From a bacterium (GTDB lineage Bacteria; ARS69), in assembly GCA_046330135.1 (NCBI GenBank), contig JAXLTI010000003.1, forward strand, positions 1,128,221 through 1,192,220: a stretch of DNA of 64,000 nt. The letters run 5' to 3'. Both the position numbers and the translations under genes were made by a program. Positions 1-64,000 of this stretch are shown here, piece after piece; the stretch's first letter is position 1; each line of letters begins with the position of its first letter. The notes under the pieces were generated by a model that was not told the origin of the DNA, made no database searches, and saw nothing but the letters and a program-made list of their open reading frames with translations.

Positions 1-1043
1 TCAGTCGGGGATCGAAGCGGACCGTCGGTCTCGACATCGGGTCGAGCGCCGTCAAGGTCGTCGAGCTCGACCACACCGCCGAGCAACCTTCGCTCATCCG
101 GTTCGGGAGCCTCTCGCTCCTCCCGGAGGCCATCGTCGACGGCGAGATCATGGACCGGGACGTGGTGGTGGACACGATCGCGGAGCTGATGGAGACGAAC
201 GCGATCTCTTCGAAGTCGGTCATCACCGCGGTCTCGGGCCGCGCGGTGATCGTGAAGAAGATCCAGATGGACAAGATGTCGGACCAGGAAGCGCAGGACG
301 CCATCCAGTGGGAGGCGGAGCAGCACATCCCGTTCGACATCGACGACGTCTCGCTGGACTTCCAGGTCCTGAACCGCGAGGCCCATCCGGAGAAGATGGA
401 CGTGCTGCTCGTGGCGGCGAAGCGCGAGATGGTCGAAGCGCGGGCGGACCTCATCCGCGCCGCCGGCCTCACGCCGCTCACGATCGACATCGACTCCTTC
501 GCGGTGCAGAACGCCTACGAGCACAACTACGAGCCGCCCGACGGGTCCGTGACGCTCCTCCTGAACGTGGGCTGCTTCATCACGAACGTGAACATCGTCA
601 AGGACGGCGTTCCGTACTTCACGCGCGACCTGAGCTTCGCGGGCAACGCGATCCTCGAGGCCGTGCAGAAGGACCTGGGCGTGGACTACGACGAGGCGAA
701 CCGGATCCTCGCGAATCCCGGCGAAGAGCGGCTCGACGACCTGCAGTCGATCGTGCGCCTGGTCGGCGAGGAGCTCGCGGTGGGCATCGAGAAGTCGCTC
801 TCGTACCTGCGGGCGTCCGGCGAGGCGGACCGCATCGACCGCATCCTGCTTTCGGGCGGCGCGGCGATCGCGCCGGGGCTGCGCGAGTCCATCGAGAAGC
901 GCCAGGGATCGCCCGTCGAGGTCGCGAACCCGTTCCGCAGCGTCCACTGGGAGCAGGGCGCCTTCGGCGACGTCGATCCGGCGGCCGTCGGCTCGCGCTA
1001 CATGGTCGCGGCCGGACTTGCGCTCCGCGCGGGAGGGGAGTGA
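1..1043 (+). CDS. pilM: Type IV pilus assembly ATPase-like protein PilM (5'-truncated by the window edge)
   Basis: The reading frame is open from the first bases of the window, with sequence SRGSKRTVGLDIGSSAVKVVEL... It shows an actin-like PilM fold. It is directly followed by pilN/O/P/Q. Confidence 0.8.
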   Translation, partial: SRGSKRTVGLDIGSSAVKVVELDHTAEQPSLIRFGSLSLLPEAIVDGEIMDRDVVVDTIAELMETNAISSKSVITAVSGRAVIVKKIQMDKMSDQEAQDAIQWEAEQHIPFDIDDVSLDFQVLNREAHPEKMDVLLVAAKREMVEARADLIRAAGLTPLTIDIDSFAVQNAYEHNYEPPDGSVTLLLNVGCFITNVNIVKDGVPYFTRDLSFAGNAILEAVQKDLGVDYDEANRILANPGEERLDDLQSIVRLVGEELAVGIEKSLSYLRASGEADRIDRILLSGGAAIAPGLRESIEKRQGSPVEVANPFRSVHWEQGAFGDVDPAAVGSRYMVAAGLALRAGGE

Positions 1044-1046
1044 CCG

Positions 1047-1640
1047 ATGATCCGCATCAACCTGCTGCCGCAGGATGCTCGGAAGACCCGTCGGGCTTCC
1101 GCCTTCAAGATCGACCGGACCCGCGTGGTGCCCGTGGCCGCGCTGGTCGTGGCCGGGCTGGCCTGCACGTGCACCACGATGCTGCAGGGCGCCCGCCTCA
1201 CGACGCTCGAGAAGGACGTGGCCGAGTCGCGCGCCGAGTGCGAGCAGTACAAGCGGACGATCGCGCTCATCGACGAGATGGTGATCAAGGAGACGGAGCT
1301 GAACCGCCGCCTCGCGCTGGTGGAGCAGCTCGACCACAACCGCTTCAAGACGGTGCGAGTGCTGGACGAGGTCGCCCGGCGCGTGCCGCGCTACATGTGG
1401 CTCACGGCGATGAAGAACCTCTCGGCGGACCGCGTCTCCTTCGACGGCTACGCGTTCTCGAACCTCGTCGTGTCCGACCTCATGTCTTCTCTCGATAAGT
1501 CCGAGCTGTTCCACGACACCGAGCTCACGGTCGTGAAGCGGCAGGTGGTGGATGGGCAGAACACCGTGAGCTTCACCGTGACGTCGACGGTCAAGGCGGG
1601 GCCGCTGCCGGCTTCACCGGACCGCCCGAGCGAGTCGTAG
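1047..1640 (+). CDS. pilN: Type IV pilus inner-membrane component PilN
   Basis: N-terminus MIRINLLPQDARK followed by a single TM helix and a coiled coil. Conserved position after pilM. Confidence 0.8.
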   Translation: MIRINLLPQDARKTRRASAFKIDRTRVVPVAALVVAGLACTCTTMLQGARLTTLEKDVAESRAECEQYKRTIALIDEMVIKETELNRRLALVEQLDHNRFKTVRVLDEVARRVPRYMWLTAMKNLSADRVSFDGYAFSNLVVSDLMSSLDKSELFHDTELTVVKRQVVDGQNTVSFTVTSTVKAGPLPASPDRPSES

Positions 1641-1651
1641 GAGGCGCCAGG

Positions 1652-2353
1652 ATGGGTAAGTTGGATTTCCGCGACCCGAACGTCCAGATCGCCGGCCTGG
1701 TCTGCTTCCTCGCCGCGGCGATCATGTACGTATTCTTCCTGACGTCCCTCGTGCCGTTCGGGTACAAGGCGCGGAGCGAGCAGATCGCGAAGCTCTCAGG
1801 CGAGTACGAGAAGATCTCCGCCGACCTGATGAAGGCGAAGCAGTCGGCGAGCCGTCTCCCGCAGGTTCAGGCGGAGTTCGACCAGATCAAGAAGCGTTGG
1901 GAGGAGTCCAGCACGCTCCTGCCGACCGAGAAGGAGATGGCCGAGCTGCTGACGCAGATCACCGTCTCCGGTCAGCGCGCCGGGGTGGACTTCCTGCTCT
2001 TCGAGCCGAAGCCGCCCACGCCGCGCGACATCTACGTCGAGCACCCCGTTGAGCTCGAGGTGCAGGGCGGGTACCACGACATCGGCATGTTCCTCAGCCG
2101 CGTGTCCAACCTGCCGCGCATCGTGAACGTGAACTCGATCCAGATGAAGAACGTGCCCAACCCTGCCGATCCCAAGGGACCCCAGATCGTCGATGCGAAC
2201 CTGAGCGTCTCCGCCTACCGGCTGTTGACGGAAGGGGAGAGGGCGCAGGGCGCGCCGGCGACGCCGGCGGGACCCAGCGGGCGTCCGGCGGGAGCCCGGC
2301 CCCAGGTGGCGTCGGCGGCGCAAGCCGGAGGAGGAAACGGCCGTGCCCACTAG
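1652..2353 (+). CDS. pilO: Type IV pilus inner-membrane component PilO
   Basis: N-terminal TM helix, coiled coil, PilO-like C-terminal domain. Lies between pilN and pilP. Confidence 0.7.
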   Translation: MGKLDFRDPNVQIAGLVCFLAAAIMYVFFLTSLVPFGYKARSEQIAKLSGEYEKISADLMKAKQSASRLPQVQAEFDQIKKRWEESSTLLPTEKEMAELLTQITVSGQRAGVDFLLFEPKPPTPRDIYVEHPVELEVQGGYHDIGMFLSRVSNLPRIVNVNSIQMKNVPNPADPKGPQIVDANLSVSAYRLLTEGERAQGAPATPAGPSGRPAGARPQVASAAQAGGGNGRAH

Positions 2354-2945
2354 AACGCGCATCCCCGGAATCGCGCGCGCGGCGCTGGTGGCCCTGGCGG
2401 GGTCCGTCCTTCTCGCGGCGTGCGACTCAGGTCCGCTGCACAACCTCGCGGCAGGAACGAGCTCGAAGGACAAGCGACCGATTCCCCCCACGGTCCACGC
2501 GTCGGCCCAGTCGGGCCCCGCGGCGGCCGCGGCCGCGGCGAAGATCTCCATGCAGGGTCCGGCGGCGGCCGACAAGGCCACCCCGGAGGCACCTACGGTG
2601 CCCGACGATCCGAGTAAGCCCCTTCGTGAGCAAGAGGAGGAGTACCGCGCCGGACAGCAGCGCGATCCCTTCGTCTCCCTGCTCGGGGGCGACGACAAGC
2701 CGTCCGACCTGGTCGATCTGTCCGTGGCCCACCTCGTCGGGATCGTGACGAGCGGGGACAACCCGTTCTGCGTCGTCGAAGACGCGGAGGCAACCAGCTT
2801 CGTCCTCCACGTGGGGGACGCCGTGAAGAATGGTCGCGTCGTGGCCATCAAGCCCGAGGCGCTCGTCTGCTCGCAGACGGTGCTCGGGTATACGACCACG
2901 GTCCAGCTGAAGCTCGAAGAGAGGAAGGATGTGAAGCATGGTTAG
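2343..2945 (+). CDS. pilP: Type IV pilus lipoprotein PilP
   Basis: GTG start. Lipoprotein signal (LLAAC lipobox), Ala/Pro-rich linker, C-terminal PilP-like beta domain. Immediately upstream of the secretin gene. Confidence 0.6.
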   Translation: MPTRTRIPGIARAALVALAGSVLLAACDSGPLHNLAAGTSSKDKRPIPPTVHASAQSGPAAAAAAAKISMQGPAAADKATPEAPTVPDDPSKPLREQEEEYRAGQQRDPFVSLLGGDDKPSDLVDLSVAHLVGIVTSGDNPFCVVEDAEATSFVLHVGDAVKNGRVVAIKPEALVCSQTVLGYTTTVQLKLEERKDVKHG

Positions 2946-4212
2946 TCTTGGATTCCTCCGAAAGGGGTTCGCGCTGGGCCTCGCGACACTGGTTCTGGCC
3001 GCGCCGATCGCGGGGTCCGCACGTCCCACGATCGACACGACCGGCATGGCGCCCATCAACGTCGACGTGCAGAACGCCACGGTCGCGTCGGTGCTGCGCA
3101 TGTTCCACGAGTTCTCCGGCCGCAACATCATCGCGGGGCCGGAGGTCACGGGGACGATCACCGCGAAGCTGGACACCGTGCCGTGGCTCGTGGCCATGGA
3201 CACGGTGCTGCGCGCGAACGGATTCGCTTGGGAGGAGGACTCCCAGGGCATCATCCGCGTCTCGACCGTCGACAAGCTGCAGACCGAGCGGTTGAACGAG
3301 GCGGTCTCGGACCGGAAGCGCGAGGACTTCCTGCCGCTCGACACGTCGGTGGTGCAGGTGAGCTACGCCAAGGCCGAGGAAATGAAGAAACCGCTCGAGA
3401 TCCTCCTCTCCGGCCGCGGCAAGATCGAGACCGACGAGCGCACGAACGCGCTCATCATCACGGACATCGATCCGCGGATCGCCCGCGTGAAGGACATGGC
3501 GAAGATCCTCGACTACAAGACGCCGCAGGTCGAGATCAACGCGAAGCTCGTGGACGTCGACGAGCGCGCGGCCCGCGATCTCGGCATCAAGTGGGACGTG
3601 AAGGGTCTGAACAAGGGCGATGCGGCCGTGGACTACTCGGTCGACGCGTCGCTCGCGCAGAAGGTGGGCACCGTCGACCTGTCGCTCACCGGCACGGACG
3701 CCGACTTCACGGCCACCCTCGACGCGCTCGAGCGCCAGGACAAGGCGGAGATCATCTCGAACCCGCGGATCACGACGGCCGACAACAAGGAAGCCCGGAT
3801 GATCGTCGGCAAGAAGATCCCGCTCATCGTGTCCGACGCGGCCGGCAACCCGATCACCCAGCTCACGACGATCGGCATCAAGCTGACCGTGGTGCCGCAC
3901 ATCAACCAGGATGATCGCGTGACGCTCGACCTCAACCCCGAGGTCTCGGATCTGTCGTCGCAGGCGACCGTCCAGGGCGGCATCGTGATCGTCACGTCCG
4001 AGGCGAGCACGCGCGTGATCGTCCAGGACGGCCAGACCGCCGTGATCGGCGGCCTCATCCGCACCAACGAGTCGACCGTCGATCAGGGCGTGCCCGTGCT
4101 CATGGACATCCCGGTCGTCGGCAACCTGTTCAAGAGCACCGACAAGGTGAAGGAGAAGCGCGAGCTGCTCATCTTCGTGACGCCGCGCATCATCCGACCC
4201 GACGCGGGCTAG
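2938..4212 (+). CDS. pilQ: Type IV pilus secretin PilQ
   Basis: Signal peptide, secretin N domains, C-terminal secretin domain ending ...RELLIFVTPRIIRPD. Confidence 0.85.
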   Translation: MVSLGFLRKGFALGLATLVLAAPIAGSARPTIDTTGMAPINVDVQNATVASVLRMFHEFSGRNIIAGPEVTGTITAKLDTVPWLVAMDTVLRANGFAWEEDSQGIIRVSTVDKLQTERLNEAVSDRKREDFLPLDTSVVQVSYAKAEEMKKPLEILLSGRGKIETDERTNALIITDIDPRIARVKDMAKILDYKTPQVEINAKLVDVDERAARDLGIKWDVKGLNKGDAAVDYSVDASLAQKVGTVDLSLTGTDADFTATLDALERQDKAEIISNPRITTADNKEARMIVGKKIPLIVSDAAGNPITQLTTIGIKLTVVPHINQDDRVTLDLNPEVSDLSSQATVQGGIVIVTSEASTRVIVQDGQTAVIGGLIRTNESTVDQGVPVLMDIPVVGNLFKSTDKVKEKRELLIFVTPRIIRPDAG

Positions 4213-4248
4213 GCCCTGGGGGGCCGTGGGCGTCGATCGACGCCCGAA

Positions 4249-4295
4249 GGCGCCGGAGGCGCAGGACGCCTCCGGCGCCTCTTTCTTTCCCGGCG
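4249..4295 (+). terminator. Rho-independent terminator after pilQ
   Basis: Perfect GC-rich inverted repeat GGCGCCGGAGGCG / CGCCTCCGGCGCC followed by TCTTTCTTT. Confidence 0.5.
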
Positions 4296-4337
4296 CCTCT
4301 CCCTCGCGCTATTCTCCGACGTCTCCTGCCCCGAGGC

Positions 4338-4898
4338 GTGCGCGTGCCCTGGATCTCTCTGATCGGTTTCATGTGCTCGGGGAAGTCCTCCACCGGCAAG
4401 ACCATCGCGCGCCATCTCGGCTGGCCCCACTTCGACACGGACGCCTTGATCGTGGAGCGCACGGGGATGGAGGTGCACGAGATCTTCCGCGCGCACGGCG
4501 AGCCGTACTTCCGGAAGCTCGAACACGAGATCATCGAATCGCTGCCGCCGGAGCGCGACCTGGTGCTCTCCACGGGCGGCGGCCTCGTCCTGAACGAGGA
4601 CGCCATGCGCATCCTGCACGTGCAGGGTCCGATCTTCTGGCTGCGCGTGGAGCCGGAGGAGGTCCTCGAGCGCTCGCGTCGACCCTGGGCCGCGCGCCGT
4701 CCGCTCCTCGAGGAGGGCCAGGATCTTCCCGAGAGGGTCGAGGTGCTCCTCAAGGAGCGTGAGCCGCTCTACGCCCGTTGGGGCGTGGCGGTGCCCGGCG
4801 GCTTCGCCCATCCCCGCGAGGCGGGGCGCCACATCCTCGCGCTCCTCGAGAAGCGCGAGGACTTCCGCCCGTACTTCGGCAGCGAGGACGGCGCGTGA
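4338..4898 (+). CDS. aroK: Shikimate kinase
   Basis: GTG start. P-loop GFMCSGKSS. Typical shikimate kinase length. The pilMNOPQ-aroK arrangement is a known conserved synteny. Confidence 0.85.
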   Translation: MRVPWISLIGFMCSGKSSTGKTIARHLGWPHFDTDALIVERTGMEVHEIFRAHGEPYFRKLEHEIIESLPPERDLVLSTGGGLVLNEDAMRILHVQGPIFWLRVEPEEVLERSRRPWAARRPLLEEGQDLPERVEVLLKEREPLYARWGVAVPGGFAHPREAGRHILALLEKREDFRPYFGSEDGA

Positions 4899-4914
4899 GC
4901 GCGCCGCACCGGTC

Positions 4915-5469
4915 GTGCTGCGGGTGATCGCGGGGGATCTCCGGGGCCGGCGCCTCACGACGCCCCTCGGGCGTGACACCCGTCCCACGTCCGACCGCGT
5001 CCGCGTTTCCCTCTTCGACCTGCTCGGCGACGTCCCGGCGGGCGCCCGCGTGCTCGACGTCTTCGCCGGATCGGGCGCGCTCGGGATCGAGGCGCTCTCG
5101 CGCGGAGCGAGCCACGCGGTCTTCGTGGAGAGCGCGCCCGCCGCCCTGCGGGCCCTTCGCGAGAACCTGGCCGCTCTGGGGCTGGCCGGCCGGGCCACCG
5201 TGGTGGCCGGCGACGCGTTCGCGGAGCCGCCCGCCGCGCGCGGTCCCTTCGAGCTGATGCTCGCCGATCCGCCGTATGCCGCAGGGTTCGAGGCGCGGAT
5301 CGTCGAGGAGCTCGCCCGGCGGCTCGCCTTGGGGGGGGTGCTCGCGCTCGAGCACGCGTCGGACGGCGAGGCTCCGCTGCCTCCGGAAGGGCTCGCGATC
5401 TGGAAGGCGAGGCGTTACGGTGGGACGTCCTTGACCCTGTACGTCCGCGGCGCGGAGGGAGACTCGTGA
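4915..5469 (+). CDS. rsmD: 16S rRNA (guanine966-N2)-methyltransferase RsmD
   Basis: SAM-binding motif VLDVFAGSGALGIE and the DPPY motif. GTG start chosen just after the aroK stop. The six-frame track extends this ORF upstream into aroK, which I regard as an artifact. Confidence 0.7.
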   Translation: MLRVIAGDLRGRRLTTPLGRDTRPTSDRVRVSLFDLLGDVPAGARVLDVFAGSGALGIEALSRGASHAVFVESAPAALRALRENLAALGLAGRATVVAGDAFAEPPAARGPFELMLADPPYAAGFEARIVEELARRLALGGVLALEHASDGEAPLPPEGLAIWKARRYGGTSLTLYVRGAEGDS

Positions 5470-5945
5470 GGACCGCCCTGTATCCCGGCACGTTCGATCC
5501 GCCCACGCTCGGCCACGTCGACCTCCTGCAACGCGGGCTCCACCTGTTCGACCGCATCGTGGTGGGCGTGGCGGAGAGCCGTGCGAAGCAACCGCTGTTC
5601 ACCGTGGCGGAGCGCGTGGAGCTGTTCCGCGAGGCGGTCCGCGGGGTGGACTCCGTCACGATCGTGCCCTTCGATTCCCTCACCGTCACCTTCGCTCGCG
5701 AGCACGGCGCATGCGCCATCCTCCGCGGGCTCCGCGCCGTCTCGGACTTCGACTACGAGTTCCAGCTCGCGTGGATGAACCGCAAGCTGGACGCCTCGGT
5801 GGAGACGGTCTTCCTCTGCCCGAACGAGCTGTACTCCTTCGTGAACTCGTCCCTGGTGAAGGAGATCTCCCGGCTCGGCGGCGACGTGAGCGAGTTCGTT
5901 CCCCCGGTGGTGGCCAAGGCCCTCCGCGAAAGGCCGAGGCGCTGA
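5466..5945 (+). CDS. coaD: Phosphopantetheine adenylyltransferase
   Basis: MRTALYPGTFDPPTLGHVDLL... with the nucleotidyltransferase T/HxGH motif. The start overlaps the rsmD stop (GTGA). Confidence 0.9.
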   Translation: MRTALYPGTFDPPTLGHVDLLQRGLHLFDRIVVGVAESRAKQPLFTVAERVELFREAVRGVDSVTIVPFDSLTVTFAREHGACAILRGLRAVSDFDYEFQLAWMNRKLDASVETVFLCPNELYSFVNSSLVKEISRLGGDVSEFVPPVVAKALRERPRR

Positions 5946-5948
5946 ACC

Positions 5949-6251
5949 GTGCCCACGTATCGTTACGAGTGCGCGCGCTGCGGGCGCATCCACGAGTATT
6001 TCCACGGCATGTCCGAGCCGCCGAAGACGCGGTGCCCCGACTGCGGCGGCCGCCTCACGCAGCTGATCGGCGGCGGCTCCGGCGTGATCCTCAAGGGCAC
6101 GGGCTTCCACAAGACGGACTACCGCTCGAAGAGCTCCCGCGAGGCGGCGCACCGCGACGAGACCGCGGCGAAGTCCGAGAGCACGCCGAAGCCGAAAGAG
6201 ACGAAGGACAAGAAGGAGTCGAAGGGCGGCGGCGAGGGCGCGAAGGGCTGA
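5949..6251 (+). CDS. FmdB-family zinc-ribbon putative regulatory protein
   Basis: Sequence YRYECARCG...RCPDCGG gives two CxxC pairs. Lys/Glu-rich tail. Confidence 0.7.
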   Translation: MPTYRYECARCGRIHEYFHGMSEPPKTRCPDCGGRLTQLIGGGSGVILKGTGFHKTDYRSKSSREAAHRDETAAKSESTPKPKETKDKKESKGGGEGAKG

Positions 6252-6263
6252 GGGGGCGCCCCG

Positions 6264-6938
6264 TCAGGCGGGGTCGAGCAGGAGCCGCCGCAGCTCCGCG
6301 AAGTCCCGCACCAGCACGTCCCCGTCGGAGCGCGCGGTGGACGAGAAGCCGCCCGCGAAGAGCACGAACGGCAGCCGGTTCGCGCGCGCCGCCTCCCGGT
6401 CCGTCTCCCGATCCCCCACCACCACCGCGGGAGCACCCTCCGCGAGATCGAGAATCTGCGAGACCATGTCGGCCTTGGACGTCACGCCCGGATCGTCGGC
6501 GCAGAGAGCCGCGAGGAGGATCGGGCCGAGGTTGAAGGCGCGCACGAAGGAGTCCAGGTAGCGCCGGCTGCAGTTCGACGCCAGCGCCACGGCGCGCCCG
6601 GCGCGGTGGAGATCGTCCAGGAGCCGGCGCGCTCCGGGGTACATCGCGCCGAGGCCCTTGGCGAAGGCGACCTCCTCCAGGTCCTCCGCCTCGCGCTCCA
6701 CCTCCTCGCCGAGTCCGTGGAGTTCCTCCGGCAGGACGTAGCGCCAGAACTCCTCCATGGGCAGCCCGATCGCCCCCACGAAGCGCGCGTCCCCGGGCAG
6801 CTCGCGCCTCACGCCGTGCCGCGCGTACACCGTGGCCACCGCGCGACGGCCGATGTCGAGCCAGAAGCTGTCCGTGGCGAGCAGCGTGCCGTCGATGTCG
6901 AAGATGACGAGGCGCGCGTCGGCGAGGTTGGAAGGCAC
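6264..6938 (-). CDS. HAD-superfamily (subfamily IA-like) hydrolase/phosphatase
   Basis: N-terminal motif VIFDIDGTLL (DxDGT) and downstream HAD motifs. Confidence 0.75.
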   Translation of the reverse strand: MPSNLADARLVIFDIDGTLLATDSFWLDIGRRAVATVYARHGVRRELPGDARFVGAIGLPMEEFWRYVLPEELHGLGEEVEREAEDLEEVAFAKGLGAMYPGARRLLDDLHRAGRAVALASNCSRRYLDSFVRAFNLGPILLAALCADDPGVTSKADMVSQILDLAEGAPAVVVGDRETDREAARANRLPFVLFAGGFSSTARSDGDVLVRDFAELRRLLLDPA

Positions 6939-7036
6939 GGGCGCGCAGTCTAGGGGCGACGTCGATGCCGGTCAAACGGGAGTGGAAGGGCGGCGCGTCT
7001 TCGGCGCGCCGGCGCGTCCAGCCGCCGCGCGTGATT

Positions 7037-7066
7037 GACGCGCCCGCAACGCGTCGGTAGCTTCTC
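7037..7066 (+). promoter_or_regulatory. Candidate sigma70-type promoter for obg
   Basis: TTGACG, 17 nt, TAGCTT. Lies about 45 nt upstream of the obg ATG in a divergent intergenic region. Confidence 0.3.
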
Positions 7067-7110
7067 GACCCATCGGCCCGCACGCTCTCCGCGGCCCTCT
7101 CGGACAACCC

Positions 7111-8121
7111 ATGTTCCTGGATCGCGCGATCATCGAAGTCGAAGCCGGCGCCGGCGGACGCGGTTGCGTCAGCTTCCGCAGGGAGAAGTACGTGCCCCGC
7201 GGCGGCCCGGACGGAGGGGACGGCGGAGACGGCGGGAGCGTGTGGCTCGTGGTGGACCCGCGTCGCGCCACGCTGCAGGACTTCCGCTACCGGCGTCTCT
7301 TCGTGGGTCCGCGCGGCTCGCACGGCCTCGGCTCGAACAAGACGGGAGCCTCCGGGGAGGACCTTCTCGTGCCCGTTCCCCCGGGAACGGTGGTGCACGA
7401 CGACGAGACCGGGGACGTCCTCTACGACCTCACCGAACCGGATCAGCGCGTGCTCGTGGCGCGCGGGGGTCGGGGCGGGCGCGGGAACGCGCGCTTCGCC
7501 TCGTCCACGAACCGCGCGCCCCGCCGCTTCGAGGAGGGCGCCGAGGGGGAGCGGCACAAGCTGCGGCTGGAGCTCAAGCTCATCGCGGACGTCGGGCTCG
7601 TGGGCTTCCCGAACGTCGGCAAGTCCACGTTCCTCGCGCGCGTGTCCGCGGCGCGCCCGAAGATCGCGGACTACCCGTTCACCACGCTGACTCCGAACCT
7701 CGGCGTCGTCGATCTCCCGGACTGGCGCCAGATGGTCGTCGCGGACATCCCGGGCATCCTGGAGGGCGCGCACGAGGGCAAGGGGCTCGGTCTCCAGTTC
7801 CTCCGGCACATCGAGCGGACGCGCGTGCTGCTCTTCCTCCTGGATCTCGCCTCGGAGGATCCGGCGGGGGATCTCGCGAAGCTGCGTGCCGAGCTGTCGA
7901 GTTACGGGCAGGGCCTCGCGGAACGGCCGCACCTCATCGCCCTGAACAAGGCGGACCTCTTCGAACATCCCGAGGTGCCCGCGGCCCTCCGCGGCCGGGA
8001 GGACGTGCACGTCGTGTCGGCGGCGAGCGGCGCGGGCGTCCCCGAGCTGCTCGAGGCGCTCTGGCGGAGGATCGAGGCCACGCGCACCGCGGAGCCCGGC
8101 CGCACCGGGGAGGCTTGGTGA
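7111..8121 (+). CDS. obg: GTPase Obg/CgtA
   Basis: Gly-rich Obg fold N-terminus (GGDGGDGGDGGSV). G1 motif GFPNVGKST. G3 motif DIPGILEGA. G4 motif NKAD. Confidence 0.9.
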   Translation: MFLDRAIIEVEAGAGGRGCVSFRREKYVPRGGPDGGDGGDGGSVWLVVDPRRATLQDFRYRRLFVGPRGSHGLGSNKTGASGEDLLVPVPPGTVVHDDETGDVLYDLTEPDQRVLVARGGRGGRGNARFASSTNRAPRRFEEGAEGERHKLRLELKLIADVGLVGFPNVGKSTFLARVSAARPKIADYPFTTLTPNLGVVDLPDWRQMVVADIPGILEGAHEGKGLGLQFLRHIERTRVLLFLLDLASEDPAGDLAKLRAELSSYGQGLAERPHLIALNKADLFEHPEVPAALRGREDVHVVSAASGAGVPELLEALWRRIEATRTAEPGRTGEAW

Positions 8122-8756
8122 GCGTGGGGGCGGCGCCCGGAGCCGGGGAGCCCGCGGACTTCGCGGCCCGCTGCGCGGAGGTGGAGCGTCTCGCCGCATC
8201 GCGGGACGCGGAGGCGGGCGAAGCCCTCGCGCGGCTGCTTCTGGACCCGAGCTGGTATCTCCGCGAGCGCGTCGTGGAAGCGCTCGGCGCGCGGCACGAC
8301 GTCGCGGACGCCATCCGCCGGGCGCTGCGCGAGGGCGAGTGGTGGGCGCGCGCGTCGGCCTGCGACGTGATCGCGCGACGCGCGGACGCGGCGGCCCTGG
8401 ACGACCTCGTCGCCGGCGTCGAGGACCGCAACGTGTTCCTGCAGAAGTCGGCGGTGCGGGCGATGGTCGCGGTCGCGGAGCGCACGGGGCTCCGCTTCGT
8501 CGCCGAGCGACTCGCCGCGCTGGATCCCGCGCAGAGGCGTCGCCTGCTCGCGCGCGTGGGCCACCAGGCGCCGCACTGGGTGGATTCCCTCGCTGCGGAG
8601 CTCGCGGAGCTTCCGCCGGGGGCGCTGGCGCCCGGGCCGGCGGAGGGCGGGGCGGGCGCGGCGGCGGGTGAGGAGGACGTCGAAGCGCGCGCGCTCGTGC
8701 GCTTCCGCGCGTGGCTGGACGCCGCGGCGGGGGCGCCGCGGGAGAGACGCGCGTGA
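8118..8756 (+). CDS. HEAT/PBS-lyase-like repeat protein
   Basis: GTG start overlapping the obg stop (GTGA). Repeated helical segments of the form 'W..R..A...LG'. Confidence 0.5.
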   Translation: MSVGAAPGAGEPADFAARCAEVERLAASRDAEAGEALARLLLDPSWYLRERVVEALGARHDVADAIRRALREGEWWARASACDVIARRADAAALDDLVAGVEDRNVFLQKSAVRAMVAVAERTGLRFVAERLAALDPAQRRRLLARVGHQAPHWVDSLAAELAELPPGALAPGPAEGGAGAAAGEEDVEARALVRFRAWLDAAAGAPRERRA

Positions 8757-9583
8757 GCGCCGGCATTCGGCGGATCCGGCGCGGACAGGCGGGCTGGCCG
8801 GCGTGCTTCGAGACCCTCGGTGGCGACGCGCCCGCCGCGATCTTCGTGCGCGGGGACGTCTCGCTCCTCGGCGCGCGGGCGGTCGCCGTCGTCGGGACGC
8901 GCGAGTGCTCCGGCGAGGGCTGGGACTGGACGCACGCGGCCGCGGGCCGCCTCGCCGAGGAGGGCTTCGTCGTCGTGTCGGGTCTCGCGCGCGGCATCGA
9001 CGCGGCCGCGCACCGCGGCGCGCTGGATGCGTCGGGCGACACCGTCTGCGTGCTCGGCTGCGGAGCGGACGTGGCCTACCCGGAGGAGAACGCCGAGCTG
9101 CTCGAGCGCGTGGCGGCGGCGGGCTGCGTCGTCTCGGAGCACGAGCCGGGAACGCAGCCGAAGCCCTGGCACTTCCCGCGCCGCAACCGCCTCATCGCCG
9201 CGCTCTCGGAGGCGGTGGTCGTGGTGGAGTCGCGCGTGCGCTCGGGCGCACTCGTCACGGCCCGCCTCGCCCTCGACCTCGGGAAGGAAGTGTTCGTGGT
9301 GCCCGGTTGGCCCACCTCGCCGCTCTCCGCGGGCCCGCTCGCCCTCCTGCGCGACGGCGCCCGGCCCGTGCGCGGCGCGGAGGATCTCCTCGAAGACCTC
9401 GGCGGCATCGGAGCGTCGCCGCTTCCCCCGCCGGAGCACGCGGACTCCCTGGACGCCGTTCGCTCGGGCGTCTCGTCGCCCGCGGAGCTCGCGCGGGCGC
9501 TGGGTCTCGATCCCGCCGAGGCGCGCGAGCGCTGGGCCGCGCTCGAGCTGCTCGGCGTCGTCGCTCGCGTGGGCTCGTCGTGA
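8753..9583 (+). CDS. dprA: DNA-processing protein DprA (Smf)
   Basis: GTG start overlapping the upstream stop. Rossmann-like DprA core (VVGTRECS...VVSGLARGIDAAAHRGAL...VVVESRVRSGALVTARLALDLGKEVFVVPG). Confidence 0.7.
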   Translation: MSAGIRRIRRGQAGWPACFETLGGDAPAAIFVRGDVSLLGARAVAVVGTRECSGEGWDWTHAAAGRLAEEGFVVVSGLARGIDAAAHRGALDASGDTVCVLGCGADVAYPEENAELLERVAAAGCVVSEHEPGTQPKPWHFPRRNRLIAALSEAVVVVESRVRSGALVTARLALDLGKEVFVVPGWPTSPLSAGPLALLRDGARPVRGAEDLLEDLGGIGASPLPPPEHADSLDAVRSGVSSPAELARALGLDPAEARERWAALELLGVVARVGSS

Positions 9584-10569
9584 GCTCGTCCGGCCGGGGC
9601 GCGAGGCAATTCCTCGAGGCGGCCGGCTTCCGCGGGTTGCTTCTCCTCGTGCGGACGCTGCCGTACGGCGCCGCGGTCGGCGTGGGGACCGTGCTCGGGC
9701 GGCTCGCGTTCGCGCTCGGGCTGAGGAGGAAGGTCGCGGTGCGCAACGTGGAGGAGCGGCTCGCGCCCCCCGGCGGGCGCGCCGAAGCGGAGCGGATCGC
9801 GCGCGAGAGCTACGCGGTCGCGGGACGCACTTTCGTCCACCTGCTCCGCGTGGACCGGATCGACGATCGCACCCTCTGGCGCCTTCTCTCTCGCGAGGAG
9901 TTCGAGTCCGTTCGCGAGTTCCGGGAGGGGGGAGGCACGGTCCTGGTGTCCGGTCATTTCGGGAACTGGGAGCTGATGGTGCTGGCCATTCGGAGGGTCG
10001 GCATCGAGGTGGCCGCGCTCGCCGGAGACCAGGCGAACCGCGCGGTCGACGCCGAGCTGCGCAGCATCCGCGCCCGCGCCGGAATCCAGCCGCTCTCCGC
10101 CCGATCCGGGATCCGCGACGCGCTCGATCTCTTACGGAGGGGCGGCGCCGTGGCCACGCTCATGGATCAGGACGCACGCTGGAAGGGAATCTTCGTGACC
10201 TTCCTCGGCGCGCCCGCCTCGGCGCACATCGGCATGATCTCGATGGCGGTGAGCACCGGCTCCTCGGTCGTGCCGGGGGTCCTCGTGGACGAGAAAGGCC
10301 GCTTCCGCTTCGAGAAGGGCACGGCGTGGCGACCGCGGCCCGAGCGGTCCGAGGAGGAGAACCTGCGCGAGGGAGCGGAGCACATTCACCGGTTCCTCGA
10401 GGTGCACGTACGCCGGAATCCCGAGAACTACTTCTGGGCGCATCGCCGCTGGAAGACGCGTCCCCCGGCGGGGCTCCCTCCGGCGCCGTCGTCGGGCGAG
10501 GCGCCGCCAGAGGCGGAGTCGCCGGCCGCCATGTCGCCGCCCGACCGGGCGGGAGAGGCGAAGCGATGA
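9580..10569 (+). CDS. Lipid A biosynthesis lauroyl/myristoyl acyltransferase family protein (LpxL/HtrB-like)
   Basis: GTG start overlapping the dprA stop. SGHFGNWE catalytic motif of the LpxL/HtrB/MsbB family. Confidence 0.65.
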   Translation: MSSSGRGARQFLEAAGFRGLLLLVRTLPYGAAVGVGTVLGRLAFALGLRRKVAVRNVEERLAPPGGRAEAERIARESYAVAGRTFVHLLRVDRIDDRTLWRLLSREEFESVREFREGGGTVLVSGHFGNWELMVLAIRRVGIEVAALAGDQANRAVDAELRSIRARAGIQPLSARSGIRDALDLLRRGGAVATLMDQDARWKGIFVTFLGAPASAHIGMISMAVSTGSSVVPGVLVDEKGRFRFEKGTAWRPRPERSEEENLREGAEHIHRFLEVHVRRNPENYFWAHRRWKTRPPAGLPPAPSSGEAPPEAESPAAMSPPDRAGEAKR

Positions 10570-11513
10570 GCCGCTTCGTCGCCGTGGTGGGGACCGTCAA
10601 CCGCGACGTCATCATCGACGCGAGCGGCGAGCGCCGCACGAGCCTCGGAGGGATCCTCTACAACGTCATTCCGCTCGCCGCGCTCCTCGAGGGCAGCGGC
10701 CTCCGCGTGAGGCCGGTCGGGCGGCTCGGGCGCACGGACCGGGACGAAGCGATGGGCCTTCTCTCGGCGTTCCCCTCGGTGGACGCCGACACGCTGATCG
10801 CGGACGCGGCCGGCACGGACCTCTCGATCCTCGACTACTCCGGCGGAGGCGAGCGCGCCGAGACCGTCGTGATGCGCGTTGCGCCCCTCTCCGAGGAGGA
10901 TCTTGCCGCAGCGCGGGGTGCCGAGGCGGTGCTCGTGAACATGATCTCCGGCCGCGACGTTCCGCTCGAGACGCTGACGAGCTTCCGGCGCGGAGAGCGC
11001 GGTCGCTTCCTCTTCGACGTCCAGGCCCTCGCCCGCACCGCCGAAACGCCGCGCGCCTCCCGGATCGTCCCGGACGCGCCGGGGTGGAGCCGCCTGTTCC
11101 ACGTCGTGCGGGGGAGCGAGACGGAGATCGGGTACTTCGGCGGAACGCCGGGGAACGTCGAGGCGGCCGCGGAGCGCATCCTCGCCGCCGGGGCGGGGGA
11201 AGTGCTCGCGACCTACGGCGAGAGGGGAGCGGTGCGCTACGTTCGGGGCGAAGGGGGGCTGCGGCGCTCGGAGACTCCCGCCGTCCGCTGCGACGCTCCG
11301 GCCGACCCCACCGGATGCGGCGACTCGTTCCTCTCCGGGGTCTGCGCGGGCGGCCTCCTCGGGCTCTCGCCGGAGGACGCCGTCCGGCTCGGCGCGCTCG
11401 TCGCGTCGCGCGTGGTCGGGCTCGCGGGGCTGGAGTCGCTCGTGGCGCTCCGCAGCATCCGTCACGAAGCCCTCGCTCACGAGCCGGCGTGGGCTGCCTT
11501 CTTCGGCGATTGA
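10566..11513 (+). CDS. PfkB-family carbohydrate kinase (possibly a heptose-7-phosphate or sugar kinase)
   Basis: ATG overlapping the upstream stop (ATGA). Ribokinase-like fold with C-terminal DPTGCGDSF motif. Confidence 0.65.
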   Translation: MSRFVAVVGTVNRDVIIDASGERRTSLGGILYNVIPLAALLEGSGLRVRPVGRLGRTDRDEAMGLLSAFPSVDADTLIADAAGTDLSILDYSGGGERAETVVMRVAPLSEEDLAAARGAEAVLVNMISGRDVPLETLTSFRRGERGRFLFDVQALARTAETPRASRIVPDAPGWSRLFHVVRGSETEIGYFGGTPGNVEAAAERILAAGAGEVLATYGERGAVRYVRGEGGLRRSETPAVRCDAPADPTGCGDSFLSGVCAGGLLGLSPEDAVRLGALVASRVVGLAGLESLVALRSIRHEALAHEPAWAAFFGD

Positions 11514-11640
11514 CCCCCGGGACGGGGGCGATCTGGGGCCCGGCGTTCCCCCTACCGGGCCCCGCCCAGGCCCCGACGTTCCCAGCTCGGGGGTTCATCC
11601 CGAGGTTCGCCCGGCGCCACCTCGACCCTTCCAGATGTCG

Positions 11641-11920
11641 CAATAGATTCAGCGACAATCTATTGCAGCATTGACCTCACGTGCTTGCCGAGGGTGTCTC
11701 GGTGGCCTTGCGGATCTTGGCACGGTCCTTCCATAAGCCGTATCTCGCCGGGGCCGAGATTGCGCACCCAGTCTGTCAGACGGCCTCGGCAAGACGAACC
11801 CCGCGGTGCGGGTGTCGCGAGTCAGTGAGAGAGGAGCTTCCGGGGGGGAGCCGCTGACGAGCCCGACTTCTCGCGCTTCGGATCGGTTCAGGGGGCACCT
11901 GCTCTTCGAGCAGGTGCCCC
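11641..11920 (+). ncRNA. Candidate structured RNA or regulatory region in a 490-nt intergenic gap
   Basis: Lower GC than the flanks. Perfect 10-bp inverted repeat GCAATAGATT-n7-AATCTATTGC. Nested helices CTTGCCGAGG...CCTCGGCAAG enclosing TCTCGG...CCGAGA. Perfect 13-bp hairpin GGGGCACCTGCTC-ttcg-GAGCAGGTGCCCC. No RNase P, tmRNA or SRP motifs recognised. Confidence 0.2.
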
Positions 11921-12005
11921 AAGTCTTTGGAGGAGCCTTTCGTCTCCCCGGCCGCGCTCGCCTGGGCTAGGATCGCCCCCTTTTCGAGCCGCGCGGGGAG
12001 GCCCC

Positions 12006-13190
12006 TTGCACGTCAAGGATTCGAAGGCGCTCGTGGAGTTCTGCGCGCAGGCGCGCGCCGAGGGCGCCTTCGCGTGGGACACCGAGTTCATCCAGGACCG
12101 CACGTACTGGCCCCGCCTGTGTCTCGTCCAGGTCGCCACGCGGGAGACCGTGGCCCTCGTCGATCCGCTCGCGCTACCGGACCTCGGGCCGCTCTGGGAC
12201 CTCGTCGCCGATCCCGCCGTCCAGGGCGTCGTCCACGCCGGCCTCCAGGATTTCCAGATCGCGTTCGACGCGTCCGATCGTCCGCCGCGGAACATCTTCG
12301 ACACTCAAATCGCCGCCGCCTTCGCCGGCCACGGCGACAGCATCAGCTACGCGGGCCTTCTCACGCGGGAGCTGGGGGTGCGCCTCGCGAAGAAGGAGAC
12401 GATGACGGACTGGTCGCGGCGGCCGCTCACGGACGCCCAGATCGAGTATGCGCTCGACGACGTCCGCCATCTCCTGCCGCTGCGCGACCGCCTCTCCGAG
12501 CGCCTGCAGCAGCTCGGGAGGCTCGAGTGGATCGCGGAGGAGCACCAGCCGCTCGAGAACGCCGACGCGTTCCGCCGCGACCCGCGTCGCGCGTGGGAAC
12601 GCCTGTCGCGCCGGCGCTCGCTGGATCGCCGGGCGCTCGCGGTGCTCCGCGAGGTCGCCGCCTGGCGCGAAGAGACCGCCGCGTCCCGCGACGTTCCGCG
12701 CAACCGCATCCTCGGGGACGAGCTGCTCGTGGAAGTGGCGAAGCGCGCGCCCAAGACGCGCGACGCGCTCAGCGCCATCCGCAGTCTGCACGAGCGCCTG
12801 CTCGCGCAGTACGGCGACGAGATCGTCGCGCGCGTCGCGCGCGGGCTGGCCGTCCCGACGAACGAGCGACCCGATTCGCCGGCCCAGCGCTCGGAAGATC
12901 CGGCGCGCGCGCGCCTCGTCGACCTCATGGACCTTCTCGTCCAGGTGCGTGCCCGCGAGACCGGCATCGGACGCAACGTGCTGGCCACGCGCGTCGATCT
13001 CGAGAACGTCGCGGCGATCCACTGGGGCGAGTCCGACGGCGGCCCGCCGCCGCCCGTCCTGCGCGGATGGCGCGGCGAGATCGTCGGCGCCGACCTCCGC
13101 CGCCTCCTCGACGGCGAGATCCTCCTCGGCGTCGATCCGCACACGCACCTCCCCGAAGTGACCCGACGCGCAGCCCCGCCCGCTCCGTAG
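12006..13190 (+). CDS. rnd: Ribonuclease D
   Basis: TTG start. DEDDy 3'-5' exonuclease motifs (AWDTEF..., YALDDV) and a C-terminal HRDC-like region. Confidence 0.85.
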   Translation: MHVKDSKALVEFCAQARAEGAFAWDTEFIQDRTYWPRLCLVQVATRETVALVDPLALPDLGPLWDLVADPAVQGVVHAGLQDFQIAFDASDRPPRNIFDTQIAAAFAGHGDSISYAGLLTRELGVRLAKKETMTDWSRRPLTDAQIEYALDDVRHLLPLRDRLSERLQQLGRLEWIAEEHQPLENADAFRRDPRRAWERLSRRRSLDRRALAVLREVAAWREETAASRDVPRNRILGDELLVEVAKRAPKTRDALSAIRSLHERLLAQYGDEIVARVARGLAVPTNERPDSPAQRSEDPARARLVDLMDLLVQVRARETGIGRNVLATRVDLENVAAIHWGESDGGPPPPVLRGWRGEIVGADLRRLLDGEILLGVDPHTHLPEVTRRAAPPAP

Positions 13191-13194
13191 CGCT

Positions 13195-13345
13195 CCGACT
13201 CGCGCATTGCACGTGATGCCCGCGTCGTCGGCTCGGCGGCGCGTGCTTCCGCATCGGACGGTCGCCTCCGCCGTCCGGGCTCCGGCGCCCTCCCGCTCCG
13301 GCGGCTCCGCCATCCTGGCTGCGCCGCCTCCGCGAAGCCGCTGCG
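13195..13345. repeat. Dispersed intergenic repeat element, copy A (imperfect long inverted repeat)
   Basis: Shares a near-identical core of about 38 nt (GCGTCGTCGGCTCGGCGGCGCGTGCTTCCGCATCGGACGG) with copies at about 57.67 kb and about 54.06 kb. The 5' arm CGGCTCGGCGGCGCGTGCTTCCGC is paired by the 3' arm GCGAAAGCACGCCACCGAGCCGCCG. Confidence 0.5.
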
Positions 13346-13573
13346 AAAGCACGCCACCGAGCCGCCGACGCATACCTCGCCTCGCGCGGTCTGCGCCGGC
13401 GCGGCGAGGGCTCGCGCGACGTCGGGCGCAATCACCGTCTGCAGCGCGTCGCCGACTGCGCCCGTGCGCCAGCGCCGTCCCGGTCGTCGCCTGTCTCACA
13501 ACGGACGCGGCGCGGGCCGGCCCCGAGGCGAGACGGGCGAACCCAAGTACGGCTCCGAGCCGGCCAGGCGAGG

Positions 13574-15049
13574 TTAGGCGCTCGGTGCGGACTCGAGGGG
13601 CGGGGCGTCCGGGGACGCGGACCACGGGACCACGCGATTGCGCCCGCGGGACTTCGCCGCGTAGAGGGCCACGCGATCGGCGCGATCGATCAGCTGCTTG
13701 GCGGTGGCGGCGTCGTCGGGATAGAGCGCGAAGCCGAGCGAGATGGAGACGCGCGAGTCCCCGAGGGAGGGGACGACGTCGCCGAAGCGCGCGTCCGCCA
13801 CGACGCGGCGCAAGCGCTCCGCGGTGCGCGCGGCGCGCGCCCGCGTGACCGACGGCAGGAGCACCGCGAACTCCTCGCCGCCGTAGCGTGCCGCGAGGTC
13901 GATCTGGCGGATGTTCGAGCGGATGATCGCGGCCACGTGCGCGAGGGCGTGGTCTCCCGCCTGGTGCCCGAAGCGGTCGTTGATGCGCTTGAAGTGGTCC
14001 ACGTCCACCATGAGCAGCGCCACCGACGTTCCCATGCGGTTCGCGCGCTCGATCTCGCGCTCGATCTGGACGTCGAAGTACGCGCGGTTCCAGAGGCTCG
14101 TCAGCCGGTCGACGAAGATCAGCTTCTCCAGCACTTCGGCTCGCACCATCGCACCCGCCGCGACCGACGCCGTGAGCGCGCTCAGCGCCAGCTCGTCCGG
14201 CGGGAAGGCGCCGGCTTCGTCGCGTCGCACCTCCATGAGCCCGATGAGTCGCTCGCCCGACACGAGCGGAAACGACGCGAGAGCGCCCCGCGCGGCGGGC
14301 GGCGCGTCCGTTCCCGGCACGGCGAGGTTGGGCACGTGGAGAGCGTGTCGCTCGCCCGCCAGGGCTTCCGCCACGCGCGTCCCGAGGGCGAAATGCGGCT
14401 CGGACTTCTGGCCCCACAGCGGAACCGGGGTGAGGCCGGTCTGGGGATCGGCGAAGACGTGGAAGCGCACGTCGGTGGCGCTCGTGAAGCGAACGAGCTG
14501 ATCGCGCAGCGGCGCGAGCGCGTCGGCCAGCTCCTCGGGCGTGCGGCAGGGCGCGAACGAGGAGAAGAGGGTCCGGACCGGCTCGCCGCTCGCGTCGACG
14601 AATCGCCGCGCGATCCCCGGCTCCACCGCGACCTCTTCCACGGGGCGCACCAGGCGCGGCGCCCGCGGCTCTTCGTGCGGCGGAGCGGGCGCGACGCTCG
14701 GGGGCGCCGCTGCGGGCGCGGGGGGCGGCGGCTCCGCGATTCGCGGCGACGGCGCCCCGTTGGCCACGTGAACCGTGCTGGGGCCCGGCAGCTCGACGGC
14801 CCAGGTGTCGCTCGTGGCGGGGTCGAGGTAGCGCTGGACGTTCCGGAGGTCGTCCGGGCGGCGCGCCAGGCGGATCACCGCGCCGCGCTTCGCGATGGTG
14901 TCGAGCAGCTCGCCTACGCGCAGCGCCACTTCCACGAGGTCGGGAATCGCGAGGATCTCCTCGGCCCGGCGGCGCTCTTCCATCCGCAAGAGGCGTCCGG
15001 CGAGGAGCCGCCGCAGCAGATCTCGGTAGGTCAGGCGTTCCTTGCGCAT
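13574..15049 (-). CDS. GAF-domain diguanylate cyclase (GGDEF)
   Basis: C-terminal GGDEF domain with RYGGEEF active-site motif. N-terminal GAF-like region and a Pro-rich linker. Confidence 0.85.
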   Translation of the reverse strand: MRKERLTYRDLLRRLLAGRLLRMEERRRAEEILAIPDLVEVALRVGELLDTIAKRGAVIRLARRPDDLRNVQRYLDPATSDTWAVELPGPSTVHVANGAPSPRIAEPPPPAPAAAPPSVAPAPPHEEPRAPRLVRPVEEVAVEPGIARRFVDASGEPVRTLFSSFAPCRTPEELADALAPLRDQLVRFTSATDVRFHVFADPQTGLTPVPLWGQKSEPHFALGTRVAEALAGERHALHVPNLAVPGTDAPPAARGALASFPLVSGERLIGLMEVRRDEAGAFPPDELALSALTASVAAGAMVRAEVLEKLIFVDRLTSLWNRAYFDVQIEREIERANRMGTSVALLMVDVDHFKRINDRFGHQAGDHALAHVAAIIRSNIRQIDLAARYGGEEFAVLLPSVTRARAARTAERLRRVVADARFGDVVPSLGDSRVSISLGFALYPDDAATAKQLIDRADRVALYAAKSRGRNRVVPWSASPDAPPLESAPSA

Positions 15050-15318
15050 CCCGGACGTGGCCGCTCTCGATGTGGGGGGCGATGATTGCGCAGCGCGGGC
15101 GTGCCGATCCTACCGAGCCCACGCGCCGAGGACAAGGGCGGTCGAGGGGCGGGTCGTGGGCGAATCGACGTCGCCCAGGACCGAGGGGCGGCCCACGCCG
15201 AGAGGCGAGCCGCAAGCGTCGAGTCCGCGCTAAGATCGTCTTCGCCGTGCCCGACCGGGGATAGGGGCCCGAACGAGGGATCGCGGCCCGAACGAGGGAT
15301 CGAGTTCGCGGGGGGACC

Positions 15319-16446
15319 ATGCCCGAGCCGGAGCGTCGCTGGAAGCCGGACTGCCGCTTCTTCGAAGGGGAGCGGCCCTGCGTGCACAAGCGCGAGTGCG
15401 AGGGGTGCGACCTCTACTCGCCGATGGGGCGGCGCGTGCTCGTGCTGAAGCTCGCCGCGCTCGGCGACGTCCTGCGCACCACGCCGATCCTCGCGGCTCT
15501 CGAGGAGGCGGGCCGCCCGCTGCACGTCACGTGGGTCGTGGCGGAGAACGCGGTGCCGCTGCTCGCGGGGCATCCGCGCATCGACCGGCTGCTCGTGCCG
15601 GGGTGGGAGACGTCCGCGCGACTCGGCGTGGAGCGCTTCGACCTGGTCCTCTCCTTGGACAAGGATCCGTACACCACGTCGTGGGCCACCGGCGTGGCGG
15701 CGAAGGAGCGGCGAGGCTTCGGCCGCGACGACCGCGGCGCGCTGGCGCCGCTGCATCCGGACGCGAAGTACGCGTACGACCTCGGCCTCTCCGACCGTCT
15801 GAAGTTCTTCGAGAATCAGCGCACCTACCAGGACGTGACGTTCGAGGTGTGCGGCCTGCCGTGGCGCGGCCAGGAGTACGACGTTCCCGCGGTCCGCGAG
15901 CAAAAGGAGGCCGGTCGCGCGGCGCTCGCTCGCGTGGGGCTCGAGGGCCGGAGCGGTCCGCTGGTGGGGCTCAACACCGGAGCCGGCGGCGTCTTCGCGA
16001 ACAAGGCATGGACGATCGAAGGGTACGGCGCGCTCGCCCGCAAGCTCGCCGCGGAAGGATGCCGCGTGGCGCTGCTCGGCGGCCCCGAAGAGGTGGACCG
16101 CAACGCTCAGATCGCGACGCTCGCGAAGGGCGACGCGGTGGACACCGGCCGGCACGCGCTCGCGGAGTTCGCGGGGCTCGTGGCCTGCTGCGATCTCGTG
16201 GTGACCGGCGACACGCTCGGCATGCACCTCGCCATCGCGGCGAAAGTGCCGGTGGTGGTCCTCTTCGGATCCACGTGCCCGCAGGAGATCGAGCTCTACG
16301 GGCGCGGCGAGAAGGTCGTCACGCCCATCGAGTGCCACCCCTGCTATCGACGCACGTGCGACATCCACCCGAGCTGCCAGGAGCTCATCCCGGTGGAGCG
16401 AGTGCACGCCGCGGTGCAACGAGTGCTCGCGGCCGCGCGCCGCTGA
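15319..16446 (+). CDS. ADP-heptose:LPS heptosyltransferase (GT9 family)
   Basis: GT9 fold (VLVLKLAALGDVLRTTPIL..., C-terminal GDTLGMHLAIAAKVPVVVLFG). Confidence 0.8.
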   Translation: MPEPERRWKPDCRFFEGERPCVHKRECEGCDLYSPMGRRVLVLKLAALGDVLRTTPILAALEEAGRPLHVTWVVAENAVPLLAGHPRIDRLLVPGWETSARLGVERFDLVLSLDKDPYTTSWATGVAAKERRGFGRDDRGALAPLHPDAKYAYDLGLSDRLKFFENQRTYQDVTFEVCGLPWRGQEYDVPAVREQKEAGRAALARVGLEGRSGPLVGLNTGAGGVFANKAWTIEGYGALARKLAAEGCRVALLGGPEEVDRNAQIATLAKGDAVDTGRHALAEFAGLVACCDLVVTGDTLGMHLAIAAKVPVVVLFGSTCPQEIELYGRGEKVVTPIECHPCYRRTCDIHPSCQELIPVERVHAAVQRVLAAARR

Positions 16447-16660
16447 GCGGCGCTTCGCACGCGCTGGGCGACTCGCTTCGTCGGCCGGAGTCACATCCGC
16501 TCAAAGGCGGCTCGCGGAGCCCACCGCTGCGCACTTCGGGACGACGCGTCCCTCGGCAGGGGGCCGCCGCGCCGCTTCGGCCCGTTCCCATTCGGTCGAC
16601 CTGCGCGTATGCTAGATGCCGACATCCCCCCTCATCCGGCCGTTCACCGAGGAGTCCTCC

Positions 16661-19288
16661 ATGGGACCGCTCCACCGAACCGCCCTCCTGGCCACGGTCG
16701 CCGTCGCCGGCGCCGCGGCCGTCTTCTTCGTCCGCCCGGCCCAGTTTCGCGCCGGGTCGTCCGCGGGCCTCCCCGCAGGAGTCCGCCCCGCCGCGGAGAG
16801 CCCCGAGGTGGAAGGCCAGGGTGAGGACCACGCCTGGGAGATGTTCGAGTGGTGGTACGGCCAGCGCGCGTATCCCAACGACCTGATCCCGCAGCAGGGC
16901 TTCTGGAACGCCTGGCAGACGCGCTCGCACATGACGGTGGACGAAGGCACGCTCCGATCGGCCACCTGGACGTCCATCGGACCGGACAACGTGGGCGGAC
17001 GGATGCTCGCCGTGGCGGTGGACCCGTCGAACTCGTCGCGCGTGTGGGCCGGCGCGGCCAGCGGCGGGCTGTGGCTCTCCACGACCGGCGGCGTGGGCGC
17101 GGCGGCCTGGAACCGCGTCGAGACGGGCTTCCCGTCGGTCGCGGTCAGCGGCATCGCCATCGACCCCACGAACCCGCAGAAGATGGTCATCGGGACCGGC
17201 GAGATCGGCCGGTACCAGAACGGGCAGGTCGGCACGCCGGGCGCGCGCAGCAGCTACGGCCTCGGCATCCTCCGCAGCACGGACGGCGGCACCACGTGGC
17301 TCGCCACCGGGTTGACCTGGACCTTCGACCAGCGTCGCGCGGTGCAGGCGGTCCGCATGGACCCGACCGCTCCGGCGAACGTCTGGGCCGCCACCACCGA
17401 AGGAGTCTTCCGCAGCACGGACGGCGGCGACACGTGGGCGCAGAAGAGCGCCGTGGTCATGGCCATGGACGTGATCGTGGATCCCACGAACGGGCAGATC
17501 GCGTACGCGTCGCACGGGCAGCTCGGCGTCCCGGACGACACGCAGGCCGGCATCTGGAAGACCACGAACGCCGGCACCACCTGGACGCGCCTCGCCGGCG
17601 GCCTTCCCACCACGAGCTTCGGCCGCACCGCGCTGGCGATCTCCTCGGATGCCGCACGCATCTGGGCCGGCGTGTCCAACGCGTCCACCCGTCAGATCGT
17701 GGGCCTGTACCGCTCCACGAACGGCGGCACGAACTGGACGAGCGTCAGCTCCACGAACTGGGCCAGCTCGCAGGCGTGGTACGACAACGTCACGGCGGTC
17801 TCGCCCACGAACTCGAACCTCGTGATCTGCGCCGGCCTCGACGTTTACCGCTCCACCACGGGCGGCGGGAGCCTCGCCCACGTCTCCGACTGGTCCGCCG
17901 GCTACGAAGGCGACGTGCCCGCGGGCGGCCCCGAGGGCCCTGCCAACTACGTGCACGCGGACTCGCACTGGTGCACGTTCGATCCGTCGAACCCCGCCAC
18001 GGTGTACATCGCGTGCGACGGCGGCATCTTCAAGTCCACCGACTCCGGCGCCACGTGGACCGGGGCGAACGGCGGCCTGCGCTCGAGCCAGTTCTACGCG
18101 GGCTTCGCGTTCCAGGCGAACGACCACGCGCTCGGCGGGCTGCAGGACAACGGCACGCTGCTCTACCACGGCGCCGATTCGTGGAACAAGACGTTCGGCG
18201 GCGACGGCGGCTGGTGCGCCATCGACCCGACCACGCCGAACACGCTCTACGAGGAGTACGTGTACTTGAACATGTACAAGAGCACCGACAACGGCGCGAG
18301 CTGGAACGAGGCGCACGTGTACAGCAGCTCCACCGCGAACTTCATCGCGCCGTTCGTCCTGTCGCCGTCCAGCCCGAACATCCTCTACGCGGGCGAGCTC
18401 GCCGTGGAGAAGTCCACGGACGGCGGCACGAGCTGGAACTTCGGGGGCGGCGGCTCGAACTGGAACGGCACGCCCGTGGCCACGATCGGCGTGTCGTTCG
18501 GCGATGCGAACCGCGTCGTGGCCGGAACGGGCAGCTCCACGGGCACGATCGAGATCCGCCGGACCACGAGCGGCGGCACCACGTGGACGGCCGCCACCGG
18601 ATACCCGGCGCGCTATCCCACGGACTTCGCGTTCGACCCGTCGAACAACGACGTCGTGTGGGCCACGTTCTCGGGCTACGGCACGGGCCACGTCTTCCGC
18701 TCCACGGACGTCGGGCTCACGTGGGTGAACGTCTCGGGGAACCTCCCGGACCTCCCGCACCAGACCGTCGCCGTGGATCCGCTCAATCCGGCGTGGGCGT
18801 ACGTGGGCACGGACCTCGGCGTCTACCGCACGACGGACGGCGGCACGAGCTGGACGATCTACGACGTGGGCATGCCGCCGGCCATGATCCTCGACCTCGC
18901 GATCTCCTCCGCGCGACGCATGCGCGCGGCCACGTTCGGCAACGGCGTCTGGGAGATCGACCTGCCCACGGCGTCCACGGGCGTCGCGGTGGCGTCGAGC
19001 GAGCGGCGCAGCGCGCTGGCGTTCGAGGCGAGTCGGCCGAATCCGTTCCGGGCTCAGACGTCCATCCGGCTCGCTCTCCCCAAGGAAGCGGACGTGAGCC
19101 TCACCGTCCTGGACGCGGCGGGGCGCCGCGTGCGCACCCTCGTGAACGGCCGTCACGCGGCCGGGTCGCTCGAGGTGGCCTGGGACGGGCGGGATGAAGG
19201 GGGCCGTCGCGTGGCGGCCGGCACCTACTTCGTCCGCGCCACCGGTGCCGGGCAGATCGCCGCCACCAAGGTCACCGTGCTCCAGTAG
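16661..19288 (+). CDS. Secreted BNR/Asp-box repeat protein (sortilin/GH74-like beta-propeller) with T9SS-type C-terminal sorting domain
   Basis: Signal peptide MGPLHRTALLATVAVAGAAA preceded by GAGGAG. About 10 S-x-D-x-G-x-T-W BNR motifs. C-terminus PNPF...LTVLDAAGRRVRTLVNG...AGTYFVRA matches the Por_Secre_tail/FlgD-Ig-like consensus. Confidence 0.75.
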   Translation: MGPLHRTALLATVAVAGAAAVFFVRPAQFRAGSSAGLPAGVRPAAESPEVEGQGEDHAWEMFEWWYGQRAYPNDLIPQQGFWNAWQTRSHMTVDEGTLRSATWTSIGPDNVGGRMLAVAVDPSNSSRVWAGAASGGLWLSTTGGVGAAAWNRVETGFPSVAVSGIAIDPTNPQKMVIGTGEIGRYQNGQVGTPGARSSYGLGILRSTDGGTTWLATGLTWTFDQRRAVQAVRMDPTAPANVWAATTEGVFRSTDGGDTWAQKSAVVMAMDVIVDPTNGQIAYASHGQLGVPDDTQAGIWKTTNAGTTWTRLAGGLPTTSFGRTALAISSDAARIWAGVSNASTRQIVGLYRSTNGGTNWTSVSSTNWASSQAWYDNVTAVSPTNSNLVICAGLDVYRSTTGGGSLAHVSDWSAGYEGDVPAGGPEGPANYVHADSHWCTFDPSNPATVYIACDGGIFKSTDSGATWTGANGGLRSSQFYAGFAFQANDHALGGLQDNGTLLYHGADSWNKTFGGDGGWCAIDPTTPNTLYEEYVYLNMYKSTDNGASWNEAHVYSSSTANFIAPFVLSPSSPNILYAGELAVEKSTDGGTSWNFGGGGSNWNGTPVATIGVSFGDANRVVAGTGSSTGTIEIRRTTSGGTTWTAATGYPARYPTDFAFDPSNNDVVWATFSGYGTGHVFRSTDVGLTWVNVSGNLPDLPHQTVAVDPLNPAWAYVGTDLGVYRTTDGGTSWTIYDVGMPPAMILDLAISSARRMRAATFGNGVWEIDLPTASTGVAVASSERRSALAFEASRPNPFRAQTSIRLALPKEADVSLTVLDAAGRRVRTLVNGRHAAGSLEVAWDGRDEGGRRVAAGTYFVRATGAGQIAATKVTVLQ

Positions 19289-19297
19289 CGCAGCCCC

Positions 19298-19332
19298 TCG
19301 CGGTCGCGGGCGTCGTAATCGCCCGCGACCGC
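19298..19332 (+). terminator. Terminator-like hairpin after the BNR gene
   Basis: Perfect 13-bp inverted repeat GCGGTCGCGGGCG-tcgtaatc-CGCCCGCGACCGC starting 10 nt after the stop. No U-tract. Confidence 0.35.
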
Positions 19333-19471
19333 CGTCGGGCAGCGTCCTGGACGCCACTCCGAGCGCGCAAAGCCTTCCCGGGGCGGTCGGAACGCAGTAC
19401 CTTCGCCGATCGCTCCGGGGGCTTCGGCCGCCGGCCGTCTCGCTCCATCAGACCGCTGACCGGATGACCCC

Positions 19472-20056
19472 ATGACGCTGCGCACCGCCTCGCTCGGGAT
19501 CCTCCTCGCTCTCACCGTCGCTGCGCCGCCCCCTTCCCGGGCGGAGGACAATCCGCCGCCCGCCGCGGAAGGCGCCTCGCGCGCCAAGGCGCCAGGCTTC
19601 CACGTGGTCGACGTCAAGGGCGACAAGGTCTCCCTCGACGATCTCCTGGGGAAGGGCCCGGTCGTCATCGACTTCTGGGCGACGTGGTGCAAGCCGTGCA
19701 TCAAGGAGCTGCCGTACCTGCAACGGATCCTCGATCAATACGGGAAGAGAGGCGTGCAGGTGTGCGCGGTCACCATCGACTCGCCGAAGTCGCAGAGCCA
19801 GGTGAAGAAGTTCGTCGACACGCGCAACTACACGTTCCGCGTGCTGATGGACGGGGACCAGGAGGTCTTCCACAAGCTCCAGGGCAAGGGCTCCATCCCG
19901 TACGTGGTCGTGCTCGACTCGCAGGGCTTCATGCGGTTCCAGCACACGGGCTACGTGCCCGGGAACGAGAAGGAGATCGAGCGCGTGGTCGTGGAGCTGC
20001 TCGGCGGAGCGGGAGAGGCCCCTCAGGCGGAGGCCACGCCCGACACCACGAAGTGA
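19472..20056 (+). CDS. Secreted TlpA/ResA-like thiol-disulfide oxidoreductase (thioredoxin fold)
   Basis: Signal peptide, then DFWATWCKPC CxxC active site. Confidence 0.8.
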   Translation: MTLRTASLGILLALTVAAPPPSRAEDNPPPAAEGASRAKAPGFHVVDVKGDKVSLDDLLGKGPVVIDFWATWCKPCIKELPYLQRILDQYGKRGVQVCAVTIDSPKSQSQVKKFVDTRNYTFRVLMDGDQEVFHKLQGKGSIPYVVVLDSQGFMRFQHTGYVPGNEKEIERVVVELLGGAGEAPQAEATPDTTK

Positions 20057-21621
20057 GCCGGCGCCCGGGCCGCCCGACCGGCGGACGAAGGGGGCGCGCC
20101 GGGGCGTTCGCGATCGCATTCCTCACGGCGTCCGCGGCCGGCCTCGCCCGCGCCGACGACGACGCATCCACGCTCCGCATCAGCGCCACGGACAAGCTCG
20201 AGTACCGCCGCTTCGCCCACGAAGGCGTGCGCGAGGAGGCCTTCCGCAACCGGCTCGAGGTCTCCGGCTACCAGGGCATCTTCTCGGCGTGGCTCCGCCT
20301 CGAATCCCTGGAGCTCTCCAACGCCGCCGTGTACGACCCCTACGCCGTGGCGAAGACCGGCGTCACCGGCGAGCAGCGCATCGATCAGACCGAGGTCACG
20401 AAGCGGCTCTTCGGCGTGGAGACCGAGCACTTCCGCGTGCAGGCCGGCGACGTGTCGAACGTCTTCGGCCGCGGCCTCGCCATGTCGGTGTTCGAGGACG
20501 AGGAGCTGAACTTCGACACGCGCCTCGAAGGGGTCCGCGCGCGCGGAGAGAACGACCTCGGCGCCGCGACGGTCGTGGCCGGAAGCCAGCTCGGCAACCG
20601 CTTCCGGGGCGTCTTCGTGGAGCCGCGTCCGTTCGACCTCCGTGGTCCGTGGCCGAAGGCCCGCGCGCGGGTGGGCGGGAGCTTCGTGGAGGCGTGGGGC
20701 GCCACGGCGAACACGGACATCCTCCCGCGCGAGCAGCAGTCGGGCGGGCTCGCGGAGCTCGTGGTCGGGCCGGCCACGGTGTACGGCGAGTGGGTGGAGC
20801 GGGAATTCCCGGGGAAGGACGGGCTCGGCCACCTCGGAAAGCCGGGGCACGGCGGGTTCTTCTCGGGCGAGGTCACCACGCACGGCGTGACCTTCTCCGC
20901 CGAGCACAAGGACTTCTACCGCTTCGAGCACAAGTACCACGATCCGCCCACGACGTTGCGCCAGCACACGTGGACGAGCCTCCTGCGCGTGAACGGGCAG
21001 ATCCTCTCCGACATTCCCGACGACGACGTGAACGGGACGTTGCTCCAGGCCGAGTGGGCGCCGGGGACGTTCACGTCGTTCCTCGGGAGCTGGGCGCAGC
21101 TGGACAAGGACGTGGGCTCGGACCGTTTCCGCGAGGTCTATGGCGAAGCGAAGACCACGTGGCGGGAGAAGGTCTTCCTGACGGGTGCCGCCGCGGACTC
21201 CCGGGCCCACCTCGGGACCCAGCACGAGGAGCGGATCACCGGCCTCGGGGAGGACGTCATGCACCTCGACGACGTCAACAGCATCACCCTCGAGGGCGAG
21301 TGGGCGGAGGTGAAGCGTTTCGATGACACCACCTTCCGGTTCCAGGACCCCCGCAGGTTCCACGACCGGATCTTCGCGATCTCCTACGGCCGCTCGCCGT
21401 GGCTCGATCTCACGGTGACTCGCGAGGATACGGACGAAGGCGCGGCCACGGAGCCCCGCAGCGTCTGGGGCAACGTGATCGCGGAGATCAACGTGGCGGA
21501 CGGCCACGACGTCGTTCTGAGCTACGGGTCCGAGCGCGGCGGGTGGAAGTGCACGGGCGGAGTGTGCTTCTATGAACCGGAGTTCGAAGGGATGAAGATC
21601 AAATGGGTCGGTCGCTTCTAG
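20053..21621 (+). CDS. Predicted outer-membrane beta-barrel protein
   Basis: GTG overlapping the tlpA-like stop. Signal peptide AFAIAFLTASAAGLARA. Amphipathic beta-strand periodicity. C-terminal ...KIKWVGRF with terminal Phe. The track's 645-aa ORF from 19684 overlaps the tlpA-like gene and is an artifact. Confidence 0.5.
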   Translation: MSRRPGRPTGGRRGRAGAFAIAFLTASAAGLARADDDASTLRISATDKLEYRRFAHEGVREEAFRNRLEVSGYQGIFSAWLRLESLELSNAAVYDPYAVAKTGVTGEQRIDQTEVTKRLFGVETEHFRVQAGDVSNVFGRGLAMSVFEDEELNFDTRLEGVRARGENDLGAATVVAGSQLGNRFRGVFVEPRPFDLRGPWPKARARVGGSFVEAWGATANTDILPREQQSGGLAELVVGPATVYGEWVEREFPGKDGLGHLGKPGHGGFFSGEVTTHGVTFSAEHKDFYRFEHKYHDPPTTLRQHTWTSLLRVNGQILSDIPDDDVNGTLLQAEWAPGTFTSFLGSWAQLDKDVGSDRFREVYGEAKTTWREKVFLTGAAADSRAHLGTQHEERITGLGEDVMHLDDVNSITLEGEWAEVKRFDDTTFRFQDPRRFHDRIFAISYGRSPWLDLTVTREDTDEGAATEPRSVWGNVIAEINVADGHDVVLSYGSERGGWKCTGGVCFYEPEFEGMKIKWVGRF

Positions 21622-22841
21622 CCCTCGCAGCGGTCCTCTTCGTGGCGTCCTCCTGCTTCGAGGACGTGCCCCCGCCCACGCAGGGGTTCATCGAGATCGG
21701 CACCGGCGGCGTGTCCGGCGCGGAGGTGTTCCTGGACGGCGTCTCGCAGGGCGCGGCCGAGAAGCTCGGTCCCCTGGAGGCGGGCACGTACACGGTGAGC
21801 GTGGCGAAGCCGTACTACGACGTGGCGCCGGCGGACCGCGAGGTCGTGGTGCAGCCCACGAAGACCGCGCGCGTGGACTTCGCGATGACGCTGGTCGTGG
21901 TCGGTGCGGCGCACGTGACCGCCACGGACGAGCTTCTCGGCGGCGCGGTCGACGGCGCGGCCATCTTCATCCTGGACGGCTCCGGCACGCCGCAGCCCAC
22001 CGGGGTCGTCACGGACGCGTCCGGCAGCGCAACCCTCGAGCGCCTGCCGCCCGGCCCCACGCGGTTCCTCCTGCGCAAGGACGGGTTCGCGGACACCTCG
22101 CCGATCGCGGAGGACGTGCAGCCTTTCAACACCATCGACGTGGCGGCGCAGCTCGGGCCGCCGCGGGCAGTCCTCCTGGAGATGTTCACGTACGTCGTGT
22201 GTCCGAACTGCCCGCCGTCCTCCGCCGAGATTCGCGGGATGTACCGGGACAACGCCGGCACGCTCTTCGCGATCGAGTGGCACAGCGTGGCCGGGCTGCC
22301 GCTTTACGACGCGCGCTGGCACACGCACGAGATCTACTACCGCGGCACCAACTTCAACGGATGGCCGGCGGTGGTGGTTCAGGGCGGGGCCAACGACAGC
22401 CCGGCCGTGCTCGTGGACAGCAACGCGTCGGAGCTGGCCCAGTATCACGCCCGATTCGAGGCGCAGCGCGGCGCTTGCTCGAACGACTGCCCCGTGGCCG
22501 TGAAGGCGACCGGCACCATCGATGCTCTGGCCGCCACCTTCACGGTCCGTGTGAAGTGGCGGGGCGGCTCGTTGCCGGGCAACCTCGTGCTGCGGACCGC
22601 GTTGATCCAGCAGCTCGTGTCCGCTCCGGGGAACGACTCGCCCTACGACTTCGTGGCGCGCGATCTTCACGAGGAAGCGCTCACGTTGACGACGCCGGGC
22701 CAGGTTGTGGAATTCCCAGAATCCTTCATCATCTCCGGCACTTGGAACGCCGACAAGATGGATCTCGTGTCATACGTGCAGTCCGATGACACGCACGAGA
22801 TTCTGGCCGTTTGGGGGACGCGTCGTGTGACGCTCCCGTGA
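21603..22841 (+). CDS. Lipoprotein with thioredoxin-like CxxC (CPNC) module; Cys-containing paralog of the two downstream TGA-containing genes
   Basis: Lipoprotein-type signal (LFVASSC). Internal LLEMFTYVVCPNCPPS aligns with the EEFGxxxUxYCPxA segment of the downstream paralogs. Further conserved blocks (FAIEWH ~ LVHIDWH; YYRGTNFNGWPAVVVQGGAN ~ YYGVPAVPDVFFDGGNN). No T9SS CTD. Confidence 0.6.
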   Translation: MGRSLLALAAVLFVASSCFEDVPPPTQGFIEIGTGGVSGAEVFLDGVSQGAAEKLGPLEAGTYTVSVAKPYYDVAPADREVVVQPTKTARVDFAMTLVVVGAAHVTATDELLGGAVDGAAIFILDGSGTPQPTGVVTDASGSATLERLPPGPTRFLLRKDGFADTSPIAEDVQPFNTIDVAAQLGPPRAVLLEMFTYVVCPNCPPSSAEIRGMYRDNAGTLFAIEWHSVAGLPLYDARWHTHEIYYRGTNFNGWPAVVVQGGANDSPAVLVDSNASELAQYHARFEAQRGACSNDCPVAVKATGTIDALAATFTVRVKWRGGSLPGNLVLRTALIQQLVSAPGNDSPYDFVARDLHEEALTLTTPGQVVEFPESFIISGTWNADKMDLVSYVQSDDTHEILAVWGTRRVTLP

Positions 22842-22971
22842 GTCGGGGAGCTTGGCGCGGTCAACGTCAGGACAAGAGGACTCAAAGGAACACCACACCG
22901 GGCAACGGCCCGACCGCTTGTGCTAAAGTGGAGTCAGCTGTCCAAGTCCTTCAACTCGCACGGGGGTCCGC

Positions 22972-23736
22972 ATGAGACGGGCATTGGCAATCCTTGTGTT
23001 GGTCGCGGTCGTCACGATGGTTGGATGGTTCGGCGCGCCTTCGAACGCGCTCGCCTACGGGTACACGATCACGCCGCTCGGCTCGCTGACGCAGAGCTGG
23101 CCCGAGATCGACTTCACCGGGCCGTATTTCTACTTCCTGCTGAGGAACACAGCGGCGGTGGCGGACTCCTTCCATCTGGAGATCCAGAATCTCATCGTGT
23201 CGCCCGTGCCGCCGCAGGGCTACGAGTGGTTCCCGCAGGTCTGCTTGCGGCAGATCTGCTTCCCGGACAGCACCACGCTGCGCTTCGAGGCGGGTGTGCA
23301 GGACACGATCGGTGTGGACCTGGTCCCCTTCACCGACGGCGTCGGCAACGCGGACTTCGTCATGCACTCCGTGGGGAATCCGGCGCTCAACAGCACGTTC
23401 CATCTGAGGCTCTACGCGGGTACCGCGGCGGTGGGAGCGGGCATGCCGCCGAGCATCCCCACGCTGCAGCTCTCTCAGAGCGCACCGAATCCCGCGACCG
23501 GCCGCACCCGGATCCCGTTCATCCTGCCGCGCGAGGGACGCGCCACGCTGCGCGTCTACGACGCCGCAGGCAGGCTCGTCGAGACGCTCGTGGACGGAAC
23601 GCTCGCGGCCGGCGCGCACTCGGCCGAATGGACCGCTCGCACGGCGAGCGGGCAACTGCTGCCGGCGGGCGCGTATTTCTATCGCCTGGAGACTCCTCGC
23701 GGGTCTCTCTCGCGCAGCTTGATCCTGATTCGATGA
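22972..23736 (+). CDS. Small secreted protein with T9SS-type C-terminal sorting domain
   Basis: Signal peptide. C-terminus PNPATGRTRIPFILPREGRATLRVYDAAGRLVETLVDGTLAAGAHSAEW...GAYFYRLE. Confidence 0.6.
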   Translation: MRRALAILVLVAVVTMVGWFGAPSNALAYGYTITPLGSLTQSWPEIDFTGPYFYFLLRNTAAVADSFHLEIQNLIVSPVPPQGYEWFPQVCLRQICFPDSTTLRFEAGVQDTIGVDLVPFTDGVGNADFVMHSVGNPALNSTFHLRLYAGTAAVGAGMPPSIPTLQLSQSAPNPATGRTRIPFILPREGRATLRVYDAAGRLVETLVDGTLAAGAHSAEWTARTASGQLLPAGAYFYRLETPRGSLSRSLILIR

Positions 23737-23799
23737 CTCCGGACGTCTTCTCGCGTTAATCACCGGCCGGTCGGACCCGGCCTACGAAAGGAGCACGCA

Positions 23800-25812
23800 G
23801 TGAGAGCGAAGTGGTTAGCGCCGGTTCTGCTCGTGATCGGCTTCGTGATGATGGCGGTTCCCGCCTTCGCGGGGGTGCAGCGCACCACGATGGTGGAGGA
23901 GTTCGGGTATTTGTCTTGACCGTACTGCCCCTGGGCCCGTGCGGCCCTTCGGAACGTCGAGCTCGCCTACCCGAATGACGATCAGCTCGTCCACATCGAC
24001 TGGCATACGTCTGACGCCCTGGCGAACGGCTCGGGCGCAACACGTGCTAACTACTACGGCGTCCCGGCCGTTCCTGACGTGTTCTTCGACGGCGGCAACA
24101 ACGTTCTCGGCGCAGGCGACTCGGTGAGTGCCTACAGCGACTTCAGACCGCGCGTGGACGCCGCCTACGCGGTGCCCTCGAAGCTCATTATCAGCGCTCA
24201 GCTCGACCTGAACTCGAGCACGATGCTAGCCACAGTCACCACGGACGTGACTGTGGCGCCCGGCGAAACGATCGGGACACCGAGCGCCTGTAAGGTCCGC
24301 GCGGCGTTGACCGAGGACAACATCGTCAGGTGCTGCGAGCCCCACACCGGGCACCTGACTTGGAACTACATCTCTCGCGCGATGGTCTTCGAGGTTCCGC
24401 TCACCGACTCGCTTTCGGGCCAGACGCAGCACATCGTGCAGACGTTCCCGATCGACCCGTCGTGGAACATCCGGAACCTGCACGCGGCGGTGTGGGTCCA
24501 GCGCGACACGAACAAGAACATCCTCCAAGCGGCGAACGCCACGGTGGCGTACGAAGCCGTCCTCACGGATCTCGACCCCATCGTGGCGAAGGTCACGTCG
24601 GGGCCGAGCACCTTCGACGACCAGGTCACGAACACGGGCACGTTCAGCGATGACGTGACCCTGACGCTCGACGAGTCCACGCTGCCCTCTGGTTGGAGCG
24701 CGGACATCGTCTACAACTCGACGGTCTACCCGTCGACCGTCACGATCCCGAACATGGCGCATGGCCAGGTGGAGAACGTGAGCGTGCGTGTCACGCCGAA
24801 CGGACCCGGGGAGGGAACCGTTGCGCTCATCGCGGCGCCGTTCCACAACTCCACGTGGACGAACGTGCACCCGTACCACACGTTCTCGCAGACGCCGGCG
24901 ATCCTCTTCGTGGACGACGACAACGGCGCGTCCTTCGAAGGGAAGTACCAGAACGCGATCACCGGCGCCGGCTACTGGTCCGTGACGCAGACGGTGTCCA
25001 CGCAGGGCAATCCGCTCGCGAGCTACATCAACCTCTTCGACGCGCTCGTCTGGAACACCGACTCGCTCCAGACGAACACGATCGGCACGGCGCTCCAGAC
25101 CACGCTCATGAGCTACATGGACGGCGGCGGGAAGCTCTTCCTCGTCAGTCAGGGGATCCTGAACGAGCGCGGGCTCACGCCGATGGTCACGGGCTACCTC
25201 CGCGTGAGCGCGTTCACGCCGGACGTGGGCGGGGCGAGCGCGACCGGCCTCGCGGGGGATCCGATCGGGGACGGTCTGAGCTTCGCGGTCAGCCCGCCGT
25301 TCGTGAACAAGGCCGACGCGGTCACGCCGAACACCGGTGGCGTGGCTTGGTTGGACGCGGGCTTGAACCATGTGGCCGTGCGGTACGACTCGGGCGTCTA
25401 CCGGACGGTCTTCATGACGGCGCCCTTCGAGGGGATCGCGACACCCACGGATGCCACGGTGATGAAGCGGGTGCTCGACTGGCTCGTGCCGAACGACATC
25501 ACCGCGGTTCCCCCGGTGGCGGGACGGGACGAGAGCGGGCTGGCCCTCTGGCAGAACGCTCCCAACCCCTTCAGCGGCACCACCTCGTTGCTCTTCTCGA
25601 TGCCCCAGGCCGGGCACGCTCGCCTCACCGTCTACGACGTCGCGGGCCGCCGGGTGGCGAGCCTCGTCGATCGTCAGCTCGAGGCGGGGGCGCACTCGGT
25701 TGTCTGGGACGGCCGGGACGTGACCGGGGCGCGCACCGCGAGCGGGGTTTACCTGGTCCGCCTCACCGCGAACGGCCGGACGGTCAGCCGGGAGATGGTG
25801 CGGGTGAAGTAA
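23800..25812 (+). CDS. Putative secreted selenoprotein, paralog 1: thioredoxin-like U-P-Y-C module, large uncharacterised domain, T9SS C-terminal domain. In-frame TGA at 23917..23919 read as Sec
   Basis: GTG start 9 nt after AGGAG. Signal peptide VRAKWLAPVLLVIGFVMMAVPAFA|GVQ lies upstream of the TGA. The frame stays open from the TGA into the 577-aa ORF listed in the track. UxxC aligns with CPNC of gene 21603. C-terminus matches the T9SS CTD (NPFSGTTSLLFSMPQAGHARLTVYDVAGRRV...GVYLVRL). Confidence 0.6.
23933..23947 (+). promoter_or_regulatory. Putative bacterial SECIS hairpin, paralog 1
   Basis: GGGCC-CGUGC-GGCCC. Lies 13 nt downstream of the UGA. Loop identical to that of paralog 2. Confidence 0.5.
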
Positions 25813-25867
25813 AGGCGGATGCAGGAACACAGGTTCGGCGCCCGGCCGGGTCCGGGCGGCGACTCTC

Positions 25868-25906
25868 GGGGGGGCCGTCGGGCGACCGGCGGCCTCCCTT
25901 CTTGCC
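25868..25906 (+). terminator. Terminator-like hairpin after paralog 1
   Basis: GGGGGGCCGTCGG-gcga-CCGGCGGCCTCCC followed by TTCTTGCC. Confidence 0.45.
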
Positions 25907-26059
25907 GATTGGGGGCCGATCCGCGACCAACCCGGTGCCCCGGTGGCACTCGGTGTGGTATTTTGGAGCCAGTTGCCTAACCCCCACGGCAGCGGTGCGC
26001 CATGTAGGTCCGGCTCCTCTCTCCCGGCCGGTGCTCACCGGCTTCGAAAGGAGATCCCT

Positions 26060-28096
26060 GTGAGAGCAAGGTCCCTCACGAAGGTCCTTTTCCTCCTCCT
26101 CGGCGCCGTGCTCTTCGCCGCGCCCGCTCTGGCGACAGTCCAGCGGACGATGCTCGTCGAAGAGTTCGGCTGGTGGAATTGAACGTACTGCCCCTACGCC
26201 CGTGCGGCGTTGCGGATGACGGAACGGCAGGACTACCCCGACAAGACCCAGCTCGTCCACCTCGACTGGCACTTCAACGACGCGGTGCTCGGTAACCCCA
26301 GCTCGACGGCGCGCGCCCAGTACTACGCCGCGAACTCCGCTCCCGACGTCTGGTTCGACGGCAGCCAGCACGTCGTCGGCGCCGGCGACTCCGTGGGGAC
26401 GTACAACACGTACAAGCCGATCCTCGCGGCGCACTACATCGATCCGTCGCAGCTGCTCGTGTCGGTGACGCTCGATCTGAACTCGATCACGTTGACCGGT
26501 ACGTCCACGGTGAACGTCCAGGTGGCGCCGGGGGAGACCATCAACCTCCCCTCCAACTGCAAGATCCGGTGCGCGCTCTACGAAGACGCGGTGCCCCTGG
26601 GCGGCGGCAGAACGGAGCCGCACACCGGGAACACCACCATGAACTACATCGCCCGGCTGATGATCACCGAGACCACGCTCACGGCGACGAACTCGGGCGA
26701 TACCCAGCAGGTGGTGACGAACTTCAGTATCGATCCGACGTGGAAGATCCAGGATCTGCACGCGGTGGCATTCGTTCAGCGCGATACGAACAAGAAGGTG
26801 CTGCAGGCGGGCTTCTCCCCGGCGCAGTACCAGGTTCTCGTGTCCGATCTCGGTACCCCCGTGGCGCGGGTCAACAGCGGTGCCAAGGACTTCAACTCCC
26901 AGGTCCTGTACCAGGGCACCGTCAACGACGACGTGCTGCTGACGCTCGACAAGTCGGCCCTGCCCGTCGGATGGGACGCTGCGATCGTGTGGAACGGCAA
27001 CTCGTACCCCACGACGCTCACGATCCCGAACATGACGAAGGACCAGCAGGAGGCGATCACGGTCCGCGTGACTCCGTCGGCCCCGGGGATGGGGACGGTG
27101 GGATTCTCCGTGGAGCCCGTGTCGCTGCCGCCGGCCGCGCAGAATCACAGCTACATCACGTTCTACCAGCGGCCGAAGCTGCTCTTCGTGGACGACGACA
27201 ACGGCGCCCACCTGGAGACGTACTACCAGAATGCGCTCGCCAGCGCCGGCTACTTCGCGCTCGGACACGACGTCGCAGCCCTCAACGGAGCCACTCCGCC
27301 GGTGAGCTGGATGTCGAACTTCGACGCCGTCATCTGGAACACGGATTCGCTCCAGGTGCTGACGCTCGGCGGACCGCAGCAGGCTGATCTCATCAGCTAT
27401 CTGGACGGCGGCGGCCGGCTGTTCCTCTGCAGCCAGGGATTCCTGAACGATCGCGGGCTCGTGGCCCTCACCACGAACTACCTCCGGGTGAGCGCGTTCA
27501 CCCGGGACGTAGGTGCTCCGACCGTCACGGGCGTCGCCGGAGACCCGATCGGGGACGGCATGAGCTTCGCCGTCACCCCGCCCTTCACCAACCTGGCGGA
27601 TGCGTTGACGCCGGGCGTGGGGGCGGCGCCGTGGCTGGACTCGGGCGCGAATCACGTCGCCATGCGCTACGACAGCGGCGTCTTCAAGACCGTGCTCCTG
27701 ACCGCGCCGTTCGAGGGCATCGCTGCGCCCAACGACGCGCTGGTCATGCAGCGCGTGCTCCAGTGGCTCGTGCCGGATACGGCCACGGATGCTCCGGTGA
27801 TCGGTGGGCAGGTGGCGGGCGGTCTGGCGTTGTTCCAGAACGTCCCGAACCCGTTCAGCGGCACCACGTCGCTGCGCTTCTCGCTGCCGGCGGCCGGCCA
27901 CGTGGGCCTGGCCATCTACGACGTCGCGGGTCGCCGCGTGGCGAGCCTCGTCGATCGCAGGCTGGAAGCGGGCACGCACTCGTTCGATTGGGACGGGCGT
28001 GACGTCACGGGCGCGCGGGTCGCGAGCGGCGTGTACCTCGTCCGTCTCAAGGCCGGCAACGAAACCGTCAGCCGCGAGATGGTGCGGGTGCACTAG
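26060..28096 (+). CDS. Putative secreted selenoprotein, paralog 2: U-T-Y-C module, large uncharacterised domain, T9SS C-terminal domain. In-frame TGA at 26180..26182 read as Sec
   Basis: GTG start after AGGAG. Signal peptide VRARSLTKVLFLLLGAVLFAAPALA|TVQ is listed in the track as a separate 79-aa ORF ending at the TGA. That ORF is in frame with the 628-aa ORF beginning 9 codons later. T9SS CTD at the C-terminus. Confidence 0.6.
26196..26210 (+). promoter_or_regulatory. Putative bacterial SECIS hairpin, paralog 2
   Basis: ACGCC-CGUGC-GGCGU. Lies 13 nt downstream of the UGA. Two stem base pairs covary relative to paralog 1 (G-C to A-U, G-C to C-G). Confidence 0.5.
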
Positions 28097-28136
28097 CAGA
28101 GAGCGGCGCGGCGGGTCCGCGCGTCGCAGCTTCGGC

Positions 28137-28172
28137 GGGGGCCGTCGGCGTGACCGGCGGCCCCCGTTTCGT
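28137..28172 (+). terminator. Terminator-like hairpin after paralog 2
   Basis: GGGGGCCGTCGG-cgtga-CCGGCGGCCCCC followed by GTTTCGT. Homologous to the hairpin after paralog 1. Confidence 0.45.
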
Positions 28173-28294
28173 CGGGCCTTCGCGCTTCGTCCGGTCGCCC
28201 GGTCTTCGGGCTCGGTCTTCGCGCTCGGTCTTCTCGTTCGGCCTTCCGCGTTGCGGCGCTTCGGGCGAGAATCCGCCGGAAGAGTGAGGAGACC

Positions 28295-29014
28295 GTGCGA
28301 ACCGTCATCGTCGTCCCGACCTACAACGAAGCGCCGAATCTGGAGCGGCTCGTGGCGGAGCTGCGCCGCATCGTCCCCGAAGCCGACATCCTGGTGGTGG
28401 ACGACCGCTCGCCGGACGGCACGGGCGAGATCGCGGACCGCCTCGCGGCCGCGGACCCGCACGTGTCCGTGGTCCACCGCGCCCCGCCCAAGGGGAGAGG
28501 CCTCGCCGGCCGGGACGGCTTCCTCGCGGCGCTCGCGTCCCGCGCCGACGCGATCCTCGAGATGGACGCGGACTTCTCGCACGATCCCGCCCTGGTGCCC
28601 CGCTTCCTTTCGGAGCTGAGCCGCGGCGCCGACATGGTCCTCGCGTCCCGCTTCGTCCGCGGCGGCTCGGACACGGATCGCCCGTGGCTCCGCCGGCTCA
28701 TCACGGTGCTGGCGAACTCCTACATCCGCCTCGTGCTCGGCGTCCCCATCGGCGACTGCAACTCCGGGTATCGCGGCTTCACGCGCGCGACGCTCGAGGC
28801 GATCCGGCCCGCCACGCTGACCAGCACGGGGCCCTCGATCGTCCAGGAGGTCCTCTTCCGCGCGCACCGGGCGGGCGCTAGGATCGTCGAGATCCCGCTC
28901 GAGTTCGTCGATCGGCGCGAGGGCGACTCGAAGCTGTCGCTGGGGCTCCTCCTGGACGGGTACGTGATGATCCTCCGGCTGCGCATCCGCGAGCTCCTGG
29001 GGAAGCAGCCATGA
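28295..29014 (+). CDS. GT2 polyprenyl-phosphate glycosyltransferase (Dpm1/Ppm1-like)
   Basis: GTG after GAGGAG. Sequence VIVVPTYNEAPNLERL...LVVDDRSPDGT and DxD region, typical of GT2 Dpm1-like enzymes. Confidence 0.8.
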   Translation: MRTVIVVPTYNEAPNLERLVAELRRIVPEADILVVDDRSPDGTGEIADRLAAADPHVSVVHRAPPKGRGLAGRDGFLAALASRADAILEMDADFSHDPALVPRFLSELSRGADMVLASRFVRGGSDTDRPWLRRLITVLANSYIRLVLGVPIGDCNSGYRGFTRATLEAIRPATLTSTGPSIVQEVLFRAHRAGARIVEIPLEFVDRREGDSKLSLGLLLDGYVMILRLRIRELLGKQP

Positions 29015-31380
29015 CCACGCCGGATCCGGCTCCCGGGGAAGCCGCCGTGACCACGCCGGATCCGCCGAATGGACGAGCCGCCGTGACTGCGCCCGATCCC
29101 CTGGCCGCGAACGTTCCCCTGCGGCGGCTGACGATCGCCGCGGTGCTCCTGGCGGCGCTCTTCCTCACGTGCTTCCAGGTCACGGACACGGACCTCGGCG
29201 GGCACGTCACGGTCGGCCGGGAGATCCTGAAGAGCCACCAGATCCCGAGCACGAACTTCTTCAGCCACACGCATCCGGACTATCCCTATCCGGTGCACCA
29301 GTGGCTCGGGCAGGTGACGCTCTTCCTCGTGCATCACTTCGCGGGCGCCACGGGTCTCATCCTGCTGCGGATGCTCGTCGTCTTCCTCGGCGCGGTGCTG
29401 CTCTTCCGCAACGCGCGACGCGAGGGCGCGCCCATCGTGGTCGCCAGCGCGATCGTCCTCGTGCTCCTCGTCTGCGCGCGCCCGCGCTTCTTCGAGCGGC
29501 CCTTCCTGGTCACGATCGTGTTCCTGCCGCTCCTGCACGGCTACGTGGCCGATCTGCGGGAAGGGAAGACCCGACGCCTCTGGCCGATCATCCCGCTCAT
29601 GACGATCTGGGCGCACGTCCACTCGGGCGTCCTCTTCGGCGCGCTGTACCTCGCGGCCTCCGTGGTGGGGGAGGGCGCGAAGATCCTGCTCGCGCGACGC
29701 CCGGGCCGCCACGCCGTGCCGGGCTCGCACGTGTTCCCGGGGACGCCGCTGGACGGCTGGAACTACCGGCGGCTGGCGCTCTTCTCCGCGGTGGCGATCG
29801 CATTGCCCATCGCTACGGTCGCGCTGATCAACCCGAGCGGCGTGAAGCCGCTGGCCTTGCCGTTCCTCTTCTATCAGAACCAGGCGTTCCGCCAGATGAT
29901 CCTCGAGTACCACTCCGTGCGGCTGTCCGTGGATTGGCCGTGGGATCTCGTGGCGGGCGCGGCGCTGCTCGGCGTGCTGCTGCGCCCGCGTCGCGTGGAC
30001 CTCACGCAGCTTCTCGTGTCGCTCGGCTTCGGGATCCTCGCGTACCAGGCGGTGCGGGAGATCATCACGTTCGCCGCGGCGTCGGCGCCGCTCCTCGGGC
30101 GCACGTGGGGCGCGCTCGCGGACGATCTCTTCGCGCGCATCGGTCGCGGGCGTCGTGGGCAGGCGTCGAGCGAGGGCGGCGGCAGCGCGCGCGCGAACGT
30201 GGCCGAGGCGATCGTGGCCTGGGCGGTCGTCGCCGCGGCCGCGTTCGTCTCCTTCCGCGCCACGCAGGACTGGATGTTCCCGTTCGGGTTCGGGATGGAT
30301 CCGAAGCACTTCCCCGAGCGCGCGGTGGACTTCCTCTGGGCGGAGAACATCCAGGGTCCGATCTTCAACACCGACGTCTTCTCGTCCTGCATCCTGCTGC
30401 GCGGCAAGGGGCGGCGCTTCCCGGTCTTCGTGGACGCGCGGCTCGAGGCGTATCCGGAGAGCTTCTGGCGCGACGAGTACTACCGCGTGCTCGAAGCGGC
30501 GCCCGGATGGGAGGACGTGCTCCGCCGCTACGACGTCCAGTGCGCGATCCTCCGCCGCGCCGGCGGGGAGGTGGACGACCGGATCGGCGACGTCCTCTGG
30601 AAGGACCCCGGCTGGGGCTGCGTCTACTGGGACGACGCCATGATGATCTTCGTGCGTCGGGGTGGGCGGGCGCCGCGCAACGACGAGGTCCTCCGGTCCT
30701 GGGCGTTCACGGCCTTCTCGCCGCGTCGCCCGGAGGACGTGCGCGCGCTGCGCGGGGCGGCCCTGGACCGTGCCGTCGCGGAGCTCACGCGCCTCACCGG
30801 ATGGGAGGAGACCTCGTTCCTCCCGCGCTGGGCGCTCGCGGCCGCCTGGACGAGGCAGGGCAAGGGCGAGGACGCCGCGGACCTCTTCGCCCGCCTCGCC
30901 GCGCTCCGGGACGCGAAGCACAACGCGGCGTTCGTCCGGAGCCGTGCGGAAGCCGAGCTGGTGGCGGGGCGCCGGAGCCGGTGGGCGGAGCTTCTGACGG
31001 AGGCCAAGGCGGACCCGAACACGGCGGCGTCGCTCTTCGACGGGGCCGCCCTCCTGGCCGCGGCCGGCAAGTCCGACTCGTCCATCGCGATGTACGGCGA
31101 GGTGCTGCGCGCGGACCCGTCGAACGCGGATGCGTCGAACAACCTCGCGCTGCTCCTCGGTCGCGCGGGCCGGACCAAGGAAGGGCTCCAGCGCGTGAAC
31201 GAGGCGTTGCGCCGCTCCCCGAACGACGCCTACTACGTGGCCACGCGCGCCGAGATCCTCTCCCTGGACGGGGACCGCGCCGGCGCCCTGGCCGAGTTCC
31301 GGAAGTCCCTCGATCTCCTCCCGGCCGACGACAAGGCGGCGCGCGAGGAGGTCATGCACTGGATCCTCAAGCTGGAGTGA
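29011..31380 (+). CDS. Multi-pass membrane protein with C-terminal TPR repeats (GT-C / TMTC-like putative glycosyltransferase)
   Basis: Start overlaps the GT2 stop. About 10 predicted TM helices in the N-terminal 400 aa. C-terminal TPR-like helical repeats. 33-nt in-frame direct repeat at the N-terminus (AAVTTPDPPNGR / AAVTAPDP). Confidence 0.55.
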   Translation: MTTPDPAPGEAAVTTPDPPNGRAAVTAPDPLAANVPLRRLTIAAVLLAALFLTCFQVTDTDLGGHVTVGREILKSHQIPSTNFFSHTHPDYPYPVHQWLGQVTLFLVHHFAGATGLILLRMLVVFLGAVLLFRNARREGAPIVVASAIVLVLLVCARPRFFERPFLVTIVFLPLLHGYVADLREGKTRRLWPIIPLMTIWAHVHSGVLFGALYLAASVVGEGAKILLARRPGRHAVPGSHVFPGTPLDGWNYRRLALFSAVAIALPIATVALINPSGVKPLALPFLFYQNQAFRQMILEYHSVRLSVDWPWDLVAGAALLGVLLRPRRVDLTQLLVSLGFGILAYQAVREIITFAAASAPLLGRTWGALADDLFARIGRGRRGQASSEGGGSARANVAEAIVAWAVVAAAAFVSFRATQDWMFPFGFGMDPKHFPERAVDFLWAENIQGPIFNTDVFSSCILLRGKGRRFPVFVDARLEAYPESFWRDEYYRVLEAAPGWEDVLRRYDVQCAILRRAGGEVDDRIGDVLWKDPGWGCVYWDDAMMIFVRRGGRAPRNDEVLRSWAFTAFSPRRPEDVRALRGAALDRAVAELTRLTGWEETSFLPRWALAAAWTRQGKGEDAADLFARLAALRDAKHNAAFVRSRAEAELVAGRRSRWAELLTEAKADPNTAASLFDGAALLAAAGKSDSSIAMYGEVLRADPSNADASNNLALLLGRAGRTKEGLQRVNEALRRSPNDAYYVATRAEILSLDGDRAGALAEFRKSLDLLPADDKAAREEVMHWILKLE

Positions 31381-31562
31381 TCCGGGCGCTGGCCGGCCCG
31401 GGCCGCGCCGCCGGCAGCCCTGTTCGGGCGGCAGCCCTGTTCGGGAACGCCGCATGCCCGGCCCTCGCGGGCCATCCGCTCCAGCGTCGCCCTCGCCTTG
31501 TTCGTGCTCGGGGACGGTGTTACCCTGTCCCGCCCCTTCCATTGCGCGAGGCGGAGGTTTCC

Positions 31563-34235
31563 GTGGCGGAGCCCAAGATCCACGAGCTCCCGAAGGCGTA
31601 CGAGCCGGCGGCCGTCGAGGAGCGGATCTACGGCTTCTGGGAGGCCGGCGGGCACTTCCACGCGGACCCGCGCTCGTCGAAGCCCCCGTTCACGATCATG
31701 ATCCCGCCGCCCAACGTGACCGGCGTCCTCCACATGGGGCACGCCTTGAACAACACGTTGCAGGACATCGTGATCCGGCACCGTCGCATGGCCGGGTTCG
31801 AGGCGCTCTGGCTGCCCGGCACCGATCACGCCGGCATCGCCACGCAGGCCGTGGTGGAGAAGCAGCTCTACAAGGAGTTCGGGCTCACGCGCGAATCGAT
31901 GGGCCGCGAGGCGTTCGTCGGCGAGATCTGGAAATGGCGGGAGCGGCACGGGGACGCCATCCTCCGTCAGCTTCGCCGCCTCGGCTGCTCGTGCGACTGG
32001 TCGCGGACGAAGTTCACCCTCGACGACGACATGAGCCGCGCGGTGGCCACCGCCTTCGTGCGCCTCTGGGAGCGCGGGCTCGTCTACCGCGGCGCGCGGC
32101 TCGTGAACTGGGATTGCACGCTGCGCACCGCCGTCTCCGACGACGAGATCGAGTACGTGCCGCGGCGCGGCAAGCTCTGGTACGTCCGCTATCCGGTGCG
32201 CGGGGAGGAAGGTCGCTTCATCACCGTGGCCACCACGCGGCCGGAGACCATGCTCGGCGACACGGGCGTGGCGGTGCATCCGGGCGACGAGCGCTGGAGC
32301 AGCTTCATCGGCAAGACCGTGTTGCTGCCGCTGCTGGATCGGCCCATTCCCGTGGTGGCGGACGAGACGGTGGAGACCGCGTTCGGCACGGGCGCGGTGA
32401 AGGTGACGCCGGGCCACGATCCCGCGGACTACGACCGCGGGCAGCGCTTCGGCCTGCCCATCGTGAGCCTGTTCGAGCCGGACGGGACGCTCGGCGAGGC
32501 GGCGGGCCCGTATCGCGGGCAAACGCGCGAGGGCGCGCGCGAGCGGATCGTGGCGGACCTCGAGGCGCGCGGGCTCCTGGAGAAGGTGGAGGAGATCGAG
32601 CACAACGTGGCCGTGTCGGACCGCTCGCGGGACACGATCGAGCCGTTGATCTCGGAGCAGTGGTTCGTGCGCATGAAGGAGATCGCCGGGCCCGCCATCG
32701 AGGCGGTGAAGTCCGGCCGGCTCAAGATCGTCCCGGAGCGCTGGGCGAAGGTGTACCTGGACTGGCTCGAGAACGTGCGGGACTGGTGCATCTCGCGGCA
32801 GCTCTGGTGGGGCCACCGCATCCCCGTGTGGTACGACGAGGACGGAGTGCCCGCCGCCTCCGCGCTGCCGCTCGCGCGCGGCTCGCCGCACCCGAAGACC
32901 GGCAAGCGCATCGTGCGCCAGGACGACGACGTGCTGGACACGTGGGCGTCCAGCTGGCTGTGGCCCTTCGCCACGCTCGGCTGGCCGGAGCGCACCGCGG
33001 ATCTCGCGCGCTTCTATCCCACGCAGTTCCTGAGCACCGCGCGGGAGATCATCTACCTGTGGGTGGCGCGCATGGTGATCGCGGGCTACGAGCTGCTGGA
33101 CTTCCTCCCGGAGGACCAGCGCTGCCCGTTCTCCACTTGTTACATTCACGCCACGGTGCTCGACACGCAGGGCCGGCGGATGTCGAAGAGCCTGGGCAAC
33201 GGCATCGACCCGATCGAGATGATCGACAAGTACGGCGCGGACGCGGTGCGCTACTCGCTCGTGACGCTCACCCGCGAGGGCCAGGACGTGAAGCTGGCGG
33301 AGAACCGCTTCGAGCTGGGCCAGCGCTTCTGCAACAAGATCTGGAACGCGGTGCGCTTCGCCCTCGCCAACCTGGACGGCGTGCCGCAGGGGCCGCTCGG
33401 CGAGACGCTCGAGGATCGCTGGATCCTCTCGCGCACGCGGCGCGCGATCCGCGAGGTGGAGTCGTCGCTCACGGAGTACCGCTTCCACGACGGCGCCGCG
33501 GAGCTGTACCGCTTCTTCTGGAACGACCTGTGCGACTGGTACCTCGAGGTCGCGAAGCGCCGGCTGGCGCCCGGCGCGAGCGAGTCGGATCGGGAGGCGG
33601 CGCGCGCCACGCTGGCGCGGGTCCTCTCCGCCACGATCCGCATGCTGCATCCGTATCTTCCGTTCGTGACCGAGGAGCTGTGGAGCTACCTGCCGGGGAC
33701 GGACGGCGCGCTCGTGGTGGCCCCGTGGCCGGACGCGGACGCGTTCCGCGCGGACGAGGCCGCGGAGGCGGACTTCGAGCGGCTGCGCGAGACGGTCTCG
33801 GCGGTGCGGAACCTGCGCAGCTCCATGAACGTGCCGCCGAGCGCCACGGTGCGCCTGCTGGTGCACTCGGACGACGCGGACCTCGCGCGCGTGCTCGCCG
33901 AGACGTCGGAGCTGGCCACGGCGCTCGCGCGGCTGTCGGAGGTGACGGTGGGCCCGAGCGTCGCGAAGCCGAAGAGCGCGGCCAGCGCGGTGGTGCGCGG
34001 GGGAACGGTCTGGGTGCCGCTCGAGGGCGTCATCGACCTCGACGTCGAGCGCGAGAGGCTGCGCCGCGAGAACGAGCGCCTGGAGAACCTGGTCTCGGGC
34101 GCCACGCGGAAGCTCGGCAACGCGGACTTCGTGTCCCGCGCGAAGCCCGAGATCGTGGACCGCGAGCGGGAGAAGCTCGCGAGCCTGAAGACCGACCTGG
34201 ACCGCGTAACCGCCGCGCTCGCGGACCTGGAGTAG
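31563..34235 (+). CDS. valS: Valyl-tRNA synthetase
   Basis: GTG after GGAGG. HIGH motif (HMGHALN). KMSKS motif (RMSKSLGN). C-terminal coiled coil. Confidence 0.9.
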   Translation: MAEPKIHELPKAYEPAAVEERIYGFWEAGGHFHADPRSSKPPFTIMIPPPNVTGVLHMGHALNNTLQDIVIRHRRMAGFEALWLPGTDHAGIATQAVVEKQLYKEFGLTRESMGREAFVGEIWKWRERHGDAILRQLRRLGCSCDWSRTKFTLDDDMSRAVATAFVRLWERGLVYRGARLVNWDCTLRTAVSDDEIEYVPRRGKLWYVRYPVRGEEGRFITVATTRPETMLGDTGVAVHPGDERWSSFIGKTVLLPLLDRPIPVVADETVETAFGTGAVKVTPGHDPADYDRGQRFGLPIVSLFEPDGTLGEAAGPYRGQTREGARERIVADLEARGLLEKVEEIEHNVAVSDRSRDTIEPLISEQWFVRMKEIAGPAIEAVKSGRLKIVPERWAKVYLDWLENVRDWCISRQLWWGHRIPVWYDEDGVPAASALPLARGSPHPKTGKRIVRQDDDVLDTWASSWLWPFATLGWPERTADLARFYPTQFLSTAREIIYLWVARMVIAGYELLDFLPEDQRCPFSTCYIHATVLDTQGRRMSKSLGNGIDPIEMIDKYGADAVRYSLVTLTREGQDVKLAENRFELGQRFCNKIWNAVRFALANLDGVPQGPLGETLEDRWILSRTRRAIREVESSLTEYRFHDGAAELYRFFWNDLCDWYLEVAKRRLAPGASESDREAARATLARVLSATIRMLHPYLPFVTEELWSYLPGTDGALVVAPWPDADAFRADEAAEADFERLRETVSAVRNLRSSMNVPPSATVRLLVHSDDADLARVLAETSELATALARLSEVTVGPSVAKPKSAASAVVRGGTVWVPLEGVIDLDVERERLRRENERLENLVSGATRKLGNADFVSRAKPEIVDREREKLASLKTDLDRVTAALADLE

Positions 34236-34411
34236 GCCCCTCGGGGGTCGGCGCGGCGGACTCCGCCGTCGGGCCGGTGGCGGGTCCGCAAACGGGGGCG
34301 GCAGGCGGAATAGGGCCGGCGCCTCCGGGGTAATGCCGGAGATCCCGCAGCCCTCGACACGTCGGGGCGCCCGCGAGAGATTGGTCCCGCTGTCCACTCG
34401 GGAGGAGCCTC

Positions 34412-35773
34412 ATGAGCCGCGCCTGGAACAGAGCGGCGGTCGTGGTGCCGGCGGCGCTGTTGGCCGCCGCGTTGCCCGCCTTGGCCGACGAGATTCACGT
34501 CACCGTCTACAACGACGACCTCGCGCTGGTGAAGGAGACGCGTCGGGTCGAGGTGCCGAAGGGCACCGGCGAGTTCTCGTTCACGGGCGTGCCGGACCGC
34601 ATCGACGCCACCACGGTCCGCCTGAACCCCGGCCCCGGCGGCGGCCTGGTCGTCCTGGAGCAGAACTACCGTTATGACCTGGTGAGCCGGGACAAGCTGC
34701 TCGAGCGCTACCTCGACCGTACCGTGCGGATCCTCACGAAGCACGACAAGCTGCACGAGGGCGTGCTCAAGACCGCCGCCGGCGCGCTCGTGCTGAACGG
34801 GAAGGACGGGGTCGTCGTCGTGAACGACGACGAGATCGCCGACCTGACCCTCCCCGAGCTGCCCGAGGGTCTCGTGACTCGCCCCACCCTCGTGTGGAAG
34901 CTCGAGAACTCCGGGGCCACCCAGCGGGACCTCGAAATCGCCTACCTGACGGGGGGCTTCTCCTGGCACGCGGAGTACGTGGCCGCCGTGGACGCGAACG
35001 ACACGAAGATGGGCCTCTCGGGTTGGGTCTCCCTCGACAACCACTCCGGCGCCACCTACAAGGACGCCCACCTGAAGGTCGTCGCAGGCGACGTCCACCG
35101 GGCCACGCAGGCGCCCTCCCCGATCGTCATGGGGGGCATGCGGACGGACATGATGGCGAAGGCGGCGCCCGAGATGGAGGAACGGACCTTCTTCGAGTAC
35201 CACATCTACGACCTGGACCGCCCCACGACCCTGGCGGATCGGGAGGTCAAGCAGGTCCAGCTGATCGCCGATCGAGAGGTACCGGTCCAGAAGCTCTACG
35301 TCTACGAGCCCACGTCCGGGAACGACAAGGTCCTGGTGAAGCTGGAGTTCGAGAACAAGAAGGAGCGAGGGCTCGGGATCCCGTTGCCGGCCGGCGTGTT
35401 CCGCGTGTATCGGGAGGACGTCGGGGGGGCGCTGGAGTTCGCGGGCGAGGACCGGATCCAGCACACGGCGAGGGACGAGAAGGTCTCCGTCGCGCTGGGG
35501 AACGCCTTCGACCTCGTCGGCGAGCGGAACGAGATGGAGAGCAAGCGCCTCTCGGATCGCGTCTTCGAGCGGGCGATCCAGATCAAGCTCCGCAACCGGA
35601 AGGAGAAGGACGCGGTCACCATCAAGGTCCGCGAGCATCCGGGCGGGAACTGGACGGTGCTCTCGTCCAGCCTGGAGTGGAAGAAGCCGAAGGCCGCGGA
35701 CCTGGAGTTCGAGGTGCCGGTGGCGGCCGGGAAGGAAGTGGTTCTCGACTACCGCGTGCGCACGGAGTTCTGA
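34412..35773 (+). CDS. Secreted DUF4139-like protein
   Basis: Signal peptide. N-terminal IHVTVYNDDLALVKETRRVEVPKGTGEFSF pattern resembling DUF4139-family proteins. Confidence 0.45.
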   Translation: MSRAWNRAAVVVPAALLAAALPALADEIHVTVYNDDLALVKETRRVEVPKGTGEFSFTGVPDRIDATTVRLNPGPGGGLVVLEQNYRYDLVSRDKLLERYLDRTVRILTKHDKLHEGVLKTAAGALVLNGKDGVVVVNDDEIADLTLPELPEGLVTRPTLVWKLENSGATQRDLEIAYLTGGFSWHAEYVAAVDANDTKMGLSGWVSLDNHSGATYKDAHLKVVAGDVHRATQAPSPIVMGGMRTDMMAKAAPEMEERTFFEYHIYDLDRPTTLADREVKQVQLIADREVPVQKLYVYEPTSGNDKVLVKLEFENKKERGLGIPLPAGVFRVYREDVGGALEFAGEDRIQHTARDEKVSVALGNAFDLVGERNEMESKRLSDRVFERAIQIKLRNRKEKDAVTIKVREHPGGNWTVLSSSLEWKKPKAADLEFEVPVAAGKEVVLDYRVRTEF

Positions 35774-35806
35774 CGCGAGGTCGGTCGAGGGCGGACGGGG
35801 GAAGGC

Positions 35807-36952
35807 ATGGAAGGACTCGGCGAGTTTCTGCGCAAGGGTCGTGAGAGATCGGGCGTCACGCTCGAGGACCTCGCGCGCCGGACGCGCATCCGCATCGAGA
35901 ACCTCGAGAGCCTCGAGAAGGAGGACCTCGAGAGCCTCCCCTCGGACGCGTACGTGCGCGGCTTCGTGCGGCAGGTGTGCCGCGAGATCGGCGTGGAGGC
36001 GAACGAAGCCATCGTCCGCTACGAGATGTTGCGTGCGCAGAGCGGTCCGCCGGACGAGATGACGTGGGCGGAGGAGCGCGTCGACGAGACGCCGGGTCGG
36101 CTCGAGCGCGCCCTGGAGGACCCCGAGCGCGTCGTGCGCATCGCGCGTCGCGGCGGGTGGTGGGCCGGCGCCGTGCTCGCCGGCGCGGCCGTCCTCCTGG
36201 TGCTCGGGATCGGTTGGCGCGTGATTCGCGGGGACATGCCGCGAGAGGGCTCGGAGCCGAGCGGGGCGCAGGACGCACGAGACTCGGCGGCCCAGGCCGT
36301 CGAGACGGCGTCGCCCGCGGCCGCTGCGACCCCGGAGGCGCCTTCCTCCTCCGCGCCCACGTCGGTGCAGACCGCCCAGACCGCCCAGACCGCTCAGGCG
36401 GCGCCATCGCCGGCCGCGTCTCCGGAGAAGGCTCCCGTGTCTCCGGAGAAGGCTCCCGCGCCGCCCCAGAAGGCTCCCGAGCTGGCGCGCGAGAAGGCCC
36501 CGGCGACGGCCGGCGAGAAGCCTGCCGAGACGGCTCGCGAGACGCCGGCTTCCGAGACGGTCACCCCGGGACGGACCACGCCGCCGCGGCCCACCCCGGC
36601 GGGCACGGGCATTCCGGTCCAGGCGAGCGCCTCGCCGACCTCGTCTTCGTGGCCGTCCCTGCCGGACCCCGCCGGGGCGCCGCCTCAGACGGGCGAGAGC
36701 GGCGGGAAGCTCGTACTCCAGGTGGTGGCGGTGCGAGCCGCCGAAATCTCGGTGCTCCTGGATGGAGCGGGCCAGCCGCGGCGCGCCACGCTCGCCGCGG
36801 GGGAACGCCGGGAGTGGAAGGCCGACCGCTTCTTCGACCTCACCGCGAGCGACGGCGGCGCCGTCCACCTCTTCCTGAACGGGCAGGACCTCGGTCTCGC
36901 CGGCAAGGACGGCCAGGGGACCGTGCGCACGCTCTCGCGCACCGCGCACTGA
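35807..36952 (+). CDS. RodZ-like cytoskeleton protein (HTH, TM, Pro-rich linker, DUF4115)
   Basis: N-terminal XRE-type HTH (LRKGRERSGVTLEDLARRTRI). Single TM. Low-complexity Pro/Ala-rich region with short tandem repeats (QTAQTAQTAQ; SPEKAPV/SPEKAPA). C-terminal DUF4115-like beta domain. Confidence 0.6.
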   Translation: MEGLGEFLRKGRERSGVTLEDLARRTRIRIENLESLEKEDLESLPSDAYVRGFVRQVCREIGVEANEAIVRYEMLRAQSGPPDEMTWAEERVDETPGRLERALEDPERVVRIARRGGWWAGAVLAGAAVLLVLGIGWRVIRGDMPREGSEPSGAQDARDSAAQAVETASPAAAATPEAPSSSAPTSVQTAQTAQTAQAAPSPAASPEKAPVSPEKAPAPPQKAPELAREKAPATAGEKPAETARETPASETVTPGRTTPPRPTPAGTGIPVQASASPTSSSWPSLPDPAGAPPQTGESGGKLVLQVVAVRAAEISVLLDGAGQPRRATLAAGERREWKADRFFDLTASDGGAVHLFLNGQDLGLAGKDGQGTVRTLSRTAH

Positions 36953-37033
36953 CGCTCCGAGCATGCTGACGCGGCCGGCGTCGCCCGACCCAGGCCGGTG
37001 GGCGAAGAACGTCGGCGAAGCGTCCCGCCTGCG

Positions 37034-38488
37034 CTAGGTCAGGCTGGCCACCGCGGTCTGGATCAGTCGCTGCACCGCGCCGGGCTGCACGCCCAGCCAC
37101 ACGACGAGCAGCACGAGCGCCGAGAGGACCGCCCCGGCGGCGATCGGAACCCAGGGCTTGCCGGCGAGCGGCGCTTCCACGGCGTGCGGGTCGGTGCCCG
37201 CGCCCTCCGCCATCACGAGGATGATCCGCAGGTAGTAGTAGATGCCGACCGCGCTGCCCACCGCGAGGACGGCGGCCAGCCCGAAGAGCGAGGACTCGAT
37301 GCCCGCGGAGAGCACGTAGAACTTGCCGAGGAAGCCCGCGGTGAGGGGGATCCCGGCGAGGGACAGGAGGCTCACCGTGAGCACCGTGGCCAGCCCCGGA
37401 CTGCGCCAGAACAGCCCGCGGTAGTCCGCGATCGACTCGGCGTCCCGCTCGGATTCCGAGAGGACCGTGACCACCCCGAACGCCGCGAGGGAGGTCACGA
37501 AGTAGGCGAGCAGGTAGAACGTCACCGCCGGCAGCGCCAGGTCTCCGTCGGCCAGGACCGCCACCAGCACGTACCCGAAGTGCGCGATCGACGAGTACGC
37601 CAGGATCCGCTTCACGTTGGTCTGGAGGAGGGCGAGCAGGTTGCCCGCGAGCATGGACGCCGCCGCGATGGCGCTCAGCACGATGAAGATCGTGGATTCC
37701 CGCGGCAGCCCGATCTGCATGAGGAGCCGCACCACCGCCGCCACCATGCCGCCCTTCGAGACCGTCGCGATGAACGCCGTCACCGGGGCGGGCGCGCCCT
37801 GGTAGACGTCCGGCGTCCAGAGGTGGAACGGCACGAGCGCCAGCTTGAAGCCCACGCCCACCACGAGCAGCGCGAGCCCCGCCGTGACGATCATCCCGCC
37901 GGGGGTGGCCGTGGCGAGGCGCGTGGCCAGCTCGGCGAACTGCAGCGTCCCCGTTTCCGCGTACAGGAGGGCCATCCCGAAGAGCAGGAAGCCCGACGTG
38001 GCGCCCGCGAGCATCAGGTACTTCACGCCGGCCTCCACGCAAAGCCGCTGGGTCCGGCTGTACGAGATGAGCGCGTAGAGCGAGATGCTGAGCGTCTCGA
38101 GCCCCAGGAAGAACGAGGCGAAGTGCGTGCTCGCCGCCAGCACCGCCGAGCCGAGCGTGGCGGTCTGGAGGAGGACGTAGAACTCCTCCGGGTTCTCCCG
38201 GCGCTTGTCGAGGTACGCGTGGGAGAGGAGGGCCACCACGGCGGCGGCGCCCGCGAGGAGGACGAACATGAACAGCGCGAACCCGTCCATGCGGATCAGC
38301 GGCGTCACCTGACGATCGACTGCCGCGGCCGTGAACGGCAGGCTGGCCACCGACGCGGCGAGGCCCACGAGCGTGGAGGCCAGCACCAGCCCGTGGCGTC
38401 GCCGCCACGAGAGGAGCGCCAGCGAGACGCATGCGGAGGCGCCCAGGACGATGAGGGGCAGGATGGGGAGCGGATTGAACGGCGTCAC
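37034..38488 (-). CDS. nuoN: NADH-quinone oxidoreductase subunit N
   Basis: Polytopic antiporter-like subunit, last in the nuo operon order. Start approximate. The track ORF reads through upstream. Confidence 0.7.
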   Translation of the reverse strand: MTPFNPLPILPLIVLGASACVSLALLSWRRRHGLVLASTLVGLAASVASLPFTAAAVDRQVTPLIRMDGFALFMFVLLAGAAAVVALLSHAYLDKRRENPEEFYVLLQTATLGSAVLAASTHFASFFLGLETLSISLYALISYSRTQRLCVEAGVKYLMLAGATSGFLLFGMALLYAETGTLQFAELATRLATATPGGMIVTAGLALLVVGVGFKLALVPFHLWTPDVYQGAPAPVTAFIATVSKGGMVAAVVRLLMQIGLPRESTIFIVLSAIAAASMLAGNLLALLQTNVKRILAYSSIAHFGYVLVAVLADGDLALPAVTFYLLAYFVTSLAAFGVVTVLSESERDAESIADYRGLFWRSPGLATVLTVSLLSLAGIPLTAGFLGKFYVLSAGIESSLFGLAAVLAVGSAVGIYYYLRIILVMAEGAGTDPHAVEAPLAGKPWVPIAAGAVLSALVLLVVWLGVQPGAVQRLIQTAVASLT

Positions 38489-39974
38489 GGCATCACCGAG
38501 AGCTGCACGGCGCCCGCCAGCTCCTGAATCCGGGTCAACGACGCGCTCGCCGCGTCGAGCACGGGCTGCGGGTAGACCCCGAGCCACACCAACACCACGA
38601 TGAGCGCTCCCAGGATCGCGGTCTCGCGTCCCGAGAGGTCGGGGAAGCGCGCGGAGGTCTTGTTCGGACCCTGGAACGCGCGCTGGAACAGCACGAGCGA
38701 GTAGATGGTGGCGCCCACGAGCCCGGCCGTGGCCACGATCGTCCACGGGATGCTGCGCTGGTAGGAGCCCACGAGGGTCAGGATCTCCGCGACGAAGTTC
38801 CCGAGGCCGGGCAGCCCCATGCCCGCCATCGCGATCACGAGCGCGAGGCCCGCCATCCGCGGCGCCACCGCCGCGAACCCGCCCATGCGCGAGATCTCGC
38901 GCGTGTGGATCCGCTCCTGCAGGAGGCCCACGAAGATGAAGAGCCCGCCCGCGCTGAGGCCGTGGCAGATCATCTGCATCACGACACCCTGCAAGGCGAG
39001 CGGCGTGCCCGCGTAGATGCCGAGCAGGACGAAGCCCAGGTGGCTCACGCTCGTGTACGCCACGAGCCGCTTCAGGTCCGTCTGCACGAACGCCATGATC
39101 GCGCCGTAGACCACGCTGATGGCTCCGAGTCCCATCGCCACCGGCGCGAAGACCCGGGCCGCATCCGGGAAGAGCGGCACGGCGAAGCGGAGCAGACCGT
39201 AGGCGCCCGTCTTCAGGAGCAGCCCGGCGAGGATCACGCTGCCCGCGGTGGGCGCTTCCGTGTGCGCGTCCGGCAGCCACGTGTGGAACGGCAGGGACGG
39301 CAGCTTGACCGCGAACGCCGCGAAGAACCCGAGCATCAGCAGCATCGACATCGCCGCGGGGAGCTGCGTGCCGAGCAGCGCGGGCGCGTCGAACGTGAGC
39401 GTCCCGGTCTGGTCCGCGTGGAAGCGCGCGAGCGTCAGGATGGAGAGCAGCATGAGCAGGCCGCCGGCCTGCGTGAAGAGGAAGAACTTGTTGGCCGCAT
39501 AGGTCCGGTTCTCGTGCCCCCATATCCCGATGAGGAAGTACATCGGGACGACCATCAGCTCCCAGAAGAAGTAGAACAGGAAGAGGTCCAGGGCGAGGAA
39601 CACGCCGAGGATGCCGGCGAGCACCCACATCACGTTGAAGTGGTAGAACCCCACGCGACTCTTGATCTCCGTCCAGCCGCAGCCCACGGAGAGGATGCCT
39701 AGGAAGAGCGTCAGCAGGACCATCAGCCAGCTGAGCCCGTCCATTCCCAGGTGGAATCCGATCCCGAGCGCGGGCATCCAGGGCAGGTGCAGCTCCGCGA
39801 CCCAGTCCGAGGGGAGACCCGCGGACAGGCGAGCGCCGCCGTAGGGCAGCACGAGCAGCAAGTCCACGCCCAGCGCCGCGAGGCACAGCCAGCGCGCGAG
39901 CTTGGGCGCGCGATCCCCCACGAAGCCCGCCACGGTCCCGGCCGCCAGCAGGATGAGGATCAGGACGAGGAGGA

Positions 39975-39978
<4 letters not shown>
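38485..39978 (-). CDS. nuoM: NADH-quinone oxidoreductase subunit M
   Basis: Antiporter-like subunit. Start approximate (about VILLVLILILLAAG). Confidence 0.7.
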
Positions 39979-41950
<1,972 letters not shown>

Positions 41951-41951
<1 letters not shown>

Positions 41952-42259
41952 CAGCCTCTCATCGAGCTCGCGCTGTCGGCGTCGAGCGTGCGGAACCGCT
42001 GGTGGAGGAGGATCACGAGGGCGAGCCCCACGGACACTTCCGAGGCCGCCATCGCGAGGATGAAGAGGAACATGATCTGGCCGTCCGCGGCGCCCCACCG
42101 TGAGCTGGCCGCCACGAAGGCCAGGCCGGCCGCGTTCAGCATGATCTCCACGGAGATCAGCATGAAGAGGAGGTTCCGGCGGACCAGGAGCCCGGTCAGC
42201 CCGAGCGCGAACAGCACGGCGGCCACGACGAGCACGGAGGGAAGCGGAATCGGCGTCAT
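41951..42259 (-). CDS. nuoK: NADH-quinone oxidoreductase subunit K
   Basis: 102 aa, three TM helices ([43 protein letters not shown]...). Confidence 0.8.
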
Positions 42260-42768
42260 CGCCCTTCGCCCCTCTCCGCCATGTCCTTCCGTCCGAGGTG
42301 ATACGCGCCGACGAGCCCGGCGAGCAGCAGCATGGACGCGATCTCGACGCCCAGCAGATACGGTCCGAAGAGCGCCACGCCCACTTCCTTCGGCTCGACG
42401 CGCGTGGCGCCCGTCAACGCGGTGCCGCCGCTCGCGAACACCCACACGAGCTCGGCCGCGAGGACGATCCCGAGGATGGTGGGGCCGATCCACATGTGGG
42501 GCCGGAGCCACCGGCGCTCCTCGTCGACGCCTTGCTGCCCGAGATTCAGGAGCATCACGGCGAAGAGGAAGAGCACGATGATGGCGCCCGCGTAGATCAC
42601 GACCTCGAGGACGGCCACGAACGGCGCGCCGAGGAGCAGGAACAGGAACGCCGCCGAGAACAGCGATACGACGAAATACAGGAGCGCGTGGACGGCGTTC
42701 ACGCTCGTGATGGCCAGCAACGTGGCCAGCACCGCCACCGCCGACGCCACGTAGAACAGTCCGGTCAC
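42256..42768 (-). CDS. nuoJ: NADH-quinone oxidoreductase subunit J
   Basis: 170 aa membrane subunit in the conserved position. Confidence 0.8.
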
Positions 42769-42787
42769 TCGGTTCCTCCCGCGCCCG

Positions 42788-43303
42788 TCACGGCAACAGG
42801 CTCTTCACGTCGACGGGCGGCGCCTCGTTCTCCGCCTCGCCCTTCTTCTTGCCGCCGATCGCGAGACCCGCGACGCGGTAGAAGTTGTACCCCGGGTACT
42901 TGCCGGGACCCGAGATGAGCAGGTCTTCCTTCTCGTACACGAGGTTCGTCCGCTTGTACTCGCCCATCTCGAAGTCCGGCGTCAGCTGGATCGCGTACGT
43001 GGGGCACGCGTCCTCGCAGAAGCCGCAGAAGATGCAGCGCGAGAAGTTGATGCGGAACGTCTCCGGGTAGCGCCGCCCCGTGGGGTCCTCCGTGGCCTGC
43101 AGCGCGATGCAGTCCACCGGGCACGCCACCGCGCACAGGTAGCACGCCACGCAGCGCTCCGCGCCGTCCGGGTCCCGGGACAGGATGATCCGGCCGCGCC
43201 AGCGCGGCGCGAGGTACGGCTTCTGCTCCGGATACTGCACCGTGACCTTCTTCTTGAAGGCCTGGATGAACACCTTCCACAAGGTGGCGATGATGCTCAG
43301 CAT
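42788..43303 (-). CDS. nuoI: NADH-quinone oxidoreductase subunit I
   Basis: Two 4Fe-4S ferredoxin motifs ([24 protein letters not shown]). Confidence 0.9.
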
Positions 43304-43322
43304 GCGGCGCGCACCTCCGTCG

Positions 43323-44261
43323 TCATCGCGTCAGCACCCAGGCGCCCGTGATCAGCAGGTTCGCGAGCGTGAGCGGGAGCATGAGCTTCCACCCGAAGGC
43401 CATGAACTGGTCGTACCGCGGCCGCGGCAGGGCCGCGCGCAGCAGGATGAAGAACCCGATGAAGATCATGGTCTTGATCAGGAACCAGGCGATCGGGGGC
43501 AGGAAGGCCGGCCCGAACCAGCCGCCGAAGAAGAGGCACGTGAGCAGCGCGGCGATGAGGATCATGCCGAGGTACTCGCCCACGAAGAACATCGCGAACT
43601 TCATCCCCGAGTACTCGGAGTGGTACCCCGCCACGAGCTCGCTCTCCGCCTCCGGAAGATCGAACGGCATGCGGTGGGTCTCCGCGAGGCCGGCGATCAT
43701 GAAGACGAAGAAGCCGAGGAACTGCGGGAAGACGAACCACACGTGCCGCTGCGCCTCGACGATCTCGCCGAGCCGGAACGTCCCGGTCATCATCACGACG
43801 CCGATCAGCGAGAGGCCCATGAAGACCTCGTAGCTGATCATCTGCGCCGCGGAGCGCATGCCGCCGAGCAGGGAGTACTTGCTGCGCGAGGACCAGCCCG
43901 CCAGCACCACGCTGTACGCGCCGAGCGACGACATCGCGAGGAAGAAGAGGATGCCCACGTCCAGGTCGGCGACCACGACGCCCGGCGCGAACGGGAGGAT
44001 CGCGAAGGACATCAGCGTGCTGAACACCACGATGGCCGGCGCGATCACGAACACGGGCTTGTCCGCGAAGGGCGGGATCCAGTCCTCCTTCGCGAGCAGC
44101 TTCAGCATGTCCGCGACCACCTGGAGGAGGCCGAAGGGTCCCACGCGATTCGGGCCCCAGCGCTCCTGGCAGTACGCGAGGAGCTTCCGCTCGATGTAGA
44201 TGAGGGACGACGCGAGCCCCATGGAGGCCGTGAGGACGCCGAGCACGGTGACGATGGTCAT
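43323..44261 (-). CDS. nuoH: NADH-quinone oxidoreductase subunit H
   Basis: Start at MTIVTVLG (an alternative GTG at 44276 is possible). Motif [24 protein letters not shown]. Confidence 0.8.
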
Positions 44262-44272
44262 GACCAGGGGAT

Positions 44273-46990
44273 TCACTTCGCGATCCTCCCCCAGGACGGA
44301 AGGTCCACGACGGGCACGCCGCTCATGCCGAGCGGCAGCCCGGCCACGCCGCGCGGCAACCCTTCGGCCACGCGGACGGGGAGCCGGGCGACGACGTCGC
44401 CGCAGGTCACCGCCGCCTCGCCGTTGCCGCCGGAGGCGGCGAGCGCCGCCGCGTCCTCCGCCGAGAGGGCGACGTACGCCCCGGGCGAGAGCGCGGCCAC
44501 GCCCGCCGAGAGCGCGCTCAGCTCCTCGGAGCCGAACGTGTGGACGAGCGGGACGAGGAGCCACTCGCCGTCGCGGCGGCGGAAGGGCTCCGCGGGCGCC
44601 GCAGCGTAGCGTGGGCGGGCGCCGCTCGTGGGCTCCAGGAGCCGCACGCCCGAGTCCCCGCCGCGGAGATGCCCGCCGACCTCTTCCTGGAAGCGGTTGA
44701 GGGACTGGATGGAGTTCCAGCCCGGCGCCCAGAAGTTCGCGGTCACGGCCGCCGGCGCCTGGCCCTCGAACCCCTCCATGGAGAAGGACAACGGGGAGTC
44801 CGGATCGGTGGGCGGCTTCGGCTCGTGCATGCTGAGGTGCGCGTTCATCGCGGTGCGCCCGCTGTAACGGTGCGTTTCGCGCGGGATCTTCTCGCCGTGG
44901 ATCCGGAGGTCCGCGGGCGGCGCGGCTTTCGCGATCTCCCGGCAGCGGGGGAGCGCGGCGGCCACCGCGGCCGTGGCGTCATCCAGGCGCTCCCATCCGC
45001 CGAGCGCGGCGTCGCCGGCCCCCGCGCGCGCGACGTCGCGCAGCCAGCGCCAGCTCTCGAGGATGTCCGTCTCGGGCACGAAGACCTGGTAGAAGCGCTG
45101 CGCGCGACCCTCGTGGCTCACGAGAGTCCCGTCCGCCTCGGCGAAGGTCCCCACGGACAGGACGACCTCGGCCCGCTCCGCGGTGGGCGTGATCAGGTGG
45201 TCCAGGACCACCACGTGCTTCGCCGAAGAGAGGAAGCGCTCCACGTCCGCCGCGCCCGCGCGGCGGAAGAGATCGTTCTCGAGGACGACCACCACGTCCG
45301 CGCTTCCGCCGGACACCGCCGCGAACGCGTCCTCGAGGGCGGGCGCGTCGAAGAGGGCGAGGCCGAGGCTGTTGCACTCCGGCACCACGCAGCACAGCTC
45401 CGCCGGGCCCGTGGCCCGCGCGGCGCCCGCCGCCCACGCCACGGACGCGCCGGCCGCGAGGACCGCCTCGTTCCGCAGCCCCGTTCCCGTCACGATCACC
45501 GGCCGCTTGGCCGCTCGCAGCGCCCCGGCAATCTCGGCGGCGAGGGCGGCGGTCTCGGCCGACAGCCCCGTCACTTCGGGCGCGGCCGGGTCCAGCGCTC
45601 GGGCGACGGCGCCGCCCAGTCGCGCGATGTCCTCCGGCGCTCCGCGGAACGCGCGAGTGGCGATGGGGTCCAGGCGCGTGGCGGCGGGGGTGGCCACGTA
45701 CACCGGCCCCTTCCGCTCCTGCACGAGCGTGCGGATGGCCGCCGCGTTCCATCGCGGGATCTTCAGCTTCTCCGCCACGGCCTCCGGGGCGCGCTTGGCC
45801 GCCTGCCGGATGGCGAGATCCACCAGGGGCGCCGTGTTCGAGACGTCTTCGCCGAGGACGAGGACGGCGTCGCAGGCCTCGATCTCCCGGAGCGACGGCG
45901 TGCGCGAGGGGCCCTCGGCGAGGATCCGGACGGCGGCCGAGGCGAGGGCGGCGTCGCGGCGCGACACGCCCTGGAAGAAGCGCTGCGGCGTCACGAGCGC
46001 ACGTAGCGCGAGGTTCGCCTCCATCGACGCGCGCGGCGACCCGATGCCGATGGCGCGCCCGCCGCGCAGCAGTTCCGCCACGCGACGTACCGCGGTCTCG
46101 TGGTCCGTCTCCGTCCACAGGGCCGTCTCGCCCTTGCGGACGCGCGGCCGGCGCACGCGGCGCTCGTCGTTCACGAAGTCGTAGCCGAAGCGGCCGCGGT
46201 CGCAGAGGAAGTAGCCGTTCACCGCGCCGTGATAGCGGTTCCGGATGCGCCGCAGCTTGCCGTAGCGCTCCCCGGGGATCGTGTTGCAGCCCACGGAGCA
46301 GTGCACGCACACCGAAGGCGCGGTCTGCAGATCCCACTTCCGCGTGTAGTGGCGCTTGAGCGTCTTGTCCGTGAAGACGCCGGTGGGACAGACCTCCACG
46401 AGATTCCCCGAGAACTCGGACTCCAGGACGCCGTCCCGGGCGCGTCCGAAGTAGACGTGGTCGTGCGCCGCGAACGCGGCCAGGTCCTTGCCGCCGGCGT
46501 GCTCCCGGTAGAAGTGCACGCACCGGTAGCACTGGATGCACCGGTTCATCTCGTGGTTCACGAACGGCCCGAGGTTCTGGTTCTCGTAGGTCTTCTTCTC
46601 GAACCGATAGGCCCTCACGCGATGTCCGGTCATCACCGTCATGTCCTGGAGGTGGCACTCGCCGCCCTCGTCGCAGACCGGGCAGTCGTGCGGGTGGTTC
46701 ACCATCAACAGCTCGGTGATGCTCTTCCGGAAGAGGCGCGCCTCGTCGTCCTTCACGGAGATGCGCGTGCCTTCCGCGGCCGGCGTCATGCAGGCCATCA
46801 CGATCTTGCCCTGCGTATCCTTCTCGTCCCGGTACTGCTTGACCGCGCACTGACGGCACGCGCCGACGGACCCGAGCGCCGGATGCCAGCAGAAGTAGGG
46901 GAGGTCCAGCCCCAGCTCGAGGCTGGCTTCGAGCAGGTTCTTCGCGGGATCGACCTCGTGAGCGACCCCCTCGATGAAGATCTTCGCCAT
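44273..46990 (-). CDS. nuoG: NADH-quinone oxidoreductase subunit G
   Basis: Starts MAKIFIEGVAHEV. N-terminal 2Fe-2S and 4Fe-4S Cys clusters followed by a molybdopterin-oxidoreductase-like domain. The track's 1268-aa ORF is nuoG plus a read-through into nuoF. Confidence 0.85.
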   Translation of the reverse strand: MAKIFIEGVAHEVDPAKNLLEASLELGLDLPYFCWHPALGSVGACRQCAVKQYRDEKDTQGKIVMACMTPAAEGTRISVKDDEARLFRKSITELLMVNHPHDCPVCDEGGECHLQDMTVMTGHRVRAYRFEKKTYENQNLGPFVNHEMNRCIQCYRCVHFYREHAGGKDLAAFAAHDHVYFGRARDGVLESEFSGNLVEVCPTGVFTDKTLKRHYTRKWDLQTAPSVCVHCSVGCNTIPGERYGKLRRIRNRYHGAVNGYFLCDRGRFGYDFVNDERRVRRPRVRKGETALWTETDHETAVRRVAELLRGGRAIGIGSPRASMEANLALRALVTPQRFFQGVSRRDAALASAAVRILAEGPSRTPSLREIEACDAVLVLGEDVSNTAPLVDLAIRQAAKRAPEAVAEKLKIPRWNAAAIRTLVQERKGPVYVATPAATRLDPIATRAFRGAPEDIARLGGAVARALDPAAPEVTGLSAETAALAAEIAGALRAAKRPVIVTGTGLRNEAVLAAGASVAWAAGAARATGPAELCCVVPECNSLGLALFDAPALEDAFAAVSGGSADVVVVLENDLFRRAGAADVERFLSSAKHVVVLDHLITPTAERAEVVLSVGTFAEADGTLVSHEGRAQRFYQVFVPETDILESWRWLRDVARAGAGDAALGGWERLDDATAAVAAALPRCREIAKAAPPADLRIHGEKIPRETHRYSGRTAMNAHLSMHEPKPPTDPDSPLSFSMEGFEGQAPAAVTANFWAPGWNSIQSLNRFQEEVGGHLRGGDSGVRLLEPTSGARPRYAAAPAEPFRRRDGEWLLVPLVHTFGSEELSALSAGVAALSPGAYVALSAEDAAALAASGGNGEAAVTCGDVVARLPVRVAEGLPRGVAGLPLGMSGVPVVDLPSWGRIAK

Positions 46991-48270
46991 CAGTGCGCTC
47001 TCCAGGGACACCGCTTCTCGCGGAGGTGACGCTCGAAATCTTCCCGGAAGTAGCGCAGCCCGCTCTGCAGCGGGTCGGCGGCGCCGGGGGCGAGCGCGCA
47101 GAACGTGTTGCCGGGTCCGAGCAGGCGGCACTGGAAGGCGAGCCGCTCCAGATCGCCCGCTTCCCCGTGACCGTCGTCGATGGCCTTCAGGAGCTTCGCC
47201 GTCCACGGGAGACCGTCCCGGCACGGCGTGCACCAGCCGCAAGACTCCTGCGCGAAGAACGCCTCCATGTTGTGGAGCATGGACACCGGACAGGACTTGT
47301 CGTCGAGGACGATCATGGTGCCCGTGCCCAGCCGGCTGCCCGCCTTCGCGACCGAGTCGAAGTCCATCTTCACGTCGAGGTGCTCGGGCAGGAGGAACGC
47401 GGTGGAAGCGCCGCCGGGGAGAAGGCCGCGGAGGCCGTGGCCGTCCCGCATGCCGCCGGCCTTCTCCTCGAGGATCTCGCGCAGCGGCGTGCCCATGGGC
47501 AGCTCCCAGAGGCCGGGCCGCTTCACCTTCCCGCTCACGCCGTAGATCTTCGTGCCGGCGTCCGGGGACGCGCTGAGCTTCTTGTACCACTCCGGGCCGT
47601 TGCGCACGATGCCCGGCAAGTTGCACAGGGTCTCGACGTTCTGGACGATCGTGGGCTTCCCGAACAGGCCGGAGACCTGGGGGAACGGCGGCTTGGCGCG
47701 CGGGTTCGCCCGCTTGCCCTCGAGCGCGTTGATCAGGCCCGTCTCCTCGCCGCACATGTAGCGCCCCGCGCTGATGTGCAAGTGGAGATCCAGCGACCAG
47801 TCGCCGCCGAGGACGTTGCGCCCGAGGTAGCCGGCGGCGGTGGCCTCGGCGATCGCCTTGCGGATCCGCGCCTCCGCCACCTGGTAGCCCCAGCGCAGGA
47901 AGATGAAGGCCGTGTCCGCATCCAGCGCGTAGGCGGCGAGGATCATCCCCTCGAGGAAGAGGTGCGGATCCCCTTCCATCAGCAGACGGTCCTTGAACGT
48001 GCCCGGCTCCATCTCGTCCGCGTTGGCCACGAGGTACTTCGGCCGGGGCGCGTCCGGCCCCATCGGCACGAAGCTCCACTTCATTCCGGTGGGGAAGCCC
48101 GCCCCGCCGCGGCCGCGGAGGCCGGAGTCCTTCACGATCTGCGTCACGTCCTCGTGGCGCACCTTGCCGACCGTCTTCCGCACCGCCTCGTAGCCGCCGG
48201 CGCGCTCGTAGGCCTTCAGGTCCGGCGGCTCGACGCCTTCGCGGATGTTGCGGGTCAGGTGGAGTTCCAT
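46990..48270 (-). CDS. nuoF: NADH-quinone oxidoreductase subunit F
   Basis: FMN/NADH-binding motifs (GRGGAGFPTGMKW) and a C-terminal 4Fe-4S Cys motif. Confidence 0.9.
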   Translation of the reverse strand: MELHLTRNIREGVEPPDLKAYERAGGYEAVRKTVGKVRHEDVTQIVKDSGLRGRGGAGFPTGMKWSFVPMGPDAPRPKYLVANADEMEPGTFKDRLLMEGDPHLFLEGMILAAYALDADTAFIFLRWGYQVAEARIRKAIAEATAAGYLGRNVLGGDWSLDLHLHISAGRYMCGEETGLINALEGKRANPRAKPPFPQVSGLFGKPTIVQNVETLCNLPGIVRNGPEWYKKLSASPDAGTKIYGVSGKVKRPGLWELPMGTPLREILEEKAGGMRDGHGLRGLLPGGASTAFLLPEHLDVKMDFDSVAKAGSRLGTGTMIVLDDKSCPVSMLHNMEAFFAQESCGWCTPCRDGLPWTAKLLKAIDDGHGEAGDLERLAFQCRLLGPGNTFCALAPGAADPLQSGLRYFREDFERHLREKRCPWRAH

Positions 48271-48271
48271 C

Positions 48272-48742
48272 TCACTCGTACCTCGCGAGGATCCCGTCGA
48301 GGTCCTCGACCTTCAGGTCGCGGTAGAGGTCCTCGCCGACGAACATCGCCGGCGCGCGGTCGCAGGTGCCGAGGCAGCAGATGGGCAGGAGCGTGAAGCG
48401 GCCGTCCGGCGTGGTCTGGCCGTACTCGATGCCCAGCTTGCGCACGAGCGCCTGCTTCAAGCCCTCGTAGCCCATGAGCCAGCAGCTCACGCTGTCGCAG
48501 ACGTGGATGACGTACCGGCCCACCGGGCGCCGGTAGATCATGTTGTAGAACGTCGCGATGCCGTCCAGCTCGTCCGCGCTCATGCCCAGGATCTGGGCGA
48601 TGTCGCGGATGGCCTCGTCGGACACCCAGCCGCGATGCCGCTGCACGATGCGCAGCGCCTCGATGGACGCCGCGCTCTTGTGCGGGAAGATCGGAAGCTC
48701 GTGCTCGATCTCCGCGGTCTCTTCCGGACTCAGCAACTCCAC
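48272..48742 (-). CDS. nuoE: NADH-quinone oxidoreductase subunit E
   Basis: Thioredoxin-like 2Fe-2S subunit (CDSVSC...CLGTC). Confidence 0.9.
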   Translation of the reverse strand: MELLSPEETAEIEHELPIFPHKSAASIEALRIVQRHRGWVSDEAIRDIAQILGMSADELDGIATFYNMIYRRPVGRYVIHVCDSVSCWLMGYEGLKQALVRKLGIEYGQTTPDGRFTLLPICCLGTCDRAPAMFVGEDLYRDLKVEDLDGILARYE

Positions 48743-48767
48743 CCTCCTCGAGGCGCCGCCCCCGAGC

Positions 48768-50549
48768 CTATCGATCGATGTCCGCCAGCACGAAGTCGAT
48801 GCTGCCCAGCAGGACGAGCAGATCCGGCACCATGAGCCCTCGCGCGATCTCCGGCAGCATCTGGATGTGCGCGAACGACGGTGCGCGGATGCGCGTGCGG
48901 TACGAGTGGATCCCGCCGTCGCTCACGCAGTAGTAGCTGTTCAGGCCCTTCGTGGCCTCGATGGTGACGCCGGCCTCGCCGGGCGGGATCACCGGTCCCC
49001 AGCTCACGCCGAGGAAGTGGTGAATGAGCGTCTCGATGTCGTGCATCGTGCGCTCCTTCGGCGGCGGCGTGGCCAGCCAGTGGTCGGCCTTGTACGGGCC
49101 CGAGGGCATGTTGTCCACGCACTGGCGGATGATGCGCAGGCTCTGGCGCATCTCCTCGATGCGCACCACGGAGCGCGCCCAGGAGCAGCCGCCCTGCGCG
49201 GTCGGGACGTCGAACTCGAACTGGTCGTAGCCCGCGTAGGGGCGCGCTTTCCGGAAGTCCCACTCGAAGCCGCATGCGCGGAGGCCCACCCCGGTCACGC
49301 CCCAGTCGATGGCCTGGTCCAGCGTGTACGCGCCCACGTCCTTCGTGCGCCCGAGGAAGATGTCGTTCTTCATGATCGCGGTGTTGTACGTGTCCAGGCG
49401 CGGCGGCAGGTAGTCCAGGAAGTCCCGGAACATCTTCTCCCAGCCTTCCGGGAGATCCTGGGCCGTGCCGCCGATGCGGAACCAGTTCGGGTGCATCCGC
49501 CCGCCGCAGACCGCAGCGACGATGTCGAAGACGCGCTCGCGGTCGTTGAACAGGTAGAACACGGGCGACATCGCGCCGATGTCCTGCGCGAACGTGCCGT
49601 ACCACACGAGGTGGCTGGCGATCCGGAACAGCTCGCACATCATCACGCGGATGACCTTCGCGCGATCCGGCACGGTGATGCCCGCGAGCCGCTCCACCGC
49701 GAGGAGGTAGGGGAGGTTGTTCATCACCCCGCCCAGGTAGTCCACGCGATCGGTGTACGGGATGTACGTGTGCCACGTCTGGCGCTCGGCCATCTTCTCC
49801 GAGCCGCGGTGATGGAAGCCGATCTCGGCGACCGCGTCCGCGATCTCCTCGCCGTCCAGCTGCAGCACGATGCGGAGAACGCCGTGCGTTCCCGGGTGCT
49901 GCGGCCCGATGTTCAGGAACATGAACTCCGTGTCCTCGCTGCGGCGCTTCATGCCCCATTCCTCGGGCTTGAAGACGAGCGCCTCGTGCTCGGCCACCAT
50001 CTTCTCTTCGGGCATCAGGAAGGGCCCGATCTCGGTGGCGCGCGCGGGGTGCTCCTTGCGCAGGGGGTGGCCCGTCCACGTGGAGGGCATGAGGATGCGC
50101 CGGAGGTTCGGGTGCCCGTCGAACTTCACGCCGAACATGTCCCAGACTTCGCGCTCGTACCAGTTGGCGTTCGGCCAGAGGTCGCTGATGGACGGGAGCG
50201 ACGGATACTCGCCGGTCAGCGCCACCTTCAAGCGCACGTCCGCGTTCCGCCCGAAGGACAGCAGCTGGTAGACCACGGTGAAGTCCGCCGGCGGCTGTCC
50301 CTCGCGGTGCGTGCGCGTGCGCTCGTCGATGGCGGTGAGGTCGTACAGCAGGCGGTACGGGCGATCGATCTCGGTCTTGAGGAAGCGGACGGCGTCCCGC
50401 AGCTTGTCCTTCGGGATCCAGAACGTGGGAACGTCGTCCTTCGTGGGCTGCTCGAGGACGTCCACGCCGAGGCGCGCGCGCAGATCCTGCGCGGTCACCG
50501 AGGCCGGGGAGATCCGCCCGGCGGGAACGATCAGCTGCGTAGCGTCCAT
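48768..50549 (-). CDS. nuoCD: NADH-quinone oxidoreductase fused subunit C/D
   Basis: 593 aa. N-terminal 30-kDa (NuoC) region fused to a 49-kDa (NuoD) region ending ...[10 protein letters not shown]. Confidence 0.85.
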
Positions 50550-50562
50550 GTCCTCGCGCGCG

Positions 50563-51207
50563 TCAGATTTCGTTCGGGCTGCGGAGCACCGTGGCCGCCA
50601 TCCGCCCGTCCCGCTTCCGGTCGCGGTTCGACGGCATCGACGACTTCACGACGCCCCGATCGGTGATCCACCAGCCGAGCGGGCGCTGCTCCTTGCCGAT
50701 CGACTCGCGCAGGAGCATCAGCCCTTCCAGGAAGGCGTCGGGGCGCGGGGGGCAGCCGGGCACGTACACGTCGACCGGCATGATCTTGTCCACCCCTTGC
50801 ACGACGCTGTAGATGTCGAACATCCCGCCCGAGTTCGAGCAGGAGCCCATCGAGATGACCCAGCGCGGCTCCATCATCTGCTGGTAGAGGCGGCGGATGA
50901 CCGGGGCCATCTTGATGAACGGCGTGCCCGCGATGACCATGAGGTCCGCCTCGCGAGGCGTGCCGCGGATCACTTCGGCGCCGAAGCGCGCCACGTCGTA
51001 GCGGCTGGTGATGCTCGTGGCCATCTCGACGAAGCAGCAGGACAGCCCGAAGCCGAACGGCCATACCGAGTTCTTGCGACCCCACGCGATCAGGTCCTCG
51101 AGATTCGACAGGATGACGGACCGCTTCACGACGTCGTCCACGCGGGCGTCCGCGGTGGGCAATTCCGCGGCGGGGCGCGGGACGGCCTTCTCGAGGGAGA
51201 ACTTCAT
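50563..51207 (-). CDS. nuoB: NADH-quinone oxidoreductase subunit B
   Basis: Start at MKFSLEK. Motifs GLSCCFVEM ... GSCSNSGG ... VPGCPP. Confidence 0.85.
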
Positions 51208-51626
51208 CGCGGCGCCCCCGCCCCGGCGGCGGTGCGCCCGGCGTCGCGGCTGCGCAGGCGCTTCGTCCGCGCCACCGTGCCCCAATCCAGCGCCCCTTGG
51301 CGCCAGAGGTAGGCGAGCCCGAGCATCAGCACCGCGATGAAGACGATGGCCTCCACGTACCCCGTCCATCCGAGCTCGCGCACGGCCACCGCCCACGCGT
51401 AGAGGAAGACCGCTTCGAGGTCGAAGATCACGAAGAACATCGCCACGAGGTAGAAATGGACGGACAGCCGGCCCTGCGGCGTTCCGGTCGGCACGAGACC
51501 GGACTCGTAGGGCTCGCCCGTGTAGAGCTCGTGGTGGTGCTCTCCGAGGAGCCAGGACGTCACGAGCATCGAGGCGATGAGCCCCAGCACCGCGAGCACG
51601 TGCAGGGCGAGCGGCAGCAACGACAT
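51204..51626 (-). CDS. nuoA: NADH-quinone oxidoreductase subunit A
   Basis: Start at [11 protein letters not shown]. Three TM helices. First gene of the operon. Confidence 0.8.
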
Positions 51627-52074
51627 CGAGTGGTACGTCCTCCGCGTGTGGGCGAGCCACGCTCGGGGCGCGCCCCGGTACATGGACGCGTGGGGCGTGC
51701 GTCACGAAGTTGGCAAGAAACCACGCCGTGGACTTTCCGTCAACCTCGGCGCGCAAGTCGTGGCGGGAGCGCCATCACGCGTGCCCGCTCGGGCGTTCGC
51801 GGGTATCCTCCACCTGCGGATTCCCGCGGGAGGTCCTCTCGGAAGCGGGGGCTCCCGAGGGAGCGACCGCGCCGGAGTCGGCTCGCCCGCCAGGTTCGGC
51901 CCGGCGACGGATGCGTCGCGCGCGACCCGCGGAGGTTCGAGTGATCTCGTCACGAGACACATCCAAGCCTTTGTCAAAGCGTTGGTTGAGCGTTGCGGTC
52001 GTTCGCGCGGGCACCCGAGCCCGCTGGGCCCGCGCCCTCCGCAGGCGACTGCGTAGCCGGGCGGCGGGAACGTC

Positions 52075-53982
52075 GTGAGCACCACGAGCCTCACGAGCCG
52101 CGACGAGGCGGCCGGTCCCGCCTCCGTAACGCTCGGGCGCGCCGCGCTCGCGCTCGCTGCCCTGGGCGTGGTCTTCGGCGACATCGGCACGAGTCCCCTC
52201 TATGCCCTGCGAGAGTGCTTTCGGGGGTCGCATGCGCCGCCGCTCGGGCCGGACGCCGTGCTCGGCATCCTCTCGCTCCTCCTCTGGTCCCTGCTCGTGA
52301 TCGTGGCCGGCAAGTACGTGTCGCTGGTCATGCGCGTCGACAATCGCGGGGAAGGGGGGATCCTGGCCCTGCTCGCGGTCCTGCGCGCCAGCCCCCTTCG
52401 GGGTCGGCGGCGCCGGATGCTTCTCGCGCTGGCGCTGTTCGGCGGCGCTCTCCTCTATGGGGACGGGGTGATCACGCCGGCGATCTCGGTGCTGAGCGCG
52501 GTGGAGGGCGTCTCGCATGCAGCGCCCGAGCTGTCCGTGCTGGTCCTGCCGCTCACGTTCGCGATCCTCCTCGGGCTCTTCGCCGTCCAGTCCCGGGGGA
52601 CGGCGCGCGTGGGGATGCTGTTCGGTCCCGTCATCCTGATCTGGTTCATCACCATCGCGGCGCTGGGCGTCGCGTCGATCGTTCGCGAGCCGACCGTGCT
52701 GCGTGCCTTCGACCCGCGTCACGCGGTGGCGTTCCTCCTGGACCGCGGCCCCGCCGGCTTCTTCGTGCTCGGCGCCGTGCTCCTGGCGGTCACCGGCGCC
52801 GAGGCCCTCTACGCGGACATGGGGCACTTCGGGCCGAGCCCCATCCGTCGGTCCTGGTTCGCGATCGTCCTGCCCGCGCTGACGTTGAACTACCTGGGCC
52901 AGGGCGCCCTGCTCCTGCGGGAGCCTTCGGCGGTCGAGAACCCGTTCTACCGCATGGTGCCTCACCTGGCGCTCGTCCCGGTCGTGATCGTCGCGACGGC
53001 GGCGACCGTCATCGCGTCCCAGGCCCTGATCTCGGGCACCTTCTCCCTGACCAGTCAGGCGGTACAGCTCGGGTACTGCCCGCGGCTCTCGATTCTCCAC
53101 ACGTCGGCGACGGTGCGCGGGCAGATCTACGTTCCGGCGATCAACTGGGCGATGATGGTCGCGTGCGTAGCGCTCGTCGCCTTCTTCCGCTCGTCGTCCG
53201 GCCTGGCGGCGGCGTACGGGGTCGCCGTCGCGTCGACGATGCTGATCACCACGATCCTCATCTTCTTCGTGGTCCGCTCCCGCTTCGGCTGGCCGCTCGG
53301 CGCGGCCGTCGTCCTCTTCGCGGTGCTGCTCACCGTGGACCTCGCGTTCTTCGGGGCGAGCCTCGCCAAGGTCCCGAGCGGCGGGTGGATCCCGCTGGCG
53401 CTCGCCGGCGCGGTCTACGTCGTCATGAGCACGTGGAGCGACGGGAGAACCGCGCTCGCCCGCGCGCTGCGCGACGACGGCATTTCGTTGGAGCGGACGC
53501 TGGAGAACATCCGCCGCAGCCGTCCCACGCGCGTGCCCGGCACGGCGGTCTTCCTGATGCGCTCGCCGGACGCGATGCCGATCGTCCTGCTCCATCACCT
53601 GAAGCACAACAAGGTGCTCCACGAGCGGGTGATTCTGCTGACCATGCTGACGGAGGAGGTTCCCTACGGACCGGGGGAGCGCATCACCATCCGGGAGCTC
53701 GGCGACGGCTTCTGGCGCGTCGTGGCGCGGTACGGATTCATGGAGAACCCGAGGGTGCCGGAGGTGATGGATCTCTGCCGCGCGCACGGGGTCCCGTTCG
53801 AGCCGATGGACACCACGTTCGTCCTGGGCCGCGAGACGCTGCTGACCGGGGGGCGCTCGCCGTTGCCGCGATGGCGGAAGGCGCTCTTCGCGTTCCTGTC
53901 ACGCAACGCCATCCCGGCCACGCGGTTCTTCGAGCTGCCGCCCAACCGCGTGATCGAGCTGGGCCGCCAGGTCGAGCTCTAG
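52075..53982 (+). CDS. kup: Potassium uptake protein Kup (KUP/HAK/KT family)
   Basis: GVVFGDIGTSPLYAL signature. 12 TM helices plus a cytoplasmic C-terminal domain. Confidence 0.85.
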   Translation: MSTTSLTSRDEAAGPASVTLGRAALALAALGVVFGDIGTSPLYALRECFRGSHAPPLGPDAVLGILSLLLWSLLVIVAGKYVSLVMRVDNRGEGGILALLAVLRASPLRGRRRRMLLALALFGGALLYGDGVITPAISVLSAVEGVSHAAPELSVLVLPLTFAILLGLFAVQSRGTARVGMLFGPVILIWFITIAALGVASIVREPTVLRAFDPRHAVAFLLDRGPAGFFVLGAVLLAVTGAEALYADMGHFGPSPIRRSWFAIVLPALTLNYLGQGALLLREPSAVENPFYRMVPHLALVPVVIVATAATVIASQALISGTFSLTSQAVQLGYCPRLSILHTSATVRGQIYVPAINWAMMVACVALVAFFRSSSGLAAAYGVAVASTMLITTILIFFVVRSRFGWPLGAAVVLFAVLLTVDLAFFGASLAKVPSGGWIPLALAGAVYVVMSTWSDGRTALARALRDDGISLERTLENIRRSRPTRVPGTAVFLMRSPDAMPIVLLHHLKHNKVLHERVILLTMLTEEVPYGPGERITIRELGDGFWRVVARYGFMENPRVPEVMDLCRAHGVPFEPMDTTFVLGRETLLTGGRSPLPRWRKALFAFLSRNAIPATRFFELPPNRVIELGRQVEL

Positions 53983-54039
53983 CGCATCCGCCCAGCCCCG
54001 GCTTCCCGGCGGCTTCTCCGCTTCGCGCGCGTGGGGGTT

Positions 54040-54190
54040 CGCCCCGCTCCGGCCTCCCGAACGGCTTCTCCGCATCGGACGGGAGCCCTCCGCCGTCCCG
54101 GCTCCGGTCTCCCTCGGCTCTCCGTCGCCTCCGCCCTCCGTGGCTGCGGCTCCTCCGAGACGCCGCTGCGGAGAAGCCGTTCGGGAACCC
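54040..54190. repeat. Dispersed intergenic repeat element, copy C (bounded by an 18-bp inverted repeat)
   Basis: CCCGAACGGCTTCTCCGC ... GCGGAGAAGCCGTTCGGG flank a core (CTCCGCATCGGACGGGAGCCCTCCGCCGTCCCGGCTCCGG) homologous to copy A. Confidence 0.45.
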
Positions 54191-54469
54191 GGATCGTATC
54201 CCCAGCTCGCGCGACGTCCGGGTCGCCGAGTTCGCGCGGCCCGGGCGGCTCACCCGACTCCCCCGAGCTCCCGCGCTCGCGCCGTCCCGTCTCTGCGCGC
54301 ACGCCCCCCGGCGTGCCGCGTGTTGGGATAGCGAGGCAAGCCCGCCGAGCTCGACCCTTCCTCCGAGGCGGCGTCACGAGCCGCGCTCGGCCATGGATGG
54401 CCGAGCGCCTGCCGAGTGCCGAGGCCAAGGCCGGGGCATGGATGCCCCGGCCGCGCCGTCCGCAGCGGA

Positions 54470-54580
54470 GGAAGGGTCGAGCTCGGCGGGCGGGCGAACG
54501 CCCCTTGCGCGAACACCCCGAGCTCGGCGGCGGGCGAACGCCCCCTGCGCGAACCCGTCGACTCGGCGGGCGGGCGTGTG
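54470..54580. repeat. About 40-nt tandem direct repeat, 2.5 copies
   Basis: GCTCGGCGGGCGGGCGAACGCCCCTTGCGCGAACACCCCGA repeated, with a few substitutions. Lies in the convergent intergenic region between kup and the PDZ gene. Confidence 0.5.
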
Positions 54581-55054
54581 CTACTTCGCGGCGGCGACCT
54601 CGGCGGAGACGTGCTCGAGCATGTGCTGGCCGATGTAGCGGGCCAGAACGTCGGCGGGCATGGCGGCGAGCGTGATGGTCACGTCGCGCTTCTCGCCCTC
54701 GCGGCGCATGGTCCAGGTCACGGACTGCCCCGGCTTGGACGCGGCGCGAGCGGAGGAGAGCTTCTCCTGGTTGCCTTCCTGCAGCGGGATGCCGTTGATC
54801 GCCACGAGGATGTCGCCCGGCTGGATGCCGGCCTTCTGGGCGGGGCTTCCGTCGATGATCTTGACCACGGTCAGCGGTCCGTACTTGGCGTCGTCCCCCT
54901 GGAGCTCCACACCCACCCAGCCGGAGTCCTTCATCTTGGTCGCCATGTAGTCCAAGCACTCCTGGGTGGAGCGCGTGCACTTCGCTCCGGAGCCGGCCCA
55001 CGCGCTCGTCGCCACGAGCAGCGCGACCGCCGCGCCGGACAGGAATCGACTCAT
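54581..55054 (-). CDS. Periplasmic PDZ-domain protein
   Basis: Signal peptide. PDZ domain (GVELQGDDAKYGPLTVVKIIDGSPAQKAGIQPGDILVAINGIPL). Confidence 0.65.
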   Translation of the reverse strand: MSRFLSGAAVALLVATSAWAGSGAKCTRSTQECLDYMATKMKDSGWVGVELQGDDAKYGPLTVVKIIDGSPAQKAGIQPGDILVAINGIPLQEGNQEKLSSARAASKPGQSVTWTMRREGEKRDVTITLAAMPADVLARYIGQHMLEHVSAEVAAAK

Positions 55055-55335
55055 CGGGATCTCCTTTCAGGCGTCCGAGCCGCCCGCCGCCTCGCGGCGC
55101 CGCCCGGCTTCGTACGAGGTCGGCAGGCGCGTGGAGGCTTCGCCCCGGCCCGGAGACGTCGTCGGCCTCCGCTCTCCAGCCGAAGGGCTACCGGTGCAAT
55201 CTAGGCGAAAAAACCCTCGCGAGTCGTCCGCTCCACCGTAAACGTTTGTCCCAGTTGTCAACGTCGTGTAAAGGCGTTCCTCGCCGACCCGCCCGCCGCG
55301 ACCCCGCGCCCATCCCGGGCTAGAATGAGCCCGAC

Positions 55336-56970
55336 GTGCCTATGTCGCCGACCCCCTCCTCGCCTCGCCGCCGGTCCCTCGCGATCGGCTTCGTCGCGGC
55401 GGCCGTGCCCCTTCTCCTCCTGCTCGGCCTCCAGTGGGTCTGGCTCGACCGCCTCGAGGGCACCACACGGATCGCCCGGGAGGCGGCGCGCCGCAACGTC
55501 GAGGACGCCATCTCGGGCGCCGTGGAGTCGTTCTACCGGGAGACGGCCCAGCAGGCTCTCGCGCCGCCCCCGGGCTCGCCGCGCCGGCAGCTGCGGGAGG
55601 AGTTCACGCGCCACTGGTCGCGACGCCCCGTGGAGGGGGCGCGCGCGCTGTTCCTCGTGGATTACGAGACCGAGCCCTTCGGCAACGTGCTCCGCTGGGA
55701 TAGCGCGACGAGCTCGCTCGTCTCGCCGCCCGCTTCCGACGAAGCGCTCGCGATCATCGTGGCGTGCACGCCCTGGCAGGTCGCGAGCTATCACCGGCGT
55801 GCCGTGGAGATGGCCGCGCCGCTCGTGGACGAGCGGGACCCGCAGCATCGCATCATCCTCCTTCCCCTGCTCGACGAGGAGTCGCACGTGCTCGCCGTGT
55901 CGGGCATGGTGCTGGACGAGGAGTACTTCACGGACCGGCTGGTCCCGCGCGTGGTGGCCGACGCCCGCACCGAGGGGTTGGCGGTGGAGGTGCGCGACGT
56001 CCACGGCCACGCGGCGTTCTCCGCCGGCCGTCCGGGGAGCCCTCCCGCCGCCGCGCGCCGCCTCTCGTGGGTGTACACCGACTGGACGCTCACGGTGTCG
56101 AACGCGTCGGGCGGGGCGGAGCGCTGGGCGCGGGCGAGCTTCGCGTTCAACATGTCGCTCGCCGTCCTCCTCGCCGCGGCGCTGCTCGGCGGGATCCTCT
56201 TCGCGCTGCGCGCTGCGAGCCGCGCGGTGCAGCTCTCGGACATGAAGTCCGACTTCGTGTCGAACGTCTCCCACGAGCTGCGCACCCCGCTCGCTTCGAT
56301 TCGCGCATTCGGGGAGCTGCTGCGCCTCGGGCGCGCGTCGCCCGAGAAGGTCCGCGAGTACGGCGCTCACATCGAGAACGAGAGCCGGCGCCTCTCGGGC
56401 CTCATCGACAACCTGCTGGACTTCTCGCGCATCGAGTCCGGCCGGAAGGAGTACGGGTTCGTCCCGGCGCGCCTCGAGGACGTCGTGACGAAGGCGATCG
56501 AGGCGTTCGAGGTGCGCACGCGCGACGCCGGCTTCCGGATCGAGTACCTGGCGCCGGGGTCGCCCTTGCCCGAGCTGGTGATCGATCCCGATGCGGTCGG
56601 TCAGGCCGTGCACAACCTGCTCGACAACGCCGTGAAGTACTCGGGAGAGTCGCGGCGGATCGAGGTGGCCCTCGGCGTCGACGGCGCGTGGGCGGTCTGT
56701 GCCGTGCGCGACTGGGGCGTCGGCATTCCACGGGAGGAGCAACGCCGAGTGTTCGAGCGATTCCACCGCGTCGGCTCGGTCCTCGTGCACGACGTCAAGG
56801 GAGCGGGCCTGGGTCTCTCCATCGTGCAGCACGTGGTGCGCGCGCACGGCGGCGAGGCCTGGATCGAGAGCGAGCCGGGGCAAGGAACGACCGTGCGGCT
56901 GCGCCTGCCGCTCGGAGGGGCGCGCCCGGCGCCGGCGACCACCGATGCGTCGGCGGGGGCAGGGAGGTGA
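55336..56970 (+). CDS. Sensor histidine kinase (two TM, HAMP-less periplasmic sensor, HisKA, HATPase_c)
   Basis: H-box SHELRTPL. N, G1 and G2 boxes (NLLDNAVKYS, DWGVGIP, GAGLGLSIV). Confidence 0.85.
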   Translation: MPMSPTPSSPRRRSLAIGFVAAAVPLLLLLGLQWVWLDRLEGTTRIAREAARRNVEDAISGAVESFYRETAQQALAPPPGSPRRQLREEFTRHWSRRPVEGARALFLVDYETEPFGNVLRWDSATSSLVSPPASDEALAIIVACTPWQVASYHRRAVEMAAPLVDERDPQHRIILLPLLDEESHVLAVSGMVLDEEYFTDRLVPRVVADARTEGLAVEVRDVHGHAAFSAGRPGSPPAAARRLSWVYTDWTLTVSNASGGAERWARASFAFNMSLAVLLAAALLGGILFALRAASRAVQLSDMKSDFVSNVSHELRTPLASIRAFGELLRLGRASPEKVREYGAHIENESRRLSGLIDNLLDFSRIESGRKEYGFVPARLEDVVTKAIEAFEVRTRDAGFRIEYLAPGSPLPELVIDPDAVGQAVHNLLDNAVKYSGESRRIEVALGVDGAWAVCAVRDWGVGIPREEQRRVFERFHRVGSVLVHDVKGAGLGLSIVQHVVRAHGGEAWIESEPGQGTTVRLRLPLGGARPAPATTDASAGAGR

Positions 56971-56974
56971 CGCG

Positions 56975-57655
56975 ATGCCGAAGGTCTTGATCGTCGAGGA
57001 CGAGGAGGCGATGGCCCTCGCGCTGAAGGACGGCTTCACGTTCGAAGGCTACGAGGTGGTCGTGGCGCGCGACGGCGTCGCCGGTCTCGAGCTGGCGCGC
57101 TCCGCCCGCCCCGACCTCCTGATCCTCGACGTCATGCTGCCGCGGCTCTCCGGCCACGACGTCTGCCGCGAGATCCGGCGCGGCGGCAGCCGCCTGCCGA
57201 TCATCATGCTGACCGCGCGCGGCCAGGAGATCGACAAGGTGCTCGGCCTGAAGCTCGGCGCGGACGACTACGTGACGAAGCCCTTCGGCTTCCTGGAGCT
57301 CGCCGCCCGCGCGGAGGCGCTGTTGCGACGCGCGTCCGGCGGCGTGCCCGGCGCAGAGGAGTACCGCTTCGGCGACGTGGTCGTGCACTTCGGTCGCGCC
57401 GAGGCGCGCAAGGGCGATCGGGACCTGCCGCTCACGGCGCGCGAGCTGCGGCTCTTGCGCTTCTTCCTGGAGAACCGCGGGCGCGTCGTGACGCGCGAGC
57501 GGCTGCTCGACGAGGTCTGGGGCTACGAGCAGACGCCCTTCACGCGCACCGTGGACATGCACGTCGCGAAGCTCCGCAAGAAGATCGAGGACGATCCCGC
57601 GCAGCCGCGCTTCCTCCTCACCGTCCACGGCCTCGGCTACAAGTTCGTCGACTGA
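56975..57655 (+). CDS. OmpR-family response regulator
   Basis: REC domain (LIVEDEE...DLLILDVMLP). Winged-helix trans_reg_C (LTARELRLLRFFLENRGRVVTRERLLDEVWG). The track ORF starts upstream inside the kinase gene, which is an artifact. Confidence 0.85.
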   Translation: MPKVLIVEDEEAMALALKDGFTFEGYEVVVARDGVAGLELARSARPDLLILDVMLPRLSGHDVCREIRRGGSRLPIIMLTARGQEIDKVLGLKLGADDYVTKPFGFLELAARAEALLRRASGGVPGAEEYRFGDVVVHFGRAEARKGDRDLPLTARELRLLRFFLENRGRVVTRERLLDEVWGYEQTPFTRTVDMHVAKLRKKIEDDPAQPRFLLTVHGLGYKFVD

Positions 57656-57659
57656 CAGT

Positions 57660-58046
57660 TCCTGCACGCGATGAGCGCGTCGTCGGCTCGGCGGCGCGTG
57701 CTTCCGCATCGAACGGGCGCCCTACGGCGTCCAGCCTCCGGACGCCGCGTGTCAGCCGTCTCGCGACGGGTCCCGGAGCGACTCCGCGCCCGCAGGTCTC
57801 GACCGCCACGACCCGGCATCAGTCTCGCCTCGGGGCCGGCCTCTTCGACGCGGCTTCGCGGAGTCGCCGGAGCCACGGATGGCGGAGGCGACGGAGCGGG
57901 AGGGCGCTGCGGCCAGACGGCTGACCCGTCCGAGGCGAAGAGGCCGGCCCCGAGGCGAGACGGGCGACCCCCGACGCGGCTCCGAGGCGAGACGGGCGAC
58001 CCCCGACCCGGCTCCGAGCGCGTGGCCTCGAGGCGAGACGGACCAG
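57660..58046. repeat. Dispersed intergenic repeat element, copy B, plus about 33-nt tandem repeats at its 3' end
   Basis: 5' core GCGTCGTCGGCTCGGCGGCGCGTGCTTCCGCATCGAACGG is identical to copy A. The 3' end holds 2.5 copies of CCGAGGCGAGACGGGCGACCCCCGAC(G/C)CGGCT, a motif also present once at the 3' end of copy A. Confidence 0.5.
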
Positions 58047-58047
58047 C

Positions 58048-59841
58048 CTACGGGTGCAGCGGCCAGAGGACGGGGATGAGGAGGCTGCCGACGATCCAGA
58101 AGAGGATCGCGAGGGGGAGGCCGGCGCGCACGAAGTCCATGAAGCGGTAGCCGCCCGCGCCGTAGACCATCAGGTTCGTCTGGTAGCCGACCGGCGTGGC
58201 GAACGCCATCGACGATCCGAACATGATCGAGAGGAGGAGCGGCCAGGGGCTCACGCCGAGGTGCGTCGCCGTGGCCAGCGCGATCGGCGAGAGGAGGACC
58301 GCGCAGGCCGCGTTCGAGATGAACGACGTGAGGATCGTAGCGCCGGCGAACATCACGGGCACGACGGCGGCGGGGCCCAGGGCGGCGGCGGCGTGACCGA
58401 TGCCGGCCGCGATCATGTCATCCACGCCGGACTTCTCGATCGCGGCGCCGAGCGGGAACATCCCGCCGAGCAGGAAGATCACCATCCAGTCGATCGACTC
58501 GTGCGCCTCCTTCACGTGGAGGCAGCCGGTCAGGACCATCGCGAGCGATCCGAGGAGCGCGGCGGGGAGGATCGGCAGCAGCCCGCTCCCGGACGAGACG
58601 ATGACGAGTCCCATGATCACCGCGGCCGCGACGGCGTGACCGCGGCGCACCTGCGGAACGGACACCTCGCGCAGCACGATGAAGTCCGGATGCTCGGCGT
58701 AGCCCTCGATCGCGTCGCGCCGTCCCTGCAGGAGCAGCGTATCGCCCGCCTCGAGCGGCGTGTCCACGATCCCCGACGTGAGCGTCTTGCCGTGCTTCCG
58801 CAGCGCGAGGACGAAGACCCCGTAGCGACGCCGGAAGTCCGCGTCGCGGATCGAGCTGCCGATCAGCTCGGACCCCGGTGGCACGAGCGCTTCGGAGATG
58901 GCGGTGGCCTCCGACGCGAGGTCGCGGTCGGCGAAGCGACGCTCGCCCGCGGGCGTCAGCCCCAGCTCCTTGAGGCGGAGGATCTCGTGGGCGTCGCCGC
59001 GCACCAGGAGGCGATCCTCGGGGAGCAGGCGGGTGTCGCGAATTCCGAACCAGCGCTCCTCGTCCCCGCGCGCGATCTGCAGGACGTCGATTCCGTAGCG
59101 CTCGCGCAGGCGCGTCTCGAGCGGCGACTGGCCGATCAGCGGCGATCCCGGACGCACGACGAGCGTCGAGAGGTAGTTCGACAAGCGGTACTTTTGCGTC
59201 AACCCCGTGGTGTCGTCGTTGGCGGGGAGGAGCCGCCGCGCGATCAGCGTCACGTAGGCCAGCGAGAGCAGGAGGAACACGAAACCCAGCGGCGCCGGCG
59301 CGAACAGCGGCAGGGCGCCGAGCCCGTGCGTGGCCGCGAATTGCGCCACGACGACGTTCGTCGACGTGCCGATGACCGTGACGGTACCGCCCGCCATCGC
59401 CATGAACGAGAGCGGCATCATCGTGTGCGAGACGGGGACCTTGCACTCGCGGGACAGGGCGAGCGTGATCGGGAGGAAGACGGCCACCGTGGCCGTGTTG
59501 CTGACGAACGAAGAGACGAGACCCACGGTGAGCATGAGGAGGGCGATGGCGAGCCACGCCTTGCCGCCGGCGAGCCCCACGATCCCGCGCGTGAGGTGGT
59601 TGACCACGCCGGTGCGCGTGAGCCCCGCGCCGAGGATGAACATGGCGGCGATCGTGACGGTCGCGGGGTGGCTGAATCCGGAGAGCGCCTCGGTCACGTC
59701 GGGGAAGGCCGGGCGGAACAGGCCGACGACCATGAGGAGCGACAGCACGACGATCGCGACCACGTCGGCGCGGAGCTTCTCGAGTCCGAAGAGCACCAGC
59801 GTCACGACGACGATGAGGATGACGAGGACGGCGTCGAGCAA
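58048..59841 (-). CDS. DASS/SLC13-family anion transporter with two internal RCK_C (TrkA-C) domains
   Basis: Duplicated transmembrane halves flank two TrkA-C-like cytoplasmic domains. Confidence 0.7.
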   Translation of the reverse strand: MLDAVLVILIVVVTLVLFGLEKLRADVVAIVVLSLLMVVGLFRPAFPDVTEALSGFSHPATVTIAAMFILGAGLTRTGVVNHLTRGIVGLAGGKAWLAIALLMLTVGLVSSFVSNTATVAVFLPITLALSRECKVPVSHTMMPLSFMAMAGGTVTVIGTSTNVVVAQFAATHGLGALPLFAPAPLGFVFLLLSLAYVTLIARRLLPANDDTTGLTQKYRLSNYLSTLVVRPGSPLIGQSPLETRLRERYGIDVLQIARGDEERWFGIRDTRLLPEDRLLVRGDAHEILRLKELGLTPAGERRFADRDLASEATAISEALVPPGSELIGSSIRDADFRRRYGVFVLALRKHGKTLTSGIVDTPLEAGDTLLLQGRRDAIEGYAEHPDFIVLREVSVPQVRRGHAVAAAVIMGLVIVSSGSGLLPILPAALLGSLAMVLTGCLHVKEAHESIDWMVIFLLGGMFPLGAAIEKSGVDDMIAAGIGHAAAALGPAAVVPVMFAGATILTSFISNAACAVLLSPIALATATHLGVSPWPLLLSIMFGSSMAFATPVGYQTNLMVYGAGGYRFMDFVRAGLPLAILFWIVGSLLIPVLWPLHP

Positions 59842-59862
59842 ACTCGCTCCCGGGTCTTGGGA

Positions 59863-61270
59863 TCAGCCGCGGCGCGCGGCGGAATCTTCCGCCAGCGCTG
59901 CGAGCATCTCGTCGATGGAGAGGAAGCGCTCGCGGATCTTCCCCAGGGCGCGGCCGCGCTCCTCCTCCAGGCGATCCAGGCGCTTCCAGTCGTCGAAGGT
60001 CACGAAGCGCACGCCGCGCCGGCCGAGGAGCTCCGGGAGGGCGCTCGGCTCCGCGGGGGCCGCGCCGGTGACGCCGTCCGGCAAATCCGACGACATGAGG
60101 GCCACGGTGGCCGCGGAGTCGCCCTTGTTCGTGCCGATCAATCCCGACGGCCCGCGCTTCGCCCAGCCAACGACGTACTCGCCGGCGCGCGCCGGCCCGC
60201 CGGCGGCCTCGGTGACGCGCCCGTCGAGGTTGGCGACGATGCCGCGGCGCTCGTCGAACGGAACGCCCGGCACGGCCACGCCGTGGTAGCCGATCGCGCG
60301 GAACACGAGGCCCACCGGGAGCACGCGCCGCTCGCCGGTGCCCTTCGCGCGAACGCCCCGCTCGTCGCGGACGAGCTCGTTCCGCTCGACCTCCACTCCG
60401 CTCACGCGTCCCGCGCTCTCGATCAGCCGCACCGGGGACGCGCAGAAGAGGAGCCGGATCTTCCGCGGCGCCCCGCGCTCCCCTTCGGCCACCTTCTTCT
60501 CGAGGTACTCGAGATTCTTGCGGGCGTTCGTGTCGTCCTCGATCTCGCGCCGCGTGGCGTCGTCGATGGGGAGCTGCGCGGGGTCCACCACGAGGTCGAC
60601 CCCCTCGAGCGTGCCCAGCTCCTCGATCTCCTTCGGCGAGAAGGCCGCCTGGGCCGCGCCGCGACGTCCGATGACCCAGACCTCGCGCACGCCGCTCCTG
60701 CGGAGGGCGGCGAGCGCGTAGTCCGTGATGTCCGAGTCCGCGAGCTCCTCCGGGTCCCGCGCGAGGATCCGCGCGACGTCCATCGCCACGTTGCCGACGC
60801 CGAACACCGCGGCCCCCCTCACGGAGAGGTCGTAGACCCCTTCGCGATGGTCCGGATGCCCGTTGTACCAGCCGACGAACTCCGTGGCGCTGTGGCTCCC
60901 CGCCAGGTCCTCGCCCGGCACGCCCAGCCGGCGATCCGTCTCCGCGCCCATGGCGTACACGATCTGGTCGTACAGGCCGCGGAGATCGTTCACCGAGACG
61001 TCGGCGCCCAGGCGGACGTTGCCGAAGAAGCGAAACGCGGGGTTCGCCGCGGTCTTCTCGTAGACCTTGATCACCGATTTCATCTTCTGGTGATCGGGGG
61101 CGACTCCGTAGCGCACGAGCCCGTAGGGGGTGGGCAGCCGATCCAGGACGTCCACGCGGACGGCCAAGTCCTTCTCGCGGAAGAGGGCCTCCGCGGCGTA
61201 GAAGCCGGCGGGCCCGGAGCCCACGATGGCGACTCGGAGCGGGCGCTCGGGGCTGCCTGGGCCGGTCTTC
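59863..61270 (-). CDS. FprA/adrenodoxin-reductase-like NADPH:ferredoxin oxidoreductase
   Basis: FAD dinucleotide motif VAIVGSGPAGFYAAEAL. NADPH motif AAVFGVGNVAMDVARIL. Start (about 61270) chosen upstream of RPLRVAIVGSG. The track ORF extends further. Confidence 0.6.
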
Positions 61271-61618
61271 ACGGGTCGGGGGCCTCCGCTGAGCCTCGAT
61301 TTCTGGAAACGCCCCTCGTATATTGGGGCAGCTTCGTCCCGGAAGCGAAGGGCCAGCCCTCGTTTCCGAGCGGTCCGCCCCGCGGTCTCGCCCCCGCCGA
61401 GCCGAGCCGCGCCGAGCCTACCGGAAAGGCGCCCACGTGTCGAACGAGCGCCGCCCCGGTGGCCACCGAAGTGACCGGGGGCAGGGAGGCTCCATGGGCT
61501 TCCGCAGGGCCGTCGGCACGCTCGGCGAGCTCGCGCCCCCCCCGGCGTCGCTCCTCGCAGATCGTCCACGGAATCTCCGCGTCCCGGCTGGTCCGCCCCT
61601 CGAGGAGGAGGAAGCTCC

Positions 61619-62494
61619 ATGAACCAAACGGTCATGCGCCTCCAGGACTACGACATCGAGACGCGCTACCGCGCCGTGGTCGTGTCCAGCGAACGGATCA
61701 CTTCCGACGAATCCGACGAGGACGTGCGCGAGCTCGTCCTCGACATCGATCGCCCGGATTTCCCGTACGAGCTCGGCCAGAGCATCGCGGCGATCGTGCC
61801 CACCGGCCCTCCGCTCGAGGCGAAGCAGCAGGTGCGCCTCTACAGCGTCGCCGATCTGCCCGAGAGGAACCCGGCGGGCCGCCCGCGCATCAAGATCGCG
61901 GTGCGCCGCTGCTTCACCATCGACGAGCGCACCGGCGCGCGGCGCCCCGGCCTGGTCTCGAACTACCTGTGCGATCTCCGGCCCGGCCACACGATCGAGG
62001 TCTGCGGCCCCTTCGGGATCCCGTTCGAAGTGCCGCAGGAGCCCGAGGCCACGCTCATCCTCATCGCCACGGGCACCGGCATCGCGCCGTTCCGCGCGTT
62101 CGTGAAGCACATCTATCGCAACGTGCCGGGATGGAAGGGGAAGGTCTGGCTCTTCTACGGCGGGAAGACGGGACTGGATCTCCTGTACATGAACGACAAG
62201 AACGACGACTTCGCGCAGTATTGCGACGAGGAGACGTTCGAGGCGTTCAAGGCGCTGAGTCCGCGTCCGGCGTGGTCCGACCCGATCGCGTGGGACCACG
62301 TCATCGCGCAGCGCTCGGACCAGCTCTGGGAGATGCTGTCGAGCCCGACGACGCGCGTGTACGTCGCCGGGCTGGAGCAGATGCGCGACGAGCTCGACCT
62401 GGTCTTCTCGGCCGTCGCCGGGGCCAAGGAGTCCTGGCAGCGCCGCAAGGCGGAGCTCATGGATGCCGGGCGCTGGGTGGAGCTCCTGTACTGA
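61619..62494 (+). CDS. Plant-type ferredoxin-NADP+ reductase (FNR family)
   Basis: RLYSVAD FAD-binding motif. GTGIAPFRAF NADP motif. C-terminal aromatic Tyr. Confidence 0.75.
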   Translation: MNQTVMRLQDYDIETRYRAVVVSSERITSDESDEDVRELVLDIDRPDFPYELGQSIAAIVPTGPPLEAKQQVRLYSVADLPERNPAGRPRIKIAVRRCFTIDERTGARRPGLVSNYLCDLRPGHTIEVCGPFGIPFEVPQEPEATLILIATGTGIAPFRAFVKHIYRNVPGWKGKVWLFYGGKTGLDLLYMNDKNDDFAQYCDEETFEAFKALSPRPAWSDPIAWDHVIAQRSDQLWEMLSSPTTRVYVAGLEQMRDELDLVFSAVAGAKESWQRRKAELMDAGRWVELLY

Positions 62495-62545
62495 CGCTCG
62501 TTCCGCGGCGATGCGCTGCGCCGCGGGAGCCGAAGGAGGCTCATC

Positions 62546-63538
62546 GTGGACCTCTCGACGACGTATCTGGGTCTCGAGCTCCCGCATCCGTTCATGGGCG
62601 GCGCCTCGCCGCTCACGCGCGACCTGGACCTCGTGCGGAGACTCGAGGACGCGGGCTCGGCGGCGATCGTCATGCACTCCCTGTTCGAAGAGCAGATCGC
62701 GCGCGAGCCCGCGGTGGCGCGGCGCGTCATCGAGGTCCGCGGCGAGCCCACGGCGCGCTCCCCCCTGCCGGAGGCCCACGAGTACGCGCTGGGCCCCGAG
62801 GAGTACCTGGAGCAGGTGCGACGGATCCGGGAGGCGGTGTCGGTGCCCGTCGTCGCCTCGCTGAACGGGACCACCCCCGGGAGCTGGCTGGAGTACGCGT
62901 CGCTCCTCGAGGAGGCCGGCGCGCACGCGCTCGAGATGAACGTCTACCTCGTGGCGACGGACCCGAAGGAAACCAGCCTCGACGTCGAGGACCGCGTCGT
63001 CGAGATCGTCCGGGGCGCGGTGGAGCAGGTGGACATCCCGGTCGCGGCGAAGCTCGGGCCGCACTACTCGGCGCTCGCGAACTTCGCGCGCCGGCTGGAG
63101 GTGGCGGGGGTGAAGGGGCTCGTGCTCTTCAACCGCTTCCATCAGCCCGACATCGACGTGGACGAGCGCGACGTGTCTCCGAAGGTCACGCTGTCCGATT
63201 CGGGGGAGCTCCTGCTGCGTCTCCGCTGGCTCGCCATCCTCTCCGACCGGATCGCCGCTTCGCTCGCCGTGAGCGGTGGGGTGCACGAGACGACGGACGC
63301 GGTCAAGGCGGTGATGGCGGGCGCGCACGCGGTGCAGATGGTCTCGGCGCTCCTGCGCAGCGGGCCCGAGCACCTGCGCACGGTGCGCGAGGGCGTTTCC
63401 CGCTGGCTGGTCGAGCGGGGCTACGAGTCCATGCGGGCGCTGCGCGGAAGCATGGGCCTCACGCGGTGCCCGGATCCCCAGGCGTTCGAGCGGGGCCACT
63501 ACCTCCGCGTGCTGCAGAGCTGGCGCGGGCTGGTCTGA
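62546..63538 (+). CDS. Dihydroorotate dehydrogenase family (class 1 / PreA-like) flavoprotein
   Basis: TIM-barrel DHOD-like motifs (LPHPFMGGASPLTRD..., FNRFHQPDID, SGGV). Confidence 0.6.
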   Translation: MDLSTTYLGLELPHPFMGGASPLTRDLDLVRRLEDAGSAAIVMHSLFEEQIAREPAVARRVIEVRGEPTARSPLPEAHEYALGPEEYLEQVRRIREAVSVPVVASLNGTTPGSWLEYASLLEEAGAHALEMNVYLVATDPKETSLDVEDRVVEIVRGAVEQVDIPVAAKLGPHYSALANFARRLEVAGVKGLVLFNRFHQPDIDVDERDVSPKVTLSDSGELLLRLRWLAILSDRIAASLAVSGGVHETTDAVKAVMAGAHAVQMVSALLRSGPEHLRTVREGVSRWLVERGYESMRALRGSMGLTRCPDPQAFERGHYLRVLQSWRGLV

Positions 63539-63548
63539 GCGCGGCGCC

Positions 63549-63962
63549 TCAGGCCAGCTCCAGCTCGATTCGCTCCACCTTCACGAGCGGATGTCCCGCC
63601 AGGCGCCGTCGCGCGTCGATCACCAGGTCCACCCGCCCTCCGACGGTTCCCGCCCCGTCGCACTCGTAGTGGTGCGCCGGCGCGTACGCTTCGATCCCCA
63701 CGCTGGTCTCGTCCACGCGCTCCCGCGGCTCGCCGCCCTCGCGCGTGACGCCCTCCGGCAGAGCGGAGAGGAGAGCCTGGATCTCCTGCGTGTAACGCGG
63801 GGCGTACGCCCGGTAGTGGAACGCGAATCGCGAGCTCCGGATGGCGCGCACCTCCGCCAAGCGGACGTCGTGCGCGGCGAGGTCCGCCTTCCGGCGCTCG
63901 AAGAGCGCGCGCACCGCCTCGTCCACGACGGCGTGGCAGATCGGCGCATGCAGCCCCACCAT
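63549..63962 (-). CDS. Hypothetical protein (reaches the window end; N-terminus uncertain)
   Basis: 137-aa ORF in the track. No family confidently recognised. Confidence 0.3.
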   Translation of the reverse strand: MVGLHAPICHAVVDEAVRALFERRKADLAAHDVRLAEVRAIRSSRFAFHYRAYAPRYTQEIQALLSALPEGVTREGGEPRERVDETSVGIEAYAPAHHYECDGAGTVGGRVDLVIDARRRLAGHPLVKVERIELELA

Positions 63963-64000
63963 CTCGCGCAGGCGCTCGCCGATCGTCGCGCGGATGCCTT

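What the first reader, a model, noticed from the sequence alone, without database searches (positions are those of the whole stretch)
23920..26210. SECIS-like hairpins 13 nt after each UGA share an identical loop and show compensatory stem changes
Paralog 1 has GGGCC-CGUGC-GGCCC at 23933..23947. Paralog 2 has ACGCC-CGUGC-GGCGU at 26196..26210. The spacing from the UGA (13 nt) and the loop (CGUGC, containing G/U) are identical. Two stem pairs differ by exact compensation: G-C to A-U and G-C to C-G. The 5' arm changes alter the encoded residue (W to Y). The 3' arm changes are synonymous (GCC CTT to GCG TTG). This is the pattern expected when an RNA helix, not just the protein, is under selection.
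Basis: seen in the sequence. Interest (0 to 1): 0.8.

Follow-up and report, generated by a model that had tools for sequence, protein, structure and literature searches.

The report
Selenocysteine-insertion hairpins in two secreted redox genes
Two neighbouring genes for secreted thioredoxin-like proteins each contain an in-frame UGA followed by a small RNA hairpin that evolution has clearly preserved, which fits the ordinary bacterial signal for inserting selenocysteine; the case is well supported but not a new kind of element.

Summary
It has not been tested biochemically.

- **The genes.** Both tandem genes (23800-25812 and 26060-28096, + strand) have one in-frame TGA. It lies at the first Cys position of a CxxC motif in an Omp28/thioredoxin-like domain.
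- **The hairpins.** Thirteen nt downstream lie the hairpins GGGCC-CGUGC-GGCCC and ACGCC-CGUGC-GGCGU.
- **One sequence alone is not significant.** RNAfold z-scores are -0.7 to +0.4. Between 13% and 24% of window positions carry an equally good hairpin.
- **Homologues carry the evidence.** In 22 distinct UGA-containing homologues, RNAalifold predicts exactly this 5-bp helix.
  - The two outer pairs covary: A-U 10, G-C 6, U-A 5, one mismatch; and C-G 15, G-C 7. They switched at least 3-5 separate times.
  - Synonymous sites in the helix and loop are frozen or use rare codons. None of 34 control sites in the same genes is frozen.
  - Cys-containing paralogues, including one in this window, lack the hairpin.
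- **Fit to the published model.** Geometry matches the bacterial SECIS consensus, with the loop G exactly 20 nt after the UGA.
- **Family.** The nearest known family is the Omp28-related selenoprotein family (NF045500, GOS_C), matched below its cut-off.
- **Not shown.** SelB binding, Sec incorporation and the presence of sel genes in this genome.

Verdict: a new member of a known kind, of modest interest.

The parts
23800..25812 (+). Paralog 1: full selenoprotein ORF read through the UGA (670 aa). It has a signal peptide, an Omp28/thioredoxin-like domain with a U-P-Y-C motif, a middle domain, and a FlgD_ig / T9SS C-terminal sorting domain. It ends in TAA.
   Evidence: Translation. Pfam hits Omp28, FlgD_ig and Por_Secre_tail. 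NCBIfam best hit is NF045500 Omp28-related selenoprotein, 57.6 bits against a cut-off of 200. The only in-frame TGA is at 23917. The public annotation of this gene (P0002) is a 562-aa N-truncated protein.
23917..23919 (+). In-frame UGA of paralog 1, the proposed Sec codon (first position of UxxC).
   Evidence: It aligns with TGA in 30 further homologous sites and with Cys (TGC/TGT) in distant homologues and paralogues.
23933..23947 (+). SECIS upper stem-loop of paralog 1: GGGCC / CGUGC / GGCCC. It has 5 bp and a 5-nt loop. The loop G at 23939 is the 20th nt after the UGA.
   Evidence: Sequence. Hairpin energy -8.7 kcal/mol. RNAalifold consensus helix and covariation. Synonymous-site constraint.
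23921..23956 (+). Possible whole SECIS of paralog 1 including a lower stem (23921-23 with 23954-56; 23925-27 with 23950-52). This is predicted only.
   Evidence: Constrained fold gives -13.3 kcal/mol. The lower stem is not supported by comparison: 60% of cells are paired and its positions are fixed by Cys and Arg codons.
26060..28096 (+). Paralog 2: full selenoprotein ORF read through the UGA (678 aa). Same architecture as paralog 1, with a U-T-Y-C motif. It ends in TAG.
   Evidence: Translation. Pfam. NCBIfam NF045500 at 45.8 bits. 54% identical to paralog 1.
26180..26182 (+). In-frame UGA of paralog 2, the proposed Sec codon.
26196..26210 (+). SECIS upper stem-loop of paralog 2: ACGCC / CGUGC / GGCGU. 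It has 5 bp and a 5-nt loop. The loop G at 26202 is the 20th nt after the UGA.
   Evidence: Sequence. Hairpin energy -6.2 kcal/mol alone, -11.6 with flanking pairs across 26184-26218. Covariation.
21603..22841 (+). Cys-containing paralogue in the same gene cluster, with PEGA / CarboxypepD_reg domains and an Omp28-like C-terminal half. Its CPNC motif is at 22200-22211. It serves as an internal negative control, not as part of the element.
   Evidence: Translation shows ...EMFTYVVCPNCPPSSAEI.... Pfam. Only 2 of 5 in-register pairs and no A-R-A-A peptide downstream of the Cys codon.

Best explanation
Each hairpin is the upper stem-loop of a bacterial selenocysteine insertion sequence (bSECIS) embedded in the coding sequence of a secreted Omp28/thioredoxin-like UxxC selenoprotein.

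Proposed mechanism, inferred from the established E. coli and Moorella model:
- The elongation factor SelB, carrying Sec-tRNA(Sec) and GTP, binds the apical part of the hairpin. The 5-bp stem presents a C-G-U/G-G-C loop.
- When the ribosome places the UGA in its A site, the hairpin sits at the mRNA entrance, about 13 nt away.
- The tethered SelB delivers Sec-tRNA(Sec), so the UGA is read as selenocysteine rather than as stop.
- The product is a ~670-aa protein with an N-terminal signal peptide, a U-x-Y/F-C redox motif and a T9SS sorting domain.

Because the RNA signal overlaps codons for C-P-x-A-R-A-A-y, it also dictates protein sequence. A-R-A-A is fixed, and residues x and y co-vary: W pairs with Leu (CUN), Y/D/N with Leu (UUR), and F with Asn/Met/Ile.

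Shown here: the helix is conserved, covaries, and is constrained at synonymous sites, and it is specific to the UGA-containing forms.

Inferred, not shown: SelB binding and Sec insertion.
For: 1. UGA at a catalytic Cys position. 32 homologous sites carry TGA, never TAA or TAG, exactly where distant homologues and paralogues have the first Cys of CxxC. The reading frame and the signal peptide are conserved upstream.
2. Database truncation. About 37 database homologues are N-truncated just after this point, as expected when gene callers stop at the UGA. Short 37-53 aa ORFs sit immediately upstream of them.
3. Unbiased structure prediction.
4. Covariation. Pair 17:31 is AU 10, GC 6, UA 5, with 1 mismatch. 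Pair 18:30 is CG 15, GC 7. The covariation score is 0.359 against 0.112 +/- 0.030 in shuffles (0 of 500 reach it) and at most 0.135 in slid registers.
5. Independent events. Fitch parsimony on a protein NJ tree gives 4 changes (3-5 over bootstraps) for each side of pair 18:30, and 7-8 (5-9) for pair 17:31. A Y-form sequence (L101) is nested in the F-form clade with 96-98% bootstrap support.
6. Synonymous constraint.
   - Ala GCC 22/22 and Ala GCG 22/22.
   - Arg CGU 19/22 and CGG 3/22. CGU is 8.5% of Arg codons in these genes, and CGC (41%) is never used.
   - Leu is UUR in 10 of 10 cases where its partner is A, although UUR is 4.8% of Leu codons.
   - None of 34 control conserved 4-fold (or Arg) sites elsewhere in the same genes has an invariant third base.
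   - The Pro codon just 5' of the helix varies freely.
7. Non-synonymous compensation. F (UUC) forms replace Leu by AAC, AUG or AUU, giving U-A pairs and up to 7 bp.
8. Negative controls. Cys homologues have 0-4 of 5 in-register pairs and no shared hairpin. This includes the paralogue in this window.
9. Geometry fits the published bSECIS model (PMC13188914).
   - Loop of 5 nt, within 3-9.
   - Stem of 5-7 bp, within 4-16.
   - G at loop position 2, followed by U or G.
   - 18 nt between UGA and loop, within 16-37.
   - The loop G is exactly 20 nt after the UGA, matching 'conserved G at ~20 nucleotides downstream' (PMC4605307).
10. Family. The best NCBIfam hit is the Omp28-related selenoprotein family NF045500.
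Against: - No biochemical evidence exists.
- No tRNA-Sec, selA, selB or selD was found in the 64-kb window. The rest of the genome could not be searched.
- The stem is short (5 bp). The paralog 2 hairpin alone is -6.2 kcal/mol, weaker than the model's -7.5 threshold unless unsupported flanking pairs are added.
- Single-sequence folding is not distinguishable from shuffles, and such hairpins are common in this GC-rich DNA.
- The loop ends C...C cannot form the N1-N2 pair that the consensus pattern often shows.
- One homologue (L099) breaks one pair (G.G).
- The W/Y part of the protein tree is poorly resolved (51% bootstrap for win_p2+L098), so the exact number of independent switches is uncertain.
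- There is no Rfam family to score against.
Confidence: 0.87

Rival explanations
1. The helix is a by-product of a conserved peptide (C-P-x-A-R-A-A-L) written in GC-rich codons. There is no selection on RNA structure.
For: Three of the five pairs never vary, and they lie in codons for conserved Ala and Arg residues. Hairpins of similar strength follow 13-24% of positions in this window. RNAfold z-scores are not significant.
Against: Synonymous positions are frozen or use rare codons against the genes' own bias: GCC 22/22, GCG 22/22, CGU 19/22 against an 8.5% background, and UUR Leu 10/10 against 4.8%. None of 34 control conserved sites is invariant at its third base. Both-sided compensation recurs several times on the tree. 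Cys paralogues do not conserve A-R-A-A at all, so the peptide looks like a consequence of the RNA rather than its cause.
Confidence: 0.03
2. The UGA is a true stop (split gene or pseudogene), or is read through without SelB by a near-cognate tRNA. The hairpin would then act as a generic pausing or read-through stimulator, or as a translational coupling or attenuation signal.
For: No Sec machinery was seen in the window. Public annotations treat the UGA as a stop. Stable structures 3' of stop codons can promote read-through in other systems (general knowledge).
Against: 32 sites from several phyla keep UGA specifically, at the exact position of the redox Cys. The N-terminal signal peptide is conserved in frame, and the downstream part has no signal peptide of its own. 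The hairpin's position and its G-U/G loop match SelB-type SECIS rules (PMC13188914, PMC4605307). The closest curated family is a selenoprotein family.
Confidence: 0.07
3. UGA is reassigned genome-wide (for example to Trp or Gly, as in genetic codes 4 and 25), and the hairpin is irrelevant.
For: Only the in-frame UGAs themselves.
Against: TGA is the commonest terminator of high-GC3 ORFs in the window (22 of 35). Each paralogue has exactly one in-frame TGA. That TGA aligns with Cys, not Trp or Gly, in homologues.
Confidence: 0.01

Closest known systems
Bacterial SECIS element (bSECIS consensus model of Zhang & Gladyshev, as summarised in PMC13188914; E. coli fdhF/fdnG SECIS as prototype)
   Same: It lies in the coding region immediately 3' of an in-frame UGA. 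It has a small apical loop (5 nt) on a 5-7 bp upper stem. G is at the second loop position and is followed by U or G. There are 18 nt between the UGA and the loop, and the loop G is 20 nt after the UGA. It constrains the encoded peptide. Cys homologues lack it.
   Different: - The stem is at the short end of the range (5 bp in both window copies).
- There is no evidence for the bulged U or for a conserved lower stem as in fdhF.
- The C...C loop ends cannot pair.
- The sequence is unrelated to the E. coli elements, which is usual for bSECIS.
- SelB binding is untested.
Omp28-related selenoprotein, NCBIfam NF045500 (= 'Hypothetical protein GOS_C', UxxC motif; table in PMC13188914)
   Same: It is the best-scoring NCBIfam model for both window proteins and for distant UGA-containing homologues. 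The match covers the Omp28-like domain including the UxxC site. Both have Sec at the first position of UxxC.
   Different: Scores are 44-73 bits against a curated cut-off of 200, so these proteins are not members of that equivalog. They are about 670 aa long and carry an extra ~300-aa middle domain and a FlgD_ig / T9SS type A sorting domain. They come from Gemmatimonadota, Eiseniibacteriota and Krumholzibacteriota-type MAGs, not from the marine GOS set.
Omp28 family outer-membrane lipoproteins (Pfam PF11551, NCBIfam NF033782) and thioredoxin-fold CxxC proteins
   Same: The Pfam Omp28 domain is detected. There are weak thioredoxin and glutaredoxin matches in the PDB (1fo5, 3uiw). The CxxC position is shared with Cys homologues.
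   Different: The window proteins use Sec instead of the first Cys and have a different domain architecture. The paralog 2 Omp28 score is below the Pfam gathering threshold.

Membership tests
Bacterial SECIS (bSECIS) | Located in the mRNA directly downstream of an in-frame UGA that aligns with Cys in homologues | tested here: met
   TGA at 23917 and 26180. 32 homologous TGA sites. Cys at the same column in L021, L028, L017, L022, L016, L029, L094 and L003-L011, and in the window paralogue at 22200.
Bacterial SECIS (bSECIS) | Apical loop of 3-9 nt on an upper stem of 4-16 bp (PMC13188914) | tested here: met
   5-nt loop. 5 bp in both window copies and 5-7 bp across homologues.
Bacterial SECIS (bSECIS) | At least one G in the first two loop positions, usually followed by G or U | tested here: met
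   The loop is C-G-U-G-C in 19 of 22 and C-G-G-G-C in 3 of 22. The synonymous alternatives CGC and CGA are never used although CGC is 41% of Arg codons.
Bacterial SECIS (bSECIS) | 16-37 nt between the UGA and the apical loop; conserved loop G about 20 nt after the UGA (PMC13188914, PMC4605307) | tested here: met
   18 nt to the loop, and the G is the 20th nt after the UGA, in all 22 close homologues.
Bacterial SECIS (bSECIS) | Free energy of -7.5 kcal/mol or lower | tested here: inconclusive
   The paralog 1 hairpin alone is -8.7. Paralog 2 alone is -6.2 and reaches -11.6 only with flanking pairs that comparison does not support.
Bacterial SECIS (bSECIS) | Structure maintained by selection (conservation and compensatory change), and absent from Cys forms | tested here: met
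Bacterial SECIS (bSECIS) | Binds SelB and directs Sec incorporation; genome encodes selA, selB, selC and selD | not testable with these tools
   No sel genes or tRNA-Sec in the 64-kb window or in the fetched loci. The rest of the 1.3-Mb source contig could not be read.
Omp28-related selenoprotein (NCBIfam NF045500, equivalog_domain) | Score at or above the curated cut-off (200 bits) | tested here: not met
   57.6 and 45.8 bits for the window proteins, and 43.6-72.6 bits for distant UGA homologues. These are homologous but outside the curated family.
Omp28-related selenoprotein (NCBIfam NF045500, equivalog_domain) | UxxC motif with Sec in an Omp28-like domain | tested here: met
   U-P-Y-C and U-T-Y-C motifs. 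The Pfam Omp28 match spans residues 83-250. The motif type for NF045500 is taken from PMC13188914.

The most novel reading that the evidence does not exclude
The C-G-U/G-G-C pentaloop on a 5-bp stem, placed exactly 13 nt after the UGA, may be a minimal lineage-specific SelB recognition module for Gemmatimonadota, Eiseniibacteriota and related FCB-type bacteria. A similar CGUGU loop appears in a different register in the Krumholzibacteriota homologues. If so, it could serve as a search key for a larger, currently mis-annotated set of secreted (T9SS-sorted) selenoproteins in these phyla. The family would also be a rare natural example in which SECIS pairing visibly drives amino-acid co-substitution: F with N/M/I, and W or Y with alternative Leu codons.
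Probability: 0.25. Interest if true: 0.4.

Novelty: new member of a known kind. Interest (0 to 1): 0.3.

Why it matters
- **Annotation.** These genes are systematically mis-annotated in public MAGs. The window's own gene is deposited as a 562-aa 'FlgD immunoglobulin-like domain containing protein'. About 37 homologues are cut just after the hairpin, which removes the signal peptide and the redox-active site.
- **Biology.** Recognising the UGA and SECIS restores a family of secreted, T9SS-sorted thioredoxin-like selenoproteins. This extends selenium use to poorly known phyla (Gemmatimonadota, Eiseniibacteriota, Krumholzibacteriota-type MAGs).
- **Method.** The alignment is an unusually clean natural covariation data set for a bacterial SECIS. 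It includes non-synonymous compensation and could help train or benchmark selenoprotein finders.
- **Limits.** It does not change the understanding of how Sec insertion works.

Tried and rejected
- **Single-sequence folding.** The hairpin is not more stable than shuffles, so I rejected this as evidence either way.
- **Rfam.** There is no match at gathering thresholds over the whole window, and only noise at E up to 10 around the site. Rfam offers nothing to score a bSECIS against here.
- **First protein search and first genome scan.** The N-terminal domain gave 1 hit and 0 loci. A profile of post-UGA sequences was needed to find homologues.
- **Third TGANNNTAYTGCCC-like site at 59379.** It is a chance match.
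- **Third GCCCGKGCGGC site at 54239.** It is a chance match with no upstream UGA.
- **Lower stem and 7-bp extension of the helix.** Only 60% of cells are paired and the positions are fixed by Cys and Arg codons, so I do not claim them.
- **Other candidate Sec-UGAs in the window.** A scan using GC3 on both sides of each TGA found only gene junctions.
- **tRNA-Sec in the window and in 28 loci.** None was found.
- **ARAGORN tRNA-Glu at 34119-34207.** It has no Rfam support and is probably a false positive.
- **Literature search for 'Omp28' plus 'selenoprotein'.** No papers were returned.
- **Krumholzibacteriota-type homologues.** Their conserved hairpin lies in a different register and shows no variation, so it adds no covariation evidence.
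Full report
**1. What is in the window**

Two tandem genes lie on the + strand.
- Paralog 1 runs from a GTG at 23800 to a TAA at 25812.
- Paralog 2 runs from a GTG at 26060 to a TAG at 28096.

Each is interrupted by a single in-frame TGA, at 23917-19 and 26180-82. Read through, they encode proteins of 670 and 678 aa that are 54% identical. Each protein has four parts:
- a typical N-terminal signal peptide (judged by eye from the sequence);
- an Omp28/thioredoxin-like domain whose redox motif reads U-P-Y-C or U-T-Y-C;
- a middle domain of about 300 aa;
- a FlgD_ig / T9SS type A sorting domain.

- There are 13 nt after each TGA.
- The hairpins are GGGCC-CGTGC-GGCCC (23933-47) and ACGCC-CGTGC-GGCGT (26196-210).
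- The two pair differences are G-C to A-U and G-C to C-G.
- They arise from W(TGG) to Y(TAC) on the 5' arm.
- On the 3' arm they arise from the synonymous changes GCC to GCG and CTT to TTG.

**2. Is it more than chance in the window alone? No.**

- RNAfold z-scores for 39-86 nt windows are between -0.66 and +0.41.
- The 60-nt minimum-energy fold of paralog 1 uses a different pairing.
- I scanned every third position of the window for ungapped hairpins obeying loose bSECIS rules. 24% of positions have one of -6 kcal/mol or better, and 13% have one of -8 or better.
- The two hairpins alone score -8.7 and -6.2 kcal/mol.

With two paralogues only, the compensatory pattern was suggestive and nothing more.

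**3. Homologues**

A profile search with the post-UGA part of the protein returned about 37 close homologues.
- Nearly all are 620-629 aa long and begin just after '...ARAALR'. This is what happens when gene callers stop at a UGA.
- One hit (P0002) is the window's own paralog 1. It is deposited as a 562-aa 'FlgD immunoglobulin-like domain containing protein'.

I fetched DNA through a metagenome scan, a genome scan and contig look-ups. The source MAGs are labelled Gemmatimonadota, Eiseniibacteriota/Eisenbacteria, Krumholzibacteriota and unclassified 'bacterium'.

tblastn located the codon aligned with the window UGAs.
- 32 sites carry TGA, never TAA or TAG.
- More distant homologues and paralogues carry TGC or TGT, as CxxC.
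- One of these Cys paralogues is in this window, at 21603-22841, with CPNC at 22200.

**4. The helix is conserved and covaries**

I aligned the UGA plus 51 nt of 22 distinct close-family sequences. The alignment has no gaps (A4).

RNAalifold, given no hint, predicts a single consensus structure: columns 17-21 paired with 27-31.
- The three inner pairs are invariant.
- Pair 18:30 is C-G in 15 sequences and G-C in 7.
- Pair 17:31 is A-U in 10, G-C in 6, U-A in 5 and G.G in 1 (L099).
- 99% of cells in the 5-bp helix are paired.

For the 7-pair version:
- No shuffle out of 500 reaches the observed covariation score (0.359 against 0.112 +/- 0.030).
- No shuffle reaches the observed number of both-side changes (24 against 9.7).
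- Sliding the 3' partner by 1-3 columns gives scores of 0.010-0.135.

Several sequences extend the helix to 6-7 bp.
- D forms read CGACGCC...GGCGUUG.
- N forms read CAACGCC...GGCGUUG.
- F forms read GUUCGCC...GGCGAAC.

**5. Phylogenetic independence**

I built an NJ tree from about 540 residues downstream of the hairpin and applied Fitch parsimony.
- Columns 18 and 30 each need 4 changes (3-5 across 100 bootstrap trees).
- Column 17 needs 7 changes (5-8) and column 31 needs 8 (6-9).

The best-resolved case is L101 (TAC...GCG TTG). It is nested inside the F clade (TTC...GCG AAC/ATG) with 96-98% bootstrap support.

The W/Y interleaving in the rest of the tree is less well resolved. For example, win_p2 groups with the W-form L098 at only 51%. 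I therefore claim 'several' independent compensated switches rather than a precise number.

**6. Not a by-product of protein or codon conservation**

Synonymous sites tell the story.
- Within the 22 genes, Ala is GCG 52% and GCC 38% of the time. The first helix Ala is nevertheless GCC in 22 of 22, and the loop/3'-arm Ala is GCG in 22 of 22.
- The loop Arg is CGU in 19 of 22 and CGG in 3 of 22. CGU makes up 8.5% of Arg codons, and the favoured CGC (41%) is never used. This matches the published 'G followed by G or U' loop rule.
- Leu at the 3' end of the helix is UUR in all 10 sequences whose partner base is A, against a UUR background of 4.8%. It is CUN in all 6 Leu-encoding W forms.
- Among 34 control columns elsewhere in the same genes with a conserved 4-fold-degenerate residue or Arg, none has an invariant third base. 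The mean share of the commonest third base is 0.60.
- The Pro codon immediately 5' of the helix varies freely: CCC 13, CCA 3, CCT 3, CCG 3.

In the F forms the compensation is non-synonymous. Leu is replaced by Asn, Met or Ile so that U-A pairs form.

Cys homologues do not conserve A-R-A-A and show 0-4 of 5 in-register pairs with no common hairpin. The peptide A-R-A-A therefore looks like a consequence of the RNA signal.

**7. What it is and how it most likely works**

The element fits the published bacterial SECIS consensus (PMC13188914, read).
- Loop of 3-9 nt: here 5.
- Upper stem of 4-16 bp: here 5-7.
- G in the first two loop positions, usually followed by G or U: here C-G-U/G.
- 16-37 nt between UGA and loop: here 18.

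[quoted passage not shown] Here the G is exactly the 20th nucleotide, and 13 nt separate the UGA from the stem.

The energy criterion of -7.5 kcal/mol or lower is met by paralog 1 alone. Paralog 2 meets it only with flanking pairs that comparison does not support.

By inference from the established mechanism, SelB carrying Sec-tRNA(Sec) and GTP binds this stem-loop and delivers Sec to the UGA. That step, and the presence of selABCD in the genome, could not be tested. No such genes or tRNA-Sec lie in the window.

Genome-wide UGA reassignment is excluded. TGA terminates 22 of 35 high-GC3 ORFs in the window.

**8. Comparison with known families**

The best NCBIfam model for both window proteins, and for distant UGA homologues, is NF045500 'Omp28-related selenoprotein'. 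The 2026 review lists that model as 'Hypothetical protein GOS_C', with a UxxC motif.

Scores are only 44-73 bits against a cut-off of 200. These proteins are therefore homologous to that family but are not members of the curated equivalog. They also carry extra domains.

I found no paper that mentions Omp28 together with selenoproteins.

More distant UGA homologues appear to use other hairpins in other registers. They also have G at loop position 1 or 2, within 16-37 nt of the UGA. This is normal bSECIS diversity.
- The Krumholzibacteriota type has U-V-Y-C-P-N-A-E-A-G-L-A-V-C.
- An Eiseniibacteriota type has U-G-P-C.

**9. Verdict**

The SECIS interpretation is supported by strong comparative evidence but not by experiment.

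This is a new, divergent and mis-annotated branch of a known kind: a bacterial UxxC thioredoxin-fold selenoprotein with an in-ORF SECIS. It is not a new mechanism. It is useful for annotation and as a clean covariation example, and its interest is modest.

Noticed in passing
window 21603-22841 (+), CPNC at 22200-22211: A Cys-containing Omp28-like paralogue sits two genes upstream of the selenoprotein pair. Its N-terminal half has PEGA / CarboxypepD_reg domains, and the motif reads ...EMFTYVVCPNCPPSSAEI... The equivalent 413-aa Cys gene occupies the same position in L094. So Sec and Cys versions of the domain coexist in one cluster.
   Followed up: partly
window 19472-31380; compare L093 and L094: Gene order is conserved around the selenoprotein: AhpC/TSA-redoxin (19472-20056, WCKPC motif), an unassigned stretch (20289-21326, no Pfam hit; L094 has a DUF6029 gene at the corresponding position), the Cys paralogue, a 254-aa FlgD_ig protein (22972-23736), the selenoprotein(s), a GT2 glycosyltransferase (28295-29014) and a TPR protein (29011-31380). 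The window has two tandem selenoprotein copies where L093 and L094 have one.
   Followed up: partly
window 23800-25812; proteins P0002-P0038: Public gene calls for this family are systematically truncated. The window's paralog 1 is deposited as a 562-aa protein starting at residue 109. About 37 homologues start just after the SECIS, and the 37-53 aa signal-peptide ORFs are called separately upstream.
   Followed up: yes
L023, L025 and L027 (Krumholzibacteriota-type MAGs), 0-66 nt after their TGA codons: Distant UGA homologues (U-V-Y-C-P-N/R-A-x-A-G-L-A-V-C, up to three tandem copies per locus) lack the window's hairpin. They share an invariant segment, GCGGGNCUCGCCGUGUGCG, that can fold in two ways: GCGG/CCGU with loop GNCUCG, or CUCGC/GCGAG with loop CGUGU. 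Which one is the SECIS is unresolved, because there is no variation to test.
   Followed up: partly
window 34119-34207 (-): ARAGORN calls an 89-nt tRNA-Glu(CTC) here. No Rfam tRNA model matches it even at E up to 1, and it lies within an ORF predicted on the minus strand (31233-34397, not checked against protein families). It is probably a false positive and is not a tRNA-Sec.
   Followed up: yes
L065:2033 and L067:2031 (Eisenbacteria MAGs): The hairpin core GCCCGKGCGGC also occurs after ...GCATGAACCCCT in two unrelated loci. A TGA lies 6 nt upstream, but that trinucleotide may simply be part of an ATG start (ATG AAC CCC). I did not examine it further.
   Followed up: no
window 1-4212 and 39975-51701: The rest of the window is ordinary housekeeping: a type IV pilus pilMNO-secretin operon, Obg, RNase D, a GGDEF protein, a nuo (complex I) operon on the minus strand, the Kup K+ transporter and a histidine kinase. 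No selenium-related genes were found.
   Followed up: yes
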